Shown piece by piece: positions 1 to 64,000 of a stretch of 64,000 nucleotides of DNA. The position numbers and the translations under genes were made by a program. The notes under the pieces were generated by a model. That model saw only the letters and a list, made by a program, of their open reading frames with translations, ran no database searches and was not told where the DNA came from. Numbering within the stretch: the stretch's first letter is position 1; the number at the start of each line of letters is the position of its first letter. Where the stretch lies: assembly GCA_965116885.1 (NCBI GenBank), contig OZ220741.1, forward strand, positions 1,696,001-1,760,000, given 5' to 3'. The stretch comes from Candidatus Latescibacterota bacterium (GTDB taxonomy: Bacteria; Latescibacterota; UBA2968).

Positions 1-2
1 CT

Positions 3-1526
3 TCTAAAATACAGGGTATAAATCAAGGTATCGTCGTTGGCATCACCGGCAGTCCAATCAATTTTCCACATGCCTTTTTCCATAAATTCCGGATTTTCAC
101 CTTCGTTGCCAGACAGATCGGCCTCGGCTTTAACCCTTAATATTCTGGGATGAACATTGTCTTGCAAGCCCGCGAGTTTGATAAAACGCACCAGAGGTGT
201 CGCATTTTCTGATTGTGTCTTCAAAACCAACCGATATTGCAAAAAGCGCCCAGGGCGACTGGTAATGGGTTTTCCCGATGTGGTGATTGGCTCTGACCAC
301 GCGCTCCATGTATCATCGGGTTCTTCGCTATTGCCGGATCGCGTTTGAACAGCGACTGATGTTTTTGCTGGTGTTTCGCTTTGCCATGATACGCGCCCCC
401 AATGCGATACCCGATCAAAATCCTGTGGTTCAGAAGTGAGTTGCCCTTCTCTGACAAATTCTTTTTTTATTCGATAAATTTCACCGGATCCACTGCATCC
501 AATCCACAGTGCATTGTTGTGCGCGGCAGCCATAACCCAGGGATTCACATCTTTTAATACTGTGAGCAAAGTGGCGTTGCCATCGGGCCAAACGCGATGT
601 ACGCGGCCGTGTTTTCCCGTGACTACTGTTACTGTTCCATTGGCATTAATTACAGAATCTAACAACATCGGATCATTCGTATTCCACAGTCGCATTGCCA
701 ATCCCGAAGGTTGGATCGCATACAGTGTTGCACCGGATTGATCTGATCCTTTTTGCTCTCTCCCATTTCCTTCTGTTCGACCGCTTTGCGCCATCGCTGT
801 TGCGTAAATTGTGCCATTGGGCATTACACTCAGCGAGTGAATCTCTTTTTCCCGGGCATCGTAAAGCACATCTGTACCACCCTGATCGCGCACCCGATAA
901 ATCAGGCCGCTGTTGTCTGTGCCCGCATAAATTTCGCCTTGAGCACCTATCGCGAGCGATACCACATTGGGGTCCTTGCTCGCGTACAGTGCGACGACTT
1001 TGCCCTGTTTGTCAATTTTCAAAACGCGCCCGCGGTCGCCGCCTGTACCCGCGTATAATCCACCGCCCGGACGTGCGACTATTGCAAATACATGGCGATC
1101 ACCTGTCTGACAAAATTCCGTGGGTTCTCGCCCTGGTGCGATGCGATAAATCAGCCCGTCTGGCGATGTGCCTGCATAGAGCGCGCCATCTATACCAATG
1201 GCGAGGCTAAATATGTGAACTTCAGGGGAATCAAATAACAATTCTGCCCGATCGCTGTCGGGCTTGAGCATGTAGATTCGACCTTCGTTGCCGGTTCCGA
1301 TGTACAGGGTTTTGTTTTTATCTACTGATAGTGCCCACACAAAGTCTTCACCTGTATCTGCTACCCATTTATAAGATGGTGCTAACGTCACTGTGCCTTC
1401 CCGCGTGAGCGACACGCCATCGGGTTCTCCTTTCAGGAAAGCCGTCTGTGAATCTTCTCGCCAAATTTTGGGCGACACTGCGTTTGCGATTGTTCCAAGG
1501 AGGACAAAAAGCAGCACATGTGTCAT
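3..1526 (-). CDS. Secreted beta-propeller (WD40/NHL-like) protein, 3'-partial (runs off window start)
   Basis: Not in ORF track. ATG at 1526 just after the stop of the S55 gene reads MTHVLLFVLGTIANAVSPKIWREDSQTAFLKGEPDGVSLTREGTVTLAP; the same frame at the window edge reads WTAGDANDDTLIYTLYFR. Only the two ends were translated by hand. Resembles the propeller proteins usually paired with S55 peptidases. Confidence 0.75.
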   Translation of the reverse strand, partial: MTHVLLFVLLGTIANAVSPKIWREDSQTAFLKGEPDGVSLTREGTVTLAPSYKWVADTGEDFVWALSVDKNKTLYIGTGNEGRIYMLKPDSDRAELLFDSPEVHIFSLAIGIDGALYAGTSPDGLIYRIAPGREPTEFCQTGDRHVFAIVARPGGGLYAGTGGDRGRVLKIDKQGKVVALYASKDPNVVSLAIGAQGEIYAGTDNSGLIYRVRDQGGTDVLYDAREKEIHSLSVMPNGTIYATAMAQSGRTEGNGREQKGSDQSGATLYAIQPSGLAMRLWNTNDPMLLDSVINANGTVTVVTGKHGRVHRVWPDGNATLLTVLKDVNPWVMAAAHNNALWIGCSGSGEIYRIKKEFVREGQLTSEPQDFDRVSHWGRVSWQSETPAKTSVAVQTRSGNSEEPDDTWSAWSEPITTSGKPITSRPGRFLQYRLVLKTQSENATPLVRFIKLAGLQDNVHPRILRVKAEADLSGNEGENPEFMEKGMWKIDWTAGDANDDTLIYTLYFR

Positions 1527-1542
1527 CCCCGATCTCAATATT

Positions 1543-3315
1543 CTATCTTTTTTCTTCACCCGAACCTCTCCTGCCTGAAAAAGTTGCACTACCGTCTTTG
1601 CCCACGACCAGAAGTGCCGTTTGATTGCCGGTCAAGACATAGTTAGTCCGTACGTGTTTTTGGCTATATACCGACTGCTGTGATTTTTGCACGACATCTG
1701 ATCCGCGCGCCAGCGATAGTGCTGAGAGAACCGACGTGGGCAATCCAGAAATTTCGCGTCCGCCCATTGTCACGCCGGGGCGGGAAGCGATAAATCGCGC
1801 AACGAGTACATCATTGCGTCCCGATTTCTGGATCAGATCAATCAGTTCTTCCAGTGTTTTGGGTTGATATGCGGTGCGTTTTATATCTTGTGACTGCTGT
1901 TGTCGCTCATTCACAACCTGCAATATCAAACGCCCCGGTGTTATAAACTCGGGGATTGGCAGGGCAACATCTACGATTTCGCGCTTGTCCAGCAATGGAG
2001 ATAGGGCAACAGAGACATGTACTGTATCGCCCGGTTCGTATTGCAAACGATCCAATCGCAGCCCCTCAATACGGGCACTTTGGGCGCGTTCCTCAACGGA
2101 TAATTGAAATACAGCCGAGTCTATATTGGCTTCGACAAAAGGATTCTGAATCACTTGTGAAAGGGGTTGTGTTAAGCCCAGCACCGCCAGCCCAAGCCCC
2201 TGAGCACCTGCGTATTTATTTTTTAGAATCACGGGTTCGCGTTTGGGCATGTGCAATGTCAATTGTCCTGCTACAGTGGTTTCACCCGTCAATTTTTCAG
2301 CGGAGATAACGGAGGTTGCTACAGCCATCCGCACCAGTAACGGTCCCAATTCTCTGTGGCGAAATACCTCCATATTAAACGAAGCGTCGTGGTCGGGAGA
2401 TACGACAGAGATACGCACGGGCATCATTTCTGCTTCAGATCCTATCAAGCCAGCAATGCCCGGTGCGCGGTCTTGCAAGATCACACCGATATGTTGCGAT
2501 GCAGTGCCCACCTTAAACGAAAGCATCTGGCTGGAGATTACTTCGTGAATAAATGCTGCGGTCATAGACATGGCCGTGCGGCCACCAAATAACAGGGGAT
2601 GACCAAACCCCACGACTTTATTGCCCACGCGATGCGTCAGCGTGCCGATGCCCGTGACACTGAGGTCGCCCCGAACCAATTGCACGCCCAGAGGTGCGCC
2701 CGGTTCAAATGGACCGACAGACAGGGATGGGTCTGTTCCTCCTCCACCCTGCATGGGCAACAGGCCGTATTTTGACAGTTTTTCGCGAAATTCCGCAACG
2801 ACTTGCGGGGCAAATCCCGAAAGCATCAAAGGTACAGCCACGGGTTTTAGCACACCGCCGTGTACACCTGCTATTTGTCCATCCCAGGGCGCGGATCCAA
2901 ATGTCGCGCTCGACATGGTATCCCGCGATGCGCGCTGGAGTACCGTCATCATCTCGCCAATTGGCGTGATCCCCGCGATTGGCTCTTCGGCGAATGCACC
3001 AATGCTGTAGCCGACTGCGCCGACGAGTTTGCCTTCGATATATACCGGGCTGCCACTCATGCCGGCGATGACGCCGGTTTGCGCCATGGGACCGCCGGAC
3101 AGACGAGCGAGAATCATATCGCTTTTTGGACCAAATACATTGCGTAAGACACCTAATACTTCAACGCCAAATGTATCGATGCGGGTGCCTTGAAATACCG
3201 TGCGCCCCACGCCTTTCATGCCGCGCTGGATATCATCTACGGACATGTACAACTCGGCACTGGTTGATCCATGTAGCATGCAGATCGTTAAAAATGTCAA
3301 AAATCGAGAAAGCAT
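1543..3315 (-). CDS. SpoIVB peptidase S55 domain protein, secreted
   Basis: Signal peptide; GMKGVGRTVFQG, GVIAGMSGSPVY (catalytic Ser motif) and GFGHP motifs typical of S55. Confidence 0.9.
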   Translation of the reverse strand: MLSRFLTFLTICMLHGSTSAELYMSVDDIQRGMKGVGRTVFQGTRIDTFGVEVLGVLRNVFGPKSDMILARLSGGPMAQTGVIAGMSGSPVYIEGKLVGAVGYSIGAFAEEPIAGITPIGEMMTVLQRASRDTMSSATFGSAPWDGQIAGVHGGVLKPVAVPLMLSGFAPQVVAEFREKLSKYGLLPMQGGGGTDPSLSVGPFEPGAPLGVQLVRGDLSVTGIGTLTHRVGNKVVGFGHPLLFGGRTAMSMTAAFIHEVISSQMLSFKVGTASQHIGVILQDRAPGIAGLIGSEAEMMPVRISVVSPDHDASFNMEVFRHRELGPLLVRMAVATSVISAEKLTGETTVAGQLTLHMPKREPVILKNKYAGAQGLGLAVLGLTQPLSQVIQNPFVEANIDSAVFQLSVEERAQSARIEGLRLDRLQYEPGDTVHVSVALSPLLDKREIVDVALPIPEFITPGRLILQVVNERQQQSQDIKRTAYQPKTLEELIDLIQKSGRNDVLVARFIASRPGVTMGGREISGLPTSVLSALSLARGSDVVQKSQQSVYSQKHVRTNYVLTGNQTALLVVGKDGSATFSGRRGSGEEKR

Positions 3316-3435
3316 GCGTTCACTTCCGAGTAGAAGGGGGTGAGAGAAAATTTTTGCATTCTGATATTATACCGTTTTTTGGGGCGGTGAACAAGTTTCT
3401 TGTAAAACATATCTAATCTGTGTATAATGACAAAT

Positions 3436-3906
3436 ATGCAGATCACTTTGCTCACTGTGGGTAAGTTCAAAGACGCGTGTTATCGGGATGCCGCACAAAA
3501 TTATATCAAGCGGCTGCAACACTACGTCGCTTATGATGAGATTGAAGTGCGCGAAGAGCGCGCGGGCAAAAATGCCCGTGTGTCTGATATTATCGAGAAA
3601 GAAGGCCACCGCCTTTTAAGCGCGCTGCATCCAGATGCTACTGTGGTTGCTCTCGGGCCTTCTGGCAAATTGTGTCGTTCTGAAGCCTTAGCCAAACGCT
3701 TGAACCATTTGCGTGTACAAAGAAAAAACCGCCTCGTTTTTCTCATTGGCGGCCCTTTTGGGCTTGCATCTCGAGTTTTGTCGCGTGCAGATTGGCATCT
3801 GTCACTTTCACCTATGACTTTTCCGCACGAATTGGCGCGTGTGATCTTGCTCGAGCAACTCTATCGCGCCTTTACGATTATCAGAGGTGAAAATTACCAC
3901 AAGTGA
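3436..3906 (+). CDS. rlmH: 23S rRNA (pseudouridine1915-N3)-methyltransferase RlmH
   Basis: MQITLLTVGK N-terminus, FLIGGPFG, SLSPMTFPHELARVILLEQLYRA, C-terminal GENYHK. Start set at 3436; TTGTAA-N17-TATAAT (3400-3428) ends 7 nt before this ATG, suggesting a leaderless mRNA. Confidence 0.96.
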   Translation: MQITLLTVGKFKDACYRDAAQNYIKRLQHYVAYDEIEVREERAGKNARVSDIIEKEGHRLLSALHPDATVVALGPSGKLCRSEALAKRLNHLRVQRKNRLVFLIGGPFGLASRVLSRADWHLSLSPMTFPHELARVILLEQLYRAFTIIRGENYHK

Positions 3907-3913
3907 AAAAGCG

Positions 3914-4003
3914 CGAATAGACGAATAGACGAATAGACGAACCCCGCTCCACCACCCAAAATCACTAAAGACTTCGATTCGTAGATTCGCTGATTCACTA
4001 ATC
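3914..4003. repeat. Inverted pair of 8-bp tandem repeat arrays: (CGAATAGA)x3 and degenerate ATTCGTAG/ATTCGCTG/ATTCACTA
   Basis: Read directly at 3914-3941 and 3973-4003. Confidence 0.8.
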
Positions 4004-4005
4004 AG

Positions 4006-4277
4006 CCCGGGGGCAAACGACTCACACAGCCTGGGAGAGATGATTCCGCCGAGAATCCGGCTACGTTGAGTCAACTCGCCCCCGGGTTTTTAACATGTCA
4101 AAACCAAATAAGGGTAAGTCAGTAATGGCGAGTTCGCTTATTCAGAGTACTACAGTGGGAATTGGAATGGGGGAGTTCAGATAAGCAATTCAACACTTAG
4201 ATGACTGGGAAAATCCGATGGGGAATCGGTGTCACCTTACACAACTTGGGGGATTGACGAGTCTTTACCACAAGAAC
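4006..4277 (-). ncRNA. Candidate structured sRNA with repeated UCCC motifs
   Basis: Minus-strand promoter TTGACT-N17-TATCTT (4312-4284); stems pair through G.U only on the minus strand; six TCCC(C)nA motifs; no credible ORF. Confidence 0.55.
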
Positions 4278-4485
4278 GGGCTTAAGATAAGCCATTGTTT
4301 TTTTTAAGTCAAGAGTAGTTTTTTTTATATTTGATATGAGCCAGATATTGTGTGTTGCATCATTATGCCCACAGCCTAATGTGGTCCAGATACTTCTCTT
4401 ACCTTCAGATCGATCAGGTTCAGATTGTGTGGTTGGTCTAAGAGAAACATACGTTTGTAAAAATACAAGCGATGAATCGCATATC

Positions 4486-5763
4486 TTATCTTTTAAATAA
4501 TCGCGTGTACACGGTCGGTTCTTCAAAAATCCCTCCGCTTTGATCGTAGTAGGTCTCATCTAACACATAAGCACCACCTCTGGGTCGCAACCACGATGCA
4601 TTGGGCACGGGATATTCCGAGAGCATGCGATTCCAGGTGCCGTAATTTTCCGGGCCGTTGGATTCCATTAATCCCCCTTTCACACCGGGAAATGCGGGCA
4701 ATCGCGTAGCTACGTTTTTGTTCCATTCCACCAGCACGGGCACACACGCATTATCCGCTACAAAACACGGCACATTAGATAGTGTTGCTGTTTCGATCAT
4801 GCGAAAAGCCAATGACAGGGTTTTACCCGCGGGTTTGATCGCCATAGCACCGTATCCCTGCTCCAATCGGGTGTGTACATCTGCAACAGTTTCGATGCTT
4901 TCATCCCCTGCAAAACGCGCAGGTAAGCCGTGTACATCGATATCTGCTGGGCGGGAAAAGGGTTCTTCAATCAGGACAATGCGATCCAGAATACCTTCTT
5001 TTTTTGCATGGTCCAATAAGCGCGCCATGCTGTTTTTTTCGCCATAACGACCATTGGCATCGAGATAATAGAGCACATGGCCCGAATTGGTCATTTCCGT
5101 TTCGTACTGAGATGCCAGACTGTGAACCCGAGACAGGCAGGCCATGTCTTTTTTTACCATTTCCGTTTCATCTCCCGGATGCCCAATTTTGATTTTTAGT
5201 ATGTACGCCCCGCTATCTAAAATCGCCTGTAATTCATCTATGGGCAGGGTATAACTCACTGCCGGTACAAGCGCGACATGCGATTGACGATGGGATAAAA
5301 ATGAGCGAAATTTTTCTGGGATTAAGGCGTCGAATGCCGCCAATCCCATCCGTTTTGCATGCAAAATCCATGCGGCGTTGTCCAGTGCTACCAGCGCAAT
5401 CAGTGCAAATGTTCGGCGCAAATCCCCATGGCCTGTAATGGCTTTGGCATAAGAAAAGACATCGTTTTCAACGGCGTCAAATAATGCCATCGGGTCGGCA
5501 AATTCTTTTCCCTTGATTTGTTGTAGTGAAAATTCCAGAAGAGATGCTTGAAGCAAATTGCCGCCCATTTCTGTATGTGCAGCAAATACGGCAGCGTCTG
5601 ACCACAGTACAGCCAAACCACCTATCCCAAAAGCCTCATACCCATCGGCATCTTTCAAACGCACGACGAGATTCCACTTTTCGTGAAAAGCCGATCCCTT
5701 AAAAGCAAATGGCCGCGCAAATGGTTCGCGCTGAATTTCTAAATCTGTTTCGACAATACGCAT
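4486..5763 (-). CDS. Enolase-superfamily enzyme (L-Ala-D/L-Glu epimerase / mandelate racemase-like)
   Basis: LKIKIG (KxK), YLDANG, IEEP, GDES metal-ligand pattern; start moved to MRIVETD (5763). Confidence 0.8.
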   Translation of the reverse strand: MRIVETDLEIQREPFARPFAFKGSAFHEKWNLVVRLKDADGYEAFGIGGLAVLWSDAAVFAAHTEMGGNLLQASLLEFSLQQIKGKEFADPMALFDAVENDVFSYAKAITGHGDLRRTFALIALVALDNAAWILHAKRMGLAAFDALIPEKFRSFLSHRQSHVALVPAVSYTLPIDELQAILDSGAYILKIKIGHPGDETEMVKKDMACLSRVHSLASQYETEMTNSGHVLYYLDANGRYGEKNSMARLLDHAKKEGILDRIVLIEEPFSRPADIDVHGLPARFAGDESIETVADVHTRLEQGYGAMAIKPAGKTLSLAFRMIETATLSNVPCFVADNACVPVLVEWNKNVATRLPAFPGVKGGLMESNGPENYGTWNRMLSEYPVPNASWLRPRGGAYVLDETYYDQSGGIFEEPTVYTRLFKR

Positions 5764-5813
5764 TTGTTTGTATCCTTTGATAGGGGACGGTATTAATTCT
5801 TGTATCTTAAAGC

Positions 5814-5837
5814 GGGCGAGGCATGCCTCGCCCCTAC
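5814..5837 (-). repeat. GTAG-type REP palindrome GTAGGGGCGAGGCATGCCTCGCCC
   Basis: Identical copies at 38226-38249 and 62547-62570. Confidence 0.85.
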
Positions 5838-5866
5838 ATCTCACATCTTACCGCCTCTTGCCTTTT

Positions 5867-5895
5867 CATCTGTGTTCATCTGCGTCCATCTGCGG
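5867..5895. repeat. 10-bp tandem repeat CATCTG(C/T)GT(T/C) x3
   Basis: CATCTGTGTT CATCTGCGTC CATCTGCGG read directly. Confidence 0.7.
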
Positions 5896-5922
5896 ATGCT
5901 TTTTCATTCACGGATAATACAC

Positions 5923-6552
5923 ATGCCCAATGCGATTTGCAAGCCCTATATAGTTGGTGTTGCCGGAGGCACCGGTGCGGGTAAGACCACACTGGCTCAC
6001 ATACTTTTAGAGCACCTCGGTGAAGATCGTGCGCTGCGGATTTCCCACGATGCGTATTATCGCGATTTCTCCCATATCCCGGCAGATCAGCGCGCGCAAA
6101 TTAATTTTGATCATCCCGATGTACTCGAAATAGATTTGCTGGTGCAACATCTTCAGGCACTATCCCGCGGGAGGACCGTATTGATACCAACTTATGATTT
6201 TACTACCCATTCCCGTTCTAATAGTACACTTGAGTTATGCCCTCGTCCCATTATTATTGTGGAAGGTATTCTCGTATTGGTCGAACAAATACTGCGCGAT
6301 GTCTTGAATTTGAAAATTTTTGTGGATACTCCGCCAGCTATTCGCTTGATTCGTCGCATCAACCGCGATGTCGATGAACGCGGACGCTCTCCCGAATCAG
6401 TTACCCTTCAATACCTCGAAACTGTGCGTCCCATGCACGATTCTTATGTCGAACCATCCCGAAAATATGCCGATCTTATCGTTTGCGGAGATCGCGATTT
6501 TACCATTGCTGCGGATTTGATTTTGGGGCATCTATGTACCCTGAAAAAATAA
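5923..6552 (+). CDS. udk: Uridine kinase
   Basis: GVAGGTGAGKTT P-loop, HDAYY, NFDHPD, IIVEGIL, RRINRDVDERGR, VRPMH; start moved to MPNAICKP. Confidence 0.93.
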   Translation: MPNAICKPYIVGVAGGTGAGKTTLAHILLEHLGEDRALRISHDAYYRDFSHIPADQRAQINFDHPDVLEIDLLVQHLQALSRGRTVLIPTYDFTTHSRSNSTLELCPRPIIIVEGILVLVEQILRDVLNLKIFVDTPPAIRLIRRINRDVDERGRSPESVTLQYLETVRPMHDSYVEPSRKYADLIVCGDRDFTIAADLILGHLCTLKK

Positions 6553-6577
6553 AGGGGAGATCTTTTGAGATCTCCCC
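6545..6577 (-). terminator. Intrinsic terminator between convergent udk and porin genes
   Basis: GGGGAGATCT-N4-AGATCTCCCC with an A-run on the left (U-tract on the minus strand). Confidence 0.7.
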
Positions 6578-6655
6578 CACCTCGCCTGGTCGCACCTGAT
6601 TAACCACGCCACGAAGCAAACCAGAAATGCTGACCCGGGTCGAGAATTGAATAAC

Positions 6656-7384
6656 TTACTGCCCAAATCCGATGCTCACGCCTCCCCAAATGGTGCTGTT
6701 GTCGGGGTTGATTTTTGTATCGGCATAAGAAAATGCAAGGGTTGGTGCAATCGAAATTGCGCAAGCATTACAACTGAGAGAAGCTGTAATCGTGACATCG
6801 TTAAAACCCGTTTTATCTTCGTAGCTACTCATTGCAACACTTGCACCGATATTCAATACTTGCCCCTCTTCTGAGCCGAGCGGAATGTCATAGCCACCCG
6901 ACAAAGACACGTACCATGCCTCAACCAGACCAAAGTCGTAATAAAATGTCACTGCCGGTGATATGGCGTTATCCAGAGAAAGCCCAATATAAGCTTCTTG
7001 TGAGAGATTTGAGTCTTCATCCGCACTGGGGAATACATATTGAATATAACCAATGGAAATACCCAGGCCCATGTCGTCGCTCAAGGACCTCGAATAGTCG
7101 GCATAAAAGTCGAGTTCATCGACATTTTGGGTTTGGGTATCGGGATTTCTGTCATCAATGCGGTCCTGCACAAACCACGATCCCCACGCACCTATAGACA
7201 AACCCGTTTCACCGAATCCCACCTCAATGCCCGGCTGGGCCACGATTTTGTCATCGGCTCCGAGCACATAACCACGCCAAATATATCCCGTATAGCTATC
7301 CAGCGTAATACCGACCGACATCTGAGCATGTGCGGGGGCGATTAGAAAAATTCCTGCAAGCAAAATGCCACATAATTTCTTCAT
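6656..7384 (-). CDS. TorF/Gcw_chp-like outer-membrane beta-barrel (putative porin)
   Basis: Signal peptide AHA; YIWRG, QPGIE, IGAWGS, ELDFY, YIQYVFP motifs; C-terminal beta-strand. Confidence 0.75.
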   Translation of the reverse strand: MKKLCGILLAGIFLIAPAHAQMSVGITLDSYTGYIWRGYVLGADDKIVAQPGIEVGFGETGLSIGAWGSWFVQDRIDDRNPDTQTQNVDELDFYADYSRSLSDDMGLGISIGYIQYVFPSADEDSNLSQEAYIGLSLDNAISPAVTFYYDFGLVEAWYVSLSGGYDIPLGSEEGQVLNIGASVAMSSYEDKTGFNDVTITASLSCNACAISIAPTLAFSYADTKINPDNSTIWGGVSIGFGQ

Positions 7385-7603
7385 AAGTCCCTCCTGACGA
7401 GTTTATACACAGTGATGCTATGACCTGTATGCAAAATTTTGTGGCGTACACACAGACCATATTTTGAATTTTGACACTTTTAGTTTTTCATTTTCTCCTT
7501 TCTAAGAATATATGCGGAAGATGTTTCATTGGGGTTTCTTAAACATAAAAAAAAATGAAATAAAAACCAAAAATACGTCCAATGTTTCAAGTGTGTAAAC
7601 GGC

Positions 7604-9289
7604 TTAAAAATAATAAATCAAATAAATTGCGAGAAAAATAATTGCGATGAGCACATTGCTTTGCGATAACCACGAACGGCCAAATAGGCCTCTATTATTG
7701 TGTTGTGTCTGAATAGTTGCAATGAGTTTTCGAACCCCTGCCTTTCCATTCTGAAAAAAGGCATTGACGAGCGGTCCACCTGTGTGGATCGTGGCGCGAA
7801 TACCTTTGGGTAGGGCGCGTCGGTAAATCCAGTCGAAGTCGAGATTGACACTGGGTTGTTCGGCTGGGTACCTGCCCGTTAGCATAAGGAAGGCAAATGC
7901 CAGCACGCCGTAGAAGACCAGTTGAAGTTGGAGCACGACATGGGTCGTGGTATAGGGCATGTAATCTATCGGATGCGGCAATAAGTTGTAGAGCAGCGGA
8001 GGATAAGCGCCTATGACCACACAGAGTATGGCTGAGATCGTCATGGCGATTCGCATGTTGAGGGGTGCTTCAGAACAGCGGATGCCTGCGTCGTGCGCGA
8101 AGAAAGAAAAAAATGGAATTTTGACACCTGCGTGGTGAAGCACGCCTGCCGATGCTGCTAACAGCACCAGCCAGATTGTCACAGCACCCATGTCGGCGAC
8201 GCCTTGCATAACCATGGGCTTGCTGATGAATGCATTGAATAGCGGAAGCGCGGAAATTGACGCGGCGCCTATCAGACAACAGGCACAGGTCCAGGGCATG
8301 GACTTGTAAAGTCCACCCAGGTCTGTGGCATTCATACGCCCGGTGCGATACAAGACAGCACCCATAGACATAAACAGTAGCCCTTTGAAGATCACGTCAT
8401 TGAATGCATGCGATACTGCGCCGTTAATACCCAGTGCGCCTCCCACGCCAATGCCGACGACCATAAATCCGATCTGGTTGATCATGCTATAGCTCAACAC
8501 GCGGCGCAGATCGTTTTCGATAACGGCAAAGAAAACCGGAAATATGGTCATGATCGCGCCGATGTAGATGAGCAGGTCTTCGCCGGCAAATCCGCGCGCG
8601 AGGGCATATACAGCGGCTTTGGTAGTGAATGCACTCAAAAATACGGTGCCTACGGGCGTGGATTCTGGATAGGCGTCAATCAGCCAGTTGTGGAGCAGGG
8701 GAAAGGCGCATTTGATTCCAAAGGATAGAAATATCAGGTAGTGATGTCCCTCATTTAGGCCGATGTGATCAAAGGCGAGAGATTTTGTGTGCAAAAAGTA
8801 GAATACCGCGCCGAGCAGGAGTAGCAAGCCCGAAGAGATGTGCATGACCAGATAGCGCATTCCCGACCGCAGTGCGCGCTCACCGCCGCGCGCCCACACG
8901 AGGAATACCGATGTGATCGCCAGCAATTCCCAGAAGATGAACAGGGTGATTAGATCGCCGGCAAATACCGCTCCAACCGCGGATCCCGCGTAGATTAATC
9001 CCGTGCCGATCTGCAACCGGTCTTTGAGGTGTAGCGCGTAAATTGCGCCGATAAAAGCCGCCAGATGGAAGAGGTAGCCAAATAGCATGCTCAAGCGATC
9101 TGCACGCAGTACGGTCAGTTCGTAGCCGCCATAGGTGATGTGCCACAGGGTGCCATCGGCAATGGTCAGCAGGTTTAAAAATCCGAGCACGGGCAAGCAT
9201 ATCGACGCGATGCGGCGCGGTGTGGTTGGCAGGCAAAATAATAACAGACCGCCCATGAGCAGGATTAGTGCGGGATGAATCTCACTCAT
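7604..9289 (-). CDS. mrpD: Mrp/Mnh Na+/H+ antiporter subunit D-like (third copy)
   Basis: FWE, IKCAFPLLHNWLIDAYPE, RRVLSYS, HAFNDVIFKGLLF; proton-antipo_M fold. Confidence 0.88.
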   Translation of the reverse strand: MSEIHPALILLMGGLLLFCLPTTPRRIASICLPVLGFLNLLTIADGTLWHITYGGYELTVLRADRLSMLFGYLFHLAAFIGAIYALHLKDRLQIGTGLIYAGSAVGAVFAGDLITLFIFWELLAITSVFLVWARGGERALRSGMRYLVMHISSGLLLLLGAVFYFLHTKSLAFDHIGLNEGHHYLIFLSFGIKCAFPLLHNWLIDAYPESTPVGTVFLSAFTTKAAVYALARGFAGEDLLIYIGAIMTIFPVFFAVIENDLRRVLSYSMINQIGFMVVGIGVGGALGINGAVSHAFNDVIFKGLLFMSMGAVLYRTGRMNATDLGGLYKSMPWTCACCLIGAASISALPLFNAFISKPMVMQGVADMGAVTIWLVLLAASAGVLHHAGVKIPFFSFFAHDAGIRCSEAPLNMRIAMTISAILCVVIGAYPPLLYNLLPHPIDYMPYTTTHVVLQLQLVFYGVLAFAFLMLTGRYPAEQPSVNLDFDWIYRRALPKGIRATIHTGGPLVNAFFQNGKAGVRKLIATIQTQHNNRGLFGRSWLSQSNVLIAIIFLAIYLIYYF

Positions 9290-9566
9290 CGTAATAGTCC
9301 TCTGATCGCATGATCATTTTTCGCAAGGGTATGGCCCCCATGACGATCAATGTGCAGGCGACGAATCCGTAAATGGCGTAAAATCCAAACCAGCCTTCAA
9401 CTGGCAACTCGCCTTCGGCAAACGTCAGGTGCCGATGCACGATGAGGTCGGTCAGGATCAATAACGCACAACAGACAAAAAAGCAGAGAATCAAGCGGCG
9501 CACATTGCCGGGATTGTCAAAAATATGTGGGCGTTCATTCGCATCAGGATATTCGGAATGGTTCAT
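9282..9566 (-). CDS. Small two-TM hypothetical protein within the mrp operon
   Basis: Overlaps both neighbours; two hydrophobic helices; GFYAIYGFVAC and RSEDYYDE C-terminus. Confidence 0.8.
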   Translation of the reverse strand: MNHSEYPDANERPHIFDNPGNVRRLILCFFVCCALLILTDLIVHRHLTFAEGELPVEGWFGFYAIYGFVACTLIVMGAIPLRKMIMRSEDYYDE

Positions 9567-11032
9567 GGCATGGCCTCTCCGATCATGAGCAACAGGTTCA
9601 GTACAGGGTCGGGATAGATATAGAGTACCAGGCAGCCGATGGCTGTAAATGATAAGGGGAGCACACAGGCAAGCGGTGCTTCGTACAGGCCGTCTGCGTG
9701 ATGGTCATCGGTTGCGGATGCAAAAAATGCATAGATGGGAATTGGCAACAAATAGAGGACGTTGAGTAGGGAACTGATGAGCAATACGCCTGCCGCGACG
9801 TAGCGATGGGCTTCAATAGAAGCCAGGACCAGATACCACTTGCTCCACGCGCCTGCAAAAGGCGGAATTCCGATAATGCTCAACGCACCGATCAAAAAGG
9901 CGAACATGGTAAATGGCATCTGCCGTCCAATGCCTTTCATGTCGCTGATTTCTGTTTTGTGCAAAGCCACCAGGATGGCTCCGGCACAGAAGAACAGGGT
10001 GATTTTGCCAAAGGCATGCGTTACGATGTGCATGCTGCCGCCCAGTACACCCAAATCATTTGCAAGCGATGCTCCCAGCACGATGTAGGATAACTGGCTG
10101 ATTGTGGAATACGCCAGTCGCGCTTTCAAGTTGTCTTTTGTCATCGCTACCAGCGATCCCACCAGAATGGTGAAGCCCGCGATGTAGGTCAGCCATTCGC
10201 TGAGACCCGCACCCGAAAGCAGATCTGTGCCAAAGAGGTAGATCACCACTTTCATTATTGTGAATACGCCGGCTTTTACCACGGCTACTGCATGCAATAA
10301 TGCACTGACAGGCGTGGGTGCGACCATTGCTGCGGGCAACCATCGGTGGAATGGCATTAACGCCGCTTTTCCGGTTCCAAAGGCATAGAGACCGAGGAGG
10401 ACGATTACAATGCCTTCGCTCGCTTTGCCGGTTAGAATGCCGCCCGGTGTAAATTCCAGCGTGCCGGTCAATTGCCAGGTCCACACCATGCCCAGCAACA
10501 AGAATCCCACGGAAGTACTCATCAAAATGCCCATGTAAATGCGCCCGGCGCGCATGGCTTCTTCACTGCGATGGTGCGTTACAAGTGGATATGTCGATAG
10601 GGTCAAGACCTCGTAAAATATGAACAGGGTAAACATGTTGCGGGCAAATGCCACGCCCAGAGCAGCCGAGATCGCAAATGCGAAGAATACAAAAAATCGC
10701 GTCTGATTTTCTTCGTGATGCCCGCGCATGTACCCGATGGCATAGATCGTGGTGACAATCCACAAACCCGACGCGATGAGGGCAAATATCATGCCCAATG
10801 GCTCTATCTGAAATGCCAGTGATAGGCCCGGCATTACGTCTATGATATGCGCGGCGGGCTGTGCGCCGTCCATCACCGAAGGCAAAAGTGAGACTACAGT
10901 GCCAAAGGTCAATACAGCCGTAATCAACGTGATTGTTTCACGCACATTGGGGCTGCGCGAGGTCAGTGCAATAAAGGGCATGCCCAGAAGCGGTAACGCG
11001 ATGGATACGAGTATGGCGGTTGATCCACTCAC
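9563..11032 (-). CDS. mrpD: Mrp/Mnh antiporter subunit D-like (second copy)
   Basis: FYEVLT, KAALMPFHRWLPAAMVAPTPVSALLHAVAVVKAG, LAYSTISQL; GTG start at 11032 overlaps the upstream TGA. Confidence 0.9.
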   Translation of the reverse strand: MSGSTAILVSIALPLLGMPFIALTSRSPNVRETITLITAVLTFGTVVSLLPSVMDGAQPAAHIIDVMPGLSLAFQIEPLGMIFALIASGLWIVTTIYAIGYMRGHHEENQTRFFVFFAFAISAALGVAFARNMFTLFIFYEVLTLSTYPLVTHHRSEEAMRAGRIYMGILMSTSVGFLLLGMVWTWQLTGTLEFTPGGILTGKASEGIVIVLLGLYAFGTGKAALMPFHRWLPAAMVAPTPVSALLHAVAVVKAGVFTIMKVVIYLFGTDLLSGAGLSEWLTYIAGFTILVGSLVAMTKDNLKARLAYSTISQLSYIVLGASLANDLGVLGGSMHIVTHAFGKITLFFCAGAILVALHKTEISDMKGIGRQMPFTMFAFLIGALSIIGIPPFAGAWSKWYLVLASIEAHRYVAAGVLLISSLLNVLYLLPIPIYAFFASATDDHHADGLYEAPLACVLPLSFTAIGCLVLYIYPDPVLNLLLMIGEAMP

Positions 11033-12507
11033 GGCGTTACCCCTATCAATAATTCGGCGGCGCGTTGTGCCACGTTGACGGTCAAGTCCGTTTGAATACC
11101 AAAATACACTGTCGCTCCTGTCAAAATCCACATGGAGATCTGCATCATTAACGGCGCTTCTTTTACATTGGCGTCATCATCGGCTTTCTGAAAGTAGGCC
11201 ACTTCAACGACGCGCCACACATATACTACGGCGAGCAGGGAACTGAGCAAGGCGAGCAGTGCTACGGGCCACCATCCGGCTTCCAGCGCGGCCAGGATCA
11301 AATACCACTTGCTGATAAAGCCCACGGTTAACGGCACGCCAATCAAGCTCAAACCCGCCAGTACAAAAGCCGCCATGGTCACGGGCATGCGCCGCCCAAG
11401 TCCTTTCCAGTCGGCAAGATCAGAGGATCCAAGGCGCAACACCGCGCAGCCCACGGCCAAAAATAGGGCGGCTTTCATCAGGGCGTGATTAAACAGGTGA
11501 ACAATCCCGCCCGTCAATCCGGTTACGGAAACAAAGCCGATGCCCAGCATCATATACCCGATTTGAGCCACGCTGGAATAGGCCAATAATCGCTTTATAT
11601 TTGTCTGGTAAATGGCGGATAGAGATGCCACGTAAATCCCGATGAGGGATAGGGGGATTAAAAAGGCATCGAGGTTGAGTTTTTCAAATACAAATTCGGT
11701 ACCCCATACGGTAAATGTGAACCTCAGAAACACGTAGATGGATACTTTTGTCGCTGTTGCTGCCAGGAAAGCCGTGATCAGAGAGGGCGCGTAACAATAG
11801 GCATTGGGCAACCACATGTGCATGGGGAACATCGCCAGTTTGATCAACATGCCCACGGTTAAGAAGGCGAATGCGACCATTGCGGTGCGCGTTTCAAACA
11901 TGGCGGGCAAGCGCTGGGATAGATCAAACATATTTAGCGTGCCGGTCATCATGTACATCAGTCCGATGCCGATGACAATAAATGTGGCTCCCAATGTGCC
12001 CATGATTAAATATTGATAAGACGCGGTCAGTGCGCGCCGGTCACGTCCCATGGCAATCAGGGTATAGGACGATAGCGATGAAATTTCCAAAAATACAAAG
12101 ACGTTAAACGCATCGCCCGTGATTGTAATGCCCATCAATCCGGTGAGACACAGCAGATAAGCTGTATAAAACAAATAATGCTGCTTACTGGAAATTTCAT
12201 CGGTCACGCTCGGCAGTGCAAAAAACATCAGCACGGCGGCGATGATCGAAACCAGTAGCAGCACAAAAGCATTGATTGTATCGACGCGATATTCGATGCC
12301 CCAGGGGGCAATCCATCCGCCTATTGCATACGAGATCACGCCTTCTTCAAGCACGCGCATGAGCAGCATAGATGCCAAGCCCAAAGAGGCGACACACACG
12401 AGAGATGCAAAAGCCCACACCAGCGTTTTTTGTCGCAATAACACACATAAGGGGGCCGATACAAGGGGTACGACGATCAACAATATGGGCAGATGCATAT
12501 CAATCAT
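11029..12507 (-). CDS. mrpD: Mrp/Mnh antiporter subunit D
   Basis: PWGIEYRVD, DAFNVFVFLEI, KLAMFPMHMWLPNAY, LLAYSSVAQIGY. Confidence 0.92.
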   Translation of the reverse strand: MIDMHLPILLIVVPLVSAPLCVLLRQKTLVWAFASLVCVASLGLASMLLMRVLEEGVISYAIGGWIAPWGIEYRVDTINAFVLLLVSIIAAVLMFFALPSVTDEISSKQHYLFYTAYLLCLTGLMGITITGDAFNVFVFLEISSLSSYTLIAMGRDRRALTASYQYLIMGTLGATFIVIGIGLMYMMTGTLNMFDLSQRLPAMFETRTAMVAFAFLTVGMLIKLAMFPMHMWLPNAYCYAPSLITAFLAATATKVSIYVFLRFTFTVWGTEFVFEKLNLDAFLIPLSLIGIYVASLSAIYQTNIKRLLAYSSVAQIGYMMLGIGFVSVTGLTGGIVHLFNHALMKAALFLAVGCAVLRLGSSDLADWKGLGRRMPVTMAAFVLAGLSLIGVPLTVGFISKWYLILAALEAGWWPVALLALLSSLLAVVYVWRVVEVAYFQKADDDANVKEAPLMMQISMWILTGATVYFGIQTDLTVNVAQRAAELLIGVTP

Positions 12508-12856
12508 TCACGCGGTCCCGTTCTATAATTTCATCTTCCTCAATTGTATCATAAGCTTCTCCAATTCGCACGACGAGTGCCAATCCCAGGGAGAGGGTTG
12601 CGATGCCTACGACAATTGCCGTCAGGATGAGTACATGGGGCAATGGGTTGGAATACGCTTCAATACCTTCACCCAGAATGGGCGCAGTGCCGCCGCTGAC
12701 TTTTCCTATGCTGATATAGAGCAAGAAAACCGAAACCTGGAAGATACTCAGGCCAATCAATTTTTTGACGAGATTGGGGCGCGCAATTGCGGTGTACAAT
12801 CCAATCATCATCAAGACCATACAGGCCCAGTAGTTGAACAATCCGACAGAGATCAT
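12500..12856 (-). CDS. mrpC: Mrp/Mnh antiporter subunit C
   Basis: NLVKKLIGL and NPLPHVLILTAIVVG. Confidence 0.93.
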   Translation of the reverse strand: MISVGLFNYWACMVLMMIGLYTAIARPNLVKKLIGLSIFQVSVFLLYISIGKVSGGTAPILGEGIEAYSNPLPHVLILTAIVVGIATLSLGLALVVRIGEAYDTIEEDEIIERDRVND

Positions 12857-13278
12857 CGCAGTCGCCTCCGACCTGCAAATGAAAAAAAGATGGCTATCAT
12901 TACTGCGGCTACGGTAATACCCACGCCGAGTTCGACCAGGAAGATGCCCAGGTGTTGTCCGTGCGGTGGGTCGGCCGGATCCAGAGCAGTATAATTCAGG
13001 AAGTTGTAACCGAGAAATAGGGAGACCAATCCCGTGCCCGCATAGAGCAAGACGCCGAGTGCGACGAGCGTTTCAATGACCCGGGGTTTTACAATTTGTT
13101 TTGCGGCTTGTAGGCCAAAAATGAGCGTGTAGAGCACCACTGCCGCGGCAAAAATCACACCGGCTTGAAACCCGCCTCCGGGTCCGAAGTCGCCGTGAAA
13201 TTGCACGTAGAGCGCGAATAACAGTATCGGCGGAATTAACCACTTGCCCACTACGCGGGGAATACTCTGATGTCTCAT
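12853..13278 (-). CDS. mrpB: Mrp/Mnh antiporter subunit B
   Basis: HGDFGPGGGFQAG and ELGVGITV motifs. Confidence 0.92.
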   Translation of the reverse strand: MRHQSIPRVVGKWLIPPILLFALYVQFHGDFGPGGGFQAGVIFAAAVVLYTLIFGLQAAKQIVKPRVIETLVALGVLLYAGTGLVSLFLGYNFLNYTALDPADPPHGQHLGIFLVELGVGITVAAVMIAIFFSFAGRRRLR

Positions 13279-13820
13279 TGCTCGTCCTCCTTGCGCCAGA
13301 TATGTCCCAGGAGCAATATTACGCCGATACCAGCCGTAAAAATCACGGCTACTTCACCCAGTGTATCGTATCCCCGGTAGCTCGCCAATACCGATGTTAC
13401 AATATTGGGGATTCCCATTTCTTCTCCCGATTTTTCAATATAGCGATTGGCAACGTGTGTGTGAACGGGCGCATTGGGGTCGCCGAACATCGGCATGTCC
13501 AGTGTGCCGTAAATAAGCGCGCTACCCGTAATGAGTACGACGAGTAGTGCCAATGCATTATTTTTTTGAGCAACTTTTTCTGCGCGCGTCGTCAATGATA
13601 ATGTGCCCAGGAGGAGCACGGTTGACACACCGGCTCCGACAGCCGCTTCGGTAAATGCGACATCGACGGCGTCGAGCAATGTAAATACGATAGCCGCGAG
13701 AAAGCTGAATATGCCCATCATCATTGCGGCCATAAACAAATTGTGCATTCGGGATACCGCAATCGCGAGTACGATCATAAAAGACAGCAGGGCGATGTCC
13801 AGTATTTCAGTCATGCTCAT
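13275..13820 (-). CDS. DUF4040/MnhB-related subunit (split-off C-terminal part of MrpA)
   Basis: AVDVAFTEAAVGAG and NIVTSVLASYRGYDTLGE motifs; start moved to MSMTEILD. Confidence 0.88.
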   Translation of the reverse strand: MSMTEILDIALLSFMIVLAIAVSRMHNLFMAAMMMGIFSFLAAIVFTLLDAVDVAFTEAAVGAGVSTVLLLGTLSLTTRAEKVAQKNNALALLVVLITGSALIYGTLDMPMFGDPNAPVHTHVANRYIEKSGEEMGIPNIVTSVLASYRGYDTLGEVAVIFTAGIGVILLLGHIWRKEDEQ

Positions 13821-14139
13821 TTTTCCCTTTGTTGTCGGGGTCGTCAACAAAAGGCTTGAGGCCCGACGTAAATGCCGCTTTGCCTACCGCGTGGGTCGAT
13901 GTGGGGCTGGTGATGAGCAATATCACCAGAATCATCACCAGTTTTACTGTGACCGTTGTCAGACCGCCCTGAAACATCAGCCCCAGCAGGACGAGGCCCG
14001 CCCCCAGTGTGTCGGTAACACCACCGCCGTGCATGCGGCTGTAAAAATCGGGTAAGCGCAAGAGCCCCAGGCCGCCTATCATGCACAGAATACATCCCGG
14101 GATAAGGCAAATCCAGCTCAATATATCGACAATCGTCAT
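13807..14139 (-). CDS. mrpG: Mrp/Mnh antiporter subunit G
   Basis: GLLRLPDFYSRMH, DTLG, TSPTSTHA. Confidence 0.92.
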   Translation of the reverse strand: MTIVDILSWICLIPGCILCMIGGLGLLRLPDFYSRMHGGGVTDTLGAGLVLLGLMFQGGLTTVTVKLVMILVILLITSPTSTHAVGKAAFTSGLKPFVDDPDNKGKNEHD

Positions 14140-14426
14140 GGTGTTTGGGTCCTGTTTTGTTCTTCCGGATCGGCACCCAGGTCATTATAGGTCACAAATT
14201 TTAGAACGGCCAATGTGCCGATAAAGTTGATCAATACATAAATAAGGGCGAGGTCCAGAAAGTCGGGTCGGTCAGTTAAAAATCCGAGTACAGCAATAAA
14301 TAATACGGTTTTGGTGCCAAACATATTTACCGATAGGATGCGATCGTACACAGTTGGCCCCAATAGGGCGCGGCAAAGTGCCAGTGCCATGGTGACCAAT
14401 ATGCCGATCATTGCCGCAATAAACAT
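14136..14426 (-). CDS. mrpF: Mrp/Mnh antiporter subunit F
   Basis: GPTVYDRI and LDLALIYVLINFIGT. Confidence 0.92.
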   Translation of the reverse strand: MFIAAMIGILVTMALALCRALLGPTVYDRILSVNMFGTKTVLFIAVLGFLTDRPDFLDLALIYVLINFIGTLAVLKFVTYNDLGADPEEQNRTQTP

Positions 14427-14427
14427 C

Positions 14428-14907
14428 TCATTGCTCCAGTGCCGTCGTCACGCGGCGGTCCATATCGCCGCTCTGTACATCGTCAGCGGCTTCTTTTGTC
14501 AGGGCATGTACCACAATATCTTCTTCGTCCAGGTCGAGTGACACAGTGCCGGGGGTCAGGGTTATTGAATTGGCAAAAATGACGCGACAGAGATCGGTTT
14601 TTTGCGTTCCCGTTACACGCACGATGCGCGGGGCAATGGGCAATCTGGGATTCAAAATGCGTTTTGCCACGTCGATATTCGCTTTGATAATGGCCCAGGC
14701 CAGCCACGGAATATACACAATCAGGTGTCGGGCCAGATTAATCTGGATCCCTTCTTCATCTACAATAGATAGACGTCCCGCCAGATAAACGACAAAAGCG
14801 CAGGACAATATACCCATGGTGAGGACCAGCGCGTGTTCAAGCGTATAATGTCCAGACCAGAGTAGCCAGAGGATAAATGACAAAACGAAAAAAAAGATGT
14901 ATCGCAT
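14428..14907 (-). CDS. mrpE: Mrp/Mnh antiporter subunit E
   Basis: ANIDVA, ANSITLTPGT, VHAL; start at MRYIFF after GAGGT. Confidence 0.92.
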   Translation of the reverse strand: MRYIFFFVLSFILWLLWSGHYTLEHALVLTMGILSCAFVVYLAGRLSIVDEEGIQINLARHLIVYIPWLAWAIIKANIDVAKRILNPRLPIAPRIVRVTGTQKTDLCRVIFANSITLTPGTVSLDLDEEDIVVHALTKEAADDVQSGDMDRRVTTALEQ

Positions 14908-15135
14908 ATAAACCTCGGATGAAAGCATGGGGGCGGTTCCTATGCCGTCCTCAGAGTCAGCCTACCGAAAAGGCACAAAAAACCCATTCGTTCGCCCGAA
15001 TAGAGTGGATGTGCGAACTATTCTATTTAATATTTTTCAACGCAAAAAATCAAGCGAAATATCTCATCGCGTCTTATCTTGTAGGCGGGTTATTTATTAT
15101 TGAGCAACTGCTTAATTAATAGAAAGGTACAGTCG

Positions 15136-15435
15136 GTGTCAACTATTCTGATCGCATATCTGTTTACAGCACTTATTTTTGGATTTTTTCTCTATTATTT
15201 TGTTTGGCGAAATCGCTATGTGACGCAGATTCGCCTATCTGTTTACAAAGTTGAAGGGCGGGTTGTGAGTATTGAGCGCGTGGTGAGAGAGATTCAGGTG
15301 AATGAGCATCGGGATCTGCTGGCATTAAAACGCATTGAGTGGAAGGTTATTTACAAAGACCGGGATGACAATCTCTGCGAGACCCGCTGCCGCGTTCAAG
15401 GAGGACAACTCGACTGGCATCCTCCGTTGAGGTGA
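15136..15435 (+). CDS. Small hypothetical membrane-anchored protein
   Basis: N-terminal TM helix followed by a soluble beta-rich segment; GTG start assumed; no family recognised. Confidence 0.5.
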   Translation: MSTILIAYLFTALIFGFFLYYFVWRNRYVTQIRLSVYKVEGRVVSIERVVREIQVNEHRDLLALKRIEWKVIYKDRDDNLCETRCRVQGGQLDWHPPLR

Positions 15436-15438
15436 CTG

Positions 15439-15663
15439 TCACACCTTTTCCGCAATGGAGACGGTGTTCTGATCTTTTTGCGCTTTTTTGCGACGTGGGC
15501 ATGTAAAGCAGGCCGAGTCTTCGTCGAGGCTCTGTTCATGGGTTTCCAGGATGTCGCCACAACAACTCTGCTGCTTTTTCTTGTACTGTGCAAATGTCAG
15601 AGCACCTGCCATGAACGCAAATGCTATGATGAGAAAGATCGTCGCTGTCAATATTGTTTCCAT
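15439..15663 (-). CDS. nqrM: NqrM-like (DUF539-type) Na+-NQR maturation protein
   Basis: Directly downstream of apbE; single N-terminal TM helix then Cys cluster SCCG...CFTC. Confidence 0.65.
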   Translation of the reverse strand: METILTATIFLIIAFAFMAGALTFAQYKKKQQSCCGDILETHEQSLDEDSACFTCPRRKKAQKDQNTVSIAEKV

Positions 15664-15673
15664 GTTAGAGTCC

Positions 15674-16678
15674 TTATTTGAGCAATGTCTCAAAATTAGA
15701 CGTCATTTTTTCCACGAATCCATCCCCCTGTCGTACAATCATAAATACGGCGAGATTGTGTTTTTCTGCATAAGCAAATCCCGTTTCCGGTCCCATTACA
15801 TTGATCGCCGTGGCCAGTCCATCGGCGTAGGCGCAGCTTTTGTGTAGTACTGTTACGGAGGCCAGGGCGTGTGTTATCGGTCGTCCGGTGCGCGGGTCGA
15901 TGGTGTGGGAATACCGTATGCCGTCGCGTTCAAAATAGTTGTGGTAATCGCCCGATGTCGCCATGGACATGTTGTTCAGGACGAGTGCTTTTTGTAGTTC
16001 GCCCTGTCCCGCGGGGCTGGCAATGCCAATTCGCCAGAGTTGTCTCAGGTGATTGTGTCCCTTTGTCCGCAGTTCGCCACCGATTTCGATAAAATAGCGA
16101 TTGATGCCCAAACTGTCCAGATAACTCGCTATGCGATCTACGCCAAATCCCTTGGCGATTGCGGATAAGTCGCAATAGATTTCGGGTCGTTCTTTTTTTA
16201 TGGTGGGAACGGATAAGTCAATGTGAATTTTTTCATAGCCGACCAGTGTTCTGCGAGCGTCAATTGAGTCGGGCGACGGCACGCGCTCGGGGATGGCGTT
16301 GGGTCCAAAACCCCACAGGTTGACCAGCGGCCCGATGGTGACGTCAAACGCGCCGTCGGACCAGGTGCTAATTTCATGAGCGATGTGTAAAACATAAGCA
16401 AAGTCCGATGAGACTGCAAACCAGTCTGTTGAAGGCGAGCGGTTGAATTGGGTGATTTCGGAGTTGTCCTGATAAGTGGACATCTGGCGATTGACTTCTT
16501 CCAATCGCGCATTGATTTCTCGGTCCAATACATCCGCGTCAAGAGTTTGGTCTTTTTGGACGATTTTGACCTGAAACGTCGTTCCCATCGTCGAACCGGA
16601 GATCGTTATCATCTGATCCTGACATCCGATAATAGTTGAGATCGAGATTAAAAAGAAGCAACGCCAAATTCTGTCCAT
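15674..16678 (-). CDS. apbE: FAD:protein FMN transferase ApbE (lipoprotein)
   Basis: Lipobox IIGC; TMGT, FDVTIGPLVNLWGFG, DLSAIAKG, ATSGDY, HTIDPRTG, ADGLATA; start could instead be 16711. Confidence 0.95.
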   Translation of the reverse strand: MDRIWRCFFLISISTIIGCQDQMITISGSTMGTTFQVKIVQKDQTLDADVLDREINARLEEVNRQMSTYQDNSEITQFNRSPSTDWFAVSSDFAYVLHIAHEISTWSDGAFDVTIGPLVNLWGFGPNAIPERVPSPDSIDARRTLVGYEKIHIDLSVPTIKKERPEIYCDLSAIAKGFGVDRIASYLDSLGINRYFIEIGGELRTKGHNHLRQLWRIGIASPAGQGELQKALVLNNMSMATSGDYHNYFERDGIRYSHTIDPRTGRPITHALASVTVLHKSCAYADGLATAINVMGPETGFAYAEKHNLAVFMIVRQGDGFVEKMTSNFETLLK

Positions 16679-16890
16679 TACCCCAAATGTCGTGTTGAAA
16701 AAACGCATCACTGTCTCTCTATCTCAGGCATTAGTGATTCTGAATGGGAATTGGGAATCATATAGCGATACTTATATCCTCCCTGTACGCACACTCTACC
16801 TATCGCTTCACTCCAAAATATATTTTAAAATCCGATCATACTGTAAATATAAATAATTTCAATAGTTTATACAAGTATTATTAAACTCAT

Positions 16891-17158
16891 TTGACACGGC
16901 ATTTTAATCTCTTTATATTCTCCAAAATAGCGAATAATCCAACAATTCAATAAGGAGGTTGACTGTGTTGCCCAAACCCGATTCGTAGCTGGGGTGCAAT
17001 AAAGTATTTGGTGGAGATTTTTCGGCATACAGCCTGTGTTTTTATTTTGACAACTAACGCGCACACAAGGAGGAGGGCCATGCCACCAACGAATTTATGC
17101 GGCTCCGATGAGAAGTCATACTGTGAATCACTTTTGATTGGAGCCGCTTTTTATTTTT
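16891..17158 (+). promoter_or_regulatory. Sigma70 promoter plus ~270-nt leader with uORFs and terminator upstream of the CBS gene
   Basis: TTGACA-N17-TATATT (16891-16919); GCGGCTCC...GGAGCCGC-TTTTT hairpin (17099-17152). Confidence 0.6.
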
Positions 17159-17202
17159 CTTGAACCCATGAAATTTTTCCCCTAACTCATGGAGGTATGA
17201 TC

Positions 17203-17646
17203 ATGACCATTCGAGATATTCTCGACCAAAAAGGTCGCCGCGTGATTACGATTGCCCCTGATCACACATTGGATGTGGTACTGGCTACGCTGATTCAAAA
17301 TAGCGTGGGTGCACTTGTCGTGCAGAATCGAACAGGAGATTTGCTCGGTATTATCACTGAGCGCGATCTGATGCGCGAGGTGTATAATGGCGCGGATTTG
17401 CAGGCTGCGCGCGTTGAAGATGTGATGACGCGCGATCTTGTTACAAGCCATCCGGATTCCGATATTGAATATGTGATGGCAGCAATGACCGAGGGGCGAT
17501 TCCGGCACATGCCGATTGTTGATGAGGTGGGTCGTCTCGCTGGCATTGTGTCGATTGGCGATATTGTTAAAGCCAAGTTGGAATCTGCTGAGGAAGAAGT
17601 GATGATATACAAGGATTTTGTCACGCTGGATTGGCGGGCATCGTAA
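17203..17646 (+). CDS. CBS-domain pair protein
   Basis: IRDILDQKG, GIITERD, VEDVMT, FRHMPIV, GIVSIGDIVK; GGAGG RBS. Confidence 0.93.
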   Translation: MTIRDILDQKGRRVITIAPDHTLDVVLATLIQNSVGALVVQNRTGDLLGIITERDLMREVYNGADLQAARVEDVMTRDLVTSHPDSDIEYVMAAMTEGRFRHMPIVDEVGRLAGIVSIGDIVKAKLESAEEEVMIYKDFVTLDWRAS

Positions 17647-17681
17647 CACAGGAGGTCGATGTGTCTGAAGAACTATCCGAC

Positions 17682-17722
17682 AAAAAAGTCTTCGGTTGCT
17701 GGGTGAACCGAAGACTTTTTTT
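17682..17722. terminator. Bidirectional intrinsic terminator (CBS gene / nqrF)
   Basis: AAAAAAGTCTTCGGTT-N8-AACCGAAGACTTTTTT. Confidence 0.85.
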
Positions 17723-17751
17723 ATGTGATTGATTTTAATTTTTAATTCTTA

Positions 17752-19002
17752 TTACCCGCCAAAATCGTCGAATAAGATATTCTCGGGTTCCACACCCATA
17801 TCGTCCAGCATATCCATGCATGCCACTAACATCAGTGGGGGACCGCAGATATAATATTCACAGTCTTCAGGAGCCGGATGATCTTTCAAATATTCATCGT
17901 AGAGTACCTGGTGAATAAATCCGGTCAAGCCCGTCCAGTTGTCTTCCGGCATGGGGTCGGATAATGCCACATGCCATGTAAAGTTGTCGAAATCGCGCTG
18001 CAATCCGTCGAAGTCATCGACGTAGAACATTTCATTCAGGCTGCGCGCACCATACCAGAAGGTTACTTTGCGGTCTGTGCCAATGCGTTTGAATTGATCG
18101 AAGATGTGCGACCGCATCGGCGCCATGCCAGCGCCGCCACCGATGAAGATCATTTCGGCATCGGTTTCTTTGGCAAAGAACTCGCCGTAGGGTCCGGAAA
18201 TGGTTACGTCATCGCCCGGCTTTAGATCAAAAGTCCACGACGACATTTTGCCCGGGGGAATACCCGTTGTGCCCGGCGGGGGGGACGCCACGCGGATGTT
18301 GAGCATGATGATCCCTTTTTCTTCGGGATAATTCGCCATTGAGTACGCGCGAAAGACGGGTTCATCTACTACCGAGACATTGTCCCATACATTGAAATGA
18401 TCCCAGGTGCTTCTAAAGCGGTCTTCCCCATCGGCGGCTTTGATGTCGAAGTCGCGGTAGTCAACGGTGTGGGGTGGGCATTCGATTTGGATAAAACCAC
18501 CGGCGCGGAACCCGACATCTTCTCCTGGCGGCAGTTCGAGAACGAGTTCTTTGATGAATGTGGCGACATTGTAATTCGAGATTACTTTGCAGTCCCATTT
18601 TTTGATGCTAAATACTTCGGCAGGGACTTCGATATCCATATCGCCCTTCACCGTGACCTGGCACGAAAGCCGACACCCTTCCCGCGCTTCTTTGCGGTTG
18701 ATGTGCGATAGTTCGGTGGATAAGATATCGCCGCCGCCTTCGTTGATCGTCACTTTGCACTGCCCACAGGTGCCGCCTCCGCCGCATGCGGAGGATACAA
18801 AAATTCTATTATCGGCCAATGTGTTGAGCAATTTGCTGCCTATGGGAACAGAAACGCTGTGGTCGGGATCGTCGTTGATGGTGATGTGAGCCTGTCCTGC
18901 GGCAACCAGCCGAGATCTGGCAATGAGAATAATCGCTACCAGCATCAGTACAATGGTGGTAAACATCCCTACACCGAGTAAAATTAGCCTTACGTCTTCC
19001 AT
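17752..19002 (-). CDS. nqrF: Na+-translocating NADH:quinone reductase subunit F
   Basis: [12 protein letters not shown] 2Fe-2S motif, [24 protein letters not shown]-terminal DDFGG; start moved to MEDVRL. Confidence 0.97.
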
Positions 19003-19025
19003 ATTATCTCCACGCTTGCCTGGAT

Positions 19026-19637
19026 CTAAAGTTGAATCCCCGAAAAGAGCATAAATGCCATTGCCATTAAGCCCACGGTCATAAACGTAATGCCCAGCCC
19101 GCGCAATGCAGGTGGCACGTTGCTGTATTTCATTTTTTCTCGTATGCCCGCCAGCCCGACAATGGCGAGCGCCCAACCCGTGCCGCTGCCCAGCCCAAAG
19201 ACGACGCTTTCTGAAAAATTAAAGTCGCGTTCGACCATGAGCAGGGAACCGCCTAAGATCGCGCAGTTCACTGTGATCAGAGGCAAGAATATGCCCAGGG
19301 CGTTGTATAGAGAGGGCACGTATTTGTCCAGTACCATTTCCAAAATTTGAATCATCGCGGCGATTACGCCGATATATGTGACCAGGCCCAAAAATGTGAG
19401 ATCTACGTTTGGCAAACCCGCCCAGGCGAGCGCGCCTTCGGTCAGGACATGGGTAAAAATTAAATTGTTGATCGGCACTGTAATTGTCTGCACCACAATC
19501 ACCGCAATGCCCAGGCCCACAGCGGTTGTCACCTGTTTGGAGACAGCGAGATATGTACACATGCCCAGGAAGAAAGCGAGGGCCATATTTTCGACAAAAA
19601 CGGCTTTGACAAATAAGCTGATATAGTGTTCGGCCAT
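19026..19637 (-). CDS. nqrE: Na+-NQR subunit E
   Basis: [12 protein letters not shown] and [11 protein letters not shown]; start moved to MAEHY. Confidence 0.97.
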
Positions 19638-19638
19638 T

Positions 19639-20322
19639 TTAATCCTCTTCCACTTGCTCGGGTTTCCACGCTCGCACAACCCAGATGAAGAACCCGATTA
19701 AGAAAAACGCACTCGGCGATAATAACATCAAGCCGTTGGGCATGTACCAGCCGCCTTCGGTAATGAGTGGCAAAATGTCAACGCCCAGAAGTTTACCCGA
19801 TCCCAAAAGTTCGCGGAAAAACCCCACCACAATTAAGATGGTACTGTAACCCAATCCATTTCCCAGGCCATCTAATAAGCTGTGCGTGGGGGGATTTTTC
19901 ATTGCAAATCCTTCGGCGCGTCCCATGATGATGCAGTTGGTAATGATCAGTCCGACAAAGATCGACAATTGCTTGGATATGTTGTAAGCAAATGCCTGAA
20001 TAGCCTGGTCGGCGATAATCACAAGCGAGGCAATAATGGTCATTTGTACGATGATGCGGACGCTGGACGGGATGTGATTTCTGATCAGGCTTACCGATAT
20101 ATTGGAAAGCGTGATAACAAAAATGACCGCCAAAGACATGACAATTGAGGTTTCCAGCTTTGTGGTCACCGCGAGTGCCGAACACACGCCCAATACCTGA
20201 CGCCCGATGGGGTTGTCATCAAAGATGGGCGTCCATATCAGGCTTTTGGCTTCTTTCGCCGTCAATGACGGTGATGGTGGCACTTCTGGCGCTTGTTCTT
20301 CCCGTTCGATTACTTCAGCCAC
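19639..20322 (-). CDS. nqrD: Na+-NQR subunit D
   Basis: [12 protein letters not shown] and [17 protein letters not shown] start after AAGGAGG. Confidence 0.97.
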
Positions 20323-21112
20323 GAGCACCTCCTTGTTTTAGCGTGTCTAAAAATCGACCGTATCCTTCGTTGCCCAACCAGTACTTGAGCATACTGTCTA
20401 ATCCCCGTGTGGTGATGGTCGCTCCCGATAGACCATCGACCTGGTATTTTGCTTTTTCACTTTTGGGATTTACCTGGCCTTTGATTACGGAAATTGCGAC
20501 ATTGCCAGCATCGTCATAAGCCTGTTTGCCGGGCCACAAGCCCTTCCATCTGGCGTTATCGACCTCGCCACCCAGTCCCGGGGTTTCGCCGTGTTCGTAA
20601 AATGTGATGCCCTGAATGCTTTGCAGGTCATTGCCCAGAGAGACAAAGCCGTAGAGTGTGGACCAGAGACCATAGCCGTAAATGGGCAAGATAATGCGCT
20701 GCAATTTGTCGTTTTCCATCACTTTATAAACGAAGATGTATTTCGGACGGTTGCGAATATTTGCTATGTCTCTATCCGCATCAACAGAACGCCCAAAAGT
20801 GGGGTCGGCGGCCATTTTCTTTAAGTCATACGTATCTACGTCGATACCATCGGGATATTCTTCGTTGTTCAAGATCTGCCCCGTGTCCAGTTCAATAAGC
20901 AGTGGTACGACTTTATTTTCGTAAACGGACTGGACATCGACCGAGGGATCGTATAGCCCACCCGCAATCAGGATATTTTTTACTTTGTCGAGGCGTTTGT
21001 TTTCTTTTTGGATATCGTGTAAGGATACCGCAAATAGTGAGACAAAAAGAGAACAGACCAGACAAAGGGCCACCGCAACAAAGATCGTTTTTTGGATGCT
21101 GTCATTCTGCAC
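20315..21112 (-). CDS. nqrC: Na+-NQR subunit C
   Basis: [24 protein letters not shown] (FMN-Thr motif); GTG start. Confidence 0.96.
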
Positions 21113-22301
21113 GGGCCAGTCTCCTTTGGATATTGCGGTTGATAAAGACGCGGTCAATGATGGGCGCGAATACGTTGGCGAATAATATGGCCAGCATGAT
21201 GCCTTCGGGATAGGCCGGGTTGGTCACGCGGATCAATACTGTCATGACGCCTATCAAAATGCCATAGATCCATTTGCCCTGGCGCGTCATGGCTGCGCTG
21301 ACCGGATCGGTTGCCATGAATACCGTGCCAAATGCAAAGCCGCCGATGACGAAATGCCAGGCTGGAGATACGTTGAGCAGTGGATTGGTGGTGCTGCCGA
21401 TCCAGTTGAAGAATAGTGCAGATACAATCATGCCGATGGTTACACCGGCCATAATTTGCCACGAGCCAACGCGTGTGAGAATTAGAATGCCGGCACCCAG
21501 CAAGCAGCAAAGCGTTGAGGTTTCTCCCATGGATCCCGGAATCAAACCGATAAATGATTCCCACCATGTGTAATCCATCTGGATATGGGTATCGGCATAG
21601 GCCGCGAGTGGGGTTGCCTGACTATATCCATCGACGGCGATCCAGACTGCATCGCCCGAGATTTGCGCGGGATAGGCAAAATAGAGAAATGCGCGGCCCG
21701 TGAGCGCGGGGTTTAAGAAGTTCATTCCCACGCCGCCGAAGATCTCTTTGCCTATTACAACGCCAAAGATGATGCCTATAGCGACCTGCCACAGGGGAAT
21801 CAGGGGCGGCATTGTCAGGGGGAATAGCGTGCTGGTAACGAGAAATCCCTCGTTGATCTCGTGTTTGCGAATGACTGCAAAGATGGCTTCGCATAAGCCG
21901 CCCGCGGCTACGGTTACGAGTTGTACGGGTACAAAGTAAATAGCGCCAATCGCAAGACAACTGAGTACGTCGGAGGGCAGGAAGGACAAGCCCAGTACCT
22001 GGGCGAGCCAGACGTGCCAATCGCCAGTGCCGATTGCGCCGATATTTTGATAGGCCAGGCTGGCTTGCAAACCCGTATTGTACAGGGCAAATAAAATACA
22101 GGGTTGTAGCGAGAGTACGACCGTAATCATCATCCGCTTCAAATCCATGCCGTCGCGCACATGTGCATCGGCCTGGGTAACCTCACCGGGGGTGTAGAGG
22201 AATGTGTCCCCGGCTTCGTAAAACGGATACAGTTTTTCGAGTTTACCGCCTTCTTCAAAGTGCTCTGCCTGTTTGTCCAATAAATCGCGTAGGGGCTTCA
22301 C
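21102..22301 (-). CDS. nqrB: Na+-NQR subunit B
   Basis: [46 protein letters not shown]. Confidence 0.97.
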
Positions 22302-22309
22302 TATCCTTA

Positions 22310-23662
22310 CTATCCTTCCTTTTCAATTTCGGTGAGATTTTCGCGCAAGATAGGCCCAAAATCCATTTTTGACGAACACGAAAATGTGCATAGTGATAGG
22401 TCTTCTTCATCCAATTCCAGAATACCGAGTTTTTCAGCGTCGTCGAGGTCTCGGGTGACGAGTGCCCGAATCAAAAAGTTGGGCAATATGTCCAGCGGCA
22501 TGACGTCGTCGTAATTGCCATGCGGCACGAGTGCGCGATGGCTGCCATTTGTGGAGGTGTTCAATTTGAGGCGTTGGCCGAAGAACATTTTGGACAGTGC
22601 CAGATTTTTGATGGTGAAAAATTCGAATCCCGGCGTGATCCAGCCCAAAAAGGCGCGTTTGTTGCCTTCTTCAAGTGCGGTGATCTGCTGGTGATACCGC
22701 CCCAGGAAGGCGCGTGTTTCGTCTGCTTTGCGCCCGGAGAGGACAGAGCCGCTGATGACCCGGTTTTCGACGTTTTCGAGTTCTCCTTCTACCAGGTCCA
22801 TTATTGAAGCTCCCAGACGGGTGCGGATCAATTTGGGGTGTTTTACGGTGGGACCGCTCAGAGCGACCACGCGCTCGGTCATAATCCGCCCGGTTGTGAA
22901 CAGATGTCCCCAGGCTATGACATCCTGAAGCCCGATGTGCCAGACTGTTTTGTTGCGGTGAACGGGATCTAAGAAGTGGATGTGCGTGCCGACCAATCCG
23001 GCGGGGTGCGGTCCGGTAAATTCTTCGACCTGTATGCGGTCATCATCGATTTCAGGCAGGTCCAATTCGGGGTCTCTACATACAAAAACCGTCCCATCCA
23101 CGAGTTTTGAGACGATTTTCAAGCCCAATGCGAAATTTCTTTCCTGTCCGGCTAATACACGCGCCATGTCCGGAGATAGTGGGTTGGTGTCCATCGCATT
23201 GACAAAAATGGATCGCGCCTCTGTCGCGGGGTCGGCTACTTTGCTAAATGGCCGCGCTCTCAGGGCGGTCCACTGTCCGGATGAGATGAGTTGTTCTTTG
23301 ACTGTTTCCCGGTCGAGATTGTCAATTTCGTCTTCTCGATGGGATTCAAAGGTGACTTCATCGTTGCCTTCCAGGCGGATGACCGTTGATAAGAAGGCGC
23401 GTTTTATTCCCCGGTTTATGGCGATTACCTCGCCTGCGCCGGGTGAGGTGTAAAGAACACCTTCCATTTTTTTGTCGGTGAACAATACATCGCCGAGTTT
23501 GACGCGGTCTCCCACTTGAGCCACGATTGTGGGACGCATGCCCACATAATCTTCACCTGAGAGTGCCACAGTTTGGACTGGTTTGCCATTTTGTACTGTG
23601 GATTGATCGGGGACGCCGCTAATGGGAAGGTCGAGTCCTTGTTTAATTTTTGTCAATGCCAT
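22310..23662 (-). CDS. nqrA: Na+-NQR subunit A
   Basis: [43 protein letters not shown]-terminal IEKEG; start moved to MALTK. Confidence 0.97.
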
Positions 23663-23685
23663 TATGGTCCTCAATTTTTTCCAAT

Positions 23686-23890
23686 AAAAAAAGCAACCAC
23701 AATTGTCAAATGGCCTTAATAAACAAGGGGGAGACAGACAGTGCAGTTGCTGTTTTGCAGGTGCTATGAACACCTACAGGCATTGGAAACAAATCCATCG
23801 TAATCCAGATAAAGAACAGGTGTGTTATTCAAAAATGCAATAGTTTTCTTGTTTCGAGATAAATTTATTATAAGCGTTTTTAATTGTCAA
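23686..23890 (-). promoter_or_regulatory. nqr operon promoter and structured leader with terminator-like hairpin
   Basis: TTGACA-N17-TAAATT (23890-23862); hairpins at 23778-23756 and 23751-23692 followed by a U-tract. Confidence 0.55.
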
Positions 23891-24126
23891 GCAAAAGGCG
23901 TTGTGTCAAGAAAAATAAATTATGTGAGGATTTTCATGGTATAGGAAGGGAACCCGTATGTCCCCCAATCCGTTATAAAGTTCAATAGAAGATTTGCACT
24001 TGTGCAAACGGGCTAAATAGGGTATGTATGAACCAATGCCATCGAAATCCATAACTCGGAGAGGTCGGTCTTGGCTAACGATGAAAGGTCGATTTCTCGA
24101 AAACTCAAAAAAGGAACGGATTTGAC

Positions 24127-26478
24127 ATGAGATATTTGATACTGAATTTGTGGATTATTTTGTTCCTATCATCCGCGGGATGGGCAACTTCCGAGGTTGT
24201 GGATTCGCTGTCTGTTCTGGAAGAAGCTGTGAAAGTTGCGCCCAAAGATGGCGATGCATGGGTTGTGCTGGGTAATTTGTATCTCAATGCGGGGGAGATC
24301 GAGAAGGCCGATAGTGCGTTTCGCAAGGGCATTCGGTATGCCGGGTCGGCAGAGGCTTATGTGGGGTTGGGGCGGGTGTTTATGGCGAGGGGACCAACGC
24401 GGGCGCGACAGGGATTGCCGTATTTTCGGATGGCGCGGGCAAAGGATCCGAAGTTGATAGATGCCGAGTTGTATCTGGCGCGGGCAAAGGTGATGCTGCG
24501 CGATCTGGATGCTGAGGATGCGTTTCGCCGCGTGATTGCAATGGCGCCGGATTACGCGCCGGTGTATTTGGAATTGGCGGATTGGTATGTCAATAACAAT
24601 TTTGAAATGTATTACGGCGAGATTCGCCTGCTGTACGAAAAGTATCTGAGGCTGAGGCCGGGTGATGTCCATGCGCTTTACGGATTGGCGGTGTCTTATA
24701 CGGAGGAGCAGAATTACCGGTCTGTCGTTGGGATTGGTGAGATGGCGTTGATGAAGAATCCGGGCGAAGCGCGATTGTTGGCATTGCTTGCACAAGCGTA
24801 TGCGGGTATGGGCGATCCGGATCGGGCATTGGCGTTGTTCGCGCAGTACTTCGATGCGATTCCAGCCGAAGAACGGGCGATCTACAAAGATTTGCAGTTG
24901 GTGGCAAGGCCGGAGGAGTTGAAGGTGTATGAGTCGCTGCCCGAAGAAGAACGCGCAGCGTTTTTGACGACGTTTTGGCGCAAACGCGATTTGACTTTGA
25001 TATCGGGTGGTCTTGCGCGCGAGGCAGAACACTATCGCCGGGTGTGGTTCGCGCGGACGCATTTTGCGAAGGGTGTGCAGCCGTGGGACAGGCGCGGCGA
25101 GGTGTATATTCGGTATGGGGAGCCGGATTATCGGTCGCGGTCGCACGCGCCCAATGCAGTGCCGAGTGCCGAGGCTGAGGTGGTGAAGGAGAGGCTGGCT
25201 CTGGATATTGAGGGCGATTTTGTGGCGTCGGGCGAAATGACTGCGGAGTCGTTTTTTGGCGGTGTGGATGATGATGAACAGGCGGTGGAGGATTACGAGG
25301 GTGTCAATCTCATTGAACCGGCTTATCCCGTGTCGTTTAACGGACGGTCTATGCCGTGGGAGTCGTGGATTTACACGCAGGTTGGCGGTGGTGTAGAATT
25401 TGTGTTTGTGGATGAGTTGCTCAATGGCAAGTGGCAGTTTCCCCCGTTGCCAGATGGGACGCGCATGTCGGGTGAGCGGTTGTCCGCGCTTTTGCGAACC
25501 CATCCGGGCGCAGTGTTGAACGATGTGGTGGCTTCCACGCCGGAGTATTTTGATTTGCCGCCGGGGATTGAACCGCTGGAATTTTATTACGATGTGGCGC
25601 GTTTTAGAGGAGAAGAGGGCAAGACCGGGGTCGAGGTGTATTACGGGGTGCCGACGCTGGAGGTGGATATTGAAAATGAGAGTGGGCATGTGCGCCGTTC
25701 GGTGGTGATTTCAGACGATGAGGGTGAGGAGGTGTTTCGGACTCGGGATGATTTGCATTTTGGGGGTATTGATTCCACGCTGTTGAAGAAGGGGACATTT
25801 GTGCCCGATCTGGCTTATCTGGAAGTGCCATCTGGGACCTATCGCCTGGCGGTGCATTTGGCCGATGTAAATTCGGGTAAGTGGGGGGTTTATGTGCAGG
25901 ATTTGGAAGCCCCGACATTTTCCGATTCACTGGCGATGAGCGATCTGGAGTTGGCGTGGTCCATTGGTGAGGGAGAGGCGTATCACGATAAATACCGCAA
26001 GGGCGATGTGTGGGTGATGCCGATGCCGTCGCGCAGTTTTGTGAATGATCGCAGTGTGTTTGTCTATTATGAGGTCTATAATTTAAAACGCGATGAATTT
26101 GGGCAGACGCGATACAAAGTGTCCTATACGATTCAGCAGGATGTGCGGTCGGGTTCTTCGATTTTTGGGCTGTTGAGTGGGGGGTTCAAAAGATTGATGG
26201 CGAGGGGTAAAAAACCACAGGTGGCGGTGAGTTATGAGCATGTGGGGCGAGATGTTTGGGAGCCAATTCATCTGGAGCTGGATTCAAAAAAAATGATCTT
26301 GGGCCTCAATCAGGTTGAGGTTGAAGTGACGGATTTGTCGAGTGGTCAATCCGTGAAGCGCGAGGCTATTTTCAGGTTGGAACCAGCGCCGCAGGTGGCT
26401 GAGAGACAACGGGGGATTCAGGGCGATGATGCGCGACAGGGCAGGCGCGGGAGGCGGGGTGGTGAACGACGGCGGTAG
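24127..26478 (+). CDS. Secreted TPR + GWxTD-domain protein
   Basis: Signal peptide, multiple TPRs, FW..RD...EHYRR...PWDRRGEVYIRYGEPD, WESWIY...EFVFVD. Confidence 0.85.
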   Translation: MRYLILNLWIILFLSSAGWATSEVVDSLSVLEEAVKVAPKDGDAWVVLGNLYLNAGEIEKADSAFRKGIRYAGSAEAYVGLGRVFMARGPTRARQGLPYFRMARAKDPKLIDAELYLARAKVMLRDLDAEDAFRRVIAMAPDYAPVYLELADWYVNNNFEMYYGEIRLLYEKYLRLRPGDVHALYGLAVSYTEEQNYRSVVGIGEMALMKNPGEARLLALLAQAYAGMGDPDRALALFAQYFDAIPAEERAIYKDLQLVARPEELKVYESLPEEERAAFLTTFWRKRDLTLISGGLAREAEHYRRVWFARTHFAKGVQPWDRRGEVYIRYGEPDYRSRSHAPNAVPSAEAEVVKERLALDIEGDFVASGEMTAESFFGGVDDDEQAVEDYEGVNLIEPAYPVSFNGRSMPWESWIYTQVGGGVEFVFVDELLNGKWQFPPLPDGTRMSGERLSALLRTHPGAVLNDVVASTPEYFDLPPGIEPLEFYYDVARFRGEEGKTGVEVYYGVPTLEVDIENESGHVRRSVVISDDEGEEVFRTRDDLHFGGIDSTLLKKGTFVPDLAYLEVPSGTYRLAVHLADVNSGKWGVYVQDLEAPTFSDSLAMSDLELAWSIGEGEAYHDKYRKGDVWVMPMPSRSFVNDRSVFVYYEVYNLKRDEFGQTRYKVSYTIQQDVRSGSSIFGLLSGGFKRLMARGKKPQVAVSYEHVGRDVWEPIHLELDSKKMILGLNQVEVEVTDLSSGQSVKREAIFRLEPAPQVAERQRGIQGDDARQGRRGRRGGERRR

Positions 26479-26504
26479 AGGTGAATTTTCAGGGAAAAAC
26501 GAGA

Positions 26505-26533
26505 GGCGGTCACGTACTGTGACCGCTTTTTTT
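26505..26533 (+). terminator. Intrinsic terminator
   Basis: GCGGTCAC-GTACT-GTGACCGC followed by a T-run. Confidence 0.75.
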
Positions 26534-27773
26534 ATGCGATAGGTGGTGTCCATCCCAGATCGCCAAATCGTCGGGAGGTGAGCGCGCGAATTTCACGGGC
26601 GCGGGCGAGGGTTTCGTCGCGTTCTTCCCGAAGGGATTCGGGACGATAGACTTTGCCAGCCCGGATGGTGAGTACGGGATGGATGTTTTTGCGCCCGATT
26701 TCCAAATTGTCTCTGACGTCGTGAAATCGGAATTCGCCTTCGCGGATTTCAAAAGCCGACAGGTCTGCGACGGTGCCGATTTTGAGGGTGCCCAGATGGT
26801 CGCTTCTGCCAATGGCGGCGGCAGCAGCGGTGGTGGTTTGGCGGATGATGTCGGGGAGTTCGATACCCAGATTGAGCAGTTTGGAGGCAGTTTCTGGGAG
26901 GCTATAAACGGGATCGTTGATTGAACCGGAGTGGATATCGGTGCTGATGACGTCGGGGAGAAAGTCCTGGGCGAGGGCTTTTTTGGCGGTTTCAAAAAGG
27001 AAACTGCCGCCGCCATGGCCGACGTCGAAGAGAATTCCCTGCTGGCGGGCATGGTGGACTTCGGGACGGATGATGTGCTGGCGGTTTAAAATGGTGTCGC
27101 CAATGGTGGCGTCTCCATTTCCGCGATAGCAGTGGGTGACGATGTCGCCCGGGCGCAGTTCGGCCAGGATGTCGGAGAGGGCGACGCCTGCACCCATGTG
27201 AACCATGACGGGTGTGTGGGCCATGTCAGCGGCCTGAACGGCCAACTGTAAGGGGACGATACCGTTTTCTCCGGTGATGGTTTTGCTGATGCGTACTTTG
27301 ACGCCTACGCAGGTTTCGGGATAGGTGTGGACGACGTAGGCGGTGCGTTCTGGATCGGCATATTTGATGTCGGTCATTTCTCCAATGGGGCCGTAGGTAA
27401 GACCGATGCCGCTGATGTGGATAAAGGTGAGAATCTGGGTGCGAGCAGGGGTGGCGATGAAGTCGCGGAAGGCGAGGAAATTGGCCCAGCCGGGACTGCC
27501 AGCGTCAACGATGGTGGTGACGCCGGTGGCGAGACAGAGGGCATCGGCTTGAATGCCCCAGGTGGTCGCGCCGGCAAAGACGTGGGCATGGATATCGATC
27601 CAGCCAGGGGTGAGGATTTTGCCAGTAAGGTCCAGGGTTTCTCTGGCGGAATCGGTGATGGATTCGGAGAGGGCGGCAATGGTGGCGTTTTGGATGGCGA
27701 CATCGCAGATGGCGTTGAGGTTTTGAGAGGGATCAATGACTGTGGCGTTTTTTAAGAGGAGGTCGTAGGGCAT
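26532..27773 (-). CDS. Metal-dependent amidohydrolase (dihydroorotase-like/deacetylase family)
   Basis: PGWIDIHAH, GVTTIVDAGS, GVKVR, MVH, THC, DVGHGGGSF, ISTDIH; start moved to MPYDLLL. Confidence 0.88.
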   Translation of the reverse strand: MPYDLLLKNATVIDPSQNLNAICDVAIQNATIAALSESITDSARETLDLTGKILTPGWIDIHAHVFAGATTWGIQADALCLATGVTTIVDAGSPGWANFLAFRDFIATPARTQILTFIHISGIGLTYGPIGEMTDIKYADPERTAYVVHTYPETCVGVKVRISKTITGENGIVPLQLAVQAADMAHTPVMVHMGAGVALSDILAELRPGDIVTHCYRGNGDATIGDTILNRQHIIRPEVHHARQQGILFDVGHGGGSFLFETAKKALAQDFLPDVISTDIHSGSINDPVYSLPETASKLLNLGIELPDIIRQTTTAAAAAIGRSDHLGTLKIGTVADLSAFEIREGEFRFHDVRDNLEIGRKNIHPVLTIRAGKVYRPESLREERDETLARAREIRALTSRRFGDLGWTPPIA

Positions 27774-27805
27774 TGGGAGTCTCCTTTTTGTTGTGTTTAT
27801 CCCCG

Positions 27806-27833
27806 GTAGGTGCGGTGCCCCTGTGCCCGCGCT
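27806..27833 (+). repeat. Degenerate GTAG-type REP palindrome
   Basis: GTAGGTGCGGTGCCCCTGTGCCCGCGCT, variant of the 30479 and 56691 copies. Confidence 0.7.
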
Positions 27834-28767
27834 AAAGTTGTTTTGCCAGCGCGACTGCGCCGAGAAGTACGGAGCGGTTTTTGAGTTTGGCAGGGGCGAT
27901 TTTGAGGTGTGGACGGTGAATTGGCATGAGGAATCGACGGGTTTCTCTTCCCAGCGGTTCAAAGAGGATGCGCCCTGCGTTTGAGACGCCGCCTCCAATG
28001 ACGATGATATCGGGAGCGAATGCATTTACGGCCATTGCCAGACCCTGTCCGAGGTCGGTGCAGATTTCATCGACGAGCGCTCTGGCATAAGGGTCGCCAG
28101 AACGCGCGGTGTCAAATAGGGTTTTGGCTGTGATGGGGTTGTTGTTTGCGGTTCGTGTGATTGCGATACTTTTGCGCGGATGTTTTTTTATTGCTGTTTT
28201 TGCGCGTCTGGCAATGGCAGTGCCCGAGCACAGGGCTTCGAGGCAGCCCCGGTTGCCGCAGTCGCATTGGGGTCCGTCGCGCAAGATGGGCACATGTCCG
28301 AGTTCGCCGGCATATCCGTTGCCGCCGCGGTAGATTTCGCCGTTGATGATGATGCCCGCGCCAATGCCGGTGCTGATCGTATAGTAGATGATGTGGCGAC
28401 TGTTTTGGCCCGCGCCAAAAGTAAATTCTCCCAGTGCGCCCACGTTGGCATCGTTGTCGATTATTGCGGGTACGCCGAGGTGTTGTTCGACAATTTCCGG
28501 CAGTGGGCAATCGTCCCATCCTGAGACGTGGGTGGAGTTGACGATGCGCTGTGTGTCGAAGTTGACGGGACCGCCAAATCCTATGCCACAGGCCGATACG
28601 GATGATTGTGAGATCAGTGTTTTGCTTGCGGCGAGTATGCGGTCAATTCTTTTGTCGGCGTGGTCTGCGCGATCTGTTTGGTGCTGGATGTGTTTGATGA
28701 TGCGGCCGTCGGGCGTGGCGAGAGCCAGGCCAAATTGGGAACCGCCGATGTCAATGGCGAGGATCAT
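27832..28767 (-). CDS. ROK-family sugar kinase (glucokinase-like)
   Basis: IDIGG, DNDANVGALGE, STGIGAG, GELGH, CDCGNRGCLE; ATGA overlap with the MFS stop. Confidence 0.92.
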   Translation of the reverse strand: MILAIDIGGSQFGLALATPDGRIIKHIQHQTDRADHADKRIDRILAASKTLISQSSVSACGIGFGGPVNFDTQRIVNSTHVSGWDDCPLPEIVEQHLGVPAIIDNDANVGALGEFTFGAGQNSRHIIYYTISTGIGAGIIINGEIYRGGNGYAGELGHVPILRDGPQCDCGNRGCLEALCSGTAIARRAKTAIKKHPRKSIAITRTANNNPITAKTLFDTARSGDPYARALVDEICTDLGQGLAMAVNAFAPDIIVIGGGVSNAGRILFEPLGRETRRFLMPIHRPHLKIAPAKLKNRSVLLGAVALAKQL

Positions 28768-29999
28768 GGTGTGGCTCCAGATGGCAATAGCGTGCGGCGC
28801 ACGAGCAGGGCAATGACGCCTGAGATGGCAATGGCTGTGACCATGGAGATGGATGAGGCGCTGTAGAACTGGCTGAAGAGGGTGACAAATAATCCCGCCG
28901 TGCTCATTTGTACAAATCCCATGAGGGCGGAGGCAAGTCCGGCTTTTTCCGGATAGGGTACGATTGCGCCAGCCATTGCCTGAGGGCGCACCATACCGCC
29001 GCCTATTGTGAATAAACACATTGGGGCGATGATGCTGATGACAGAAAATACGCCCGCGAGTTTGAGTCCCAGCAGGAGCAGGCCCGCGCTCGCTGCGATC
29101 AGGCTGCCAATTTGAATGATGCGTGCGCTGCCGAGGCGGTTGTTGAGACGGCCAGATAAAAATGCGCCGATCATGAGTCCCGCGGCGACCGATCCAAAAC
29201 AGAGGCCGTAGAGTTGGGGAGAGACACCCAACTCGGTGATGAGTACAAAAGACGAGTTTGTGATAAAGGCAAACATGCCCCAGAATAAGATGGCGACCAT
29301 AAAGGTATATCCGAGGTACTGGCGGCTGGACAAGAGGTCGCGGTAATTGGCTGTCATGTGCGTTGGATTCATGGCTGTGGGGTCGATCATGTTATTGGTT
29401 TCAGGCACTGCCCAGAGGTAGCCGAAGAAGAACAGGCCGCCCAGCGCGCTGAGTACGACAAAGACGGAATGCCATCCAAAATGGGCTTGCAAAAAACCGC
29501 CTATCACGGGGGCGAGTATGGGGGCGAGGGCAATGGCTGTGGCCATGTAGGACATTATTCTGGCGGCGTGGATTTCGCCGTATATGTCGCGTACTACAGC
29601 GCGGCTTACAGAAGGGCCACTGCCTCCGGCAAATCCCTGCAATACGCGAGCCAGGATGAGTGCGCCCACTGTGGGTGCAAATAGGCAGCCCAGGCCCGCG
29701 AGGGCGTAACAGGCAAGGCCGATGAGCAAAATGGGGCGCCGGCCAAATCGGTCAGAGAGTGGGCCAAAGACGAGTTGTGCTGCACCCAGTGCTATTAAGA
29801 AGAAGGTGACGGCGGGCTGGATGTGGGTGGGATGGGTTTGAAACTCCTCAACCATTGCGGGCATTGAGGGCAAAAACATGTCAATGGATAAGGGGGGCAG
29901 GCCAGACAGGCCAGTTAGCAAGATGGGAATGAGGATGCGAGAGGTGGAAGATTGTTGTTCTGCGCTCAAATTATGCCCTTTTATGAGTAGGAGAGGCAT
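28764..29999 (-). CDS. Bcr/CflA-family MFS efflux transporter
   Basis: SIDMFLPSMP, GPLSDRFGRRP, RAVVRD, APILAPVIGG; about 12 TM helices. Confidence 0.92.
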   Translation of the reverse strand: MPLLLIKGHNLSAEQQSSTSRILIPILLTGLSGLPPLSIDMFLPSMPAMVEEFQTHPTHIQPAVTFFLIALGAAQLVFGPLSDRFGRRPILLIGLACYALAGLGCLFAPTVGALILARVLQGFAGGSGPSVSRAVVRDIYGEIHAARIMSYMATAIALAPILAPVIGGFLQAHFGWHSVFVVLSALGGLFFFGYLWAVPETNNMIDPTAMNPTHMTANYRDLLSSRQYLGYTFMVAILFWGMFAFITNSSFVLITELGVSPQLYGLCFGSVAAGLMIGAFLSGRLNNRLGSARIIQIGSLIAASAGLLLLGLKLAGVFSVISIIAPMCLFTIGGGMVRPQAMAGAIVPYPEKAGLASALMGFVQMSTAGLFVTLFSQFYSASSISMVTAIAISGVIALLVRRTLLPSGATP

Positions 30000-30029
30000 C
30001 CTTGCCTCGATTTTTTTTGTGAGAGAGGG

Positions 30030-30257
30030 CTAAATCAGAAATATGATAAACCAGATAATGACCAGGGCGACAAAGGGCGAGATGTCCAGCCCACCCATGT
30101 CGGGCAACAGACGGCGAATGGGTACGAGCACCGGATCTGTGATGGCATATATTATTCTGATGAGTGGATTGTATGGATTGGGGTTTATCCATGAGATGAG
30201 TGCTCGCGCAATGATGATGTAGCCGTAAATTGTGAGGAGATTTGCCAGGAAAAACAT
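30030..30257 (-). CDS. yggT: YggT-family membrane protein
   Basis: RALISW.NP.PYNP, TDPVL.PIRR, GLDISP. Confidence 0.92.
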   Translation of the reverse strand: MFFLANLLTIYGYIIIARALISWINPNPYNPLIRIIYAITDPVLVPIRRLLPDMGGLDISPFVALVIIWFIIFLI

Positions 30258-30428
30258 AAGAGGACCTTTCGCAATAGGTTTCAGGGACGATGTGACAAAT
30301 TATCGGTTTGTGCGAGAAAAGCAACGGAAAAGACGGGGCTGATTGGCGGGTGTTTTTTTAGTGCCAGAGGCTTTTTGGACGTTGCACACGTTGGAAAATT
30401 TTGGTATTCTGATGACTACTGATCCCGG

Positions 30429-30505
30429 AGGACGGCACAGGAGCCGTCCTCTACTCGGACACGATCATTGCCTGTAATGTAGGGGCGGTGCCCCCGTGCC
30501 CGCCC
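30429..30505. mobile_element. Composite REPIN-like element (two inverted GTAG REPs plus conserved spacer)
   Basis: Near-identical to the reverse complement of 56691-56762, including spacer CGGACACGATCATTGC. Confidence 0.75.
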
Positions 30506-30524
30506 ACTGACCACCGAGAACTTT

Positions 30525-33248
30525 GTGATGCGCTCTGTATATTTGTCTCTTCTGCTCTGTCTTTTGCCGCTTCAAGTACTGGCAAGTTCGCCGCCCTATC
30601 AAAAGGTCACCGATGTTTCGCTTGCAGGGTCGCTTTCCATCCAGCATTATCGCCTCGCCAATGGGCTTCAGGTTGCGATTGTAGAGGACGATACCCGACC
30701 CGTTGTGACGTGTCAAATTGCCTATCGCGTGGGGTCTTCTCACGAAGCACCCGGCAGGCAGGGCATGGCGCATCTGGTTGAGCACCTGGCGGTGGATCGC
30801 TCATTCTTGGAATCGTTTCACCTTTCGGAGGCACCACATAGCAATGCTGGTACGTCGAAAGATGGTACGAGATACTACGCCACGGTTCCCAAAGCACAGT
30901 TGGACGCTCTGATCGCCAGTTTTGCACGGGGTATGACACAGTTTGATGTTTCTCAGGAAGCATTCGATCTCGAAAAAGAGGTGGTTCTGGCTGAATGGGC
31001 ACGCAGCGCCAATAGTGCGCGTCGGCTTCTGTATAAAAAGCTATATGCCCGCATGTTTGCAGGGCATCCCTATCGGTACGATATTTTGGGTCATCGTGAT
31101 ACGATTAAGACTTTTACCCTGGAGCAAGCAATCGCATTTCACAAGCGTTATTACGTGCCAAACAATGCATGTCTTGTAATTGTCGGCGATGTGAAAGAGG
31201 CTGATATTTTGCCCGTTTTGGTTCAACATTTTGGGAGGATTCCGAAGGACGAGGGGTTTATTCCAGACGATGTTGATACGCTGGATGTCGCATCTGTACC
31301 CCAGGATTCCATTCAATCTACAACTGATCTGCATTCTTCTGTTTGGGGTGTCTGGCATATTCCAACAGATACGCATCCAGACTCTTATCCTTTGTATTTG
31401 TTTGATAAAGCTCTTTTTGATGGTGAATATTCTCTTGCACGCCAAAGACTAATTGGTCCGGGAAAGGTTCTCGGGGTAAATTCCTATTTTCTCAATATGC
31501 GCGATAAAGATCTGTTTTATTATATAGCTGACTTACCTTCGGGTGCGCGTTATGAACCTGTGGTTTCGGCCATGCGACAAACTATTCAAGTAGCTATTGA
31601 TTTTTTTTCTGAAGACCGTCTTTTAGTGGCTAAAAACGAAGCGCGTAAGAGTTTATATCGCATGATAACCAGTCAGTCCCGTCTGGCAAACGCGATCTCT
31701 TTTGGATTCATTCGCACCAACGACCCTGCTTTTGATCTCAAGTGGATGCAGAATCTCGATGGGATTACTGTGGCAGATGTCAAGCGGGTGGTGAAGCAAT
31801 ATCTTTTAGATCAGCCGCCCCGCACCTTTGTCCTGGTCTCATCTCCAAAGCGACCACCATCGCGGCGCGTGTGGCTTTATGTGGGTGTTGTGTGGGTTCT
31901 CGTGGGCCTGGGAGGATACTGGTACTGGCGATGGCGAGTACTTGCGGTTGGATTATTTGCCGTTCTTGGTAGTGTTTCGGTAGCAGAGGCAGAAATCCCC
32001 AATCACAAGCTGTATTACGTGCAGGATACGCGCGTGCCGCAAACGCGGCTTTCAATGAGGTATTATACAGGAGGAGATCTGCAGGAGACAATGGATACGC
32101 GCGGTTTGTCCTTTGCGTTTTTTCGCTTGAATGATCTGGCATTACACGGAGAAGATAAAAAGGAGATGGATCGGCTTGGCGCAGAGTTCTGGTTCAATAT
32201 TTCTGATCGATACGTCACCGTTAACCTGACTGTGTTTAGTGAAAATTTGGATGCGGCCTTAAAACGCCTGAAAACGATGATGGAAGACCTAAAATTTTCT
32301 GAAGAATTGCTGAACAGAGAACGGGCGCGGATTATAGACGATTTTGAGGATTATGTTGATGACCATGAGGTGACAGGAATTTTTTCCTATCACTTATACC
32401 AGGGCAAGTACCGGCGAGAGGGCTCGCGCACAGCACTTGAAAATTTGGTGGCGCAAGACTTGCAACAATTTTGGGATCAAACCCTGCGTGCAAAAGTACT
32501 TTTTTTTACAGTGACTTCCGATCTGAGTAAGTCGGAAATTGAGCGCAGTTTGCGCGTGATGACGGATAACCGACCTCGGGATGGTTTTTCGCCACATCCC
32601 AGACCAAAACGCAAAGAAATCAGGGGTTTGCACGTTCTAATTCATTCCACAACACATTTGGCTGATTCTTATAATTGGATAACCAATGGCTTACCCCGCA
32701 CGCATGAGGATTGGTTTGCACAAACGGTTTTGGTCAATGCACTGGATCGCCTGTTGTTCGTTCGGTTTCGCGACCAGAAGGGCTGGTGTTATTCGACTGG
32801 CGTGAGTATTGACGAAACTAAGTCGCCTCCAATACTGCGTTTTTGGGCTGATCCTCGAGGTGTTTATACTTCTCAGCTTGTTCCCGAGATGTTTCGGTTG
32901 ATTTACCATTGTTTGTCTGAGCCAGATTTTTGGGAGCAGGTGAAGAAAGGTCGTGAAAGGCTCAAGCGGGCATATCATTTGCAACTCGGTCCGCAGACCA
33001 GGCTCAGTCAGCAGGTGCGCTATGACCGCGATGGGGTGCCCGCTCTTTCGCTGGAGGAATACGAGTCGGCTATTGATCGGGTGACGGAAGAGGATATTCG
33101 CCGCGTTTTCAGGCGACTGTTGAACTATCAGGTCAAAAATTTTTTGATGCTTTTTTACGGGGATGTCGATCGCATTAAAGATGCATTGAGGCGAGGGGAT
33201 ATCATGGGCAGGACAACGGTTTTTGATATTCAGACTCTGCGCGAGTAA
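30525..33248 (+). CDS. M16 (insulinase) zinc peptidase, two halves fused through an internal membrane segment
   Basis: LANGL, YRVGS, GMAHLVEH (HxxEH), HPY, YYVPNNA.LVIVGD; second inactive M16-like half after a hydrophobic linker. Confidence 0.85.
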   Translation: MMRSVYLSLLLCLLPLQVLASSPPYQKVTDVSLAGSLSIQHYRLANGLQVAIVEDDTRPVVTCQIAYRVGSSHEAPGRQGMAHLVEHLAVDRSFLESFHLSEAPHSNAGTSKDGTRYYATVPKAQLDALIASFARGMTQFDVSQEAFDLEKEVVLAEWARSANSARRLLYKKLYARMFAGHPYRYDILGHRDTIKTFTLEQAIAFHKRYYVPNNACLVIVGDVKEADILPVLVQHFGRIPKDEGFIPDDVDTLDVASVPQDSIQSTTDLHSSVWGVWHIPTDTHPDSYPLYLFDKALFDGEYSLARQRLIGPGKVLGVNSYFLNMRDKDLFYYIADLPSGARYEPVVSAMRQTIQVAIDFFSEDRLLVAKNEARKSLYRMITSQSRLANAISFGFIRTNDPAFDLKWMQNLDGITVADVKRVVKQYLLDQPPRTFVLVSSPKRPPSRRVWLYVGVVWVLVGLGGYWYWRWRVLAVGLFAVLGSVSVAEAEIPNHKLYYVQDTRVPQTRLSMRYYTGGDLQETMDTRGLSFAFFRLNDLALHGEDKKEMDRLGAEFWFNISDRYVTVNLTVFSENLDAALKRLKTMMEDLKFSEELLNRERARIIDDFEDYVDDHEVTGIFSYHLYQGKYRREGSRTALENLVAQDLQQFWDQTLRAKVLFFTVTSDLSKSEIERSLRVMTDNRPRDGFSPHPRPKRKEIRGLHVLIHSTTHLADSYNWITNGLPRTHEDWFAQTVLVNALDRLLFVRFRDQKGWCYSTGVSIDETKSPPILRFWADPRGVYTSQLVPEMFRLIYHCLSEPDFWEQVKKGRERLKRAYHLQLGPQTRLSQQVRYDRDGVPALSLEEYESAIDRVTEEDIRRVFRRLLNYQVKNFLMLFYGDVDRIKDALRRGDIMGRTTVFDIQTLRE

Positions 33249-33301
33249 TAATTTTCGTCTATACTCTTGACGTTGTTTTTGAAGTTGGCTATGTTTTATA
33301 T

Positions 33302-33378
33302 GCCGCGGGTTGCCTCAGCATTTCTGTTTATTTCCTCCCTCCCGATAAATAGAGTGCTGTTGGCAGCCCGCTTTTTTT
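33302..33378 (+). ncRNA. Candidate sRNA A (long hairpin, C-rich loop UUCCUCCCUCCCG)
   Basis: TTGACG-N17-TATGTT promoter (33267-33295); ~25-bp interrupted stem with plus-strand G.U pairs; T7 tail. Confidence 0.6.
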
Positions 33379-33414
33379 ATTGACAGGGTTATTTTTGGAA
33401 TTTATTTTGATTTT

Positions 33415-33471
33415 GTAGCAGAAGTACAAAGCCTTTGAGGGTGTCGGGAGGGAGCCCTCAAAGGTTTTTTT
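33415..33471 (+). ncRNA. Candidate sRNA B (hairpin, G-rich loop complementary to sRNA A loop)
   Basis: TTGACA-N17-TATTTT promoter (33380-33408); stem 33428-33467; T-tract. Confidence 0.55.
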
Positions 33472-33481
33472 GTTTATAAAT

Positions 33482-33648
33482 AAAAAAGAGGCGCCGGTTG
33501 GGAGGGTATAACCAACGCCTCAAGGGATGTTGCATGGTACTGGGTTAGACGCATTTGTACAGAAAAGAGTTCCAAGAAAGAGTAACGGCGTTGACTCAGC
33601 CGGGGTATAGGAGTCAACGCCGATATTTTTGCGACACGCTTTGTCGCA
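33482..33648 (-). ncRNA. Candidate convergent multi-hairpin RNA C with AUACCC loops
   Basis: Hairpins at 33630-33648, 33586-33622 (12-bp perfect) and 33488-33521 (G.U on minus strand, U6 tail); no clear promoter found. Confidence 0.4.
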
Positions 33649-33778
33649 TATTCTTTTACTTTTAAGGGGTGGAAAGGTTCCCAAAAGGTGTGATTTTTTA
33701 TGCGTTCAAACAAGTTTTAACTTTTTGTTTTATGGTATATATTGTTGAATCTCTAAAAGATGTGACCATGGAGAAGAT

Positions 33779-35287
33779 ATGCTGAATAAACAAATAGAAC
33801 GCTGGGGGCTGTGGCTCGGTCCGATAATTGGGCTGAGTGTCACGGTTTTTGGAGATCTCAAGCCGGGACATCCCGAGGTGACACATACGGCAGGTGTGGC
33901 CTGCTGGATGGCGGTTTGGTGGATGACAGAGGCCGTGCCTTTGGCTGCGACGGCACTGTTGCCCGTGGTGCTGTTTCCCCTGCTGGGTATTATGAGCGGG
34001 CAAGAGGTTGCGCCACTTTATTTGAATCACATTATCTTTTTGTTTGTCGGTGGTTTTATGGTGGCACTGTCCATGCAGCGCTGGAATTTACACCGGCGAA
34101 TTGCCCTTCGCTTGCTGCTTCTTTTTGGGGGGTGTCCCCGGTGTATCCTGACGGGTTTTATGCTGGTAACGGCGTTTTTGTCCATGTGGATTTCCAATAC
34201 GGCGACAACGATGATGATGGTGCCTATTGCGCTTGCAATTGTGGTCAGGATGGAAGAGCAGGGTGTGGCATCTGGTTCTTTTGGCACGGCGGTGTTTCTG
34301 GGGGTGGCTTATGCGGCTTCAATTGGTGGGAGCGCAACGCTTGTAGGCACGCCGACCAATTTGTCTTTTGTGAGGATTTTATCCATTCATTTTGCAGAGG
34401 TTCCCGAGATTTCATTTGCGACGTGGTTTGCGTTTGCTCTGCCTCTGGCATGCGTGATGCTCGTTTGTGCGTGGGGCGCGCTTTGTCTCGTTTTTGGTAT
34501 TCGCGGTCGCGGCGATGATATTGATCTGAGCGTGGTGCGAACGCAATATGCCGAGTTGGGGCCGATGTCGTTTGCAGAGAAGGTCGTGCTGGCCGATTTT
34601 GTGTTGTTGGCGCTGTTGTGGTTGTCGAGACGCCCCGTCCAAATTGGCGATTGGACGCTGCCGGGCTGGTCTCAGTTTTTCGAATCTGGCGGATTGATAA
34701 CCGATGGGTCGGTTGCTATGGCAATGGCTTTGATTTTATTTGTCGTGCCCGCGCGAGATGGTGCGAAATCCAGGGTGATGGATTGGCAAACGGCTGGCAA
34801 TGTGCCCTGGCATATTGTTTTGCTGATTGGCGGTGGATTTGCTCTGGCAAGTGGGTTTAAGGAGTCGGGGTTGTCGCTCTGGTGCGCGCAGCAACTGGAG
34901 GGTATGGGGCGCTTGCATCCTCTATTTTTGGTCGGTGGTTTGTGTGTGATGATGACTTTTTTGACTGAGTTGACTTCCAATACGGCAACGGCAGAGATGT
35001 TTCTTCCGGTTTTGGCGGCGTTGTCTGTGGCGGTGGGTCTCAATCCATTGTTGCTGATGATTCCGGCCACGTTGTCGTGTTCTTGTGCGTTTATGTTGCC
35101 GGTAGCTACGCCGCCCAATGCAATTGTGTTTGGCACGGATAGAATTTCCATGCGCGATATGGCGCGCGTGGGTGTGTGGTTGAATTTGGTTGGGGCGGTG
35201 ATGATTACTGCTGCGATTGCTGTTGTTGGTCGCGTTGTGCTGGGTATTGAACTCGAAGTGATGCCCGATTGGGCGAAGATTCAATAG
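33779..35287 (+). CDS. SLC13/DASS-family Na+:di/tricarboxylate or sulfate symporter
   Basis: WWMTEAVP, SMWISNTAT, TLVGTPTN, TELTSNTAT, FMLPVATPPNAIV. Confidence 0.93.
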   Translation: MLNKQIERWGLWLGPIIGLSVTVFGDLKPGHPEVTHTAGVACWMAVWWMTEAVPLAATALLPVVLFPLLGIMSGQEVAPLYLNHIIFLFVGGFMVALSMQRWNLHRRIALRLLLLFGGCPRCILTGFMLVTAFLSMWISNTATTMMMVPIALAIVVRMEEQGVASGSFGTAVFLGVAYAASIGGSATLVGTPTNLSFVRILSIHFAEVPEISFATWFAFALPLACVMLVCAWGALCLVFGIRGRGDDIDLSVVRTQYAELGPMSFAEKVVLADFVLLALLWLSRRPVQIGDWTLPGWSQFFESGGLITDGSVAMAMALILFVVPARDGAKSRVMDWQTAGNVPWHIVLLIGGGFALASGFKESGLSLWCAQQLEGMGRLHPLFLVGGLCVMMTFLTELTSNTATAEMFLPVLAALSVAVGLNPLLLMIPATLSCSCAFMLPVATPPNAIVFGTDRISMRDMARVGVWLNLVGAVMITAAIAVVGRVVLGIELEVMPDWAKIQ

Positions 35288-35300
35288 GTGGGAGGCAGCG

Positions 35301-37076
35301 TCAATCCGCGACCTGCGATTCGCGGGTTGTAATGCGCGATAGTATTTCTCCGTTGCGCGTGAGGTCTTGCGCCCGAACCATGCGCGCATAGAGTCCATCG
35401 CGGTCGATGAGGGAACTGTGGTTGCCCGTTTCAACTACGCGCCCTTTGTCGAGTACAGCAATGGCAGGCGACCGGCGCACAGTGGAGAGGCGATGGGCAA
35501 TGACGAGGGTGGTGCGATTTTGCGTGAGGCGATAAAGGGCTTCTTGAATAAGTGCTTCGGTTTCGACGTCCACAGAAGATGTGGCTTCGTCAAGGATGAG
35601 GATGGGGGCGTCTTTAAGCAGTGCTCGGGCTATAGAGAGGCGTTGTTTTTCTCCGCCGGATAAGCGCACGCCGCGTTCTCCAATGACGGTGTCATATCCT
35701 TTGGGCAGGGCGCAGATAAAGGCATGGGCATTAGCTGCTTGTGCGGCTTTTCGCACCGTGCGTTCGGTCGCATCTGGATGACCGAAGATCAGATTTTCAT
35801 ATACTGTGCCGTGAAATAAGAAGACGTCTTGAAGGACTGAGGCGATGTTTTGGCGCACAAAAGAGAGGGGCAGGTCGCGCAGGTCATATCCGCCAATGCG
35901 AATCGCGCCCTGTTGGGGGTCATAAAATCGGGGCAAGAGGTTGGCAAGGGTTGATTTGCCAGCGCCCGTGGGGCCGACGAGTGCGAGAATATCTCCTTCG
36001 TCAATGTACAGGTCGATGTCGTGCAAGACGGGTGTGTTGGGATCATAGCCGAAGGTGAGTGCGTCGATATGGATATCCCATGTGATGGTTTTGGGTGCGG
36101 TTACACCGGGCGCGTCGGTAATTTCCGGACGGATGGCGAGGAGTTGAAAAACGCGGTCTGTGCTGGCGGCGGCTTTTTGCAATACATCGTTAAAAGACGC
36201 CAGTTGCAAAAAAGGCTGGTAGATGTGGCCCATATAGACAATGAAGACAAATAGATCAGCTACCGAGATGCTGTCGCTGAGGGCCATATTGCCACCGCTC
36301 CAGATGACGAGTACAATGCCCAGTCCTCCTGTGGCTTCGATGATGCCAGCGGGCAGGAGCGAGACTGTGTTGGCTTTGATCAAGCGGTCGTGAAAGGTGG
36401 CACTGCGGTGGGTTACCTGGCGGGCGCATTCCCGTTCGCGAGCAAATGATTTGATGACGGCAATGCCCGACATGTTATCTTGCACGAGGGCGGCGAGTTC
36501 AGAGAGCCGCTCGCGCACAGCATGCCACATGGCGCGCACTTTGGATACATAGCGATAGACGAGAAATGCCGTGAGCGGAATGGGCAATATGGCGATGATG
36601 GCGAGTTCTGGGTTGAGGTAAAAGAGCACGGCAACCATGGATATGGGGATAACCGTGGCAAGCGCGGTTTCGGGTATGCCGTGTGCAATAAAGTCTTCGA
36701 TGGCTTCGATGTCGTTGATGGAGCGGGCCATGAGATTGCCGGTGCGCTGGCGATTGAAAAAGCTGTGGGATAGGTTTTGCAGGTGCTTGTACACGCGCGT
36801 CATAAGTGCGTGCATCACGCGATAGGCAGTGACGTGGGAAAAAAAGCCATAACCATAACGGGAGACACCGCGAAGCAGATAAATCCCGAGGAGTAAGAGG
36901 CTGACTTCTATGAGGTCCCCTGCGGGTTTTGCTTCGGTGAGCCACTGGATGAGTTTGCGGATGAGCAATGGTGGGATGAGATTGGCCGCTGCAAAGATAA
37001 GCCCACAGGCGATGCAGCATGCCATAAAGAGACGGCGCCCTTCGAGCAGGTCGTAGATTTGTTTGATAAAGGCCAT
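35301..37076 (-). CDS. ABC exporter, fused permease/ATPase (MsbA-like)
   Basis: TM domain plus GPTGAGKS, LSGGEKQR, ILDEATS, IAHRLST; start moved to MAFIKQ. Confidence 0.93.
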   Translation of the reverse strand: MAFIKQIYDLLEGRRLFMACCIACGLIFAAANLIPPLLIRKLIQWLTEAKPAGDLIEVSLLLLGIYLLRGVSRYGYGFFSHVTAYRVMHALMTRVYKHLQNLSHSFFNRQRTGNLMARSINDIEAIEDFIAHGIPETALATVIPISMVAVLFYLNPELAIIAILPIPLTAFLVYRYVSKVRAMWHAVRERLSELAALVQDNMSGIAVIKSFARERECARQVTHRSATFHDRLIKANTVSLLPAGIIEATGGLGIVLVIWSGGNMALSDSISVADLFVFIVYMGHIYQPFLQLASFNDVLQKAAASTDRVFQLLAIRPEITDAPGVTAPKTITWDIHIDALTFGYDPNTPVLHDIDLYIDEGDILALVGPTGAGKSTLANLLPRFYDPQQGAIRIGGYDLRDLPLSFVRQNIASVLQDVFLFHGTVYENLIFGHPDATERTVRKAAQAANAHAFICALPKGYDTVIGERGVRLSGGEKQRLSIARALLKDAPILILDEATSSVDVETEALIQEALYRLTQNRTTLVIAHRLSTVRRSPAIAVLDKGRVVETGNHSSLIDRDGLYARMVRAQDLTRNGEILSRITTRESQVAD

Positions 37077-37154
37077 AAATCTGTTGTGGTTTGAGGTTCG
37101 TTGTGGTTGTGACCCAAACCTATTATTTGATGGGATAGAAGTCAAGAAAATAGA

Positions 37155-38177
37155 ATGGAGAAAACGACTATGGTGATTAAAACAGAAGAAGAATTGATCG
37201 ATCAGATGACGACCCCGTCGCCCGAAGTGGTCGAGGCTGTGTCAAAGTTAGATGGTCCCGTGATGATTTTGGGTATCGCGGGAAAGATGGGACCGACTTT
37301 GGCAGAGTTGCTACTGCGCGCTGGCGCAGATGAGGTGATTGGCGTGTCGCGGTTTTCCAATCCGCCGGATCGCGATGATCTGGAGTCGCGGGGTATTGCG
37401 ACGATCAAGTGCGATTTGCTGGACGATGAAGGGCTGGCGCGGTTGCCTCGCGTGCCGTATCTCTATTTAATGGCCGGGCATAAGTTTGGAGCAACGGGCA
37501 ATGAGCCGTTGACCTGGGCGATGAATGCGGTATTGCCCGCAAAGGTTATGCAACAGTTTCCAGAGTCGCGCGTTGTTTATGTGTCTTCTGGCAATGTTTA
37601 CGAATTTGCTTCGGTGACGGGGTCGGGTGCTCGGGAGGATGCTGCTGTCAATCCGATTGGCGAATACGCCATGTCCCGGCTGGGCGGTGAACGGCTTGCC
37701 GAGTTTTATTGCAAAGAGAATCGAACGCCTCTGGCAATTGTGCGTTTGTTTTACGCGACTGAGTTGCGCTATGGCATCATTTTGGATATTGCCGAGAAAA
37801 TTAAATCCGAGACGCCTATTGATCTGTCTATGGGCCATGTCAACCAGATCTGGCAGGGCGATGCGAATGCGTATTTGGCGCGGATGTTTCCGCTTTGTGC
37901 ATGTCCTGCGCGGGTGGTGAATATGACGGGTAGGGATGTGTTGTCGGTGCGCGATTTGGCTTTGCAACTGGGCGAGCATATCGGTATTGATCCCGTGTTT
38001 GAAGGCGAAGAGCGCGAGACGGCATTGTTGGGCGATGCAGGGGTGCTGTTTGAGGAGATGGGGGTGCCGCAGGTTTCTGTTGAAGAAATTGTCTCGTGGG
38101 TTGCACACTGGGTTATGAGCGATGGTCGCACGCTGGGCAAACCGACAAAATACGAGTCGAGGACAGGGGCGTTTTAG
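37155..38177 (+). CDS. NAD-dependent epimerase/dehydratase family protein
   Basis: ILGIAGKMG Rossmann motif, SSGNVY, GEYAMSRLGGER. Confidence 0.85.
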   Translation: MEKTTMVIKTEEELIDQMTTPSPEVVEAVSKLDGPVMILGIAGKMGPTLAELLLRAGADEVIGVSRFSNPPDRDDLESRGIATIKCDLLDDEGLARLPRVPYLYLMAGHKFGATGNEPLTWAMNAVLPAKVMQQFPESRVVYVSSGNVYEFASVTGSGAREDAAVNPIGEYAMSRLGGERLAEFYCKENRTPLAIVRLFYATELRYGIILDIAEKIKSETPIDLSMGHVNQIWQGDANAYLARMFPLCACPARVVNMTGRDVLSVRDLALQLGEHIGIDPVFEGEERETALLGDAGVLFEEMGVPQVSVEEIVSWVAHWVMSDGRTLGKPTKYESRTGAF

Positions 38178-38225
38178 GCGTGTGATCCGCAGATAAAAAA
38201 GAGGGGCTGTGAAGTGTGAACAACC

Positions 38226-38249
38226 GTAGGGGCGAGGCATGCCTCGCCC
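38226..38249 (+). repeat. GTAG-type REP palindrome
   Basis: Identical to the 5814 and 62547 copies. Confidence 0.85.
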
Positions 38250-38267
38250 TTCATTAAGGAGTATGAC

Positions 38268-39566
38268 ATGATAAAAGCAGGGATTTCAGAGGTGAATATC
38301 ACGCCGCCAGTAGGGATTTCAATGTGCGGATTTGCAGCGCGCGGAGGACCATCTGAGGCGATACACGACGAGTTGTACGCCAGGGTACTGGTGCTGGATG
38401 ACGACAAGACGCAGGTCGCAATTGTGGGGGCCGATGTGATTAGTTTTGCGCCGGATCTGGTCAATCGGATTCGGGATTTGGTTGAGCATTCGGTCGGGAT
38501 TCCCGGGGGACATATTTTGCTCAATGGGTCTCATTCCCATTCGGGACCCTCTGTGATGGCTTTTCGATGTATGGGCGATCGCGATGCAGCTTATGAAGAT
38601 GTGCTGTGTCGCAAGGTTGTTGGGGCAATTAAAATGGCGGCAGAAGGATTGATACCCGCATCGCTTTCGCATGGGCGAGAATCCGTGCGTATTGCACATA
38701 ACCGCAGGGAGATGCGCGATGGTCGCATTGTGCTGGGCCATCATCCCAAAGGTCCCGAAGCACCCTGGGTTGATGTGGTGCGCGTGGATACAGCAGGCGG
38801 TGTACCTGTAGCTGTTGTATTCGCGACTGCGGCGCATCCCGTGAATTTGAATGCGCTATCGATCAGTGCAGAGTTTCCGGGATATGCCGCGCAATTTGTG
38901 AGGGATAATTTGGCGATGCCTCTGTTTTTGCAGGGTTGTTGTGGGGATATCAATTGTTCTCCAAAGGATGGGAAATTTGAGGGATGCGAGTTGTTGGGCA
39001 CGCGTCTGGGCGCGGCCACGGTGAAGGCTGCATTACATGCCGAGAGGCTGGAGGGTGATGAGTTGACGGTGAATAACCGGGTTGTCGAATTGCCTCTTAT
39101 GGTACCCGATGTCGATGAGGCAGAGAGAGCACTTGCAGATGCCACGGCGAATTTGCAACGCGTGCGAGAAGACAAAAACATAACGCCTTACCGACGTCGC
39201 CAACAATACGAGGGGATGGTCGGGTGGGCGAGAGATTATGTGCAGGCTGCGAGGAGAGGGGGAAGTCCAACAGAGTCGTTTGAGATTCAGACCATGCATA
39301 TTGGCAATTTGGCAGTGGTGGGATACCCGGGAGAGATGTTTGTCGATTACCAGTTGTTTTTAGATGGTGCTTCTCCTTTTGATAGAACTATCGCACTGGG
39401 ATATACCAATGGATGTATTGGATATGTTCCGACTGCGGATGCCTATCCTGTTGGTGGATATGAAGTCGAACAAGCTTTTAAATATTATGGAACATTGATG
39501 ATAGGTGCGGAGTGTGAAGATATAATTAAAACGACTACGGTTGATCTGCTAAAAGAGATGACATAA
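38268..39566 (+). CDS. Neutral/alkaline ceramidase-like hydrolase
   Basis: ITPPVG, HDELYAR, SHSHSGP, AHP, SAEFPG, QGCCGDIN, PGEMF, GYVPT...YE. Confidence 0.75.
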   Translation: MIKAGISEVNITPPVGISMCGFAARGGPSEAIHDELYARVLVLDDDKTQVAIVGADVISFAPDLVNRIRDLVEHSVGIPGGHILLNGSHSHSGPSVMAFRCMGDRDAAYEDVLCRKVVGAIKMAAEGLIPASLSHGRESVRIAHNRREMRDGRIVLGHHPKGPEAPWVDVVRVDTAGGVPVAVVFATAAHPVNLNALSISAEFPGYAAQFVRDNLAMPLFLQGCCGDINCSPKDGKFEGCELLGTRLGAATVKAALHAERLEGDELTVNNRVVELPLMVPDVDEAERALADATANLQRVREDKNITPYRRRQQYEGMVGWARDYVQAARRGGSPTESFEIQTMHIGNLAVVGYPGEMFVDYQLFLDGASPFDRTIALGYTNGCIGYVPTADAYPVGGYEVEQAFKYYGTLMIGAECEDIIKTTTVDLLKEMT

Positions 39567-39804
39567 TTGAAAAAAGTGTCTATATATTGTATAATAAAGC
39601 ATTTATACCACTTGAAATTGTAGAAAATGCTTGACAAATAGTGTGTATTATCATAGATATATTTTTTGAGAGAGTATTTATTTTTTGTTGGTTCTCTATA
39701 AGCACAGATTATGTGTACACCGAGAGCCACCACATCGCATCAAGCCATATGCCGACAGTACACATGGTACGGGGAGCCATTATCGGTACTGTTGTGGAGA
39801 CTCA

Positions 39805-40992
39805 ATGTATCGAAACGTTTTCTATATGATGCTGATCGTGCTTTTTCCCCTTTCGGGATACGCGCAATCAGATGTCGATATTGATTTTGACGATAACGGC
39901 GTCGTTGATGAGCGAGACCTCGCGGCTCTAACCGCAGCTTTTGGGACAAATCAAGCGCGGTATGATTTGCACCCAGACGGCGTGATTAATTTTCAAGATC
40001 TCATTATTTTTGCCGGTGCTTACAACCAGAGAGATACCTCTGAAGTCGTCGTACCGATTACCGAGGAGGCCGAGGAGCAAGTAGCTTCTGCTCAGGTCGA
40101 TTTTTTTGAGCTTTTGACGAATAGCCGGCCAAATGATCTGGCGATTGACTCACGAGGGTATATATGGTTTACAGAGGTGGGGGGCAATGCAATTGGTCGA
40201 TTAGAGCCGCGCACAGATGTGATTCTCAGATTTTCTTTAACCACGACGGGTGCACAACCACACAGTATTGTCCTCGATAGTCAGGGGCACGTCTGGTTTA
40301 CTGAAATTGCCGCCAATCGGATTGGTGTGCTGGCTCCTTTCTCCGGGGATATCCAGGAGTTTACTATTCCGACTCCGGGCAGTCGGCCAATGAGTTTGAA
40401 ATTTGACGATCAAGGGAGGCTCTGGTTTATCGAGAGTGCAGCCGACCGCATTGCCCGTTTGGATCCCGTCACCGAAACGATAACAGAATTTTCAATTGGT
40501 GAACAAGATGTCGCGCTTGGTTCGCTTCAGATAGATGACAGTGGGCAGGTCTGGTTCGTCGATCGCGAGCAAAGCCTGTTGGGGAAGCTCGACCCGGATA
40601 CCGAAGAGATTACAACCTTTTCGGTTTCAAATGATAGTCTTGCAATTGGACAAATGGGATTGGATTCAGTGGGGAAGGTGTGGTTTACGGATACGGATTC
40701 GACAAGGCTGGGCATGTTTGATTTTGTAACTCGACAAACGCGCTATTTCCGGTTTCCCGAAGAGATGGAATCTCCTTATGCTTTGGAGGTCGATTCGAAT
40801 GATCGCGTGTGGGTCGGTGGACAATCGTCGGGATGGCTGACCAGTTTTAGTTTGCAAGATACGACGTTTACGCTCTATGAGATTTCCAATGATGATGTTG
40901 AGGTCACAAACTTGCGCGTTGATCCCAGAGGTGTTGTCTGGATTGTCGATTCAACAGGGAACCAGATTGGGCGTATTGATACGTCTAATTAG
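39805..40992 (+). CDS. Secreted Vgb (virginiamycin B lyase)-like beta-propeller with N-terminal dockerin/EF-hand-like domain
   Basis: Signal peptide; DFDDNGVVDERD...DLHPDGVINFQD; ~42-aa repeats of D..G..WF.E...N.IG.L.P; start moved to MYRNV. Confidence 0.8.
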   Translation: MYRNVFYMMLIVLFPLSGYAQSDVDIDFDDNGVVDERDLAALTAAFGTNQARYDLHPDGVINFQDLIIFAGAYNQRDTSEVVVPITEEAEEQVASAQVDFFELLTNSRPNDLAIDSRGYIWFTEVGGNAIGRLEPRTDVILRFSLTTTGAQPHSIVLDSQGHVWFTEIAANRIGVLAPFSGDIQEFTIPTPGSRPMSLKFDDQGRLWFIESAADRIARLDPVTETITEFSIGEQDVALGSLQIDDSGQVWFVDREQSLLGKLDPDTEEITTFSVSNDSLAIGQMGLDSVGKVWFTDTDSTRLGMFDFVTRQTRYFRFPEEMESPYALEVDSNDRVWVGGQSSGWLTSFSLQDTTFTLYEISNDDVEVTNLRVDPRGVVWIVDSTGNQIGRIDTSN

Positions 40993-41054
40993 CTGTTTAT
41001 CTCATCCACCAAGAGGAACAGATTTTAAGGTCGAGCGGAAATAGGTCTGCAAGC

Positions 41055-41083
41055 AAGGCACTCTATATTTAGAGTGCTTTTTT
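41055..41083 (+). terminator. Intrinsic terminator
   Basis: GCACTCTA-TATT-TAGAGTGC followed by T6. Confidence 0.75.
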
Positions 41084-41158
41084 TATTTAAAAAGGCGTTG
41101 ACACACCCGAAGGGGCATACTACTATACTTTATCATATGCTAAAGTTATAAAGGGTCA

Positions 41159-42568
41159 ATGGTTATGAAATATTACAGTGCCATTTTTTGTTTTGCTCTT
41201 ATCGGATCGCTGGTTTTGCCATGTGATGCCGATCAGTTGGTGCTGATGTCGCCGCACTCAGATGAGATCCAAAACGAGTTTGAGTCGGCTTTTGTGGCTT
41301 TTTATAAAGAGACCACAGAGCGAGATGTGCGGGTAGAATGGCTCGATATCGGTGCGGGTACGAGTGCGATTTTGCGTTATATCAAATCGGAATTTGGGCG
41401 GTCGCCAGAAGGCATTGGCATCGATATCTTTTTTGGTGGGGGGACCACGCCTTATGTTGATTTGTCTGAGCGAGGGCTGTGTAGGCCCTATCGGTTGTCC
41501 GATGCCGCACTCAATCGATTACCCGCGCAGATTGGGGGGGTTCCGCTTTACGATTCGGCATATCAATGGTATGGTGCAACGCTGTCTGGTTTTGGTATTG
41601 TGTACAATCGACGCGTGCTTGAAATTTTGAATTTGCCCATCCCCCAAACCTGGGCGGATTTGGGTGCGCCGGAATTGTTCTCGTGGGTTGGTTCGGGCGA
41701 TCCGCGCAAGAGTGGCAGCGTGCATATGGCTTATGAATTAATTTTGCAGGCTTATGGCTGGGAAAGAGGATGGGAAGTGATTACCACAATGGGGGCCAAT
41801 GTGCGAAATTTTGGACAAGGTGGCTCTTATGCCCCCAGGGAAGTTGCTATGGGTGAGGTGGCTTATGGTTTGTCCATCGACTTTTATGCCTGGGCACAAG
41901 TCGCAGAAGTAGGCGATGAATATGTGGGCTTTGTGATGCCCGATAATTTGACCATTGTCAATCCCGATGGTATCGCCATATTAAAGGGTGCGCCAAACCT
42001 GGAGGTGGCACAGGTATTTTTGGCGTTTGTGATGTCCGATGCGGGGCAGAAGCTCTGGTTTTTGAAAAAGGGCGCGCCGGGCGGTCCTGTCGCAAAGCAG
42101 TTGAATCGGTTTACCGTATTGCCCGATCTATACAAGCACTATCAGAGTGATGCTGCGGTGACGTTAAATCCCTTTGAATGGCGTTCCGATTTGATATACG
42201 ATGCTGAGTTGGGCAGTGGGCGATGGCGCGTGTTGAACGATTTGATTGGCGTGATGGTCATTGACTCACATCAGGCATTGCAAGCTGCCTGGAAGGACGC
42301 GATGACAGATGGCGTGTCAGAAGAAGAACGCAAGACGCTGTCATCTGTTCCCATTTCAGAGGCTGAAGCACTGAAGTTGGAGCAGTCATGGGGAGATGCC
42401 GAGATGCGCAATCGGACAATGGCCGATTGGACGGATTTTGCGCGCGACAAATACGGTGCTCACGATGTGTCTTTGTCTGTGCGTATCACCAATGTGATTA
42501 CTCTATTTTTTCCTATGGGTATTGCCTGCTGTGTAGTGGCTTATTTGTGGCGTTTGCGCAGAAATTAA
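41159..42568 (+). CDS. ABC transporter substrate-binding protein (Fe3+/AfuA-like class)
   Basis: SPH, DIFFGGG, FGIVYN, P.TWADL, DPRKSGS, PDGIAILKGAP; extra C-terminal hydrophobic helix. Confidence 0.85.
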   Translation: MVMKYYSAIFCFALIGSLVLPCDADQLVLMSPHSDEIQNEFESAFVAFYKETTERDVRVEWLDIGAGTSAILRYIKSEFGRSPEGIGIDIFFGGGTTPYVDLSERGLCRPYRLSDAALNRLPAQIGGVPLYDSAYQWYGATLSGFGIVYNRRVLEILNLPIPQTWADLGAPELFSWVGSGDPRKSGSVHMAYELILQAYGWERGWEVITTMGANVRNFGQGGSYAPREVAMGEVAYGLSIDFYAWAQVAEVGDEYVGFVMPDNLTIVNPDGIAILKGAPNLEVAQVFLAFVMSDAGQKLWFLKKGAPGGPVAKQLNRFTVLPDLYKHYQSDAAVTLNPFEWRSDLIYDAELGSGRWRVLNDLIGVMVIDSHQALQAAWKDAMTDGVSEEERKTLSSVPISEAEALKLEQSWGDAEMRNRTMADWTDFARDKYGAHDVSLSVRITNVITLFFPMGIACCVVAYLWRLRRN

Positions 42569-42580
42569 AAAGGGTGCGAC

Positions 42581-43672
42581 ATGCTCAGAATCAGGCTGGA
42601 AAATGTGACCAAGCGTTTTGACAATGTTCTGGCATTGGATCGCATCAATCTGGAAATTGACGCGGGGGAGTTCTTTTTTTTATTGGGTCCCTCTGGTTGT
42701 GGAAAAACCACGTTGCTGCGTATTTTGGCGGGTTTTGAGCAGCCCGAGAGTGGTCGGGTGCTTTTTGATGAGCGCGATGTGACTGCTGTGCCTCCGCACG
42801 AACGCAATACGGGCATGGTGTTTCAGAATTATGCCTTGTGGCCTCACATGACGGTTTGGAAAAATGTGGAATACGGCCTTACGATGCGCAATATGCCACA
42901 GCACGAGCGCGACCAAAAAGTGAAGCGCGCTCTGGAAATGGTTCAGATGAGCGGTTATGCCAGGCGGTCGCCCAATCAGCTTTCGGGGGGGCAGCAACAG
43001 CGCGTGGCACTGGCGCGGGCACTGGTTATAGAACCGGATGTTGTGTTGTTGGACGAGCCGCTTTCCAATCTGGATGCGCGATTGCGGTTGGAGATGCGCG
43101 AGCAGTTGCTGGATTTACAGCGGACTCTGGATGTAACGATGATTTATGTGACACACGATCAAAAAGAAGCGCTGGCTATGGGCGAGCGCATTGCGGTTAT
43201 GCAGATGGGTAAGGTGGCGCAAATCGGTACGCCGCGGGATGTTTACAGGCAACCGCTCACGCGCTTTGTCGCGGATTTTATTGGTGAGATCAATTTGATT
43301 TCCGGGGAGATAAAATCTGTGGAATCCGGGGTGGTTGCTGCAACAGATGTGGGAGATATTCTCGGGCAGGCGGGATATGAGGGTATTCAGGTTGGAGATC
43401 GGGTGTTGTGCGCGATTCGACCCGAGGCGATAGGTTTTCTTTTAGATGAATCTGGAGCGGTAGATAATGTCATTTCTGGGCATGTGCGGCGTGCAATTTA
43501 TCTGGGCGAAGTCGAACAATTTTTTGTTGAATTGGCAAGTGGGGATCAGGTCAAACTGATTAAGTACGACGCGACTATGCAGCACGTACAACCCGGCGAT
43601 GAGGTGCGACTGGGGTTTTCGCAAGTGGTCATGTTGCGCGATGAAGCGGAGGACCGCGATGAAGCGGTTTGA
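42581..43672 (+). CDS. ABC transporter ATP-binding protein (PotA/FbpC-like)
   Basis: GPSGCGKTT, FQNYALWPH, LSGGQQQR, LLDEP, TOBE-like C-terminus. Confidence 0.93.
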   Translation: MLRIRLENVTKRFDNVLALDRINLEIDAGEFFFLLGPSGCGKTTLLRILAGFEQPESGRVLFDERDVTAVPPHERNTGMVFQNYALWPHMTVWKNVEYGLTMRNMPQHERDQKVKRALEMVQMSGYARRSPNQLSGGQQQRVALARALVIEPDVVLLDEPLSNLDARLRLEMREQLLDLQRTLDVTMIYVTHDQKEALAMGERIAVMQMGKVAQIGTPRDVYRQPLTRFVADFIGEINLISGEIKSVESGVVAATDVGDILGQAGYEGIQVGDRVLCAIRPEAIGFLLDESGAVDNVISGHVRRAIYLGEVEQFFVELASGDQVKLIKYDATMQHVQPGDEVRLGFSQVVMLRDEAEDRDEAV

Positions 43673-45344
43673 TCTCAATTGGCCCACGCTCATTTTCCTG
43701 GTGGGGTTGATCGGCTTTTTTGTCTTGTTTTTGTTTTATCCTCTGTGGTATGCCTTTGTGCAGTCGCTGGTGGTGGATGGCAGGTTCACGTTTGCGTTTT
43801 ACGAATTGATGGTGACGAGTCCGGTTTATCAAGAGGCCATTCTCAATAGCTTTCGGCTGGGGATGATTACGACCATTGCGACTACGTTGCTCAGCTTGCC
43901 TCTGGCGTTTTTGCTGGTGCGATACGATTTTGCTGGCAAAGGGTTTCTCAATGGTTTGATTTTGGTGCCGATGGTTTTGCCTCCGTTTGTAGGGGCTATT
44001 GGCATGAAGCAGATGTTTGCGCGTTTTGGCTCCATCAATTTGCTGCTTCTGGATTTGGGGCTTATCGATCAGCCTGTAGATTGGTTTGGTGGCGGTGGTT
44101 TTGTGGGTGTGGTGATTTTAGAGGTGCTGCATCTTTATCCCATTATGTATCTCAATGTGGCCGCTGCGCTTGCCAATGTCGATCCGAGTCTGGAAGAGGC
44201 GGCGCGCAATATGGGCAGCAAGGGGTTTCGCCTTTTTCGCACGGTGACATTTCCACTGATGTTGCCGGGCTATTTTGCCGGGGCGATTATTGTTTTTATC
44301 TGGGCGTTTACCGATTTGGGGACGCCGCTTATTTTTAATTATCGGCAGGTCGTAGCGGTCGAGATTTTTAATTCTATTGAGGATATTAACGAAAATCCGA
44401 TGGCTTACGCGCTCGTTGTCTTTGTGTTGTTGTTGACGGTTTTTTTCTTTTATCTGTCAAAGGCTACGATGGGCAATCGCCGCTATGAGATGATTGCGCG
44501 GGGGTATATCAGTTCGGGATCGCGCCCCGCTTCTCGCGGGATGACTGTGTTGATTTACGCCGCGATGTTGTCGCTTACGGGCATTGCTCTAATTCCGCAT
44601 ATGAGTGTGTTTTTGACGTCTATTGCCGAGCGCTGGTTTATGGCTGTGCTGCCCCAGGAGACGACCGGGCGATTTTATACGATGGTTTTTGAACATCCGA
44701 TGTCTCTGTCCAGTATTGAGATGAGTTTGATACTGAGTGTATTGAGTACGACGCTGGATATTGTTCTGGGTATTGCCATTGCCTATTTGTTGACGCGCAC
44801 CCGCATCCCGTATAAGGGCGTTTTAGATGCGATGGCGATGTTGCCCTTAGCTCTGCCCGGTCTGGTGCTGGCTTTTGGGTATCTGGCGGGGTATTCGGGT
44901 ACTTTTTTGGATGCGCGGCACTATCCCGTGCCACTGCTGGTCATTGCCTATGCGGTGCGGCGGTTGCCCTATATGGTGCGCGCGGCGTATGCGGGATTTC
45001 AGCAGACGAGTGTGACGCTGGAGGAGGCGGCTCAAAATTTGGGGGCTTCCCGGTTGCGCACGCTTTTTCAAATTACATTTCCGCTGATTTTAGCCAATCT
45101 GGTGGCTGGTGGTATTTTGTGTTTTGCGTTTGCAATGCTCGAGGTGAGCGATAGTTTGATTTTGGCGCTCAAGGACGAATACTATCCCATCACAAAAGCG
45201 ATTTACGCGCTTATGGGGCGCATTGCAGATGGCGCGTATCTGGCCAGTGCGATGGGTGTTTTTGGTATGGTGTTGCTGATTGTGAGTTTGTTTTTGGCCG
45301 GGCGATTTTTGGGTAGGCGCATGGGCGAGTTGTTCCGCGCCTGA
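43659..45344 (+). CDS. ABC transporter permease (FbpB-like, duplicated TM domain)
   Basis: Two EAA motifs (LEEAARNMG, LEEAAQNLG); start moved to MKRFDL. Confidence 0.92.
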   Translation: MKRFDLNWPTLIFLVGLIGFFVLFLFYPLWYAFVQSLVVDGRFTFAFYELMVTSPVYQEAILNSFRLGMITTIATTLLSLPLAFLLVRYDFAGKGFLNGLILVPMVLPPFVGAIGMKQMFARFGSINLLLLDLGLIDQPVDWFGGGGFVGVVILEVLHLYPIMYLNVAAALANVDPSLEEAARNMGSKGFRLFRTVTFPLMLPGYFAGAIIVFIWAFTDLGTPLIFNYRQVVAVEIFNSIEDINENPMAYALVVFVLLLTVFFFYLSKATMGNRRYEMIARGYISSGSRPASRGMTVLIYAAMLSLTGIALIPHMSVFLTSIAERWFMAVLPQETTGRFYTMVFEHPMSLSSIEMSLILSVLSTTLDIVLGIAIAYLLTRTRIPYKGVLDAMAMLPLALPGLVLAFGYLAGYSGTFLDARHYPVPLLVIAYAVRRLPYMVRAAYAGFQQTSVTLEEAAQNLGASRLRTLFQITFPLILANLVAGGILCFAFAMLEVSDSLILALKDEYYPITKAIYALMGRIADGAYLASAMGVFGMVLLIVSLFLAGRFLGRRMGELFRA

Positions 45345-45365
45345 TTATGAAATGCAAAGGGACTT

Positions 45366-48300
45366 GTGATGGACTTGCGGAGATGGATAATTATTTTTGC
45401 AGGGGGTGTGATAGGCATGGTCAATGCGGCGATGGCACAGAATACACCATGGCGCTATGATTTTGAGGCGTTGTCCGGGTCCTATCGGGCAGATGCAGGC
45501 AGTCAGGTTTCGCTTTCGACGAGGCGTTACAAGGGAGGAGCACAATCTCTGAAGTGGGCATGGCAGAATAATGGGCGGATTGTGTTCACGGATCCCGCGC
45601 CGGGACGTAGCGAGGTACTGATCGGATTTCGGGCGTGGGTGTACAACGAGGAAGCGCTCGATGAGGTGCTGACGTTTGGGTTTGGCACGGAATCTGAGTT
45701 GTCGGCAAATAATCCGCGTTACCAGTTTGAGTTTGGCTTGAATTTTACGGGCTGGCGGGCGATGTGGATCCATTTGCGAGAGGATGCGCGGAATAATTCT
45801 TATACGGGTCCGAGAAATGGGCGTGTGACGGCGTTTGAAATCAGGGCACCGAATAGCGGAGCTGTTTATCTGGATTTGATCGAGTTGGTGGAAAGGATTG
45901 ACTCCAGACGATCTCCAGATGCACAGGTTCCATTTGTGAATGGAGGTGCAAATACAAGTGGCGATAAAACCCGCGAATATCGATGGAGTCTGAATAGATT
46001 GCCGGGTCCGCTTCCTTCGCAGATTACCGATGATGAGAGACGGGCTTTTGAGACGATTGCCCGACGATATGAGGCATGGGTTCTGGGCGATGGGGTGAAG
46101 AATGATCAGCGGGAGCCTGTGAGGATTCGGCTCAATGAACTTACAGCCTATATAAGGCGTGGGCATAGCAATCTGGCGAATTACGAGATTCGGCGGGAAA
46201 ATGACCTCATTCTGGGTAAACCTCTGTTTGCGGCTCGGTCATCCTACAGGCCCTATTTTCAGAGTGTTTTTCAAAATGTCTTGTTGCGTCTGGTGCTGGA
46301 TTATCGGTTGAATGGCAATGAGGAGGCCAGAGACCGGGTGATAGATGTGTTCGATTATTTGCACGATCAAGGATGGGCAGAAGGCAGTGGTGTTGGCGCG
46401 TTGCATCACGAGTTTTTGCGGATTGCGAGCTATGCCCATGCGGTGTATTTGATGCGGGATATTTTGGAGGATACGGAACGGCTGGAACGGGAATTGGCGA
46501 GTTTGAAATGGTATAGCATGTTTGGCGAGTTGTATGAACAGACCTGGGATCCGGGCACGAATGCAGATTTTTTGCGTTCGGTGGCGATGTATCGTTTGTT
46601 GTGTATTTTGATGATGGACGATTCGCCCGAGAAGGTGGCGAATATGCGCCGCTATGTTGTATGGCTGAATAATGCGCTGGATATTGCACCCGGGTGGCTG
46701 GATACGATTAAGCCGGATTACACGGGTTTTCACCATCGGGGTATTTACGCCAATGCGTATGCGCCAAATGCTTTTCACGTGGCTTCTGTGCTGGTGTATT
46801 TGTTGCACGATACGCCTTTTGCAGTTGGGGATGAGAAGCGCGATAATTTGAAGCAGGCGCTGTTGACGTCCAGGATTATGGCGAATACGTATGATATTTC
46901 AACGGCCATTAACGGGCGTTTTCCGCTTAATACAACAGTCACCGATGGTCTTTTGCCGGCGTATATGTATGTGGCTTTGAGTTATCCTTCGGTGGATGCG
47001 GAATTATCGGGCGCGTTTATGCAGCTTTGGAAACCGGATTCGCAGTTGCTGATAGAAGGTTTGTTCGAACAGGTAGCTTCGCGGATTATGTATTTGCACA
47101 CGCCGGGTGCGATGCAGATGATGGCGGATTTTGCAAGTGCGGGGTACGCACCTGTTGCTGAGCCTTCTGGGCACTGGACGTTGCCTTATGGTGCGTTGTC
47201 CATTCATAGGCGTGCGGACTGGATGGTGAGTATGAAGGGGTGGAGCAAGTACGTGTGGGATTACGAGTCGTCAGTCGGTGGTGAAAATCCGCTCGGTCGT
47301 TATTTGAGCTATGGTTCGATGCTGATTTACGCCAGCGGTAATCCGGTTGGCCGGGAGGCGAGTGGGATTGTGCGAGATGGGTGGGATTGGAGTATGTGGC
47401 CGGGTACGACGGTGATTCGCCTGAGTCATGAGCAGCTCAAACACGAGGGGCGGGATCGCAATTTTTCGGATGAGACTTTCGTGGGTGGGGTGAATATAGA
47501 AGGGCAGAATGGTGTGTTTGCACTGAAGTTGCACGATACGAGGTTCAATACGAGTTTTCGAGCGGTTAAGACGGTGTTCTGTTTTGATGATGTACTTGTT
47601 TGCCTGGGGTCGGGTATTGAGAACGATGATGGTGGTCATACGACGGTGACGCCGTTGTTTCAGGCGGCTATTTCTGAGGATCGTTCTACGGGGGTGAATG
47701 GGGAGCGTGTGCATGCGATTCCCTATACGTTTTCGGGGATAGAGAGACAGAGGGCATGGCTAATGGATTCACGGGGCAATGGGTATGTGATCCCCGATGG
47801 TGAGGGTCTGCAGGTGCAGCGTAGGGTGCAAACTCCTGGAGACTTTGGCAACGAGGGTGGTACAGGGGCTTTTGAACTGGCGTATCTGGATCACGGTAGC
47901 GCGCCTCAGGGTGCGTCATATCACTATGCCGTGCTGGTGCAGAGGTCGCCTGATAGGGTGCGTGTGTTTGCCAATGCACCGGAATACGATGTGTGGCAAC
48001 GAGATGGTCAGGCACATATTGTGCGTCATAGGGGGATGAAGATGACGGGTTACGCGCTGTTCGATAAGGATGCAAGGCCAACAGGCGGTCCAGTTGAGTC
48101 TGTGTCTTTGCCGAGTTTGGTAATGTCCCGAGAAGTGGATGATGGGTTATTGCTTTCAGTGGCTGATCCGGATTTTGGGTGGCGTTGGGAGATTCAGACG
48201 CCGCATCGCCAGGATGGTTCGCTAATTGTCAATCAGCCGAGTGAGCCTCGGAAGGTAGAGGTGATAGTGCGCGGCAAATGGCGTTTGGATCAATCCTATG

Positions 48301-48638
48301 ATCTGGTAGAGATTGTAGAGGAGAGCGAGGATCAGACGGTTGTGGCGTTTATCTGTCAGGACGGCAAAAGCGTGGAGGTGAAACTGGTCAGGCCAGGTAT
48401 TGGTGTTGCAAATCTGGATTTTGATGGAGACGGTGCGGTTGGGTTCACGGATTTTTTGCTCTTTTCCAGCAAATTTGGTCTGTCGGAGGGGGATGCGGGT
48501 TTTGAAGCACAATACGATCTGGATGGTAATGGTATGGTGGGGTTCAGCGATTTTCTGATTTTTGTACAGGGATTTGGCAAACCAGTGAGTGGAAAACCCG
48601 TTGCTCTCCGGAATGGAGGAGAAAGATTGGGGTCGTGA
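45366..48638 (+). CDS. Chondroitinase ABC-like polysaccharide lyase (PL8) with C-terminal dockerin/EF-hand-like domain
   Basis: Signal peptide; SLKWAW, LNFTGWRA, DQGWAEGS, IKPDYTGFHH..Y...Y, GRYLSYG, GWDW..WPGTT; C-terminal DFDGDGAVGFTDF...DLDGNGMVGFSDF. Confidence 0.85.
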   Translation: MMDLRRWIIIFAGGVIGMVNAAMAQNTPWRYDFEALSGSYRADAGSQVSLSTRRYKGGAQSLKWAWQNNGRIVFTDPAPGRSEVLIGFRAWVYNEEALDEVLTFGFGTESELSANNPRYQFEFGLNFTGWRAMWIHLREDARNNSYTGPRNGRVTAFEIRAPNSGAVYLDLIELVERIDSRRSPDAQVPFVNGGANTSGDKTREYRWSLNRLPGPLPSQITDDERRAFETIARRYEAWVLGDGVKNDQREPVRIRLNELTAYIRRGHSNLANYEIRRENDLILGKPLFAARSSYRPYFQSVFQNVLLRLVLDYRLNGNEEARDRVIDVFDYLHDQGWAEGSGVGALHHEFLRIASYAHAVYLMRDILEDTERLERELASLKWYSMFGELYEQTWDPGTNADFLRSVAMYRLLCILMMDDSPEKVANMRRYVVWLNNALDIAPGWLDTIKPDYTGFHHRGIYANAYAPNAFHVASVLVYLLHDTPFAVGDEKRDNLKQALLTSRIMANTYDISTAINGRFPLNTTVTDGLLPAYMYVALSYPSVDAELSGAFMQLWKPDSQLLIEGLFEQVASRIMYLHTPGAMQMMADFASAGYAPVAEPSGHWTLPYGALSIHRRADWMVSMKGWSKYVWDYESSVGGENPLGRYLSYGSMLIYASGNPVGREASGIVRDGWDWSMWPGTTVIRLSHEQLKHEGRDRNFSDETFVGGVNIEGQNGVFALKLHDTRFNTSFRAVKTVFCFDDVLVCLGSGIENDDGGHTTVTPLFQAAISEDRSTGVNGERVHAIPYTFSGIERQRAWLMDSRGNGYVIPDGEGLQVQRRVQTPGDFGNEGGTGAFELAYLDHGSAPQGASYHYAVLVQRSPDRVRVFANAPEYDVWQRDGQAHIVRHRGMKMTGYALFDKDARPTGGPVESVSLPSLVMSREVDDGLLLSVADPDFGWRWEIQTPHRQDGSLIVNQPSEPRKVEVIVRGKWRLDQSYDLVEIVEESEDQTVVAFICQDGKSVEVKLVRPGIGVANLDFDGDGAVGFTDFLLFSSKFGLSEGDAGFEAQYDLDGNGMVGFSDFLIFVQGFGKPVSGKPVALRNGGERLGS

Positions 48639-48656
48639 TAGTTTGAAGTCACCAAT

Positions 48657-48691
48657 AAAAAAAGCCGCCACACAATGTGGCGGCTTTTTTT
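48657..48691. terminator. Bidirectional intrinsic terminator
   Basis: A7-GCCGCCACA-CAA-TGTGGCGGC-T7 between convergent genes. Confidence 0.9.
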
Positions 48692-48968
48692 ATTCCTTAG
48701 AATGCGACTTGTCCCAAATGGGTTTTACTTTTTCGATAACTTCGGCATCGGTCGGACTGGATGCGACGATGTTTGTAAATTCTTCAGCTTCAACCCCAAG
48801 TTCCTCCAGGAACTTTCGGTCAGCTGGTCACGGATAGACGTAGTCACCGATGCAGCCTCGCAACTTGGCGCGGGCTTTATCTGTAATGCGCGGGAGCCAG
48901 GGCATGTCGCCCATGTAAAGCTGACGGCTGCGCGGTCTAAAATCAACAGCGGAACTGAGTTTGTCCAT
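48690..48968 (-). CDS. DUF5069-like small protein with in-frame TGA (candidate selenoprotein, Sec47)
   Basis: Hand translation: MDKLSSAVDFRPRSRQLYMGDMPWLPRITDKARAKLRGCIGDYVYP(TGA)PADRKFLEELGVEAEEFTNIVASSPTDAEVIEKVKPIWDKSHSKE-TAA; AAGGAGG RBS; terminator directly after TAA. Confidence 0.8.
48785..48827 (-). promoter_or_regulatory. Candidate bacterial SECIS hairpin
   Basis: Directly 3' of the UGA: CAGCU/AGCUG and GACC/GGUU lower stems, apical AAGUUCC-UGGA-GGAACUU (48815-48798). Confidence 0.7.
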
Positions 48969-49031
48969 TTTTCATATCCCTCCTTGTGTTGTGATAGTTA
49001 AAACATAGTGATTTTGGCGATGGATAGCAAG

Positions 49032-49604
49032 TTAGAAAGTGAGGGTGTATGTGCTCAATGTTGTGTCGCCGTATTTTTTTTGTCGGGAGAGGGTGAGCTT
49101 GGAAAAGGATTCTGGTAGCGGTGTGCGAGAGGTGTGTTGGACGAGAACGCGGGCGTTGGGAGCGAGTATCGGAATTGTTGCGAGGCGGGTGAGTATCGCG
49201 CAGGACATGGGGTGTCCGCCTAATTGTTGTTGGTAGGGAGGATCGAGGTATATGATGTCAAATATGGAACGGGACCGCACGAGTTGGGGCAAGAGTTTTT
49301 GCGCGGGACGCGCGTAAAGATAGATGCGATCGTTGAGATGCCAATTGTCTATTAGCTGTGCGATGAAGCGGTTGCAGCGGCGGTCGGGTTCGTTGATGAC
49401 CACCTGCGCACCGCGGCTACAGGCTTCGAGGCCGATTTGACCCGAGCAGGAGAAGAGGTCGAGGAAATAACTGCCGCAGAGGATTTCGCCGAGGGAAGAG
49501 AATACGGCTTTTTTGACAAAGTCGGATGTGACGCGGGCATTGCCGTACTTTTTGTTGTTAAAGGGGATGCGGCGGCCCTTAAATTCCCCAGCGATGATGC
49601 GCAT
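49032..49604 (-). CDS. rsmD: 16S rRNA (guanine966-N2)-methyltransferase RsmD family
   Basis: MRIIAGEFKGRR, LDLFSCSGQIGLEACSRGA, DIIYLDPPY, KKYGDT. Confidence 0.88.
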   Translation of the reverse strand: MRIIAGEFKGRRIPFNNKKYGNARVTSDFVKKAVFSSLGEILCGSYFLDLFSCSGQIGLEACSRGAQVVINEPDRRCNRFIAQLIDNWHLNDRIYLYARPAQKLLPQLVRSRSIFDIIYLDPPYQQQLGGHPMSCAILTRLATIPILAPNARVLVQHTSRTPLPESFSKLTLSRQKKYGDTTLSTYTLTF

Positions 49605-49615
49605 AAGAGCGTGTT

Positions 49616-52099
49616 TTAATTTCCATACCGGAAGCGCACTTCGCGTTCGACGCTCTTGCCACTGACCAGGTCGGTTACGATGACCTCGAGTGCGTTGACA
49701 CCGGGTCTGACTTTGTTGAGGACGATTTCGACGTATTCGCGCTCGTCGGCGTCGCGTCCCGTGAGTTCGTTGGTGATGGCCACCTGGGGTTTGGTGGTTC
49801 TAAAGATGGTGCGCAACCCCGTGGCCACCGCGCCAAATACGCCAACGGCGGGCATGGCGCTGGAGCGAATGCGGTATTCGGTTTTGTAGCGGGTTTGTCC
49901 AAAGGTGTCTTTGGTCAGGTTGTAGATTTCAAAGTAGGCATAGACATTTTGCTTTATGGCATAACTGCGCGTGGGAATGGGAATGATCCACACGTCTTCT
50001 TTTTGGAATTTTGTCGCGCCTGCTTCCGCAATGTTCGAAGCCAGTTGAATTTCGCTGACCTGGAGTTCTGGGATTTGATAGTCTCTGACCTGGAGTTCTT
50101 GCCGGTAGAGTCCGGTGCGTCCAGAGATGAGGTCTTTCATCTGCACCTGGAGTTCGTATTTGCCAGGCGGCACCTGTGTTTTGATGATTTCAGGCACAAA
50201 AGTACCCTGTTCAGTTGTGCTGTGTACTTGTGCGCCGCGATACGCAAACGCATCGGTTGTGCGATAGATAGATGTGTGACCTTCATTTGCCAGCGCAACG
50301 GCCAATTGTACGTGTATGAAACTCGAATCGGCTTCTTGCTCAATTTCGACCTGCTCGGGCGGGATGCCATAGTAGATCTCGAGATTGGTCTGGCCGTCGG
50401 GTCCGCGGAAGTGCGCCAGGTCATAGTAGAAATTGAGTATATCGCCGGGAAGACCAGGGCGATAAAAGTCGGGCGAAGTCGATACGGCTTGCTGATAGAT
50501 GACTTCGGGTGTGTGTTCGGTCATGCGGGCGATATAAGCGATGGCTTCGGCATCTTCGGTCGTGGCTTCGGGCAGTGGGGCAAAGTCATAGCGTCCATTG
50601 CCCATTTCGTCGGTGAATGTAATCTCTATGCCCCCATTGAGCTGAATATAGGTCCAGGTTTCCCAGGGCACGGTATCAATTTCATTGCCAATGGTAATGG
50701 GGGAATAGCGGCCAAATTGTAAGCGGGTGTTGAGTTGTCCGGTTTGCTCATCGAGAACGCTTTCGATGGTACCGTCACGCTCAAATGGATTGCGCTCAAA
50801 ACCGAGCCTGAAGCCCTCACCCTCACCGCCTTCGGCTTCGGGGAGTTCGGTCATACCTTCATCGGCGGCTTCGGTAGCTTCTTCGCCCGTAAAACTTTCG
50901 TCGTCGGCGATGTCAGTAGGGGAGTCTGGCTCAAAGAGAGAACCTGTTTCGCGGTTGGTGCGAATGGGAAAGACGGGACCTGTGAAGGTGAAGAAGGCCG
51001 CTTCGGGACCGTAGATGTCAACGGCCATCTGCGTACGCACGCGCTCTACTTCGGCAGTTTGAACAAAATTGCGGTCATTGGAGCGCGAGCGGTAGTCGGG
51101 TTCGCCATATCGGATATAAACAGCACCTCGCTCATCCCAGGGATAGACATTGGACGAAAAATAGGTGCGTGCATACCAGGTGCGGCGGTAGTGTTCGATG
51201 ACGCGCTCGTTGAGCTTGGTGAGGATGTCGGGGTCGCGTCGTGCCCAGAATTGCTCGCGATATGCCTGTTGTTCGGGTCCCGGTGTGGCGGCGTGGTATT
51301 CCTGGAGTTCTGTATCTGAGGCAACGTAGGCAATATTGGTGTAGTGTGCGCGTTCACTACCTTCGGTGTTGGCGAGATAGCGCTCGAAGAGTTCGAGGGC
51401 TTTTTGCGCCTCGTCGTTGTAAAAATGGCCCTGCGCAACAATGGGCAAGAGATGAACGACGTCGGGATTTGCCGTAAGATAGGGGGCAATATGTTCGCGT
51501 ATTTTGTCAAATGCTTTGGCCTGTACACAGGCTAAACCGTAGTAATAAAGGCCCTCGGGATTATCGGGTTCGAGTTCGACGTATTTCTGATAATACTGCA
51601 TGGCTCTGGTGTGGTCTTCTTGAAATCGCTCATAGACTTCGCCGAGCAAGCGATAGGCCGGACCGTAGTTGGGATCGAGTTTGGTCGCGCGCTTGGCTTC
51701 GCGAATGGCTCTGCGAAAATTGTAATAAGATTGCATTCCTCGCGTGGGTGCTTCGGCATACGTAAGGCCAAGCCCGACATAAGCTTCAACGAGGCTTTTG
51801 TCCAATTTTTTAGCTATTTTGAAGGCGCTTTCAGCTTCTTTATATTCTTTCCGTTTGAGATAGATATAACCCAGTTGAGAATACACATGGGCATCTTCGG
51901 GGAAAAGTTCTAATATGCGTTGCAGGGTTGCCATGGCCTCGTTGATTTCACCCGCTTGAATCTGACGCTGACCCAGGGCAAACATCGTATTTCGATAGGC
52001 TTTGTCTTGTTGAGGCGTTTCATCTTCTTCTGCAAAAAGAGGCAGCGCAATGCAAGAGGCACAGCAGACAACCATCCAGAACCGCAATCCAATTTTCAT
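49616..52099 (-). CDS. Secreted TPR + GWxTD-domain protein (paralogue of 24127-26478)
   Basis: TPRs, FWARRDPD...EHYRR...PWDERGAVYIRYGEPDYRSRS, PWETWTY; start moved to MKIGLR. Confidence 0.85.
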   Translation of the reverse strand: MKIGLRFWMVVCCASCIALPLFAEEDETPQQDKAYRNTMFALGQRQIQAGEINEAMATLQRILELFPEDAHVYSQLGYIYLKRKEYKEAESAFKIAKKLDKSLVEAYVGLGLTYAEAPTRGMQSYYNFRRAIREAKRATKLDPNYGPAYRLLGEVYERFQEDHTRAMQYYQKYVELEPDNPEGLYYYGLACVQAKAFDKIREHIAPYLTANPDVVHLLPIVAQGHFYNDEAQKALELFERYLANTEGSERAHYTNIAYVASDTELQEYHAATPGPEQQAYREQFWARRDPDILTKLNERVIEHYRRTWYARTYFSSNVYPWDERGAVYIRYGEPDYRSRSNDRNFVQTAEVERVRTQMAVDIYGPEAAFFTFTGPVFPIRTNRETGSLFEPDSPTDIADDESFTGEEATEAADEGMTELPEAEGGEGEGFRLGFERNPFERDGTIESVLDEQTGQLNTRLQFGRYSPITIGNEIDTVPWETWTYIQLNGGIEITFTDEMGNGRYDFAPLPEATTEDAEAIAYIARMTEHTPEVIYQQAVSTSPDFYRPGLPGDILNFYYDLAHFRGPDGQTNLEIYYGIPPEQVEIEQEADSSFIHVQLAVALANEGHTSIYRTTDAFAYRGAQVHSTTEQGTFVPEIIKTQVPPGKYELQVQMKDLISGRTGLYRQELQVRDYQIPELQVSEIQLASNIAEAGATKFQKEDVWIIPIPTRSYAIKQNVYAYFEIYNLTKDTFGQTRYKTEYRIRSSAMPAVGVFGAVATGLRTIFRTTKPQVAITNELTGRDADEREYVEIVLNKVRPGVNALEVIVTDLVSGKSVEREVRFRYGN

Positions 52100-52341
52100 G
52101 GTATTCTCCCGATGGAAAAGTCGGAGGACCAGATGTGTTTTAGTATTTGTTAAAATATTGTAAGGAGATGTCTTTGTCAACAGATTCCAATCAGTTAAAC
52201 ATCGTACAGGAGGCTATGTTGATAACGCCTGACTGATGGGGCGGTTCCGGTTTTTGCGATTCTGTACTTGACCCTCTGAAAAGAAGAGTCTTATGTTGAA
52301 GCAATGGACAAAAGAGGATCTAAACCATTTAGGGGGATTTA

Positions 52342-53661
52342 ATGCGGTATCGGTTTTGTTGGATTGTTGCGTTTTGGGGGCTGATTTTTGAAGGTGTTTC
52401 CGCAGATGCAATAGGAATTCCATGGGACTTGTCTGCGATACTGGGTTCTGTAACGGTTGAGCAGGAGCAGCGGCAACGCTATAATATACAGCCTCGCATA
52501 CGCATGGGGGACTTGTCTGCGGCTTTTGATCTGGAGATTTTTTTGGATCATGAGGGGCGCATTCGGGACAGTGGCTGGGATTTTTCGAGTCGCCGAAGAG
52601 GGGTGGAGAGTCTGTTGCGAAAAATTCACTACGTGCGCTATGGAGATATCGATGATCGCAATCGGCGATTGTCTCTGCACGTCGGTGCTTTGGAATGGGT
52701 GACATTGGGCACGGGGCTGGTGATGCGCAACTATCGCAATACGCACGGTTCGCCGGGGATAAAACGCGCGGGTTTGGACATGAGAATTCGCCATATTTTC
52801 AGGCGTTTGACAGTGCGCGCCGTGATCGGCAATTTGCTGGATTTAGAAAGCGGTGGACCCGTTTTTGGGGGGCGCGTCGAATTTCAACCGGTTCCGCTAT
52901 TGGATATGGGCGTCACGGCGGTTGTGGATGCGGATCAACTCAGTGGCTTGCCCGATTCAATTCGCGCAGATCTGCCGCGCGATGCATTTGCGGCCGCGAG
53001 TGTTGATGTGGGCTATCCCTTTATCGATAGACGGCATCTAAGGGCGAGGCTGTATGCGGGCGCTGGGCGAATTTTGGATGAGGATAGTGGGACGGGTCTC
53101 GCTTTGCCCGGTGTGATGGTTGATGTGGGGCCAGCGCGATTACAGGCGGAGTATCGCTGGGTCAACGGCAGGTTTCAGGCCGGGCATTTTGACGCGCTCT
53201 ACGATGTTAATCGCGCCCTTGTCGATTCGCGTACGGGGGCTATTACAACGCGGGAAGCTACGTTGCAGTCTGAGTCGATGCAAGGGGTGTTTGGCAGTGC
53301 TCTTATGAGATTTTACGGCATTTTTGTGGCAAGTGGATCCTATCAGCACTTGCGCGGAGATGCCAGCAATGCACAGATTGTGGAAGGCCGCGCGGGTATG
53401 ATACCAGAATTTTTGAAACAGATGCCCAAATTAAAAAAAGTGACACGGGCAGAGGGGTATTTTGAGAAGCGCTTTCAGAATATCAGCCTGAGAAATTTAT
53501 TCGATGGCACGCCCAATACGCGGTTTGGATATGTGGTTGCGCTGGAACCCGTAAAGAATACAGTGGTGATAATGGAGGCCGAATTTACTTATTTGCCAGA
53601 TGGTTCCGGCGGATTTCGACGCGAACGGATTTTGAATATTCAGACAAAGATACAGCTTTAA
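52342..53661 (+). CDS. Hypothetical secreted / outer-membrane beta-barrel protein
   Basis: Signal peptide; alternating beta-strand pattern; KIHYVRYG, TLGTGLVMRNYRN, FDALY; C-terminal strand. Confidence 0.65.
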   Translation: MRYRFCWIVAFWGLIFEGVSADAIGIPWDLSAILGSVTVEQEQRQRYNIQPRIRMGDLSAAFDLEIFLDHEGRIRDSGWDFSSRRRGVESLLRKIHYVRYGDIDDRNRRLSLHVGALEWVTLGTGLVMRNYRNTHGSPGIKRAGLDMRIRHIFRRLTVRAVIGNLLDLESGGPVFGGRVEFQPVPLLDMGVTAVVDADQLSGLPDSIRADLPRDAFAAASVDVGYPFIDRRHLRARLYAGAGRILDEDSGTGLALPGVMVDVGPARLQAEYRWVNGRFQAGHFDALYDVNRALVDSRTGAITTREATLQSESMQGVFGSALMRFYGIFVASGSYQHLRGDASNAQIVEGRAGMIPEFLKQMPKLKKVTRAEGYFEKRFQNISLRNLFDGTPNTRFGYVVALEPVKNTVVIMEAEFTYLPDGSGGFRRERILNIQTKIQL

Positions 53662-53666
53662 ATTAT

Positions 53667-56648
53667 TCAGAACCCCTCAAACTGGCTCAGGTCTGCAATG
53701 CCGTCGGGCAGGGCGGCGATGTGCTGGGCAAGGGCGAGGCGCGATTGCTTGAGGTCGGGATCATCGACCATGATGAGCACGTCTTCGAAGAAGCTGTTGA
53801 TGGGGTCGCGCAATTCGGCCATGACCTGGATCAGGGCGGTGAGTTTGTCGTCGGCTGCATCCATTGTTTTGCGCGCGGCGAGATAGGCTTTGTGCAGTGC
53901 CTGGGAGGCTTCTTCGGGGTCGCGGTCAGGAGTGAGATCGTAGTGCTCTGAGAGGTCGCGCACAATGCGTTTGCACCGCGCATGGGCATGGAGGATGTCG
54001 AGCCATTGATCGGAATGGATTTGCGCGGTAAATGCCCGGGCAATCCGCTGGATTTGATAGGGGTCATCCAAATTTTCCGCAATCGCAGCGGAAATTGCGT
54101 CGTGGCGCAGGCCCTCGTCTCGCAGGACTACTTCGAGGCGACGGATAATGTAGTCAAAGGCTTCGTCGAGGGCATCTCGTTTGACTACAACGGACAAGTG
54201 ATTGGCGGCTACATTGAGGCCCTGGCGCAGGGGAAAATGCATTTTGTAACCGAGGAGATTTGAAAGCAGACCCAGGGTGTCGCGCCTGAGACCATAAGGG
54301 TCAGCATTTGAGCGGGGTTTGATGCCCACGCCAAAAAGACCGGCGAGGCTGTCGAGACGGTCGGCTATTGAGACAGCGAGACCGGGTTGTGTTTGGGGCA
54401 GTGAGTCGCCCGGGAAGCGCGGATGGTAATGGTCTTCAATGGCGCGCGCAACGGCTTTCGTTTCGCCGGAAGACAGGGCGTAGTAGCGGCCCATGATGCC
54501 TTGCAGAGAGGTCATTTCAACGACCATGCTGGTCGCCAGATCGGCTTTGCACAATACGGCTGCGCGCAGAGCCGTTTTTTTATTTTTTTCCCGAAGTCCA
54601 AGCGCGGCAGATAAGTCGTTGACGAGTTTTTCAACACGGCGGGTTTTGTCGCGCATAGAGCCGAGTTTTTCTTGAAAGGTGAGGGTGTCCAGGCGCGACA
54701 GAAAGTCGCCGAGTTTTTTGTTTGTGTCGTCTTCGTAAAAGAATCTGGCGTCGGCATATCTGGCGCGTATGACGTTTTCATTGCCTTTGACGACGAGGTC
54801 GGGGTCGTCGGGTATTCCGTTGCATACAGTGATGAAGTTGGGTTTGAGATCGCCTTTTTCGTCGAGTATTGGAAAATATCGCTGATGTTTTTTCATGACG
54901 GCGATGAGCATTTCGCGGGGTAGGGAAAGGCGCGCGCTTTCAAAGGTGCCACAAAGCGCGTGCGGGGCTTCGACGAGGTCGGTGACTTCGTCGATCAGGT
55001 CGGGATCGTCGGGCACGTTGCCGTCAATTTGTTGGGCTACTGTTTCGATTTGTTGTTTGATGGTTTCGCGCCGTTTGTCGCGGTTGACTACGATGCCGTG
55101 TTTTTGCATTTGCGCGCGATAGTCAGAAGCAGAAGCGATTTCGATTTCTGGCGAGGCGTTGGGGCGCAGCCCGCGACTCGTGCGTCCTGCTGTTGCGCGC
55201 GCATAAGTGAATGGGATGATTTGATCGCCAAAGAGAGCGACAATCCAGCGGAGGGGCCGCGGATATGCGATTCCTTCAGAATTCCAGCGCATGGTTTTGC
55301 CAAAGCTGAGTTTGGCGATGAGTTCGGGTAGCAGTTCAGAGAGGATTTCCTGGGTTTTGCGTCCGTAAATGGTGATGCCTGCCCAGACGTAGTCGTCGCG
55401 CTGTTCTACTTCTGACGGATCAATGCCCTGTCCGCGGGCAAATCCCTGAAGTGCTCGGGTGGGATCGCCGTCATTGTCATAGGCGATGCGGATGGCTGGT
55501 CCGCGCGCTTGTTTGATTTCATCGGGTTGCCGTCCCAGCAGATTTTTGACGATGGCATATTGTCTGCGCGGCGTACCGCTGACTTCGATGCTGTCGTACG
55601 TGAGATTTGCTTCGCCGAGGTGTTCGGGCAGCAGTTTTTCGAGTTGTGATATCGCGCTGACGACATCGGCAGGTGGCAGTTCTTCCGAGCCGATTTCGAG
55701 CAGGAGATCGGCGGCGTTTAATTCGGGCAGTTCTTCGGCTTCGGATACCAGTGGGGGCTTGTCCTTTAATGGTTTTATGAGGGGATGTCCCTGGTCTTCG
55801 CGTTGTTTGACATAGGCTTCGGCTATTTGGCGCGAGAGGTCGCGCATTTGGGCAAAAAAACGGGCGCGTTCGGTTACGCCAATGGCACCGCGCGTGTCGA
55901 GCAGATTAAAGGTGTGCGAGCAGCGAATGACGTAGTCGTGTGCGGGAATGACGAGGTCGCGGTCAAGAGCTGCCTGGGCTTCGGCTGTAAAGATGTCGTA
56001 CATGGATTTGAGGCGGTTGACGTCGGCCCAGTAGAATTCGTAGTTGCAGTATTCTATTTCTTGTCTTTTGAGGATGTCGCCATAAGTTACTGTGTCATTC
56101 CACTGCAATTGCCAGACTTCATCCACGCCTTGAAGATACATGGCAATGCGTTCGAGACCGTAGGTGATTTCAACGGCAACGGGATCGAGTTGCATGCCGC
56201 CCGCCTGCTGGAAATAGGTAAATTGCGTGATTTCCATGCCGTCTAACCACACTTCCCATCCCAGGCCCCATGCACCCAGAGCTGGGGATTCCCAGTTGTC
56301 TTCGACAAAGCGGATGTCGTGTGCTTTGCAATCGAGTCCCAGAGTTTCGAGGCTTTTGAGATACAGTTCCTGCGGGTTGCCGGGATCGGGTTTGAGGATG
56401 ACCTGATACTGGGTGTGCATTTGCATGCGGTTGGGATTTTCACCAAAGCGCCCATCGTCGGGGCGATAGGAGGGTTCAACATAAGCGACGTTCCAGGGTT
56501 CGGGGCCAAGTACGCGCAATACTGTGGCGGCGTTCATTGTGCCTGCGCCCACTTTTTCGCTGTAGGGTTGCCATATTATACAGCCGTTGTCGGCCCAGAA
56601 GCGCTCAAGGCGCATGATCAGGTCTTGAAAATTCAGGTGGTTGCTCAC
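53667..56648 (-). CDS. glyQS: Glycine--tRNA ligase, fused alpha+beta subunits
   Basis: Alpha motifs ([35 protein letters not shown]) run in frame into beta motifs ([23 protein letters not shown]); GTG start at 56648. Confidence 0.95.
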
Positions 56649-56690
56649 GGTTGGTTCCTCGGTTGGTGTATCGTAGGGACAGAGGGTAGC

Positions 56691-56762
56691 GGGCGGGCAC
56701 AGGGGCACCGCCCCTACATGCAATGATCGTGTCCGTGTAGGGGACGGCCCCTGTGCCGTCCC
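56691..56762. mobile_element. Composite REPIN-like element (second copy, opposite orientation)
   Basis: Reverse complement matches 30429-30505. Confidence 0.75.
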
Positions 56763-56835
56763 GAATCAAAGGTCAAATGATACCCTGATTTTTAGTTTGT
56801 GTCAACTTGTGGTCGGTTTCACGCGTTTTTTCCTC

Positions 56836-56941
56836 TTGCAAAAGCCCATTTTCTCGCCTATATTTTGGATAGATGGCGACTGGTAAAATTAAATACAAAC
56901 GCTCCCTCATAAGGGGGCGTTTTTTTTTACGCGGGAGGTAA
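56836..56941 (+). promoter_or_regulatory. pyrB promoter and pyrL-like leader peptide/attenuator
   Basis: TTGCAA-N17-TATATT; uORF 56873-56941 (MATGKIKYKRSLIRGRFFLRGR) crosses the ACGCTCCCT-CATA-AGGGGGCGT-T8 terminator. Confidence 0.65.
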
Positions 56942-56944
56942 GAG

Positions 56945-57871
56945 ATGGACAGTCTGTTTCACGTAATTGAGGCGCAGCAATTTAGTCGAGATATCATGAA
57001 TGAGATTTTTGGCGTGACGCGAGAGATGGAGCATGTGGTCAGCCGTTATGGTTCGAATATTTTGAATCGGCGGATTATGGCGACTTTGTTTTACGAACCG
57101 AGTACGCGCACGCGGTTGTCTTTTGAAGCGGCGATGTATCGCCTGGGTGGCGAGGTGATTACTACAGAGAGCGCGCGGGAGTTTTCATCGGCGGCAAAGG
57201 GCGAAACGCTCGAAGATACGATCCGTATTGTAGAGGGGTATTCCGATGTGATTGTGTTGCGGCACTACGAGAGCGGTTCTGCACGGCGGGCAGCAGAGGT
57301 GGCGTCGATTCCCATTCTCAATGCAGGTGACGGGCCGGGGCAGCATCCCACGCAGGCACTTTTGGATGTGTACACGATTCAGAAAGAGATCGGCAGGTTA
57401 GATGGTATTCATGTGGCATTGGTCGGCGATCTGGCAAATGGTCGGACGGCGCGGTCGCTGGCTTATTTGTTGACAAAGTACGAAGATGTGAAGTTGTATT
57501 TTGTGGCGCCAGAGATGGTGCGTATGAGAGATGATATCAAGGGGTATCTGACAGAACACGGGGTAGCGTTTGAGGAAGAAGACGATCTGATGAGCGTGAT
57601 GTCGAAGGTGGATGTGGTGTATCAGACGCGGATTCAGCGTGAGCGGTTTGGCGATCGGATACAAGATTACGAGCGGGCGCGGGGAAAGTATATTATCGAT
57701 GTGGAGACGATGTCGGCGCTTTCGGAGAATGCGATTGTGATGCATCCCCTGCCCCGGGTGGATGAGATTGATCCGGCTGTTGATACGGATCCCCGCGCTG
57801 CGTATTTTCGCCAGGCACACAATGGTGTTTTTATTCGCATGGCACTGTTGCAGATGGTGTTGGGCGTGTGA
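56945..57871 (+). CDS. pyrB: Aspartate carbamoyltransferase catalytic subunit
   Basis: FYEPSTRTRLSF, KGETLEDT, NAGDG, HPTQALLD, HPLPR. Confidence 0.97.
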   Translation: MDSLFHVIEAQQFSRDIMNEIFGVTREMEHVVSRYGSNILNRRIMATLFYEPSTRTRLSFEAAMYRLGGEVITTESAREFSSAAKGETLEDTIRIVEGYSDVIVLRHYESGSARRAAEVASIPILNAGDGPGQHPTQALLDVYTIQKEIGRLDGIHVALVGDLANGRTARSLAYLLTKYEDVKLYFVAPEMVRMRDDIKGYLTEHGVAFEEEDDLMSVMSKVDVVYQTRIQRERFGDRIQDYERARGKYIIDVETMSALSENAIVMHPLPRVDEIDPAVDTDPRAAYFRQAHNGVFIRMALLQMVLGV

Positions 57872-57880
57872 TAGAGGGGT

Positions 57881-58306
57881 TTAAGATAACGTCCCCAGAT
57901 CTCTTTCAAATACCAGGAGTACAATAGAACCAGATAGCGATTCCGTCACGGCGATTCGACTTTGTTTGTCGTAGAAAAATCCCGAAAAATTTCGTCCTGG
58001 GGTGGAAAATGTGATTTCAAATTTTGAATTTACAGCGTAATTCCCATCTATCTCCCAAACACTTTGTTCTGGACTGCCAAAGCTCGCAGATAAGCGATAG
58101 GTTCTGTCCGGGTTTAATTCGATAAATCCAGTGGGCGGATTTTTTTCCGCTTCGCGATTCCGATAGACCAGAGCGCGTCCGCGACCCGAATCAATTTTGA
58201 CTGCCTGCAATGTGTAAATTCCCGCCACGGCCTGTGGCGATGTGGGCGATTCTGTGCCACAGGTACTCAAGAGCAATCCGAGAAAAATAATCGCGATCCG
58301 TTTCAT
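57881..58306 (-). CDS. Hypothetical lipoprotein
   Basis: MKR + hydrophobic core + LSTC lipobox-like motif; GGAG RBS. Confidence 0.7.
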   Translation of the reverse strand: MKRIAIIFLGLLLSTCGTESPTSPQAVAGIYTLQAVKIDSGRGRALVYRNREAEKNPPTGFIELNPDRTYRLSASFGSPEQSVWEIDGNYAVNSKFEITFSTPGRNFSGFFYDKQSRIAVTESLSGSIVLLVFERDLGTLS

Positions 58307-58433
58307 ATCAACCTGTCTCCAGGTGCTCTTTGCCGCTCAAATTATGTGTTTTAACTTAACCCAACTGTTTCGTTTATGCGAGTATTTTCTATCACCTTGA
58401 CGGATTAGCTACTGTGCGAGTATATTGTTGCTT

Positions 58434-59360
58434 ATGATTTCTGATGAGATGAGAAGACGCATTGCCGCGCTCAATCGCCGCGATTTGAAACACGCAGATG
58501 AGGTTGCTGAAGCCGAGGCGCAAGTAGAGCCTGAAGTCCGTCCTGTCCGTGGAGAGAGACGTGCGCCCGATCCCGGTGAGTTGCGCGTGATGGCTACTGC
58601 GTCCGATGCGCGATTGCATCTCGCGCTGGACGAGGTGACACAGGGCGAGGTGATTCATACACCCGCAGGTACATTTCTGTTGATTGATCAGACTGTTCAA
58701 GAGTTTCTGAGCGGTGGCGGGCGGGCGTTTGGTGCGCGATACGAACGCGCGATAAGCGCGTTACATGCGGGTAATGTGCCACACGATCCGTATGATACGT
58801 TTCATACTTTGATTGATGCACGCGCCGAAGATGTGATTTACGTCGATATTGAGACGACGGGGTTGACGGCTGGTACGCCGCTGTTTTTGATTGGCGTGTT
58901 GGGGCATTTTGATGGCGATTTGCGCGTTGTGCAGTTGCTGGCGCGAGATTATACGGAAGAGGCCGCGTTGTTGTCGCATTTCGTCACCATGTTAGATGCT
59001 TCACAGGTGATCGTCAGCTTTAATGGCAAGTCGTATGATTTGCCCTATATCCGCGACCGGTGTTTGTTTATGGGGGTGCCGTTTCGGTTGCGACAAGCGC
59101 ATATCGATATGTTGCATGTCGGGCGTCGTATATGGGGCAGGCAGTTGCCCAATTGCAAGTTGCAGACTCTGGAACAATATATTTGCCGTCGCACCCGGCA
59201 AGGCGATATTCCAGGTGCGGAGATTCCCAATGCGTATCACCGGTTTGTTAAGTCGGGAAATGCTGTACAGATGCGCGATATTTTACACCACAATGTGCTG
59301 GATCTGCTGACGACGACAGAGGTGTTGTTGCGTGTGATAGAGGGGAGGGTGTATTTGTAG
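58434..59360 (+). CDS. YprB-like RNase H-fold (DnaQ-type) exonuclease
   Basis: YVDIETTGL, SFNGKSYDLP, HIDMLH, LQTLE, DIPG.EIP..Y, HN.LD. Confidence 0.88.
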   Translation: MISDEMRRRIAALNRRDLKHADEVAEAEAQVEPEVRPVRGERRAPDPGELRVMATASDARLHLALDEVTQGEVIHTPAGTFLLIDQTVQEFLSGGGRAFGARYERAISALHAGNVPHDPYDTFHTLIDARAEDVIYVDIETTGLTAGTPLFLIGVLGHFDGDLRVVQLLARDYTEEAALLSHFVTMLDASQVIVSFNGKSYDLPYIRDRCLFMGVPFRLRQAHIDMLHVGRRIWGRQLPNCKLQTLEQYICRRTRQGDIPGAEIPNAYHRFVKSGNAVQMRDILHHNVLDLLTTTEVLLRVIEGRVYL

Positions 59361-59382
59361 GGGCGACCCCCTGTGGTCGCCC
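59357..59382 (+). repeat. GTAG-type REP palindrome (supplies the TAG stop of the nuclease gene)
   Basis: GTAGGGGCGACCCCCTGTGGTCGCCC, identical to 61800-61825. Confidence 0.85.
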
Positions 59383-59394
59383 GCAGGTGGTCAT

Positions 59395-61825
<2,431 letters not shown>

Positions 61826-61870
61826 GCTGATTATATTGTTTGGGTATTATCACAGAGGAGGAGGCGAGGT

Positions 61871-62530
61871 ATGAGTATGCGGTGGATTATTGGTTTGTTT
61901 TTTATCGGATGTGTTGTAGCGCAACAGGTCTGGGCAGAGACATCATTGGGGTTGCCGGTTGAGGGCGTGCAGACGATTGTGTTGCGCAATGAGGTGGGTA
62001 AAAATCAGATTCGGTTTGTGAGTTCGGCACCGCTGGAGGAGATCCACGGTACAGCGTCGGAGATTTCGGGTGCGTTAAAATTGGATCCGGCAAATGTGGA
62101 GGGTATGACGGGGAAGATTGAGGTGCAGGTTGCGAGTATGGAGACGGGTATCGAGAAGCGCGACGCGCATTTGCACAGCGCGGATTGGTTGGATGAAAAA
62201 CAGTTTCCGGTGATTGTGTTTGAGATTGTGGGGTTGAAGGATGTGTCTGTGGAGGGAGGAGAAGATAGGGCTGTGATTAAGGGTTTGGCTATGGGGACGT
62301 TTTCACTGCACGGCGTGGATAAGGAGATGGAGATTCCTTTTGAGGCGACGTATTTGCTGGCGTCAGAGCAGACAAAGAAGCGCGCGTTAGGGGATTTTTT
62401 TGTGGTGAAGGGCGAGTTTGAGATTGCGTTGAAGGATTTTGATATTGCAGGCGCGCGCGGGCTGGTGGGCAATCGCGTTGGGAAGAAGATCGATTTGAAG
62501 ACGAATTTTTTTGGTTCTACAAGGCGGTGA
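61871..62530 (+). CDS. YceI-family periplasmic protein
   Basis: Signal peptide; F.S.APLE.I.G, TGIEKRDAHL...WLD...FP.I.F, G.FSLHGV; start moved to MSMRW. Confidence 0.9.
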   Translation: MSMRWIIGLFFIGCVVAQQVWAETSLGLPVEGVQTIVLRNEVGKNQIRFVSSAPLEEIHGTASEISGALKLDPANVEGMTGKIEVQVASMETGIEKRDAHLHSADWLDEKQFPVIVFEIVGLKDVSVEGGEDRAVIKGLAMGTFSLHGVDKEMEIPFEATYLLASEQTKKRALGDFFVVKGEFEIALKDFDIAGARGLVGNRVGKKIDLKTNFFGSTRR

Positions 62531-62546
62531 GACGGGAGAAGCACCC

Positions 62547-62570
62547 GTAGGGGCGAGGCATGCCTCGCCC
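62547..62570 (+). repeat. GTAG-type REP palindrome
   Basis: Identical to the 5814 and 38226 copies. Confidence 0.85.
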
Positions 62571-63020
62571 GTCATTTTGGCATGTAAACCGCGATTCAGT
62601 GTTTGCGAACTGTGGATGGGAAAACTTGATATCCCATTCACAGTTTTTTTATAAAAATGCACCAATTCTGAAAAAAATGAAAAAATCTAACATATGAATA
62701 ATGATTCTAATATATGAGCAATCTTTTCCAATTGCAGTCATAGACGCAATGGTGTTATTATACAAAAGCCGCTGACAAGACCAGGACAAGTCAACTGTCA
62801 GCGGCGGCAAATATCTCAAGCTGATAACTTGAGAAGGATAAATAAAGGTAGCGACCTGAAGCGCGATTGTCAATGTGAATATAATGTTCAATGCAAAAAG
62901 AGAAAAGTGAACAATGTGTTCACTTCTCAATTCGATGTTCAGCCTGACTTTTACTCGATAATAATCTCTATACGAAATAAAAATAATGACTTACAAATAT
63001 TATTATTTTAAAAGTCCACA

Positions 63021-63038
63021 TTGGCATACATGTTGCAT
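63021..63038 (+). promoter_or_regulatory. Candidate sigma54 (-24/-12) promoter
   Basis: TTGGCATACATGTTGCAT = GG-N10-GC, ~100 nt upstream of the regulator ATG. Confidence 0.55.
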
Positions 63039-63138
63039 GTATCTGTTTAAGCAGTAAAAAATCTGTATTGAATCGTATGGAGATTCACGCTCTGAGCCTC
63101 AAATATTTAGACAGCGTTTTATCGCACAGGAGAAAAAT

Positions 63139-63945
63139 ATGAACAAACAGAAAATACTGATTATAGATCACGACCCCGGCATTCTATCGACCCTTGTCGG
63201 ATTTCTGAGCGATGAACCTTATGACGTATGCACAGCGAGCAATGGGAAAGAAGGGCTTGAAATTTTGAGACGAGAGAAGATCGATCTCGCCATCGCTGAA
63301 ATGTATATGGGAGGTCTTGATGGGGTCGCGCTTTTGAAGCGCGTTGCAATTGAGAAAATTCAGACAAACGTCCTGATCATGGAAAGTGTTGTGCCCATGG
63401 AAATAGCCGAAAAAATACTCAAGGCTGGTACTGCAGGCGTACTGGACAAACCGACCAATAAGGACAAATTTTTGGCAAAGATCAAAAACAGCATCCCACT
63501 GAATGAAGGAGGATACAAGGTGTCGCGGGTCCGTGAAGCATCCCGTTCACAGCCCAGATCCTTTCAACAATTCTTAAACACCGGTCGAGAGAAGGTTTCA
63601 CCAGAGGCGTTGGAATCATTCTTGGAGGAGCGTTACAGAGATCCAGACCTGAAATTTGAAGACCTCACACGCCATTTTCGGATCACCCCACCGCACGGTC
63701 ATGTACTATTCAAAAAATTTTTTAACAAGACCTTCCGCGAAAAATTGCGAGAGGTCAGAATATCGCAAGCAGAGCATTTTTTATCGGGATCATCCCTGTT
63801 GATATATGAAATTGCACGCCTATGTGGGTTTCATTCATCAAGTCGTTTCTGTCACGCTTTCAAGAGGATACATGGCATTTCTGCTACCCAGTATCGAAAA
63901 AAATTTATGCGCGGAGAGATCGAGACGCTTTCGGAAGATGCCTGA
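63139..63945 (+). CDS. Response regulator-like protein: atypical receiver domain + AraC HTH
   Basis: KILIIDHD...DLAIAEMYMGGLDG...DKP; C-terminal IYEIARLCGF.SSSRF..AFKR..G.S..QYR. Confidence 0.88.
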   Translation: MNKQKILIIDHDPGILSTLVGFLSDEPYDVCTASNGKEGLEILRREKIDLAIAEMYMGGLDGVALLKRVAIEKIQTNVLIMESVVPMEIAEKILKAGTAGVLDKPTNKDKFLAKIKNSIPLNEGGYKVSRVREASRSQPRSFQQFLNTGREKVSPEALESFLEERYRDPDLKFEDLTRHFRITPPHGHVLFKKFFNKTFREKLREVRISQAEHFLSGSSLLIYEIARLCGFHSSSRFCHAFKRIHGISATQYRKKFMRGEIETLSEDA

Positions 63946-64000
63946 GTTGAATGTTCATTTGTCTGGTCGAAATTCACTTTTAACAGTGGGCTACATGAGT

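Follow-up and report, generated by a model that had tools for sequence, protein, structure and literature searches.

What occupies the 579-nt gap between the convergent genes rlmH and p452 of a Candidatus Latescibacterota bacterium? A preliminary description of this DNA had placed a stand-alone structured RNA of some 270 nt there, read from the minus strand under its own promoter, and this raises the questions of whether the gap holds a dedicated RNA unit, which strand encodes it and how such an RNA may act. Here, we have analyzed the gap within a stretch of 64,000 nt (64 kb, G+C content 50.6%; the window) and in related genomes. We propose that it contains the gene of a non-coding RNA of ~280 nt on the minus strand, which would be transcribed from a promoter at 4312-4284 with a start near 4277, and would extend through a hairpin at 4086-4006. 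The elements to which we refer are the following, in window coordinates:

3427/3436-3906, plus strand: rlmH (Pfam SPOUT_MTase, 3.9e-52; NCBIfam RlmH models)
3996-4005, minus strand: 3' tail after the hairpin, reading CUGAUUAGUG in the window, of the CUGAUUUUAA type in most relatives
4006-4086, minus strand: module 2 and putative terminator, an 81-nt hairpin with an inner hairpin at 4042-4057 (25 + 6 pairs, 99.2% and 95.6% paired)
4032-4041, minus strand: 10-nt bulge of module 2, AUCUCUCCCA, with UCCC site 4; invariant in 15 sequences
4087-4091, plus strand: T5 run after the 4006-4086 hairpin, candidate intrinsic terminator of rlmH
~4090-4198, minus strand: weakly structured, pyrimidine-rich linker with lineage-specific indels of 27-40 nt
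4165-4178, minus strand: weak mini-hairpin of 3-4 bp (GAAC/GUUC) with C-run 3 (ACUCCCC; C-run 4174-4169); UCCC in 14/15 sequences
4199-4237, minus strand: module 1, with outer stem AGGUGAC/GUCAUCU, inner hairpin and 3' bulge
4206-4214, minus strand: pyrimidine-rich 3' bulge of module 1, AUUUUCCCA in the window, mostly AU(U/A)UUCUC(N) in the others
4215-4229, minus strand: inner hairpin of module 1, CCGAU-UCCCC-AUCGG, with C-run 2 in its invariant UCCCC loop
4248-4253, minus strand: C-run 1, UCCCCC, in or beside a 5' hairpin; UCCC in 14/15 sequences, P(unpaired) 0.82
4277, minus strand: putative transcription start, a G located 7 nt past the -10 element (+/- 2 nt), placed by promoter geometry only
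4284-4312, minus strand: promoter-like TTGACT (-35, 4312-4307), 17-nt spacer and TATCTT (-10, 4289-4284), 9/12 matches
4319-4326, minus strand: A8 tract 5' of the -35 element (T8 on plus); A/T run in 15/15 sequences
4486-5844, minus strand: p452, an ORF of 452 amino acids

The product of p452 has no match in Pfam, NCBIfam or PDB searches. Its Atlas features point to an MR_MLE_C domain of the enolase superfamily (score 0.98), a lead at most and one without a link to RNA.

Searching genome contigs with RlmH as the query yielded 17 loci, 15 from Candidatus Latescibacterota MAGs and two from distant Desulfobacterales with RlmH identities of 41 and 37%. Among the Latescibacterota, RlmH identity is 93-98% in 14 loci (L001-L014) and 81% in L015, the most distant relative. 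The alignment downstream of rlmH comprises 15 sequences, i.e., the window and 14 loci; the contig of L009 stops at rlmH. In every Latescibacterota sequence extending that far (15/15), a single conserved block lies 3' of rlmH, corresponding to 4000-4319 of the window. It is bordered by a sigma-70-like minus-strand promoter at one side and by the base of the 81-nt hairpin at the other, with unalignable flanks on both sides. The number of invariant columns per 10 nt is 0/10 at 3980-3999 and 6-10/10 over 4000-4089; it is moderate in the linker, peaks at 8-9/10 (4210-4229) and 7-9/10 (4280-4309), and drops past ~4320. In the case of L015, p452 is absent next door and the RNA unit is retained, while identity with the window fades about 10 nt past the -35 element (4/10 in the 4320s, 1/10 in the 4350s). 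Based on this profile and on the fading identity of L015, the unit runs from the -35 element to the base of the hairpin. The aligned stretch (3995-4283 of the window and its equivalents) measures 258-300 nt across the 15 sequences, and the RNA would be ~15 nt shorter in each of them, and ~280 nt in the window.

Mean pairwise identities were calculated for 14 sequences, L015 being omitted on account of the deviating length of its rlmH. The promoter block reaches 0.961, the terminal hairpin (module 2) 0.952 and module 1 0.927, compared to 0.852 for the linker and 0.751 for the first 48 alignment columns. The corresponding values for rlmH are 0.851 at third codon positions and 0.964 at first and second positions. 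Relative to the third positions, the promoter and both structured modules are therefore constrained, whereas no constraint is detectable in the linker or at the 5' end. When a profile of the 15 sequences was run with nhmmer over the 64-kb window and the 17 loci, only the 15 known copies were retrieved. The same search listed two weak partial self-hits in L013 (E 0.079 and 0.78).

The promoter TTGACT-N17-TATCTT read in the preliminary description is indeed present, and 25 of its 29 columns are invariant in the 15 sequences, versus 6 of 14 for 4270-4283. The promoter scan on its own is at chance level (3 sites vs. 2.1 +/- 1.3 in shuffles). To judge from its sequence, the A8 tract may be UP-element-like. 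The -10 region is overlapped by a hairpin and T-run on the plus strand (4279-4305) that resemble a terminator. The 5' half of this hairpin (4279-4293) varies without compensation, in contrast to an invariant stretch made up of its 3' half, the T-run and AAGTCAAGA behind them; this pattern fits a minus-strand promoter rather than a plus-strand terminator. GCCAGATATTGTGT, taken up in a search for a shared upstream motif, matched 11 times with at most three mismatches (5.8 +/- 2.2 expected), and was rejected as such a motif with the site itself as its sole exact match.

At the other end, the hairpin at 4006-4086 would terminate the RNA and, read the other way, rlmH. Four consecutive U mark the minus-strand tail of 8 of the 15 sequences; the tail is weaker in the other seven, the window among them. 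On the plus strand, the G+C-rich hairpin is followed by a run of T4-T7 in all 15 sequences, which is the composition of a plain intrinsic terminator on the rlmH strand. The same hairpin with its plus-strand T-run thus appears to serve both convergent units, and the earlier suggestion that it may also end rlmH is supported. As an account of the whole locus, an rlmH terminator covers only 4006-4091 and leaves ~230 nt and a minus-strand bias of wobble pairs unexplained. A second minus-strand hairpin, at 3915-3990, was considered and dropped, its fold (z = -0.84) being no better than that of shuffles.

The unit does not correspond to a recognized RNA class, in agreement with the preliminary description. 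No Rfam family matches the whole 64-kb window at the gathering score. Permissive scans (E <= 10) of window positions 3850-4450 and of L015 positions 4480-4900 produced only chance-level matches (E 0.44-7.3) to unrelated families (snoRNAs, DUF3800-IV, wcaG), far under their gathering scores. ARAGORN reports 0 tRNA or tmRNA genes in 3800-4500. A 6S RNA was rejected as well: the 5' and 3' ends do not pair with each other in consensus and single folds, there is no 6S rod and no Rfam 6S match. Likewise, coding readings were discarded, as the overlapping ORFs 4197-4559 and 3808-4074 on the minus strand and the ORF 4336-4497 on the plus strand lack a Pfam match, and indels of 1 nt within the RNA alignment speak against coding. 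The literature searched, supplements aside, yielded no regulatory RNA of Latescibacterota.

The RNA is built from two structured modules connected by the linker. Both the basal hairpin (4006-4086) and the module at 4199-4237 fold as originally drawn. Single-sequence folding of 4006-4280 gives z = -2.24 on the minus strand (3/200 shuffles as good) and z = -0.67 on the plus strand (48/200). Over the 15 sequences the two helices of module 1 are 98.1 and 100% paired and its CCGAU/AUCGG stem is invariant; the helix of the mini-hairpin at 4165-4178 is only 78.3% paired. In module 2 the apical loop is variable, and a conserved stretch, UUUGGUUUUGACAUGUU, lies between the linker and this module. Outside its stems the RNA is G-poor. 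Two further elements were tried and rejected: a conserved 5' hairpin, whose register changes from species to species, and a long-range GUCAA/UUGAC pairing of the 5' region with the linker, whose pairs break in L004 and L011. An inverted-repeat search of 3900-4420 reported 0 repeats, although the folds pair 4006-4086; the discrepancy is unexplained and the folds were relied on.

Standard pairs occupy 96.4% of 750 alignment cells, a share that falls to 31-44% if the partners are displaced by 1-3 columns. Aligning the region downstream of rlmH, as had been suggested, recovered the unit in 15/15 sequences with its helices kept, but none of the 50 pairs shows a compensatory double change among the 15 sequences, and the shuffle control cannot discriminate. 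Since double changes are missing among these close relatives, the structure rests on one-sided, wobble-preserving changes and on their strand bias.

Both modules consist of a 7-bp outer stem, a 1-nt spacer, an inner hairpin of 5-6 bp and a pyrimidine-rich 3' bulge of 8-10 nt. The duplicated module of the preliminary description therefore stands as a shared architecture, but not as a demonstrated duplication. Module 1 goes undetected (E <= 10, unfiltered search of the window) by a covariance model built on 40 positions and 12 pairs of module 2, which gives 66.8 bits on module 2 itself; the likeness is therefore one of architecture only. This model is sequence-dominated (effective number 4.57), and an old duplication is still compatible with its negative result.

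The strand is the key question, because the complement of the C-rich motifs displays GGA motifs of the type bound by CsrA: the plus strand has seven GGA sites within 4034-4251, including one in the CCGAU-GGGGA-AUCGG loop. Wobble pairs allow both strands to be distinguished, as a G.U pair on the minus strand is an A.C mismatch on the plus strand, and vice versa. The RNAalifold consensus reaches -55.9 kcal/mol with 55 pairs on the minus strand, compared to -39.97 kcal/mol with 46 pairs on the plus strand, where the big hairpin is down to 21 pairs. The robust helices, namely the outer and inner stems of module 1 plus the terminal hairpin, comprise 43 pairs and 645 cells; of these cells, 560 are Watson-Crick on the minus strand, 76 are G.U, 7 are A.C and 2 are other, bearing out the remark that several pairs work only as G.U on this strand. 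Five pairs of the terminal hairpin (module 2) are standing G.U wobbles, present in 9-15 of the 15 sequences, and there is no pair with a standing A.C. When gains and losses are counted by the Fitch method on a tree of the flanking genes, the robust helices show 23 G.U versus 4 A.C events (binomial ~1.6e-4 by our own arithmetic) with the loop-closing pair left out, and 28 versus 7 with this pair included. The contrast is weaker over all six helices (33 G.U, 14 A.C and 11 other events). The mini-hairpin at 4165-4178 even behaves contrarily, with 5 events of the A.C type versus 1 of the G.U type and a fourth pair that is C.A on the minus strand in 6/15 sequences; the variable 5' hairpin of L010 has one A.C on this strand. 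The scan shows no promoter-like site on the plus strand after the rlmH terminator, that is, from 4087 up to the motif cluster (4087-4150 included), and indels of 27-40 nt occur where such a promoter would have to sit. Taken together, the consensus folds, the wobble counts and events, the pattern of the terminator look-alike and the lack of a plus-strand promoter make it very probable that the selected RNA lies on the minus strand. With its boundaries, its strand-specific wobbles and no Rfam match, the stand-alone structured RNA of ~270-280 nt with a predicted promoter of its own is supported.

UCCC on the minus strand (GGGA on the plus strand) occurs at 4253, 4224, 4210, 4174, 4160 and 4036. 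The six GGGA in 4031-4250 are the highest number of any 220-nt stretch in the 64 kb, reached by a fraction of 0.00016 of such stretches. All six motifs of the preliminary description are therefore present, but only four are conserved and can be counted as candidate functional sites: UCCC is found in 14/15 sequences at 4253, 15/15 at 4224, 14/15 at 4174 and 15/15 at 4036, compared to 1/15 at 4210 and 5/15 at 4160. According to partition functions of the 15 sequences, the mean probability of being unpaired at the conserved sites 1-4 is 0.82, 0.78, 0.91 and 0.79, respectively; it is 0.70 for the bulge of module 1 and 0.43 for all positions. The RNA thus has four UCCC sites in predicted unpaired stretches, each conserved in at least 14 of 15 sequences, as is characteristic of RNAs directed against Shine-Dalgarno (SD) regions. 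GGGA is absent from all 15 RNAs.

We consider a trans-acting sRNA whose C-rich sites pair with SD regions the most likely reading, with a probability of roughly 55%. Through its four single-stranded sites (UCCCCC close to the 5' end, the UCCCC loop of module 1, the linker motif CUCCCC and the terminal bulge AUCUCUCCCA), the RNA would pair with G-rich SD regions (GGGGA, GGGAG, GGAG) and thereby block translation initiation. Several sites may act redundantly, or on several mRNAs at once. This rating is based on the precedent of G-poor sRNAs with several unpaired UCCC motifs and on the apparent use of SD sequences. Initiation at SD sequences is apparently in use: of 51 window ORFs, 19 have an SD-like duplex with a value of <= -5.5 kcal/mol before the first start, a raw count with no background control. 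Most of these sites are GGAG/GAGG rather than GGGG; an example of the GGGG type is UAGGGGGAUUUAAUG at 52342. Duplex prediction between five C-rich segments and the 51 start regions of the window gave nothing beyond background, the best duplex (-24.9 kcal/mol) lying at an internal start and the 0.1% quantile of the background at -26.2.

The closest functional parallels are found in Gram-positive bacteria. In RNAIII, RsaE and other Rsa RNAs, an unpaired UCCC attaches to SD regions and keeps the initiation complex from forming (PMC2790875). Similar to these Staphylococcus aureus RNAs, the Latescibacterota RNA carries several UCCC or C-rich motifs in loops or unpaired stretches, together with a promoter and a terminator hairpin, which are predicted in our case. 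In contrast to them, it belongs to another phylum with a G+C content that is not low (~51%), shows no sequence or covariance-model similarity, places two motifs in 3' bulges of long stems and is ~280 nt long, and its target pairing is a prediction. In LhrC of Listeria monocytogenes, each of the sites can bind a G-rich sequence 5' of the start codon (PMC4132741). A site is borne by the terminal hairpin in the Latescibacterota RNA, too. LhrC, ~100 nt in length, is multicopy, whereas the Latescibacterota RNA is much longer, has one copy in the window and in each locus among the 17 that carries it, and shows no homology to LhrC. The Cuckoo/CcsR RNAs of Alphaproteobacteria combine repeated stem-loop modules with C-rich, anti-SD-like loop motifs. 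There is no Rfam match to such families here, and unlike theirs, the modules are not detectably repeated copies. CsrB, CsrC, RsmY and RsmZ are likewise structured RNAs, a few hundred nt long, that repeat one short motif many times, and a hairpin loop in the complement of the Latescibacterota RNA would expose GGA; yet, the selected strand has UCCC instead of GGA, contains no GGGA and has no Rfam match.

The main rival to anti-SD pairing is that the minus-strand RNA is chiefly a decoy or sponge, whose C-rich loops and bulges titrate a C/U-binding protein or a G-rich RNA. Four conserved sites of one motif on a single RNA would suit this function. Moreover, two of them sit in like-built modules whose stems are just as conserved as the motifs (0.927 and 0.952, with the invariant CCGAU/AUCGG), beyond the need of plain base pairing, while ~280 nt is long for a seed-type sRNA and the target prediction for the 51 start regions of the window found none. 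However, no RNA-binding family occurs among 59 window ORFs scanned, the modules are not detectably homologous repeats, and multi-site UCCC sRNAs that act through base pairing exist (PMC4132741). We regard a sponge as unlikely. A sponge of the CsrB/RsmZ kind on the plus strand, which would offer CsrA its GGA/GGGGA in hairpin loops and terminate with the hairpin and T-run of 4279-4305, is hardly credible. Multi-site sRNAs sequester CsrA, which recognizes GGA motifs (PMC4894983, PMC5027483), and the plus strand does offer the seven GGA within 4034-4251, one in a hairpin loop, the terminator-like GGCTTAAGATAAGCC followed by T8 at 4279-4305 and a mini-hairpin (4165-4178) that fits this strand better. 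Against this stand the ratios of G.U to A.C in the robust helices (76:7 cells, 23:4 events), the five minus-strand G.U pairs that would be standing A.C mismatches, the weaker consensus fold, the single-sequence z of -0.67, the uncompensated variation in the 5' half of 4279-4293 and the lack of an Rfam Csr/Rsm match. CsrB/Rsm RNAs expose GGA mostly in hairpin loops of the transcribed strand, behind a promoter upstream on that strand, whereas here the structure is selected on the minus strand and the plus strand has no promoter-like site at 4087-4150, where indels of 27-40 nt occur. In addition, CsrA gave no Pfam match among 40 window ORFs scanned. The caveat of the preliminary description that the plus strand may form a GGA-bearing, CsrA-type RNA is thus disfavoured by the strand data.

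Two other explanations do without a trans-acting RNA. The transcript may act in cis, either as read-through antisense into the 3' end of rlmH or as a processed 3' extension of the p452 mRNA. The weak tail CUGAUUAGUG of the window, matched by weak tails in six other sequences, the second imperfect hairpin with GCGCUUUUUCA that adjoins the rlmH stop in the window, and the block 4325-4390, which is conserved in 14/15 sequences and joins the p452 stop to the promoter, would agree with such a role. Nevertheless, the spacer between hairpin and rlmH is not conserved and folds no better than shuffles (z = -0.84), the other 8/15 sequences do have a tail run of four U, and in L015 the unit persists although both p452 and the upstream block are missing. 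As the conserved C-rich sites would be left unexplained as well, we consider a cis function improbable. It is about equally improbable that the block is merely conserved DNA without a dedicated RNA, that is, a two-way rlmH terminator plus regulatory DNA kept by close kinship. The sequences are indeed close relatives (RlmH 93-98% in 14 loci, 81% in L015) without double compensatory changes, and the linker (0.852) is on a par with third positions of rlmH (0.851). But conservation of the promoter, of module 1 and of the hairpin plainly exceeds this third-position level, the spacers on either side are unalignable, the strand-biased wobbles point to selection on RNA, and a terminator would require less than a hairpin of 81 nt whose 10-nt bulge is invariant.

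In summary, the gap between rlmH and p452 holds a conserved unit that represents a new RNA family, most likely of a known functional kind. Acting as an anti-SD sRNA, it would introduce no new principle, as its mechanism, if as proposed, repeats a known one. More tentatively, and with considerable doubt on our side, it may be the first regulatory RNA family to be described for the uncultured phylum Latescibacterota: a modular hub of ~280 nt with four C-rich sites, two of them in a recurring scaffold of stem, inner hairpin and pyrimidine bulge, which would serve as a global repressor of mRNAs with a G-rich SD or as a sponge for a protein or RNA that binds C/U motifs. To our knowledge, UCCC-type control has so far been tied to low-G+C Gram-positives. 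If the proposal is true, such control would have arisen independently in the FCB lineage, and the RNA tests whether C-rich anti-SD regulation is convergent outside Firmicutes. It would add a new family to Rfam-type annotation and open a way into the post-transcriptional regulation of a phylum that is known solely through metagenomes.

A block upstream of the promoter of the predicted minus-strand sRNA (4325-4390) is kept in 14 of the 15 sequences compared, that is, the window and 14 relatives' loci reaching beyond rlmH, the exception being the most distant locus, L015. Two elements are part of it:

4340-4355: GCCAGATATTGTGTAT
4369-4384: the hairpin CCACA-GCCYAA-TGTGG

The motif of this block is present as a single copy, with no second one within the 64-kb window. 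Inside the sRNA itself, a 15-nt stretch at 4176-4190 (TTCAGATAAGCAATT) nearly repeats (87%) the -10 region TTAAGATAAGCCATT at 4282-4296. No -35 fitting this internal copy was seen upon inspection by eye, and the near repeat may be due to chance or represent the vestige of a duplication.

The spacer between the rlmH stop codon and the big hairpin at the 3' end of the sRNA (3907-3999) contains three copies of CGAATAGACGAA with an 8-nt period (3914-3941), together with a partly complementary stretch rich in GATTCG. On the minus strand, the spacer could fold into a second hairpin followed by GCGCUUUUUCA; the predicted minus-strand fold gives no improvement over shuffled sequences. Among the compared loci downstream of rlmH, no cross-species alignment was obtainable for this spacer, its counterpart carrying other inverted repeats or being nearly absent, depending on the species.

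At the opposite end of rlmH (3400-3436), the gene looks to be expressed from a leaderless mRNA. The ORF is called from 3427, and the first residue matched by Pfam and NCBIfam is residue 4, an ATG at 3436, which lies 8 nt downstream of the -10 of a promoter-like TTGTAA-17-TATAAT ending at 3428. Elsewhere in the window, 7604-23773 and 53667-56723 encode a Mrp-type cation/proton antiporter cluster, the Na+-NADH:quinone reductase (nqrA-F) accompanied by apbE, and a fused glycine-tRNA ligase (GlyQS). Outside these regions lie the genes for two large GWxTD-domain TPR proteins (24127-26478 and 49616-52180).

The neighboring 452-residue ORF p452 (4486-5844, minus strand) is conserved next to the sRNA unit, being syntenic in 13 of 14 comparable loci. 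It has no sequence match in Pfam, NCBIfam or PDB, and by protein Atlas features it adjoins MR_MLE_C (enolase-superfamily) clusters with a score of 0.98. In the window and in the relatives' loci L004, L008 and L010, the stretch that separates the conserved hairpin from the p452 stop codon (4390-4470) contains additional sequence, which is missing from L003, L005, L011, L014 and others. The conserved block at 4325-4390 may be where a regulator acts on the sRNA promoter; alternatively, it may belong to the p452 mRNA as a 3' element.

Follow-up and report, generated by a model that had tools for sequence, protein, structure and literature searches.

Candidate small-RNA genes with complementary C-rich and G-rich loops beside an M16 peptidase gene in Latescibacterota

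Do two adjacent hairpins with complementary loops belong to two separate small RNAs, and does one of these RNAs counteract the other? This question is raised by a spacer within a 64-kb stretch of Latescibacterota DNA (the whole stretch analysed is referred to as the window), for which the original prediction had proposed a C-rich, anti-Shine-Dalgarno small RNA (A) and a dedicated sponge RNA (B) encoded side by side. RNA regulation in Latescibacterota is practically unexplored, and a full-text literature search for this phylum together with small RNA returned nothing whose title or abstract opening concerned bacterial sRNAs.

Units in the spacer between the M16 and DASS genes

Four candidate small-RNA units lie in the 530 bp that separate the M16 peptidase gene from the DASS transporter gene. 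The boxes, 17-nt promoter spacers, hairpins and T-runs of A and B were located as predicted, and two minus-strand units, C and D, were found that had been missed. The features are listed below by their positions in the window.

33249..33266, plus strand: AT-rich stretch AATAATTTTCGTCTATACTC, a possible UP-like element, abutting the -35 box of A
33267..33295, plus strand: promoter A, with -35 box TTGACG (33267-33272), 17-nt spacer and -10 box TATGTT (33290-33295)
33302..33378, plus strand: small RNA A, about 77 nt, with hairpin 33305-33371 and U7 33372-33378
33380..33408, plus strand: promoter B, with -35 box TTGACA (33380-33385), 17-nt spacer and -10 box TATTTT (33403-33408)
33415..33471, plus strand: small RNA B, about 57 nt, with hairpin about 33429-33467 and U7 33465-33471
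33482..33538, minus strand: small RNA C, about 57 nt, with hairpin 33488-33521 and U6 33482-33487, convergent with B
33545..33573, minus strand: predicted ECF-sigma-type promoter C, with -35 block GGAAC (33569-33573), 17 nt and -10 block CGTCTAA (33545-33551)
33574..33648 (about), minus strand: small RNA D, about 75 nt, with hairpin E 33630-33648, hairpin D 33587-33622 and U-rich tail 33574-33586
33655..33681, minus strand: candidate ECF-type promoter D, with -35 block GGAAC (33677-33681), 16 nt and -10 block AGTAAA (33655-33660)

By sequence, A and B have sigma-70-type promoters, the activity of which is predicted. A promoter scan found 4 sites in the interval 32800-34200, versus 1.5 +/- 1.1 in shuffled sequences, and gave promoters A and B 9 and 10 of 12 matches, respectively. 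The 5' end of A was placed from its -10 box, and that of C is also a predicted one. In A, B and C, the hairpin is directly followed by a U-run (U7, U7 and U6, respectively); all three had been omitted by the terminator scan, as their loops are above its 8-nt limit. The scan flagged a plus-strand terminator at 33630-33648; for hairpin D, a plus-strand reading was rejected because of the G.U pairs in L007 and L014.

A folds at -38.1 kcal/mol (z = -8.05, with 0 of 200 shuffles as good) and B at -24.9 kcal/mol (z = -3.94, with 1 of 200 as good), and both fold worse on the minus strand, at -25.2 and -19.4 kcal/mol, respectively. The values for C and D are -19.4 kcal/mol (z = -5.75) and -30.0 kcal/mol (z = -5.02). 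The loop of A (33333-33343) reads UCCUCCCUCCC and contains an invariant 8-mer, UCCCUCCC, while that of B (33443-33453) reads GUCGGGAGGGA, in which UCGGGAGGGA is invariant. The loop of C (33500-33509) is AUACCCUCCC, which includes CCCUCCC, and the conserved 5' part of this RNA is UACCAUGCAACAUCCC; hairpin D carries the C-rich loop CUAUACCCCGGCU, with ACCCCGG. The heptamer CCCTCCC is rarer than expected in the window (4 copies on both strands versus 6.55), and three of the four copies are in three hairpin loops within 170 bp.

None of the units matches an Rfam family. At gathering scores, Rfam 15 gave no match over the whole window, and at permissive E-values it gave nothing credible between positions 33150 and 33850, where the best match, FasX, scored 20.6 bits (E = 0.48; its gathering score is 100). 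Covariance models of A, B and C, when run over 210,659 bases, found no copies besides the known units. The A model also matches C weakly (about 12.5-21.5 bits), a score too low to call A and C paralogues. Two open reading frames were rejected as non-coding. For the one in A (ATG at 33300, 27 codons), the ATG of the relatives lies elsewhere and in another frame; the one in C, starting from a conserved AUG (MQHPLRRWLYPPN...), crosses the terminator, has non-synonymous loop variants and differs in length (25 codons in the window, 77 in L003).

Conservation of the units in related genomes

Related loci were gathered by a search with the M16 neighbour, yielding 16 relatives and, together with the window, 17 genomes. 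A and B lie directly downstream of the same M16 peptidase gene in all 16 related Latescibacterota genomes, and L016 still carries both although its M16 protein is 41% identical. The -35 and -10 hexamers of both promoters, with the exact 17-nt spacer, are kept in 17/17 genomes including L016, in which the stems are wholly different and the -35 box, -10 box, loops and U-runs are retained. Promoter A keeps CTTGAC without exception, and its -10 box, TATGTT in 16 of the 17 genomes, differs only in L016 (TATTAT); in promoter B, TTGACA is present in all 17 and the -10 box reads TATTTT, TATCTT or TATTAT. The AT-rich stretch stays beside the -35 box of A despite 90-106 nt inserted after the M16 stop codon in L002 and L004, and the spacing from A to B is fixed at 99-110 nt in every genome. 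Identity over A and B (0.72-0.98) exceeds a synonymous-site proxy of the adjacent gene (0.56-0.87) in all 14 comparable genomes; the proxy was protein-guided, with L007 and L016 left out as they offered no frame.

Compensatory changes were seen in 7 of the 26 pairs of the A stem and in 5 of the 13 pairs of the B stem, with covariation scores matched by 0 of 500 shuffles for either RNA, and slid controls had 0-2 compensatory pairs. The covariance models of A and B matched all 17 genomes, at 61-112 and 52-91 bits, respectively. Many conserved G.U pairs in A and B would become A.C mismatches if the opposite strand were read, and both units are therefore on the plus strand, where they also fold better, as had been proposed. 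A minus-strand B, which would make three C-rich loops, was rejected since the T-run is kept on the plus side only and since this reading would turn a U.G pair of L001 and L005 into C.A. These results indicate that: A and B are selected plus-strand small-RNA genes rather than chance hairpins, given the near-invariant boxes and loops and the compensatory stem substitutions; the stems of the two RNAs are unrelated, only the loops matching; and the original description of two separate protein-free units of about 77 and 57 nt is sound, with promoters, loops and terminators conserved and stems co-varying in all 17 genomes. We are fairly confident that the units are real small-RNA genes.

One could argue that these elements are terminators or insulators only, with incidental promoter-like boxes, so that A would end the M16 mRNA, while B and C would be a face-to-face pair separating converging transcription. 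In 13 of the 17 genomes, the M16 stop codon is only 17-30 nt from the -35 box of A with no further terminator between this stop codon and hairpin A, and hairpin A very probably ends the M16 mRNA as well. B and C do stand face to face, separated by about 10 nt over a palindromic AT stretch, and the A covariance model weakly matches an ordinary terminator at 48654-48702. However, terminators have no need for invariant loops, nor for -35 and -10 boxes at an exact spacing in every genome, even in L016. Moreover, B is conserved in L002, L003, L005 and L010, in which C is missing or lies over 1 kb away, and it has no upstream gene to terminate as the U7 of A precedes it. It is hardly likely, then, that the elements serve for termination alone. 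The proviso in the original prediction that hairpin A might be just the M16 terminator thus holds in part: a terminator role is very probable, but its being the only role is opposed by the invariant promoter and loop.

C is present in 14 of the 17 genomes, and the sequence of D is nearly invariant in 12 genomes. Stem positions in C switch between U.G and U-A, which fits the minus strand only, as do the G.U pairs of D in L007 and L014; hairpin E gives no strand information. The window's D has a weak U-rich tail, and a proper U-run follows hairpin D in L011 and L014. Both blocks of promoter C are invariant in 13 of the 14 genomes bearing C, with a variable spacer sequence, and they travel with C when it is apart from D (L011) or when D is missing (L006). 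The motif, GGAAC-N17-CGTCTAA, fits the ECF consensus as given in PMC3397946, and promoter C is predicted to be of the ECF-sigma-dependent type. Promoter D, GGAAC-N16/17-(A/C)GTA, in which the -10 block is CGTAAA or CGTATG after 17 nt in L011-L014, is a poorer match to this consensus and may be assigned to the same type with more reserve. A sigma-54 reading of TTGGAAC upstream of C was rejected on inspection against the sigma-54 consensus, as there is no GC at -12. On the best explanation, the spacer is a small-RNA island of four independent non-coding genes.

The surroundings of B also bear on the possibility that it is a leader or attenuator acting in cis on a gene downstream, with A and C pairing to its loop and thereby controlling terminator read-through. 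In 4 of the 17 genomes (L002, L003, L005 and L010), the strand of B does carry a gene of the sigma-70 family (RpoS/RpoD-like) that starts about 110 nt downstream of B. In the window and the 12 other genomes, however, B has no plus-strand follower, the converging C coming next, and B is equally conserved there, which makes the leader reading very improbable.

Loop complementarity and the possible role of B

A repeat search recovered arms 33335-33345 (CTCCCTCCCGA, A side) and 33444-33454 (TCGGGAGGGAG, B side) as 11 nt with 100% complementarity, exactly the loop match that had been noticed. The loops themselves are smaller than supposed, as closing stem pairs take up the G (33344) and A at the end of the A arm and the U and G that flank the loop in B; this leaves 8 nt, UCCCUCCC with GGGAGGGA, as the complementary core that is strictly unpaired. 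Perfect complementarity between A and B extends over 8-12 nt in 17/17 genomes and over 10-12 nt in 16 of these, and that between C and B over 7-10 nt in all 14 genomes having C. Five genomes have UCCCUCCCGA as the loop of C, a 10-mer that A carries too. As C shares the seed of A and matches the B loop, B is not obviously dedicated to A. Within the 16 loci, UCGGGAGGGA is confined to A (as its complement), B and C.

Over the whole window and both strands, the best non-self partner of loop A is the B loop (-24.7 kcal/mol, against a background of -5.65 +/- 3.65 kcal/mol, n = 25588). A second site, at 62236-62270, pairs with loop A nearly as well (-24.3 kcal/mol). Cofolding of full-length A and B by RNAcofold gained only -1.7 kcal/mol, a small value due to the fact that this method leaves out kissing loops; duplexfold of the full-length RNAs is no more informative on such contacts. 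Folding also shrinks the loop of B to a hexaloop, GGGAGG, so that fewer loop bases may be free.

It had been anticipated that the loops would be conserved and would co-vary in relatives. They are conserved and complementary in all 17 genomes, but among the 12 proposed intermolecular A:B pairs (97.5% paired), 9 are constant and a compensatory change is seen in none. The edge pair that changes on both sides in L011 and L014 (G-C to C.U or C.C) is broken, and a G-to-A change in A of L011, attributable to A's own stem (U.G to U-A), cuts the A:B pairing to 8 nt. Since the loops are invariant, covariation speaks neither for nor against A:B pairing. A Shine-Dalgarno mimic and an anti-Shine-Dalgarno mimic are complementary to each other by construction.

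The best reading of these data, which as a whole we hold to be about as likely as not, is that A and C, and perhaps D, are anti-Shine-Dalgarno-like regulators with B as a G-rich decoy for them. A, from its sigma-70-type promoter, and C, from its ECF-type promoter, would each have an open hairpin loop exposing the seed (U)CCCUCCC(G)A, and D would expose a related C-rich loop. These loops would act in trans by pairing with G-rich Shine-Dalgarno regions of mRNAs, thereby blocking translation in the manner of RoxS/RsaE and of the alphaproteobacterial CCUCCUCCC RNAs. B, from its own sigma-70-type promoter, would expose the exact complement, UCGGGAGGGA, and most likely titrates A and C through loop-loop contact, as a decoy or sponge that sets an activity threshold, while hairpin A would double as the terminator of the M16 mRNA. 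The parts of this reading differ in strength: the C-rich loops are probably base-pairing seeds, and for B to work through pairing with A and C we see a chance slightly short of even.

A more elaborate version, which we advance tentatively and consider possible rather than probable, takes the locus as an RNA-only island in which sibling seed RNAs under different sigma factors share one G-rich anti-sRNA, B, with a stoichiometric threshold set by kissing. A would then depend on a housekeeping-type sigma factor and C and D on an ECF stress sigma factor, and repression at ribosome-binding sites would turn on once stress-induced C, plus A, exceeds B. In the literature searched, we found no linked sRNA/anti-sRNA module conserved over a whole uncultured lineage.

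Alternatively, A, B, C and D might be independent trans regulators with mRNA targets of their own, A, C and D binding G-rich ribosome-binding sites and B binding C-rich mRNA, for example by opening structures that hide ribosome-binding sites, so that the A:B match would be a by-product of Shine-Dalgarno imitation. This is consistent with loops that are invariant rather than co-varying, with a core (CCUCC/GGAGG) that is the Shine-Dalgarno pair itself, with the loss of the edge pair in L011 and L014 without sign of counter-selection, and with C and D shifting away from B in several genomes. However, the match outreaches the Shine-Dalgarno core to UC/GA and is 10-12 nt long in 16 of the 17 genomes, the A-B spacing is constant in all of them, and B has no conserved unpaired region other than its loop. 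We regard this independence as doubtful.

GGA in hairpin loops is the recognition element of CsrA/RsmE, and known CsrA sponges carry many GGA hairpins. As the loop GUCGGGAGGGA has two GGA triplets, B might instead be a protein decoy that sequesters the ribosome or an RNA-binding protein, whether CsrA-like or not. But B has a single hairpin in place of the many of the CsrB/RsmZ type, and the exact fit of its loop to those of two RNAs encoded nearby would go unexplained, making a protein decoy unlikely.

Targets in mRNA were also sought in the window. This clade does make use of Shine-Dalgarno sequences: two genes have AGGAGG and AAGGAGG upstream of them. The target prediction suggested for loop A was unsuccessful: a duplex scan of the 64 kb, with 37 putative gene starts inspected, gave no convincing mRNA target. 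GGGAGGG has only one further copy on a coding strand in the 64 kb, away from gene starts. The complement of the 5' part of C had 3 matches (with up to 3 mismatches) versus 2.7 expected, one being C itself. At position 56945, the ribosome-binding site of a carbamoyltransferase gene, CGGGAGG, is a mere 7-nt match.

Comparison with known systems

In plasmid kissing-loop control (RNAI/RNAII, CopA/CopT), the two strands of one DNA segment each yield one of the RNAs, which are complementary over their whole length. The first contact proposed here would likewise be between complementary hairpin loops, but A and B are adjacent and on the same strand, the loops alone match and the stems are unrelated, so that they are no cis-antisense pair. 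The sigma-E-dependent sRNAs MicA, RybB and MicL are enterobacterial. C and D resemble them in their two-block promoters of the putative ECF type (GGAAC with CGTC or CGTA), and C does so also in having a conserved single-stranded 5' part followed by a terminator hairpin; unlike these RNAs, C and D show no homology, with no Rfam match.

A second likeness is to the Cuckoo family of Alphaproteobacteria (RSs0680/CcsR, C14, A6), with its loop motif CCUCCUCCC (PMC4615179). The C/U loop motif here, CCUCCCUCCC or its invariant core UCCCUCCC, is nearly identical and also anti-Shine-Dalgarno-like, although the Cuckoo 9-mer itself is absent from loop A (UCCUCCCUCCC) and loop C (AUACCCUCCC). As in that family, the stems vary by compensatory change and the loop motif alone is conserved. 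Cuckoo transcripts, however, belong to another phylum and carry 2-4 adjacent motif hairpins, whereas each unit here has one hairpin with its own promoter and U-run; the portions of PMC4615179 drawn upon describe no G-rich partner.

The closest logic is that of C-rich sRNAs with a G-rich sponge in Firmicutes, namely RoxS/FsrA with RosA in Bacillus subtilis and RsaE/RsaG/RsaD with RsaI in Staphylococcus aureus, in which the C-rich regions pair with ribosome-binding sites (PMC8216469). Here too, C-rich unpaired regions are complementary to the G-rich unpaired region of a separate RNA, and sibling RNAs appear to be under different regulators; no homology to RoxS/RsaE, RosA or RsaI was found in sequence or structure, as judged from Rfam. 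RosA, as described there, is about 229 nt long with three G-rich regions, whereas B has just one G-rich loop in 57 nt and, unlike RosA, is encoded directly beside its candidate partners, at a fixed spacing and in another phylum. The locus offers four conserved and clearly delimited candidates, for which ends and strands as well as seeds and promoter classes are predicted, and even if B does not titrate, these are clean new sRNA families for covariance-model annotation of these genomes. If B does titrate A and C, the ECF-type promoters would tie the module to an envelope-stress-like response, and a phylum far from the Firmicutes would have evolved the logic of a C-rich sRNA and a G-rich sponge on its own, as a minimal version in which two short hairpins are physically linked.

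Units A and B and their surroundings

The spacer between an M16 peptidase gene and a DASS symporter gene had been described as carrying two tandem promoter-hairpin-terminator units, A and B. This description was borne out, with all elements at the predicted positions in the sequence, and the 11-nt loop arms (33335-33345 and 33444-33454) were indeed 100% complementary. However, while A and B were confirmed, the two-unit picture had missed two minus-strand units, C and D. The spacer thus contains four candidate small-RNA genes, of which A, C and D have C-rich loops and B a G-rich one.

Features of the spacer and its neighbours (window positions)
30525-33248: M16 peptidase, 907 aa, upstream neighbour
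33267-33272, plus: unit A -35 box TTGACG, then a 17-nt spacer
33290-33295, plus: unit A -10 box TATGTT
33305-33371, plus: unit A hairpin, -38.1 kcal/mol, z = -8.05
33333-33343, plus: unit A loop UCCUCCCUCCC, 11 nt; then U7
33380-33385, plus: unit B -35 box TTGACA, then a 17-nt spacer
33403-33408, plus: unit B -10 box TATTTT
about 33429-33467, plus: unit B hairpin, -24.9 kcal/mol, z = -3.94
33443-33453, plus: unit B loop GUCGGGAGGGA; then U7
33488-33521, minus: unit C hairpin, loop AUACCCUCCC, then U6; -19.4 kcal/mol, z = -5.75
33587-33622, minus: hairpin D of unit D, loop CUAUACCCCGGCU; the unit also has a small hairpin E
33779-35287: DASS sodium:anion symporter, downstream neighbour

None of 200 shuffles folded as well as hairpin A, and one of 200 as well as hairpin B. 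Both promoters appeared in the promoter-scan output (four sites per 1.4 kb versus 1.5 +/- 1.1 in shuffles). CCCTCCC was scarce on the two strands of the window (four occurrences versus 6.55 expected), and three of the four lay in hairpin loops, all inside a 170-bp stretch. The promoter spacers of A and B (33273-33289 and 33386-33402, plus strand), themselves well conserved, both contain TTTTTG(G)AA, which may be a common operator of one regulator.

A 19-mer, CTCGGACACGATCATTGCC, lies just upstream of the M16 gene (30454-30472, plus strand), and a second copy with two mismatches (56719-56737, minus strand; 0.01 matches expected by chance) sits at the 5' end of a fused glycyl-tRNA synthetase gene, a single 1018-aa ORF (53667-56723, minus strand) with both alpha and beta subunit domains. 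One possibility is a short element, repeated or regulatory, of GC-rich leaders. The long minus-strand run at 7604-23773, with Mrp/Mbh-type antiporter subunits, ApbE and an NQR/RNF-type six-gene cluster, is ordinary energy-metabolism context.

Conservation of A and B and the role of hairpin A

Following relatives of the M16 protein gave 16 Candidatus Latescibacterota loci (labelled L001, L002 and so on) and two unrelated loci. Units A and B were found in all 16 Latescibacterota loci, the A motif 89-198 nt past the M16 stop and the B motif 99-110 nt from the A motif. In the A promoter, CTTGAC and the -10 TAT were invariant, as were TTGACA and TAT in that of B, both with 17-nt spacing; the invariant loop cores were UCCCUCCC (A) and UCGGGAGGGA (B). 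Compensatory double changes occurred in 7 of 26 pairs of the A stem (97.7% of cells paired) and 5 of 13 of the B stem (96.6%); neither covariation score was reached by any of 500 shuffles, and slid controls gave 0-2 compensatory pairs. In L016 (M16 41% identity) the stems were wholly different, with promoter boxes, loops and U-runs kept and both RNAs still folding. Identity across the A-B region was 0.72-0.98, versus 0.56-0.87 at M16 third codon positions (identical residues, last 300 codons), and was higher in 14 of 14 genomes, L007 and L016 being left out because no reading frame was found. The predicted plus-strand placement held: the many conserved G.U pairs and a U-run on the plus side only fix the strand of both units.

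A rival reading takes the units as pure terminators or insulators, with hairpin A acting only as the M16 terminator. In 13 of the 17 genomes (the 16 plus the window), 17-30 nt without an intervening hairpin separate the M16 stop from the A -35 box; M16 transcripts therefore very probably end at hairpin A, judging from this arrangement, and A resembles a 3'-end sRNA having its own promoter. However, the promoter and loop are invariant and the AT-rich stretch before the promoter is conserved even with 90-106 nt inserted (L002, L004), and we therefore argue that termination is not the sole role of A.

Minus-strand units C and D

Unit C, found in 14 of 17 genomes (the flank was too short to judge in L009 and L016, and L005 is rearranged), converges on B, ten bases past its U-run. 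U.G/U-A alternation at three stem positions fits the minus strand only. Upstream lies GGAAC-N17-CGTCTAA, both blocks invariant in 13 of 14 genomes with a variable spacer, and the motif accompanies C both in L011, with D 170 nt off, and in L006, which lacks D. By its sequence, this putative promoter matches the ECF-sigma consensus, for which passages of PMC3397946 give GGAACTT for E. coli sigma-E and name CGTC as frequent in ECF -10 elements. The convergent U-runs of B and C (33466-33487) form a 14-nt AT palindrome, and read-through of either unit would yield RNA antisense to the other. In L014 (6394-6522, minus strand), D has a proper U8 terminator with hairpin C directly after it; this C lacks the ECF-type promoter and the conserved 5' part, and may be non-autonomous.

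Unit D lies further upstream than C, behind a GGAAC-N16/17-(A/C)GTA motif. Across 12 genomes its sequence hardly changes, and its G.U pairs fit the minus strand. MicA, RybB and MicL are sigma-E-dependent, and we infer from the motif that C and D may likewise be under ECF sigma control.

Possible loop pairing and a possible decoy

Perfect complementarity spanned 8-12 nt for A:B in all 17 genomes and 7-10 nt for C:B in 14 of 14; the C loop was UCCCUCCCGA in five genomes, with an identical 10-mer in A. Self-pairing aside, loop A was predicted to pair best, within the window, with the B loop (-24.7 kcal/mol). The stretch GUGGAGGGAGGAGAAG at 62236-62270 (plus strand), in a YceI-like ORF (61610-62530), came close at -24.3 kcal/mol and could, on predicted energies, be a coding-region target of A or a chance match. 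In folding, the B loop tended to shrink to the hexaloop GGGAGG, a predicted size that still suits a kissing contact.

The original prediction had looked to conservation and co-variation of the loops. They were conserved, but none of the 12 proposed A:B pairs (97.5% paired) showed compensatory change: nine are unchanged throughout, two change on one side and one departs through unpaired cells alone. In L011, a G-to-A change turned U.G into U-A in A's own closing pair, losing one A:B pair. This invariance speaks neither for pairing nor against it. A rival view is that the units regulate independently and that their loops match only because they mimic Shine-Dalgarno pairing.

This clade makes use of Shine-Dalgarno sequences (in the window, one stands at 11 of the 37 crude gene starts), and the C-rich loops of A and C, perhaps D, would pair with G-rich ribosome-binding sites. 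An aspartate/ornithine carbamoyltransferase gene (56945-57871, plus strand) has a T9 run and the ribosome-binding site CGGGAGG upstream (56915-56947); this site matches the A/C seed, the C-rich motif around CCCUCCC, over 7 nt.

B could also be a protein decoy, or the leader of a downstream sigma gene: in 4 of 17 genomes (L002, L003, L005, L010), B and C are separated by a gene of the sigma-70 family, RpoS/RpoD-like. It is absent from the window. In L005 (6059-7089) its product has 280 aa with regions 2 and 4, and in L003 two ORFs, of 135 and 158 aa, take the place of the single one; its best NCBIfam match, rpoS_proteo, scored 225.9 bits, below the 378.7 cut-off. A 58-aa ORF follows, and the two have their own terminator. 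Since B keeps just one conserved unpaired stretch, and this complements the A/C seed exactly, B is best read as a putative decoy for A and C.

Comparison with known systems

No Rfam family matched the units. Literature listings on RoxS/RosA sponges, CCUCCUCCC RNAs, CCCUCCC sRNAs and anti-sRNA kissing, together with the passages of PMC8216469 and PMC4615179 cited below, brought up no account of this arrangement. By its listing the CCCUCCC paper looked unrelated, the anti-sRNA one was a review, and titles and abstract openings for Latescibacter* 'small RNA' mention nothing on bacterial sRNAs. The mechanism class is already known; what is new is the set of families, their phylum, a candidate sponge reduced to one loop, and its linkage side by side at a fixed distance. 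As a precedent, passages of PMC8216469 describe RosA, which sponges the C-rich RoxS as well as FsrA, and RsaI as a similar case. With their conserved loops on changing stems, A and B are like the alphaproteobacterial CCUCCUCCC 'cuckoo' RNAs, whose loops, in the text seen of PMC4615179, are conserved while the stems vary freely.

Follow-up and report, generated by a model that had tools for sequence, protein, structure and literature searches.

We found a short DUF5069 gene in a Latescibacterota bacterium that is almost certainly an intact selenoprotein gene, with comparative evidence assigning its in-frame UGA codon to selenocysteine (Sec). SelB bound to Sec-tRNA(UCA) would recognise a short stem-loop 19 nt past the UGA and would insert Sec at residue 47, and the product would be a soluble, mainly helical DUF5069 protein of 92 residues. 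A 92-residue Sec protein had been proposed in an earlier sequence-only reading of this DNA, and the proposal is now supported by a conserved Cys column, selection acting past the UGA, the presence of selA/B/C/D in the genome and a hairpin that is conserved only in UGA forms.

The gene lies on the minus strand of the window, by which we mean the whole stretch of 64,000 nucleotides that was analysed. It runs from an ATG at 48968 through 46 codons to the TGA at 48830-48828, and then through 45 further codons to a TAA at 48692-48690. Translation with TGA as U gives 92 residues with U at position 47. The features of the locus are as follows.

49032..49604, minus strand: rsmD, 16S rRNA methyltransferase, the upstream neighbour, given as context only; the order is the same in families f1 and f2.
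48979..48985, minus strand: Shine-Dalgarno sequence AAGGAGG, read from the sequence, with a spacer of 10 nt to the ATG.
48690..48968, minus strand: short DUF5069 (PF16798) gene of 92 residues with predicted Sec47, based on read-through translation, Pfam, orthologs and RNA-library contigs.
48828..48830, minus strand: in-frame UGA, codon 47, in the family's conserved Cys column and the motif Y-P-U-P-A-D, based on alignments and ortholog codons.
48785..48826, minus strand: putative bacterial SECIS hairpin, based on folding and conservation; only the apical stem-loop 48815-48798 (loop UGGA, 48808-48805) is kept between genera.
48659..48684, minus strand: intrinsic terminator-like hairpin with U tail (site 48684-48667), which is terminator-like on the plus strand too.

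This arrangement reproduces exactly what the sequence-only reading had described, from the Shine-Dalgarno sequence to the terminator after the TAA. That reading had also seen no sensible gene in the ORF track, and the table-11 ORF list indeed holds only opposite-strand shadow ORFs at the locus. All 30 orthologs compared upstream have a purine-rich, RBS-like stretch 5′ of the start. No Rfam match reached the gathering score in 48500-49200, where the weak matches are terminator look-alikes, and a plasmid collection searched with the gene gave no match. A convergent lyase gene on the plus strand ends at 48638, beside the shared terminator-like site. This gene (45366-48638) encodes a chondroitinase-like polysaccharide lyase of family 8, 1090 aa long, whose C-terminal tail resembles a dockerin or EF-hand. 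Upstream of rsmD, at 49616-52180 on the minus strand, is a gene for an 854-aa protein with TPR and GWxTD domains, and a similar-looking protein is encoded upstream of selA.

RNA-library contigs from close relatives span 48679-48985, and the flanks are mostly uncovered. The contigs come from four libraries, three filed as sponge metagenome and one as metagenome; two of the four are apparently duplicate filings of a single data set. The UGA is unchanged among the differences listed, which leave aside six less-supported ones. These contigs, from which strand, level and ends are not readable and in which DNA carry-over is possible, are compatible with transcription of the DUF5069 gene.

The DUF5069-like identity claimed earlier was confirmed by an HMM search. 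The read-through protein matches the Pfam DUF5069 model with E 1.5e-16 (61.2 bits, against a cut-off of 27), and PF16798 is the only family found in the Pfam scan. The half before the UGA matches profile positions 4-37 (E 2.8e-6) and the half after it matches 42-78 (E 0.0015), so homology continues past the TGA. The selenoprotein covers only positions 4-77 of the 133 in the profile, which is less than a full-length domain. It belongs to a short subfamily; the protein stops at 92 aa, and a terminator-like site follows its gene. Cys occupies column 47 in 139 of the 179 proteins aligned from databases, a count that includes the query with its U written as C, and some DUF5069 repeats lack this Cys. 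Another 12 of the 179 end exactly before column 47 and 5 show Trp there, which points to mis-annotated Sec forms. The crystal structure PDB 3OMD, from Leptospirillum rubarum, matches in sequence (E 1.2e-11) and has a Cys aligned to U47. It differs in its length of 145 aa, compared with about 81-94 aa in the short form, and in having Cys instead of Sec.

The source genome (G000) also contains a second DUF5069 gene (G000:C1:3354762-3355616, plus strand), a 284-aa tandem with Cys only in the column of the second repeat, and a third (G000:C1:3633374-3633820, minus strand) for a single-domain protein of 148 aa that lacks the Cys. Family f2 has forms with three repeats, about 435 aa long.

Matches to the gene were present in 125 of 168 Latescibacterota genomes. 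After exclusion of six genomes in which just a paralog or a fragment matched, 119 orthologs span the codon, of which 104 have an in-frame TGA and 15 have no stop. In the 96 of these loci that were fetched for codon reading, column 47 is TGA (81), TGC (10) or TGT (5), and no other codon occurs. A second set consists of the 24 loci, out of 80 returned, that were not covered as Latescibacterota; they are mostly titled Poribacteria, and their codons are TGA (18) and TGC (6). TGA at this column thus extends across four families and the Poribacteria set at roughly 44-99% identity. The claim that the UGA sits at the family's Cys position is therefore borne out by the aligned proteins, by 3OMD and by the ortholog codons. 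Among sampled Poribacteria genomes, 145 of 151 have a match, with a TGA inside the match in 140 and no stop in 5; for these counts the codon position was checked in the 24 second-set loci only, and forms without a stop have Cys wherever checked. DUF5069 occurs in 34 of 151 Verrucomicrobiota genomes (82 matches), where no Sec form was found; the three matches with a TGA have it as the terminal stop.

The sequence after the UGA is, judging from substitution patterns, under purifying selection. In the four genera tested, crude counts give pN/pS values of 0.08, 0.14, 0.37 and 0.22 for this part. A tree built from 105 proteins after masking the Sec/Cys column requires 9 changes of state, at least 5 of them forced by well-supported branches; the alignment has only 90 columns, and gain and loss are not distinguishable. 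One Cys form, from a record titled Opitutales (L172:1-6240), is nested in family f4 on the tree and has the same two upstream genes as its neighbours there. It is either a transferred block or a binning error.

All of the genes for Sec insertion that the sequence-only reading had wanted searched for are present in the source genome, which is a single contig of 5.56 Mb and 98% complete. selA (E 1.4e-147) adjoins selB, and selD adjoins a tRNA-Sec with a UCA anticodon, corresponding to selC. The selD gene likewise contains an in-frame TGA, with a hairpin whose loop distance is like the 19 nt of the DUF5069 gene. More of this genome's long ORFs end in TGA than in any other stop codon (867 of 2203), so the UGA at codon 47 would represent site-specific recoding.

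Further UGA genes in the source genome are deiodinase-like, peroxiredoxin-like, UGSC and TlpA-like, as judged by visual comparison of their motifs with Table 1 of PMC13188914. The first three, named by motif, are at G000:C1:638292 (plus strand), 4348487 (minus strand) and 1502689 (minus strand). The TlpA/peroxiredoxin-like gene (G000:C1:607506-609530, minus strand) has an in-frame UGA in a W-U-G-C motif and is directly upstream of selD, itself a UGA gene, and tRNA-Sec. Together, these form a small selenium cluster.

Of the 168 Latescibacterota genomes, 131 gave a selA match, including 102 of the 104 TGA genomes and 12 of the 15 Cys genomes, as did 3 of 4 TGA genomes tested from the Poribacteria set. 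UGA forms are thus confined to Sec-utilising genomes, apart from three in which selA had no match: G082 (80% complete), G094 (81% complete) and G176 (from the Poribacteria set, completeness not given). In genera g14 and g29, neither of whose genomes has selA, all three of the genes found are Cys forms. Cys forms also occur in selA-bearing genomes, namely at least 12 from Latescibacterota and five from the Poribacteria set, which indicates that Sec is not required for function.

The hairpin directly after the UGA agrees with the SECIS-like structure described by the sequence-only reading. The 61 nt from the UGA fold with -20.7 kcal/mol (z -3.7), and 0 of 200 shuffles are as stable. The apical stem AAGUUCC/GGAACUU has 7 bp and carries a 4-nt loop, UGGA, which starts 19 nt past the UGA and has G in its second position. 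These values fall within the bSECIS criteria of PMC13188914 (Fig. 2), which are a loop of 3-9 nt, an upper stem of 4-16 bp, a distance of 16-37 nt from the UGA, G in the first two loop positions and an MFE of at most -7.5 kcal/mol. As a control, we applied a loose SECIS-like pattern to the in-frame TGA triplets of the source genome, and it follows 23,684 of 181,398 (13%). Given this background, the hairpin alone is weak evidence, and conservation carries the case. A genome-wide scan for motif plus hairpin was rejected as evidence, because this background makes it too noisy. When the genome was scanned by coding score, the DUF5069 gene came up together with three selenoprotein types already known, amid many artefacts at gene junctions.

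We defined the core of the hairpin as the five inner pairs and the loop G. At a fixed distance, 80 of the 81 Sec loci keep it intact and none of the 15 Cys loci does. The second set, mostly from Poribacteria, gives 18 of 18 and 0 of 6, and pooling yields an intact core for 98 of 99 Sec genes as opposed to 0 of 21 Cys genes; this definition of the core was set after the data were seen, and the related genes are not independent. One Cys form (L038) retains the four innermost pairs. Two further signals do not depend on this definition. Within the core, the codons are nearly frozen (CTG 81/81, GAG 80/80, GAA 75/75, TTC 79/81), whereas outside it none of 46 degenerate columns reaches 97% (median 56%). 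None of the four genera shows any synonymous divergence within the core (pS 0), whereas pS elsewhere is 0.19-0.75. One core pair is G-C in 44 genes and C-G in 37, a swap that may be a single event, and other pairs vary by G-U. Covariation, for which the sequence-only reading had suggested a check, scores 0.324 versus 0.171 in shuffled alignments (0/500) and exceeds all slid controls; the score is based on 49 of 73 distinct Sec sequences and is inflated by relatedness. Other genera do not share the long lower stem that this hairpin has in the window.

The gene resembles the bSECIS selenoprotein genes described in section 5 of PMC13188914 in having a UGA at a Cys column, followed within 16-37 nt by a stem-loop whose small loop contains G, and in the presence of selA/B/C/D in the same genome and of Cys homologs elsewhere. 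The mechanism is not new, being standard bacterial recoding.

The UGA could instead be a true stop in a broken gene, arising by pseudogenisation, a nonsense mutation or a sequencing error. In favour of this, the codon is TGC in two genomes from the same genus, whose proteins are 95-96% identical, and hairpins resembling SECIS follow so many TGAs by chance that one here need mean little. However, an accident would not place TGA at the same column in most loci of four families and of the Poribacteria set, nor would it limit the codons there to TGA, TGC and TGT. Purifying selection past codon 47 also opposes it, as do the relatives' RNA contigs, in which no variant at codon 47 is among the differences listed. 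We consider a broken gene to have practically no chance of being correct, and the conservation has already refuted it. Scarcely more probable is a reassigned codon, with Trp or Gly inserted at the UGA under genetic code 4 or 25, or a leaky UGA that ribosomes pass without Sec. Five database proteins do have W at column 47; most simply, these would come from gene callers using code 4. Against a changed code, TGA terminates many long ORFs of this genome, column 47 alternates solely with Cys codons, and the genome has tRNA-Sec(UCA) with selAB.

The predicted structure of the product (pLDDT 89.5) has a small hairpin and four helices, with U47 directly before the helix at 48-57. The model superimposes on 3OMD (Foldseek probability 1.00, rmsd 1.4; VIA Z 12.4). 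In the Foldseek and VIA searches, this uncharacterised protein is the only match, the next best having a VIA Z of 4.4, a result that does not imply a new fold. Near-invariant residues in 107 family members are R27, D30, K31, R33, A34, C47, D50 and D74. Sec47 is very probably the reactive residue, to judge from alignment and model: its column is near-invariant for Cys, it precedes a helix, and the other conserved residues are charged (R27, D30, K31, R33, D50, D74).

Cys39, eight residues before the Sec, had been suggested as a possible resolving partner, and this did not hold for the family. It is confined to the window's genus, g1 (20 of 96 loci), and was ruled out as a family-wide resolving Cys. 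A Cys at +24 from the Sec occurs in 25 of the 81 Sec forms, and 38 of the 81 have no Cys at all. We found no CxxU/UxxC motif or other conserved resolving Cys in these 81 forms. The protein thus differs from thioredoxin-like and CxxU/UxxC selenoproteins in its non-thioredoxin fold, its motif Y/F-P-U-x-x-D and its lack of UxxC/CxxU.

A Sec residue nearly always points to a site of catalysis or metal binding. On this basis, we rank redox chemistry first, binding of a metal or cluster second and a group carrier third. In the predicted redox chemistry, Sec47 would attack a peroxide, disulfide or persulfide substrate, and an outside thiol or flavoprotein system would re-reduce it; the outside reductant is proposed because no resolving Cys is conserved. 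We infer this single-Sec redox role with about even confidence for and against. It is unlikely that Sec47 instead binds a metal or Fe-S cluster, for example one shared between the subunits of a dimer or between repeats in tandem, or serves to scavenge a soft metal. The presence in the same genomes of DUF5069 proteins with two or three domains in tandem would suit this role, as would the homolog fused to a NuoF-like FMN/Fe-S protein. A few Verrucomicrobiota copies are near genes that, from their motifs, may encode DtxR/MntR- or Fur-like regulators. On the other hand, a second conserved Cys or His ligand is absent, no metal-resistance neighbourhood is conserved in the 96 loci, and the gene is near-universal in two phyla. 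Resistance genes are typically patchy, unlike near-universal genes. Metal-related selenoproteins do appear in Table 1 of PMC13188914. The same table holds single-Sec precedents (rhodanese, DsrE and methylated-DNA-protein-cysteine methyltransferase) for the role that we consider quite improbable, in which Sec47 would carry a group covalently or act as a nucleophile (a sulfur/selenium carrier, or an acyl or alkyl acceptor) in a pocket of R27, K31, R33 and Asp residues. A single reactive residue without a partner would fit group transfer, and the conserved charged residues might suggest an anionic ligand. The neighbourhoods show no link to sulfur-relay or repair genes, however, and the Foldseek and VIA searches gave no carrier-like fold, a result that does not amount to exclusion.

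The genomic context gives weak hints in the direction of redox chemistry. The neighbours of the window's gene (rsmD and the lyase) are housekeeping or unrelated, and clustering of the neighbourhoods of the 96 loci revealed lineage-specific synteny only, with rsmD upstream in families f1 and f2 and small lectin-like and kinase-like genes in f4. A gene for an FNR-type oxidoreductase is directly downstream in 25 of 50 loci of family f4, with two different FNR types represented; these neighbours are common to kin, and in the source genome they are elsewhere or missing. Directly upstream in 3 of 24 second-set loci, all of one clade, is a fusion that, from its motifs, is presumably glutaredoxin-thioredoxin-reductase-like. 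Among 38 long homologs scanned, fusions involve a cupin (3), an AI-2E transporter (2) and, once each, a NuoF-like protein, a metallo-beta-lactamase-like protein, a dienelactone hydrolase and a methyltransferase. The FNR, glutaredoxin-TrxR and NuoF-like associations amount to a weak redox context. In 30 Verrucomicrobiota loci, no shared partner was found.

In f4 loci (L062, L068, L116 and others), the region from about 1400 to 0 nt upstream encodes a small PA-IL-like protein and then a kinase-like protein. This pair precedes the DUF5069 gene in most f4 loci; the kinase-like protein has no Pfam or NCBIfam match, and both genes are elsewhere in G000. The NuoF-like fusion (P0107) has a DUF5069 domain with an N-terminal extension, and the same extended subfamily occurs unfused in P0046, P0151, P0169, P0171 and P0179.

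DUF5069 selenoproteins are apparently uncatalogued, in agreement with the sequence-only reading, which did not recognise an established selenoprotein family. Table 1 of the 2026 review PMC13188914 catalogues 119 selenoprotein families, and PF16798/DUF5069 is absent from all 119 as that table gives them. NCBIfam 20.0 gives 0 matches for the read-through protein at E 10 and has no model for three short Cys homologs either. A full-text search of the openly available literature for DUF5069, PF16798 or IPR031849 found no paper. In the accessible parts of the literature, papers naming 3OMD are unrelated to DUF5069, and those on selenocysteine in Latescibacter or selenoproteins in Poribacteria show no sign of it. 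DUF5069 is likewise not named in the accessible portions of deep-Sep (PMC12013277) and four supplements, the BSepDB paper (PMC13326102) and one supplement, SelCysML (PMC13745706) or the Haft and Gwadz preprint. The DUF1858, DUF523, UGSC and hypothetical DG/DW/DF families, as listed in Table 1 of PMC13188914, are similar in being known only from genomes, with UGA/Cys pairs and SECIS elements. We found no sequence relation to them with NCBIfam or Pfam, and DUF5069 differs in its unusual prevalence in two uncultured phyla.

Tentatively, we can sketch a broader picture, which is possible rather than probable. New redox or group-transfer chemistry, fed by FNR/TrxR-type flavoproteins, might be carried out by a single Sec within a charged pocket, in a protein whose helical fold has no counterpart among characterised enzymes. 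This protein would be a near-universal, unlisted selenoprotein of two largely marine or sponge-associated uncultured phyla (the Latescibacterota class of the window, and Poribacteria). Sec and SECIS would have been gained or lost at least five times, each time along with an identical 12-nt core that also dictates the peptide F-L-E-E.

New selenoprotein families are reported regularly. This one would add a non-thioredoxin fold to the roughly 120 prokaryotic families, and would correct the gene in about 240 genomes of two phyla, where public protein sets cut or misread it. The repeated switches between Sec and Cys, with matched gain or loss of a minimal SECIS, provide a clean natural set for studying what SelB needs. 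Although DUF5069 has had a crystal structure since 2010, no paper on it was found in the literature searched. Alternation of Sec and Cys is a classic pointer to a catalytic or metal-binding residue, and the selenoprotein forms would therefore give the first functional handle on DUF5069.

What the first reader, a model, noticed from the sequence alone, without database searches (positions are those of the whole stretch)
48690..48968. Hidden DUF5069-like gene with in-frame UGA at the conserved Cys position and a SECIS-like hairpin: candidate new selenoprotein
Seen: the ORF track has no sensible gene here, but the minus strand has AAGGAGG-N10-ATG (48968), 46 codons, TGA at 48830-48828, then 45 more codons to TAA (48690) and a terminator. 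The protein reads ...PRSR...WLPRITDKARAKLRGCIGDYVYP-U-PADRKFLEELGVEAEEF...TDAEVIE. Directly after the UGA is a long hairpin whose apical part is AAGUUCC-UGGA-GGAACUU; the loop starts 19 nt after the UGA and has G in its second position. Knowledge: from memory, DUF5069 proteins read PRS...LPR..DKARA...G..G.Y.Y.CP.D..(F/L)L.FLG, so the UGA sits where the family has Cys. Bacterial SECIS elements lie just 3' of the UGA with a G early in the apical loop. Inference: this encodes a 92-aa Sec protein, which would imply a redox-active or metal-binding role for the DUF5069 Cys; Cys39 might be a resolving partner. I do not know this family as an established selenoprotein family, but cannot exclude prior reports. 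No selA/B/C/D lies in this window.
Basis: partly seen in the sequence, partly recalled or inferred. Interest (0 to 1): 0.92.

Follow-up and report, generated by a model that had tools for sequence, protein, structure and literature searches.

The report
New DUF5069 selenoprotein gene with SECIS
A small gene that standard annotation cuts in half at an internal UGA most likely encodes a 92-residue selenocysteine protein of the uncharacterised DUF5069 family, which marks the family's conserved cysteine as its probable reactive centre.

Summary
The minus strand has an RBS, ATG 48968, 46 codons, TGA 48830-48828, 45 codons, TAA and a terminator. The read-through protein matches Pfam DUF5069 across the TGA (E 1.5e-16).

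In 80 related loci from species-representative genomes (Latescibacterota, Poribacteria, Gemmatimonadota-labelled MAGs), the same column is TGA in 61 and TGC/TGT in 19, and nothing else. Sequence downstream of the TGA is under purifying selection (dN/dS about 0.22).

TGA is also an ordinary stop here: 19 of 50 window ORFs, and 11 of the 61 Sec-type genes themselves, end in it.

A 14-nt hairpin core 19 nt after the UGA (6-7 bp stem, loop UGGA) is identical in 60 of 61 TGA loci. The exception carries a compensatory G-C to C-G swap. No Cys locus (0 of 19) keeps the core. The published bacterial SECIS criteria are all met.

DUF5069 is not among the 119 selenoprotein families in a 2026 review table, matches no NCBIfam model, and appears in no searchable paper.

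Cys39 is not a conserved partner. Biochemical function remains unknown; the only structural relative is PDB 3omd.

The parts
48979..48985 (-). Shine-Dalgarno-like AAGGAGG, 10 nt upstream of the ATG
   Evidence: Read directly.
48690..48968 (-). Coding sequence of a 92-residue DUF5069 selenoprotein (ATG 48968, Sec codon 47, TAA 48692-48690)
   Evidence: Translation. Pfam PF16798 scores 61.2 bits (cut-off 27) over residues 12-85. Orthologues in 80 loci. dN/dS is 0.10-0.12 upstream and 0.22-0.26 downstream of the UGA.
48828..48830 (-). In-frame UGA, predicted selenocysteine codon (residue 47)
   Evidence: The same column is TGA in 61, TGC in 15 and TGT in 4 of 80 loci. It is Cys in 92 of 109 diverse family members.
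48785..48826 (-). SECIS-like hairpin, nt 5-46 after the U of UGA (lower stems plus apical stem-loop)
   Evidence: MFE -19.2 kcal/mol. Lower-stem pair 9-42 shows CG 14, UA 14, AU 13, GC 2 among 56 distinct sequences. The lower stem is not kept in all lineages.
48798..48815 (-). Apical SECIS stem-loop: 7 bp in the window (6 bp in the consensus), loop UGGA at 48808-48805
   Evidence: RNAalifold consensus. The 14-nt core is identical in 60 of 61 TGA loci, compensatory in 1, and present in 0 of 19 Cys loci. The four codons 53-56 are invariant at nucleotide level in 61 of 61 TGA loci but variable in Cys loci.
48657..48684 (-). Intrinsic terminator directly after the TAA; bidirectional, also ends the convergent PL8 lyase gene
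   Evidence: One search lists the site on both strands. Sequence read.
49032..49604 (-). Upstream same-strand neighbour, an RsmD-like methyltransferase (Cons_hypoth95). Context only, not part of the element.
   Evidence: Pfam E 4.4e-38. The same family (cluster c0) lies upstream on the same strand, within the 5 kb examined (usually directly upstream), in 35 of 80 loci.

Best explanation
The locus is an intact gene for a 92-residue selenoprotein of the DUF5069 family in a Latescibacterota-like bacterium.

Shown by comparison: UGA47 is a sense codon at the family's conserved Cys column. The sequence after it is translated and under selection. A position-fixed hairpin follows the UGA only in the TGA-type genes.

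Inferred from the established bacterial mechanism: SelB carrying Sec-tRNA(Sec) binds the apical stem-loop (6-7 bp, loop UGGA, 19 nt after the UGA) while the ribosome sits at the UGA, and inserts selenocysteine in place of termination.

Inferred, with less certainty: Sec47 is the reactive residue. It sits directly before helix 48-57 of a small all-alpha domain, follows a conserved G-D/E-Y-x-Y-P loop, and has no conserved partner Cys. The most likely roles are a single-selenol redox or nucleophilic centre recycled by an external reductant, or a metal or chalcogen ligand. The substrate is unknown.
For: - Pfam DUF5069 spans the UGA: E 1.5e-16, residues 12-85.
- All 80 loci kept by the search for related loci were examined: TGA 61, TGC 15, TGT 4, no other codon. 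An independent all-against-all screen of 4675 read-through candidates gave the same 61 U and 19 C for this gene.
- dN/dS downstream of the UGA is 0.22-0.26, with dS about 1.4.
- UGA is a normal stop in these genomes. It ends 19 of 50 window ORFs and 11 of the 61 Sec-type genes themselves.
- The hairpin core is identical in 60 of 61 TGA loci. L060 has a G18-C31 to C18-G31 swap. None of the 19 Cys loci keeps it; the two 96%-identical Cys forms, L010 and L012, each carry one core substitution.
- All six apical pairs form in 55 of 61 Sec loci and in 0 of 19 Cys loci. Codons 53-56 are TTC-CTG-GAG-GAA in 61 of 61 Sec loci, whereas Cys loci use several synonymous codons and other residues.
- In the 54-nt alignment the four third-codon positions inside the core are invariant. 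The 13 outside it all vary, leaving aside the TGA itself.
- Pair 17-32 shows AU 38, UA 7, GU 5. The covariation score is 0.143 against 0.057 in shuffles (0 of 500 reach it) and at most 0.079 in slid controls.
- All four bSECIS model criteria quoted in PMC13188914 (Fig. 2 legend, read) are met.
- Eleven of the 150 listed family representatives end exactly at ...YP.
- The database protein P0005 equals the L018 translation except for W in place of U.
- The tree needs at least 5 Sec/Cys changes, 3 of them forced by well-supported branches.
- The AlphaFold model (pLDDT 84) places residue 47 immediately before helix 48-57.
Against: - No selA, selB, selD or tRNA-Sec was seen. ARAGORN found none in the window or in L001-L060 (60 of 80 loci). 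tblastn with E. coli SelA/B/D against the window and all 80 loci found only EF-Tu in L047. Pfam scans of 48 of 50 window ORFs showed no sel gene. This covers a small part of each genome, so it is uninformative, but the machinery remains unshown.
- The region after the codon is not more stable overall in Sec loci than in Cys loci. Mean MFE over 63 nt is -14.8 against -18.7 kcal/mol. Only the position-specific hairpin distinguishes them.
- Four of the six apical pairs never vary, and the RNAalifold covariation term is small (-0.18). Pair 17-32 is broken in 6 of 56 sequences. The lower stem is poorly kept outside Latescibacterota; 75% of cells pair overall.
- Twelve of 109 family members have Ser and 2 have Gly at this column, so the residue is not essential everywhere.
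- There is no UxxC/CxxU motif and no conserved second Cys.
- Gene neighbours differ between phyla and give no functional clue.
- There is no experimental evidence of selenium incorporation.
Confidence: 0.9

Rival explanations
1. The TGA is a nonsense mutation, pseudogene lesion or sequencing or assembly error in a normal Cys-type DUF5069 gene.
For: The nearest database protein cluster (P0002, 95% identical, 25 members) and loci L010 and L012 have Cys (TGC) at this column. Another copy, P0033, looks frameshifted, so assembly errors do occur in this group.
Against: Sixty-one of 80 species-level genomes in at least two phylum-level groups have TGA in the same column. The downstream reading frame stays intact with dN/dS about 0.22 at dS about 1.4. 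A hairpin co-occurs strictly with TGA.
Confidence: 0.01
2. The UGA is decoded, but not as selenocysteine. Options are near-cognate read-through (Trp, Cys or Arg), a suppressor tRNA, or SelB-dependent insertion of Cys from a tRNA(Sec)-like tRNA. Such systems are recalled from the literature and were not checked here.
For: No Sec machinery gene was seen in any sequence held. Nothing here measures selenium.
Against: The column is otherwise only Cys, the classical Sec/Cys signature. The hairpin fits the SelB-type bSECIS model in loop size, loop G, spacing and energy. UGA is an ordinary stop elsewhere, including at the end of 11 of these same genes, so there is no general suppression. Poribacteria, which carry the same gene, are listed among phyla with predicted Sec-containing hydrogenases (passage of PMC13582414).
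Confidence: 0.05
3. The real product is the 46-residue N-terminal peptide. The downstream hairpin is a regulatory or terminator-like RNA, or the nucleotide conservation simply reflects the peptide motif K-F-L-E-E-L.
For: Table 11 yields exactly this 46-aa ORF. The hairpin core codes for a conserved FLEE motif, so protein and RNA constraints overlap.
Against: The 45 downstream codons stay in frame, match DUF5069 profile positions up to 77 and are under purifying selection even outside the hairpin (0.26). There is no in-frame Met after the UGA for separate initiation. Synonymous positions in the core are frozen only in TGA loci, while Cys loci use TTT, CTC, CTT, TTG and other residues. The L060 change alters both partners of one pair.
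Confidence: 0.02

Closest known systems
Cys-type DUF5069 proteins (Pfam PF16798), including PDB 3omd, the uncharacterised protein of Leptospirillum rubarum
   Same: Same family by sequence: 61.2 bits against a cut-off of 27, and a profile hit to 3omd at E 9.8e-17. Same fold: Foldseek TM 0.78, rmsd 2.0 Å, 36% identity. Same conserved columns: P12, R13, R27, D30, K31, G41, Y43, D50, D74.
   Different: Sec replaces the conserved Cys. This is a short form of about 90 residues that covers only profile positions 4-77 of 133. The function of the family is unknown, so no activity can be transferred.
Canonical bacterial selenoprotein genes with an intragenic SECIS (paradigm: the E. coli formate dehydrogenases, as described in PMC13188914 section 5)
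   Same: In-frame UGA, Cys in homologues, and a stem-loop directly 3' of the UGA inside the coding region. The small apical loop has G in its first two positions, and the spacing lies within 16-37 nt.
   Different: An unrelated protein family with no metal-cofactor context. The SECIS sequence is its own, and its core is almost invariant across Latescibacterota and Poribacteria. Binding by SelB is inferred, not shown.
Computationally predicted DUF-type selenoprotein families in Table 1 of the 2026 review (DUF523, DUF1858, DUF3179, DUF166, DUF1573)
   Same: The same class of evidence: a Sec/Cys pair plus a bSECIS-like structure in a family of unknown function.
   Different: DUF5069/PF16798 is not in that table of 119 families or subfamilies. 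None of the NCBIfam selenoprotein models matches. There is no UxxC/CxxU motif and no thioredoxin-like fold; the model is all-alpha.

Membership tests
Pfam DUF5069 (PF16798) | Score above the curated gathering threshold | tested here: met
   61.2 bits against a cut-off of 27, E 1.5e-16, residues 12-85.
Pfam DUF5069 (PF16798) | Family-wide conserved columns present (P-R near the N-terminus, R-x-x-D-K on helix 1, G-x-Y-x-Y-P-C-P-x-D, a later D) | tested here: met
   Column counts over 109 members. The window has all of them, with U at the Cys column.
Pfam DUF5069 (PF16798) | Same fold as the solved member 3omd | tested here: met
   AlphaFold model pLDDT 84. Foldseek finds 3omd_A with TM 0.78 and rmsd 2.0 Å as the only hit below E = 1.
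Pfam DUF5069 (PF16798) | Covers the whole 133-position domain model | tested here: not met
   Only profile positions 4-77 are matched and the protein ends at residue 92. It is a short subfamily, as are its roughly 90-aa relatives.
Bacterial selenoprotein gene (Sec-decoding UGA) | In-frame UGA aligned with Cys in homologues | tested here: met
   TGA 61 and TGC/TGT 19 of 80 loci. Cys in 92 of 109 in the wider family.
Bacterial selenoprotein gene (Sec-decoding UGA) | Coding conservation continues 3' of the UGA | tested here: met
   The Pfam match spans the UGA. dN/dS is 0.22-0.26 downstream.
Bacterial selenoprotein gene (Sec-decoding UGA) | UGA is not generally reassigned in the organism | tested here: met
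   Nineteen of 50 window ORFs end in TGA. Eleven of 61 Sec-type genes end in TGA themselves.
Bacterial selenoprotein gene (Sec-decoding UGA) | selA, selB, selC (tRNA-Sec) and selD present in the same genome | not testable with these tools
None of these genes was found in the window or in the 80 loci of 2-20 kb, which is uninformative.
Bacterial selenoprotein gene (Sec-decoding UGA) | Selenium physically incorporated (75Se labelling or a Sec peptide in mass spectrometry) | not testable with these tools
   Experimental.
Bacterial SECIS consensus model (criteria quoted from the Fig. 2 legend of PMC13188914) | Apical loop of 3-9 nt and upper stem of 4-16 bp | tested here: met
   Loop UGGA (4 nt). 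Stem of 6 bp in the consensus and 7 bp in the window.
Bacterial SECIS consensus model (criteria quoted from the Fig. 2 legend of PMC13188914) | G in one of the first two loop positions, often followed by G or U | tested here: met
   The loop is U-G-G-A in 61 of 61 TGA loci.
Bacterial SECIS consensus model (criteria quoted from the Fig. 2 legend of PMC13188914) | 16-37 nt between the UGA and the apical loop | tested here: met
   19 nt, identical in all 61 TGA loci; the alignment has no gaps.
Bacterial SECIS consensus model (criteria quoted from the Fig. 2 legend of PMC13188914) | MFE of -7.5 kcal/mol or lower | tested here: met
   -19.2 kcal/mol for nt 5-46 in the window. The 18-nt apical part alone gives -6.7.
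Bacterial SECIS consensus model (criteria quoted from the Fig. 2 legend of PMC13188914) | Structure supported by compensatory changes | tested here: inconclusive
   Pair 18-31 is swapped once. Pair 17-32 shows AU 38, UA 7, GU 5 and 6 broken. Pair 9-42 has four Watson-Crick types (GC, CG, AU, UA), plus 3 G-U/U-G cells and 10 unpaired. However, 4 of 6 apical pairs never vary and the alifold covariation term is only -0.18. The stronger argument is the strict link to TGA.
Any of the 119 catalogued prokaryotic selenoprotein families or subfamilies (PMC13188914 Table 1) | Matches one of the listed Pfam, NCBIfam, TIGRFAM or cd models | tested here: not met
   NCBIfam gives 0 families at E up to 1. 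The only Pfam hit is PF16798, which is not in the table as read in full and not found by text search. cd-type models could not be scanned.
Thioredoxin-fold or UxxC/CxxU redox selenoproteins | A redox motif with a second Cys within three residues of Sec, and a Trx-like fold | tested here: not met
   The local sequence is Y-P-U-P-A-D. The model is all-helical. There is no conserved second Cys.

The most novel reading that the evidence does not exclude
DUF5069 is a previously unrecognised selenoprotein family with a fold of its own and a lone catalytic Sec/Cys at a helix N-terminus. That would be a new type of single-selenol redox or selenium/sulfur-handling protein. It would be a widespread, perhaps principal, selenoprotein of the uncultured phyla Latescibacterota and Poribacteria. 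Its SECIS core, identical across these phyla, would dictate four residues (F-L-E-E) of the protein, implying either a shared SelB specificity or transfer of the gene together with its SECIS.
Probability: 0.3. Interest if true: 0.75.

Novelty: new member of a known kind. Interest (0 to 1): 0.6.

Why it matters
- **A functional handle on DUF5069.** Sec almost always marks a catalytic or redox-active position, so the finding points to the conserved Cys as the reactive centre. The family has 759 cluster representatives at E up to 1e-3, and its only solved structure (3omd) has no assigned function.
- **An addition to the catalogue.** It would add a family to the 119 catalogued prokaryotic selenoprotein families or subfamilies.
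- **Evidence of Sec use in Latescibacterota.** It indicates Sec decoding in this phylum, for which the searches found no paper reporting Sec use.
- **A systematic annotation error.** These genes are called as 46-aa stubs, replaced by antisense shadow ORFs, or translated with Trp at the UGA by table-4 gene models.
- **A clean SECIS data set.** The 61 TGA and 19 Cys loci, with recent Sec-to-Cys conversions whose hairpins are decaying, are useful material for studying SECIS constraint and loss.

Tried and rejected
- **Rfam and ARAGORN on the window** found nothing. No Rfam family matched the hairpin.
- **tRNA-Sec** was not found in L001-L060. L061-L080 were not scanned.
- **E. coli K-12 SelA, SelB and SelD** (fetched) were run by tblastn against the window and all 80 loci. 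The single hit, in L047, is EF-Tu next to EF-G, not SelB.
- **Other selenoprotein genes.**
  - Nine TGA-split ORFs in the window were scanned against Pfam; 0 of 9 had a family match spanning its TGA. Eight had no match. The ninth is an ordinary ABC ATPase whose matched domains lie before its TGA stop.
  - A screen of 4675 read-through candidates in 1.5 Mb found no second convincing Sec/Cys pair. The other high scorers are conserved true stops or shadow frames.
  - A search for look-alike hairpins (NNCCTGGAGGNN with pairing flanks) gave 87 hits. Sixty-two lie at the DUF5069 sites of the loci and one is the window's own site. The remaining 24 showed no conserved in-frame TGA about 19 nt before the loop.
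- **Gene neighbourhood** differs by phylum, so no functional link was drawn. The neighbours are RsmD in Latescibacterota, UPF0182 and PheA in Poribacteria, and an unnamed protein in the Gemmatimonadota-like group.
- **Domain fusions** (Cupin_2 three times, DUF2249, a methyltransferase, an AI-2E transporter, DLH) are too mixed to name a function.
- **Foldseek against PDB** found only 3omd below E = 1.
- **Cys39 as resolving partner** was rejected.
- **Hairpin stability as a discriminator** was rejected. Cys loci fold at least as strongly overall.
- **Literature.**
  - 'DUF5069' gave 0 papers. PF16798 and IPR031849 gave 0 occurrences; the other hits were for an unrelated meaning of '3OMD'.
  - Latescibacter with selenocysteine gave 4 papers. 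The listing and passages of one were seen, and none concerns Sec use in that phylum.
  - GOS_A from PMC2398784 is a different sequence. The family's motifs are absent from that paper's two held supplement files.
- **The protein-atlas search** did not accept the read-through protein, so no look-alike search was made.
- **Deng et al. 2026** (Cell Rep 45:116760) is not held.
Full report
**Observation**

One search shows the following on the minus strand:
- AAGGAGG at 48985-48979, then a 10-nt spacer;
- ATG at 48968;
- an in-frame TGA at 48830-48828;
- TAA at 48692-48690;
- directly after it, a GC-rich inverted repeat with a T-run.

One search lists that repeat as terminator-like on both strands (48664-48684).

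Reading TGA as U gives 92 residues with U47. Under table 11 only a 46-aa stub (48828..48968 -) and an antisense 108-aa shadow ORF (48675..49001 +) are listed.

Counting from the U of UGA, nt 16-22 pair with nt 27-33 around the loop UGGA, and lower stems extend the structure to nt 5-46 at -19.2 kcal/mol. On the single sequence this is only moderately unusual (z = -2.58; 3 of 200 shuffles fold as well).

**Family**

The read-through protein matches Pfam DUF5069 (PF16798). The score is 61.2 bits against a cut-off of 27, E 1.5e-16, over residues 12-85, so the match runs across the UGA. It covers profile positions 4-77 of 133, which makes this a short form of about 90 residues. NCBIfam gives no match at E up to 1.

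A profile of close relatives finds one solved structure, 3omd, an uncharacterised protein of Leptospirillum rubarum (E 9.8e-17). That protein has Cys at the aligned position.

An AlphaFold model built on 25 sequences has mean pLDDT 84 and four helices. Residue 47 lies immediately before helix 48-57. Foldseek against PDB returns only 3omd (TM 0.78, rmsd 2.0 Å); every other hit has E above 1.

A profile search of 1.84 billion cluster representatives finds 759 family members at E up to 1e-3. In an alignment of 109 of them (85-200 aa, query included), the column of residue 47 is C in 92, S in 12 and G in 2. P12, R13, R27, D30, K31, D50 and D74 are nearly invariant. Position 39 is T in 67, so Cys39 is not conserved.

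**Comparative test of the UGA**

The search for related loci with alignment A2 matched 251 stretches in one-genome-per-species contigs. Of these, 236 were confirmed as relatives and the best 80 were kept. By record title they are Latescibacterota, Poribacteria and Gemmatimonadota-labelled MAGs, plus one Opitutales.

I read the codon at the aligned column in all 80:

| Codon | Loci |
|---|---|
| TGA | 61 |
| TGC | 15 |
| TGT | 4 |
| any other | 0 |

. An independent all-against-all screen gave the same 61 U and 19 C. Its 12 'other' rows are all Cys in duplicate alignments of those Cys-type loci.

The TGA forms span protein identities to the window from 99% down to about 48%.

Among TGA loci, dN/dS is:
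- 0.10-0.12 for the 36 codons before the UGA;
- 0.22-0.23 for the 36 codons after it (median to ratio of means);
- 0.22-0.26 (median to ratio of means) when the hairpin is left out.

dS is about 1.4 throughout. The C-terminal half is therefore translated.

UGA is not reassigned. It ends 19 of 50 long ORFs in the window and ends 11 of the 61 Sec-type genes themselves.

Protein databases bear the marks of mis-annotation:
- Three close homologues stop exactly at ...YP (P0023, P0030, P0032).
- Eleven of the 150 listed representatives do the same.
- Five homologues show W at the column. One of them, P0005, is identical to the L018 translation except for W in place of U. This W is most likely (inferred) a UGA read by a table-4 gene model.
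- Source names are only 'hypothetical protein' or 'DUF5069 domain-containing protein'.

**The hairpin**

All 61 TGA loci align without gaps after the UGA.
- The 14-nt core at nt 18-31 is identical in 60 of 61. L060 carries both members of pair 18-31 swapped (G-C to C-G).
- None of the 19 Cys loci has the core. The two Cys forms closest to the window (L010 and L012, 96% identical) each differ from it by one base.
- All six apical pairs can form in 55 of 61 TGA loci, and five pairs in the other 6. In Cys loci the counts are 5, 4, 3 or 1 pairs, and never 6.
- The loop is TGGA in 61 of 61 TGA loci and in 4 of 19 Cys loci.
- Codons 53-56 are TTC-CTG-GAG-GAA in 61 of 61 TGA loci. Cys loci use TTT as well as TTC, four different Leu codons, and several other residues at positions 55-56.
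- In the 54-nt alignment, the four third-codon positions inside the core are invariant. The 13 outside it all vary, leaving aside the TGA itself.

RNAalifold predicts the 6-bp stem 17-32 to 22-27. Pair 17-32 shows AU 38, UA 7, GU 5 and 6 broken. Lower-stem pair 9-42 shows CG 14, UA 14, AU 13 and GC 2.

The covariation score is 0.143, against 0.057 in shuffles (0 of 500 reach it) and at most 0.079 in slid controls.

Points against:
- Four of the six apical pairs never vary, and the alifold covariation term is -0.18.
- Only 75% of all cells pair, because the lower stems are lineage-specific.
- The 63 nt after the codon fold no more strongly in TGA loci (-14.8 ± 3.5 kcal/mol) than in the more GC-rich Cys loci (-18.7 ± 4.0).

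The decisive point is therefore the strict association of a fixed, position-specific stem-loop with the TGA state, not stability.

The element meets all four constraints of the bacterial SECIS model as quoted in the Fig. 2 legend of PMC13188914 (section 5, read):

| Constraint | Here |
|---|---|
| Loop 3-9 nt | 4 nt |
| Stem 4-16 bp | 6-7 bp |
| G in the first two loop positions | U-G-G-A |
| Spacing 16-37 nt | 19 nt |
| MFE of -7.5 kcal/mol or lower | -19.2 kcal/mol |

**Evolution**

A tree of the 80 proteins was built with the Sec/Cys column masked, using the quick method on 91 columns, so many forks are unresolved. It needs at least 5 Sec/Cys changes, 3 of them forced by well-supported branches. 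Both main clades contain both states:

| Clade | Sec | Cys |
|---|---|---|
| Poribacteria | 18 | 5 |
| Latescibacterota / Gemmatimonadota-labelled | 43 | 14 |

L010 and L012 sit inside or next to the window's Sec clade. I read them as recent Sec-to-Cys conversions.

**Context**

The window is a bacterial chromosome segment of 50.6% G+C. It is about 91% identical in DNA to loci L009 and L005 across the 7 kb around the gene, so it comes from a Latescibacterota-like genome.

The gene follows an RsmD-like methyltransferase gene (49032-49604, -). It converges on a PL8 polysaccharide lyase gene (45366-48638, +) at a shared terminator.

The RsmD-family cluster (c0) lies upstream on the same strand, within the 5 kb examined (usually directly upstream), in 35 of 80 loci. 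Poribacteria instead have UPF0182 upstream and a chorismate mutase/prephenate dehydratase downstream. The Gemmatimonadota-like group has another, unnamed neighbour.

Fusions in the wider family are Cupin_2 (three times), DUF2249, a methyltransferase, an AI-2E transporter and a dienelactone hydrolase fragment. Tandem proteins with two or three DUF5069 domains also occur. I draw no function from these.

**Sec machinery**

This is the open point. What was checked:
- No tRNA gene in the window, and no tRNA-Sec in L001-L060.
- No sel gene in Pfam scans of 48 of the window's 50 long ORFs. Not scanned: the antisense shadow ORF and 62649-62930.
- E. coli SelA, SelB and SelD matched only an EF-Tu gene in L047.

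The sequence examined is about 1.5 Mb, taken from syntenic places in 81 genomes, so this absence says little.

Indirectly, purifying selection after a UGA kept in 61 species-level genomes requires a decoding system. A 2026 paper lists Poribacteria among phyla with predicted Sec-containing group 4 hydrogenases (one passage of PMC13582414 seen).

**Mechanism**

Shown by comparison: UGA47 is decoded, it occupies the family's Cys column, and it is accompanied by a SECIS-type hairpin.

Inferred from the established bacterial pathway: SelB carrying Sec-tRNA(Sec) binds the apical loop and delivers Sec.

Inferred with lower confidence (about 0.5): Sec47 is a lone reactive selenol at a helix N-terminus. 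It would act in redox or nucleophilic chemistry, or as a ligand, with an external reductant. The reasons are that no second Cys is conserved, there is no UxxC/CxxU motif, and the fold is not thioredoxin-like. That 12 of 109 members have Ser at the column is compatible with a nucleophile or with divergent subfamilies.

**Novelty**

- 'DUF5069' occurs in no paper of the searchable library. PF16798 and IPR031849 do not occur either.
- Table 1 of the 2026 review PMC13188914 lists 119 families or subfamilies. I read it in full (section 7, parts 1 and 2), and it does not contain this family.
- The NCBIfam models that cover most listed families do not match.
- The deep-Sep paper (passages) and the GOS paper (passages, plus motif searches in its two held supplement files) do not contain it. 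GOS_A is a different sequence.
- Not seen: Deng et al. 2026 (not held) and the supplements of the other papers. Any of these could list it as a candidate.

I therefore rate it a new member of a known kind: a new bacterial selenoprotein family working by the ordinary Sec-insertion mechanism.

**Verdict**

- Confidence is about 0.9 that this is a genuine Sec-decoding UGA with its SECIS.
- The biochemical function is unknown.
- Interest is 0.6. New selenoprotein families are still found regularly, so a specialist would be pleased rather than astonished. The evidence is unusually clean, it gives a functional handle on a DUF with a unique fold, and it exposes a systematic annotation error in two uncultured phyla.

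Noticed in passing
window 48675-49001 (+): A 108-aa ORF antisense to the selenoprotein gene is longer than the 46-aa table-11 stub. A gene caller may prefer it. It is a shadow frame, not a gene.
   Followed up: partly
proteins P0003-P0006, P0012; L018:7565-7837: Database homologues show Trp at the Sec column. P0005 equals the L018 translation except W for U, so the W is most likely a UGA read by a table-4 gene model on short metagenomic contigs.
   Followed up: yes
L010:10139-10192, L012:10139-10192: Two Cys-type (TGC) genes 96% identical to the window's protein each carry one substitution in the hairpin core. They look like recent Sec-to-Cys conversions with a decaying SECIS. Whether their genomes lost the Sec machinery is unknown.
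   Followed up: partly
window 48657-48684: One hairpin with T-runs on both sides appears to serve as a bidirectional terminator for the convergent PL8 polysaccharide lyase gene (45366-48638, +) and the selenoprotein gene.
   Followed up: partly
window 53667-56723 (-): A single 1018-aa ORF joins the glycyl-tRNA synthetase alpha and beta subunit domains (a fused GlyQS).
   Followed up: no
window 7604-14928 and 15674-23773 (-): An Mrp/Mbh-type multi-subunit cation antiporter cluster, and an Nqr/Rnf-type operon (NqrA, B/D-like, FMN-binding and NqrF-like subunits) followed by ApbE.
   Followed up: no
window 42581-43670 (+): An ABC-transporter ATPase gene ends in a TGA that is followed in frame by an open stretch. 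The TGA is conserved in more than 20 loci but never aligns with Cys, so it is an ordinary stop, not a second selenoprotein. My first ORF list missed this gene's full length.
   Followed up: yes
proteins P0034, P0035, P0040, P0043, P0061, P0078, P0093, P0126, P0124, P0106: The wider DUF5069 family includes proteins with two or three tandem DUF5069 domains, and fusions to Cupin_2 (three), DUF2249, a methyltransferase and an AI-2E transporter.
   Followed up: partly
L044-L080, Poribacteria loci, about +150 to +1400 from the Sec/Cys codon: In Poribacteria the gene lies between a UPF0182 gene and a chorismate mutase/prephenate dehydratase gene. In some loci an aminotransferase and EPSP synthase follow; in others QueG follows. 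This may be phylum-level synteny or a functional link.
   Followed up: no
protein P0033 (80 aa, from a 367-kb contig): A copy identical to the window's protein for about 29 residues then runs out of frame. It looks like a frameshift, probably an assembly or sequencing error.
   Followed up: no
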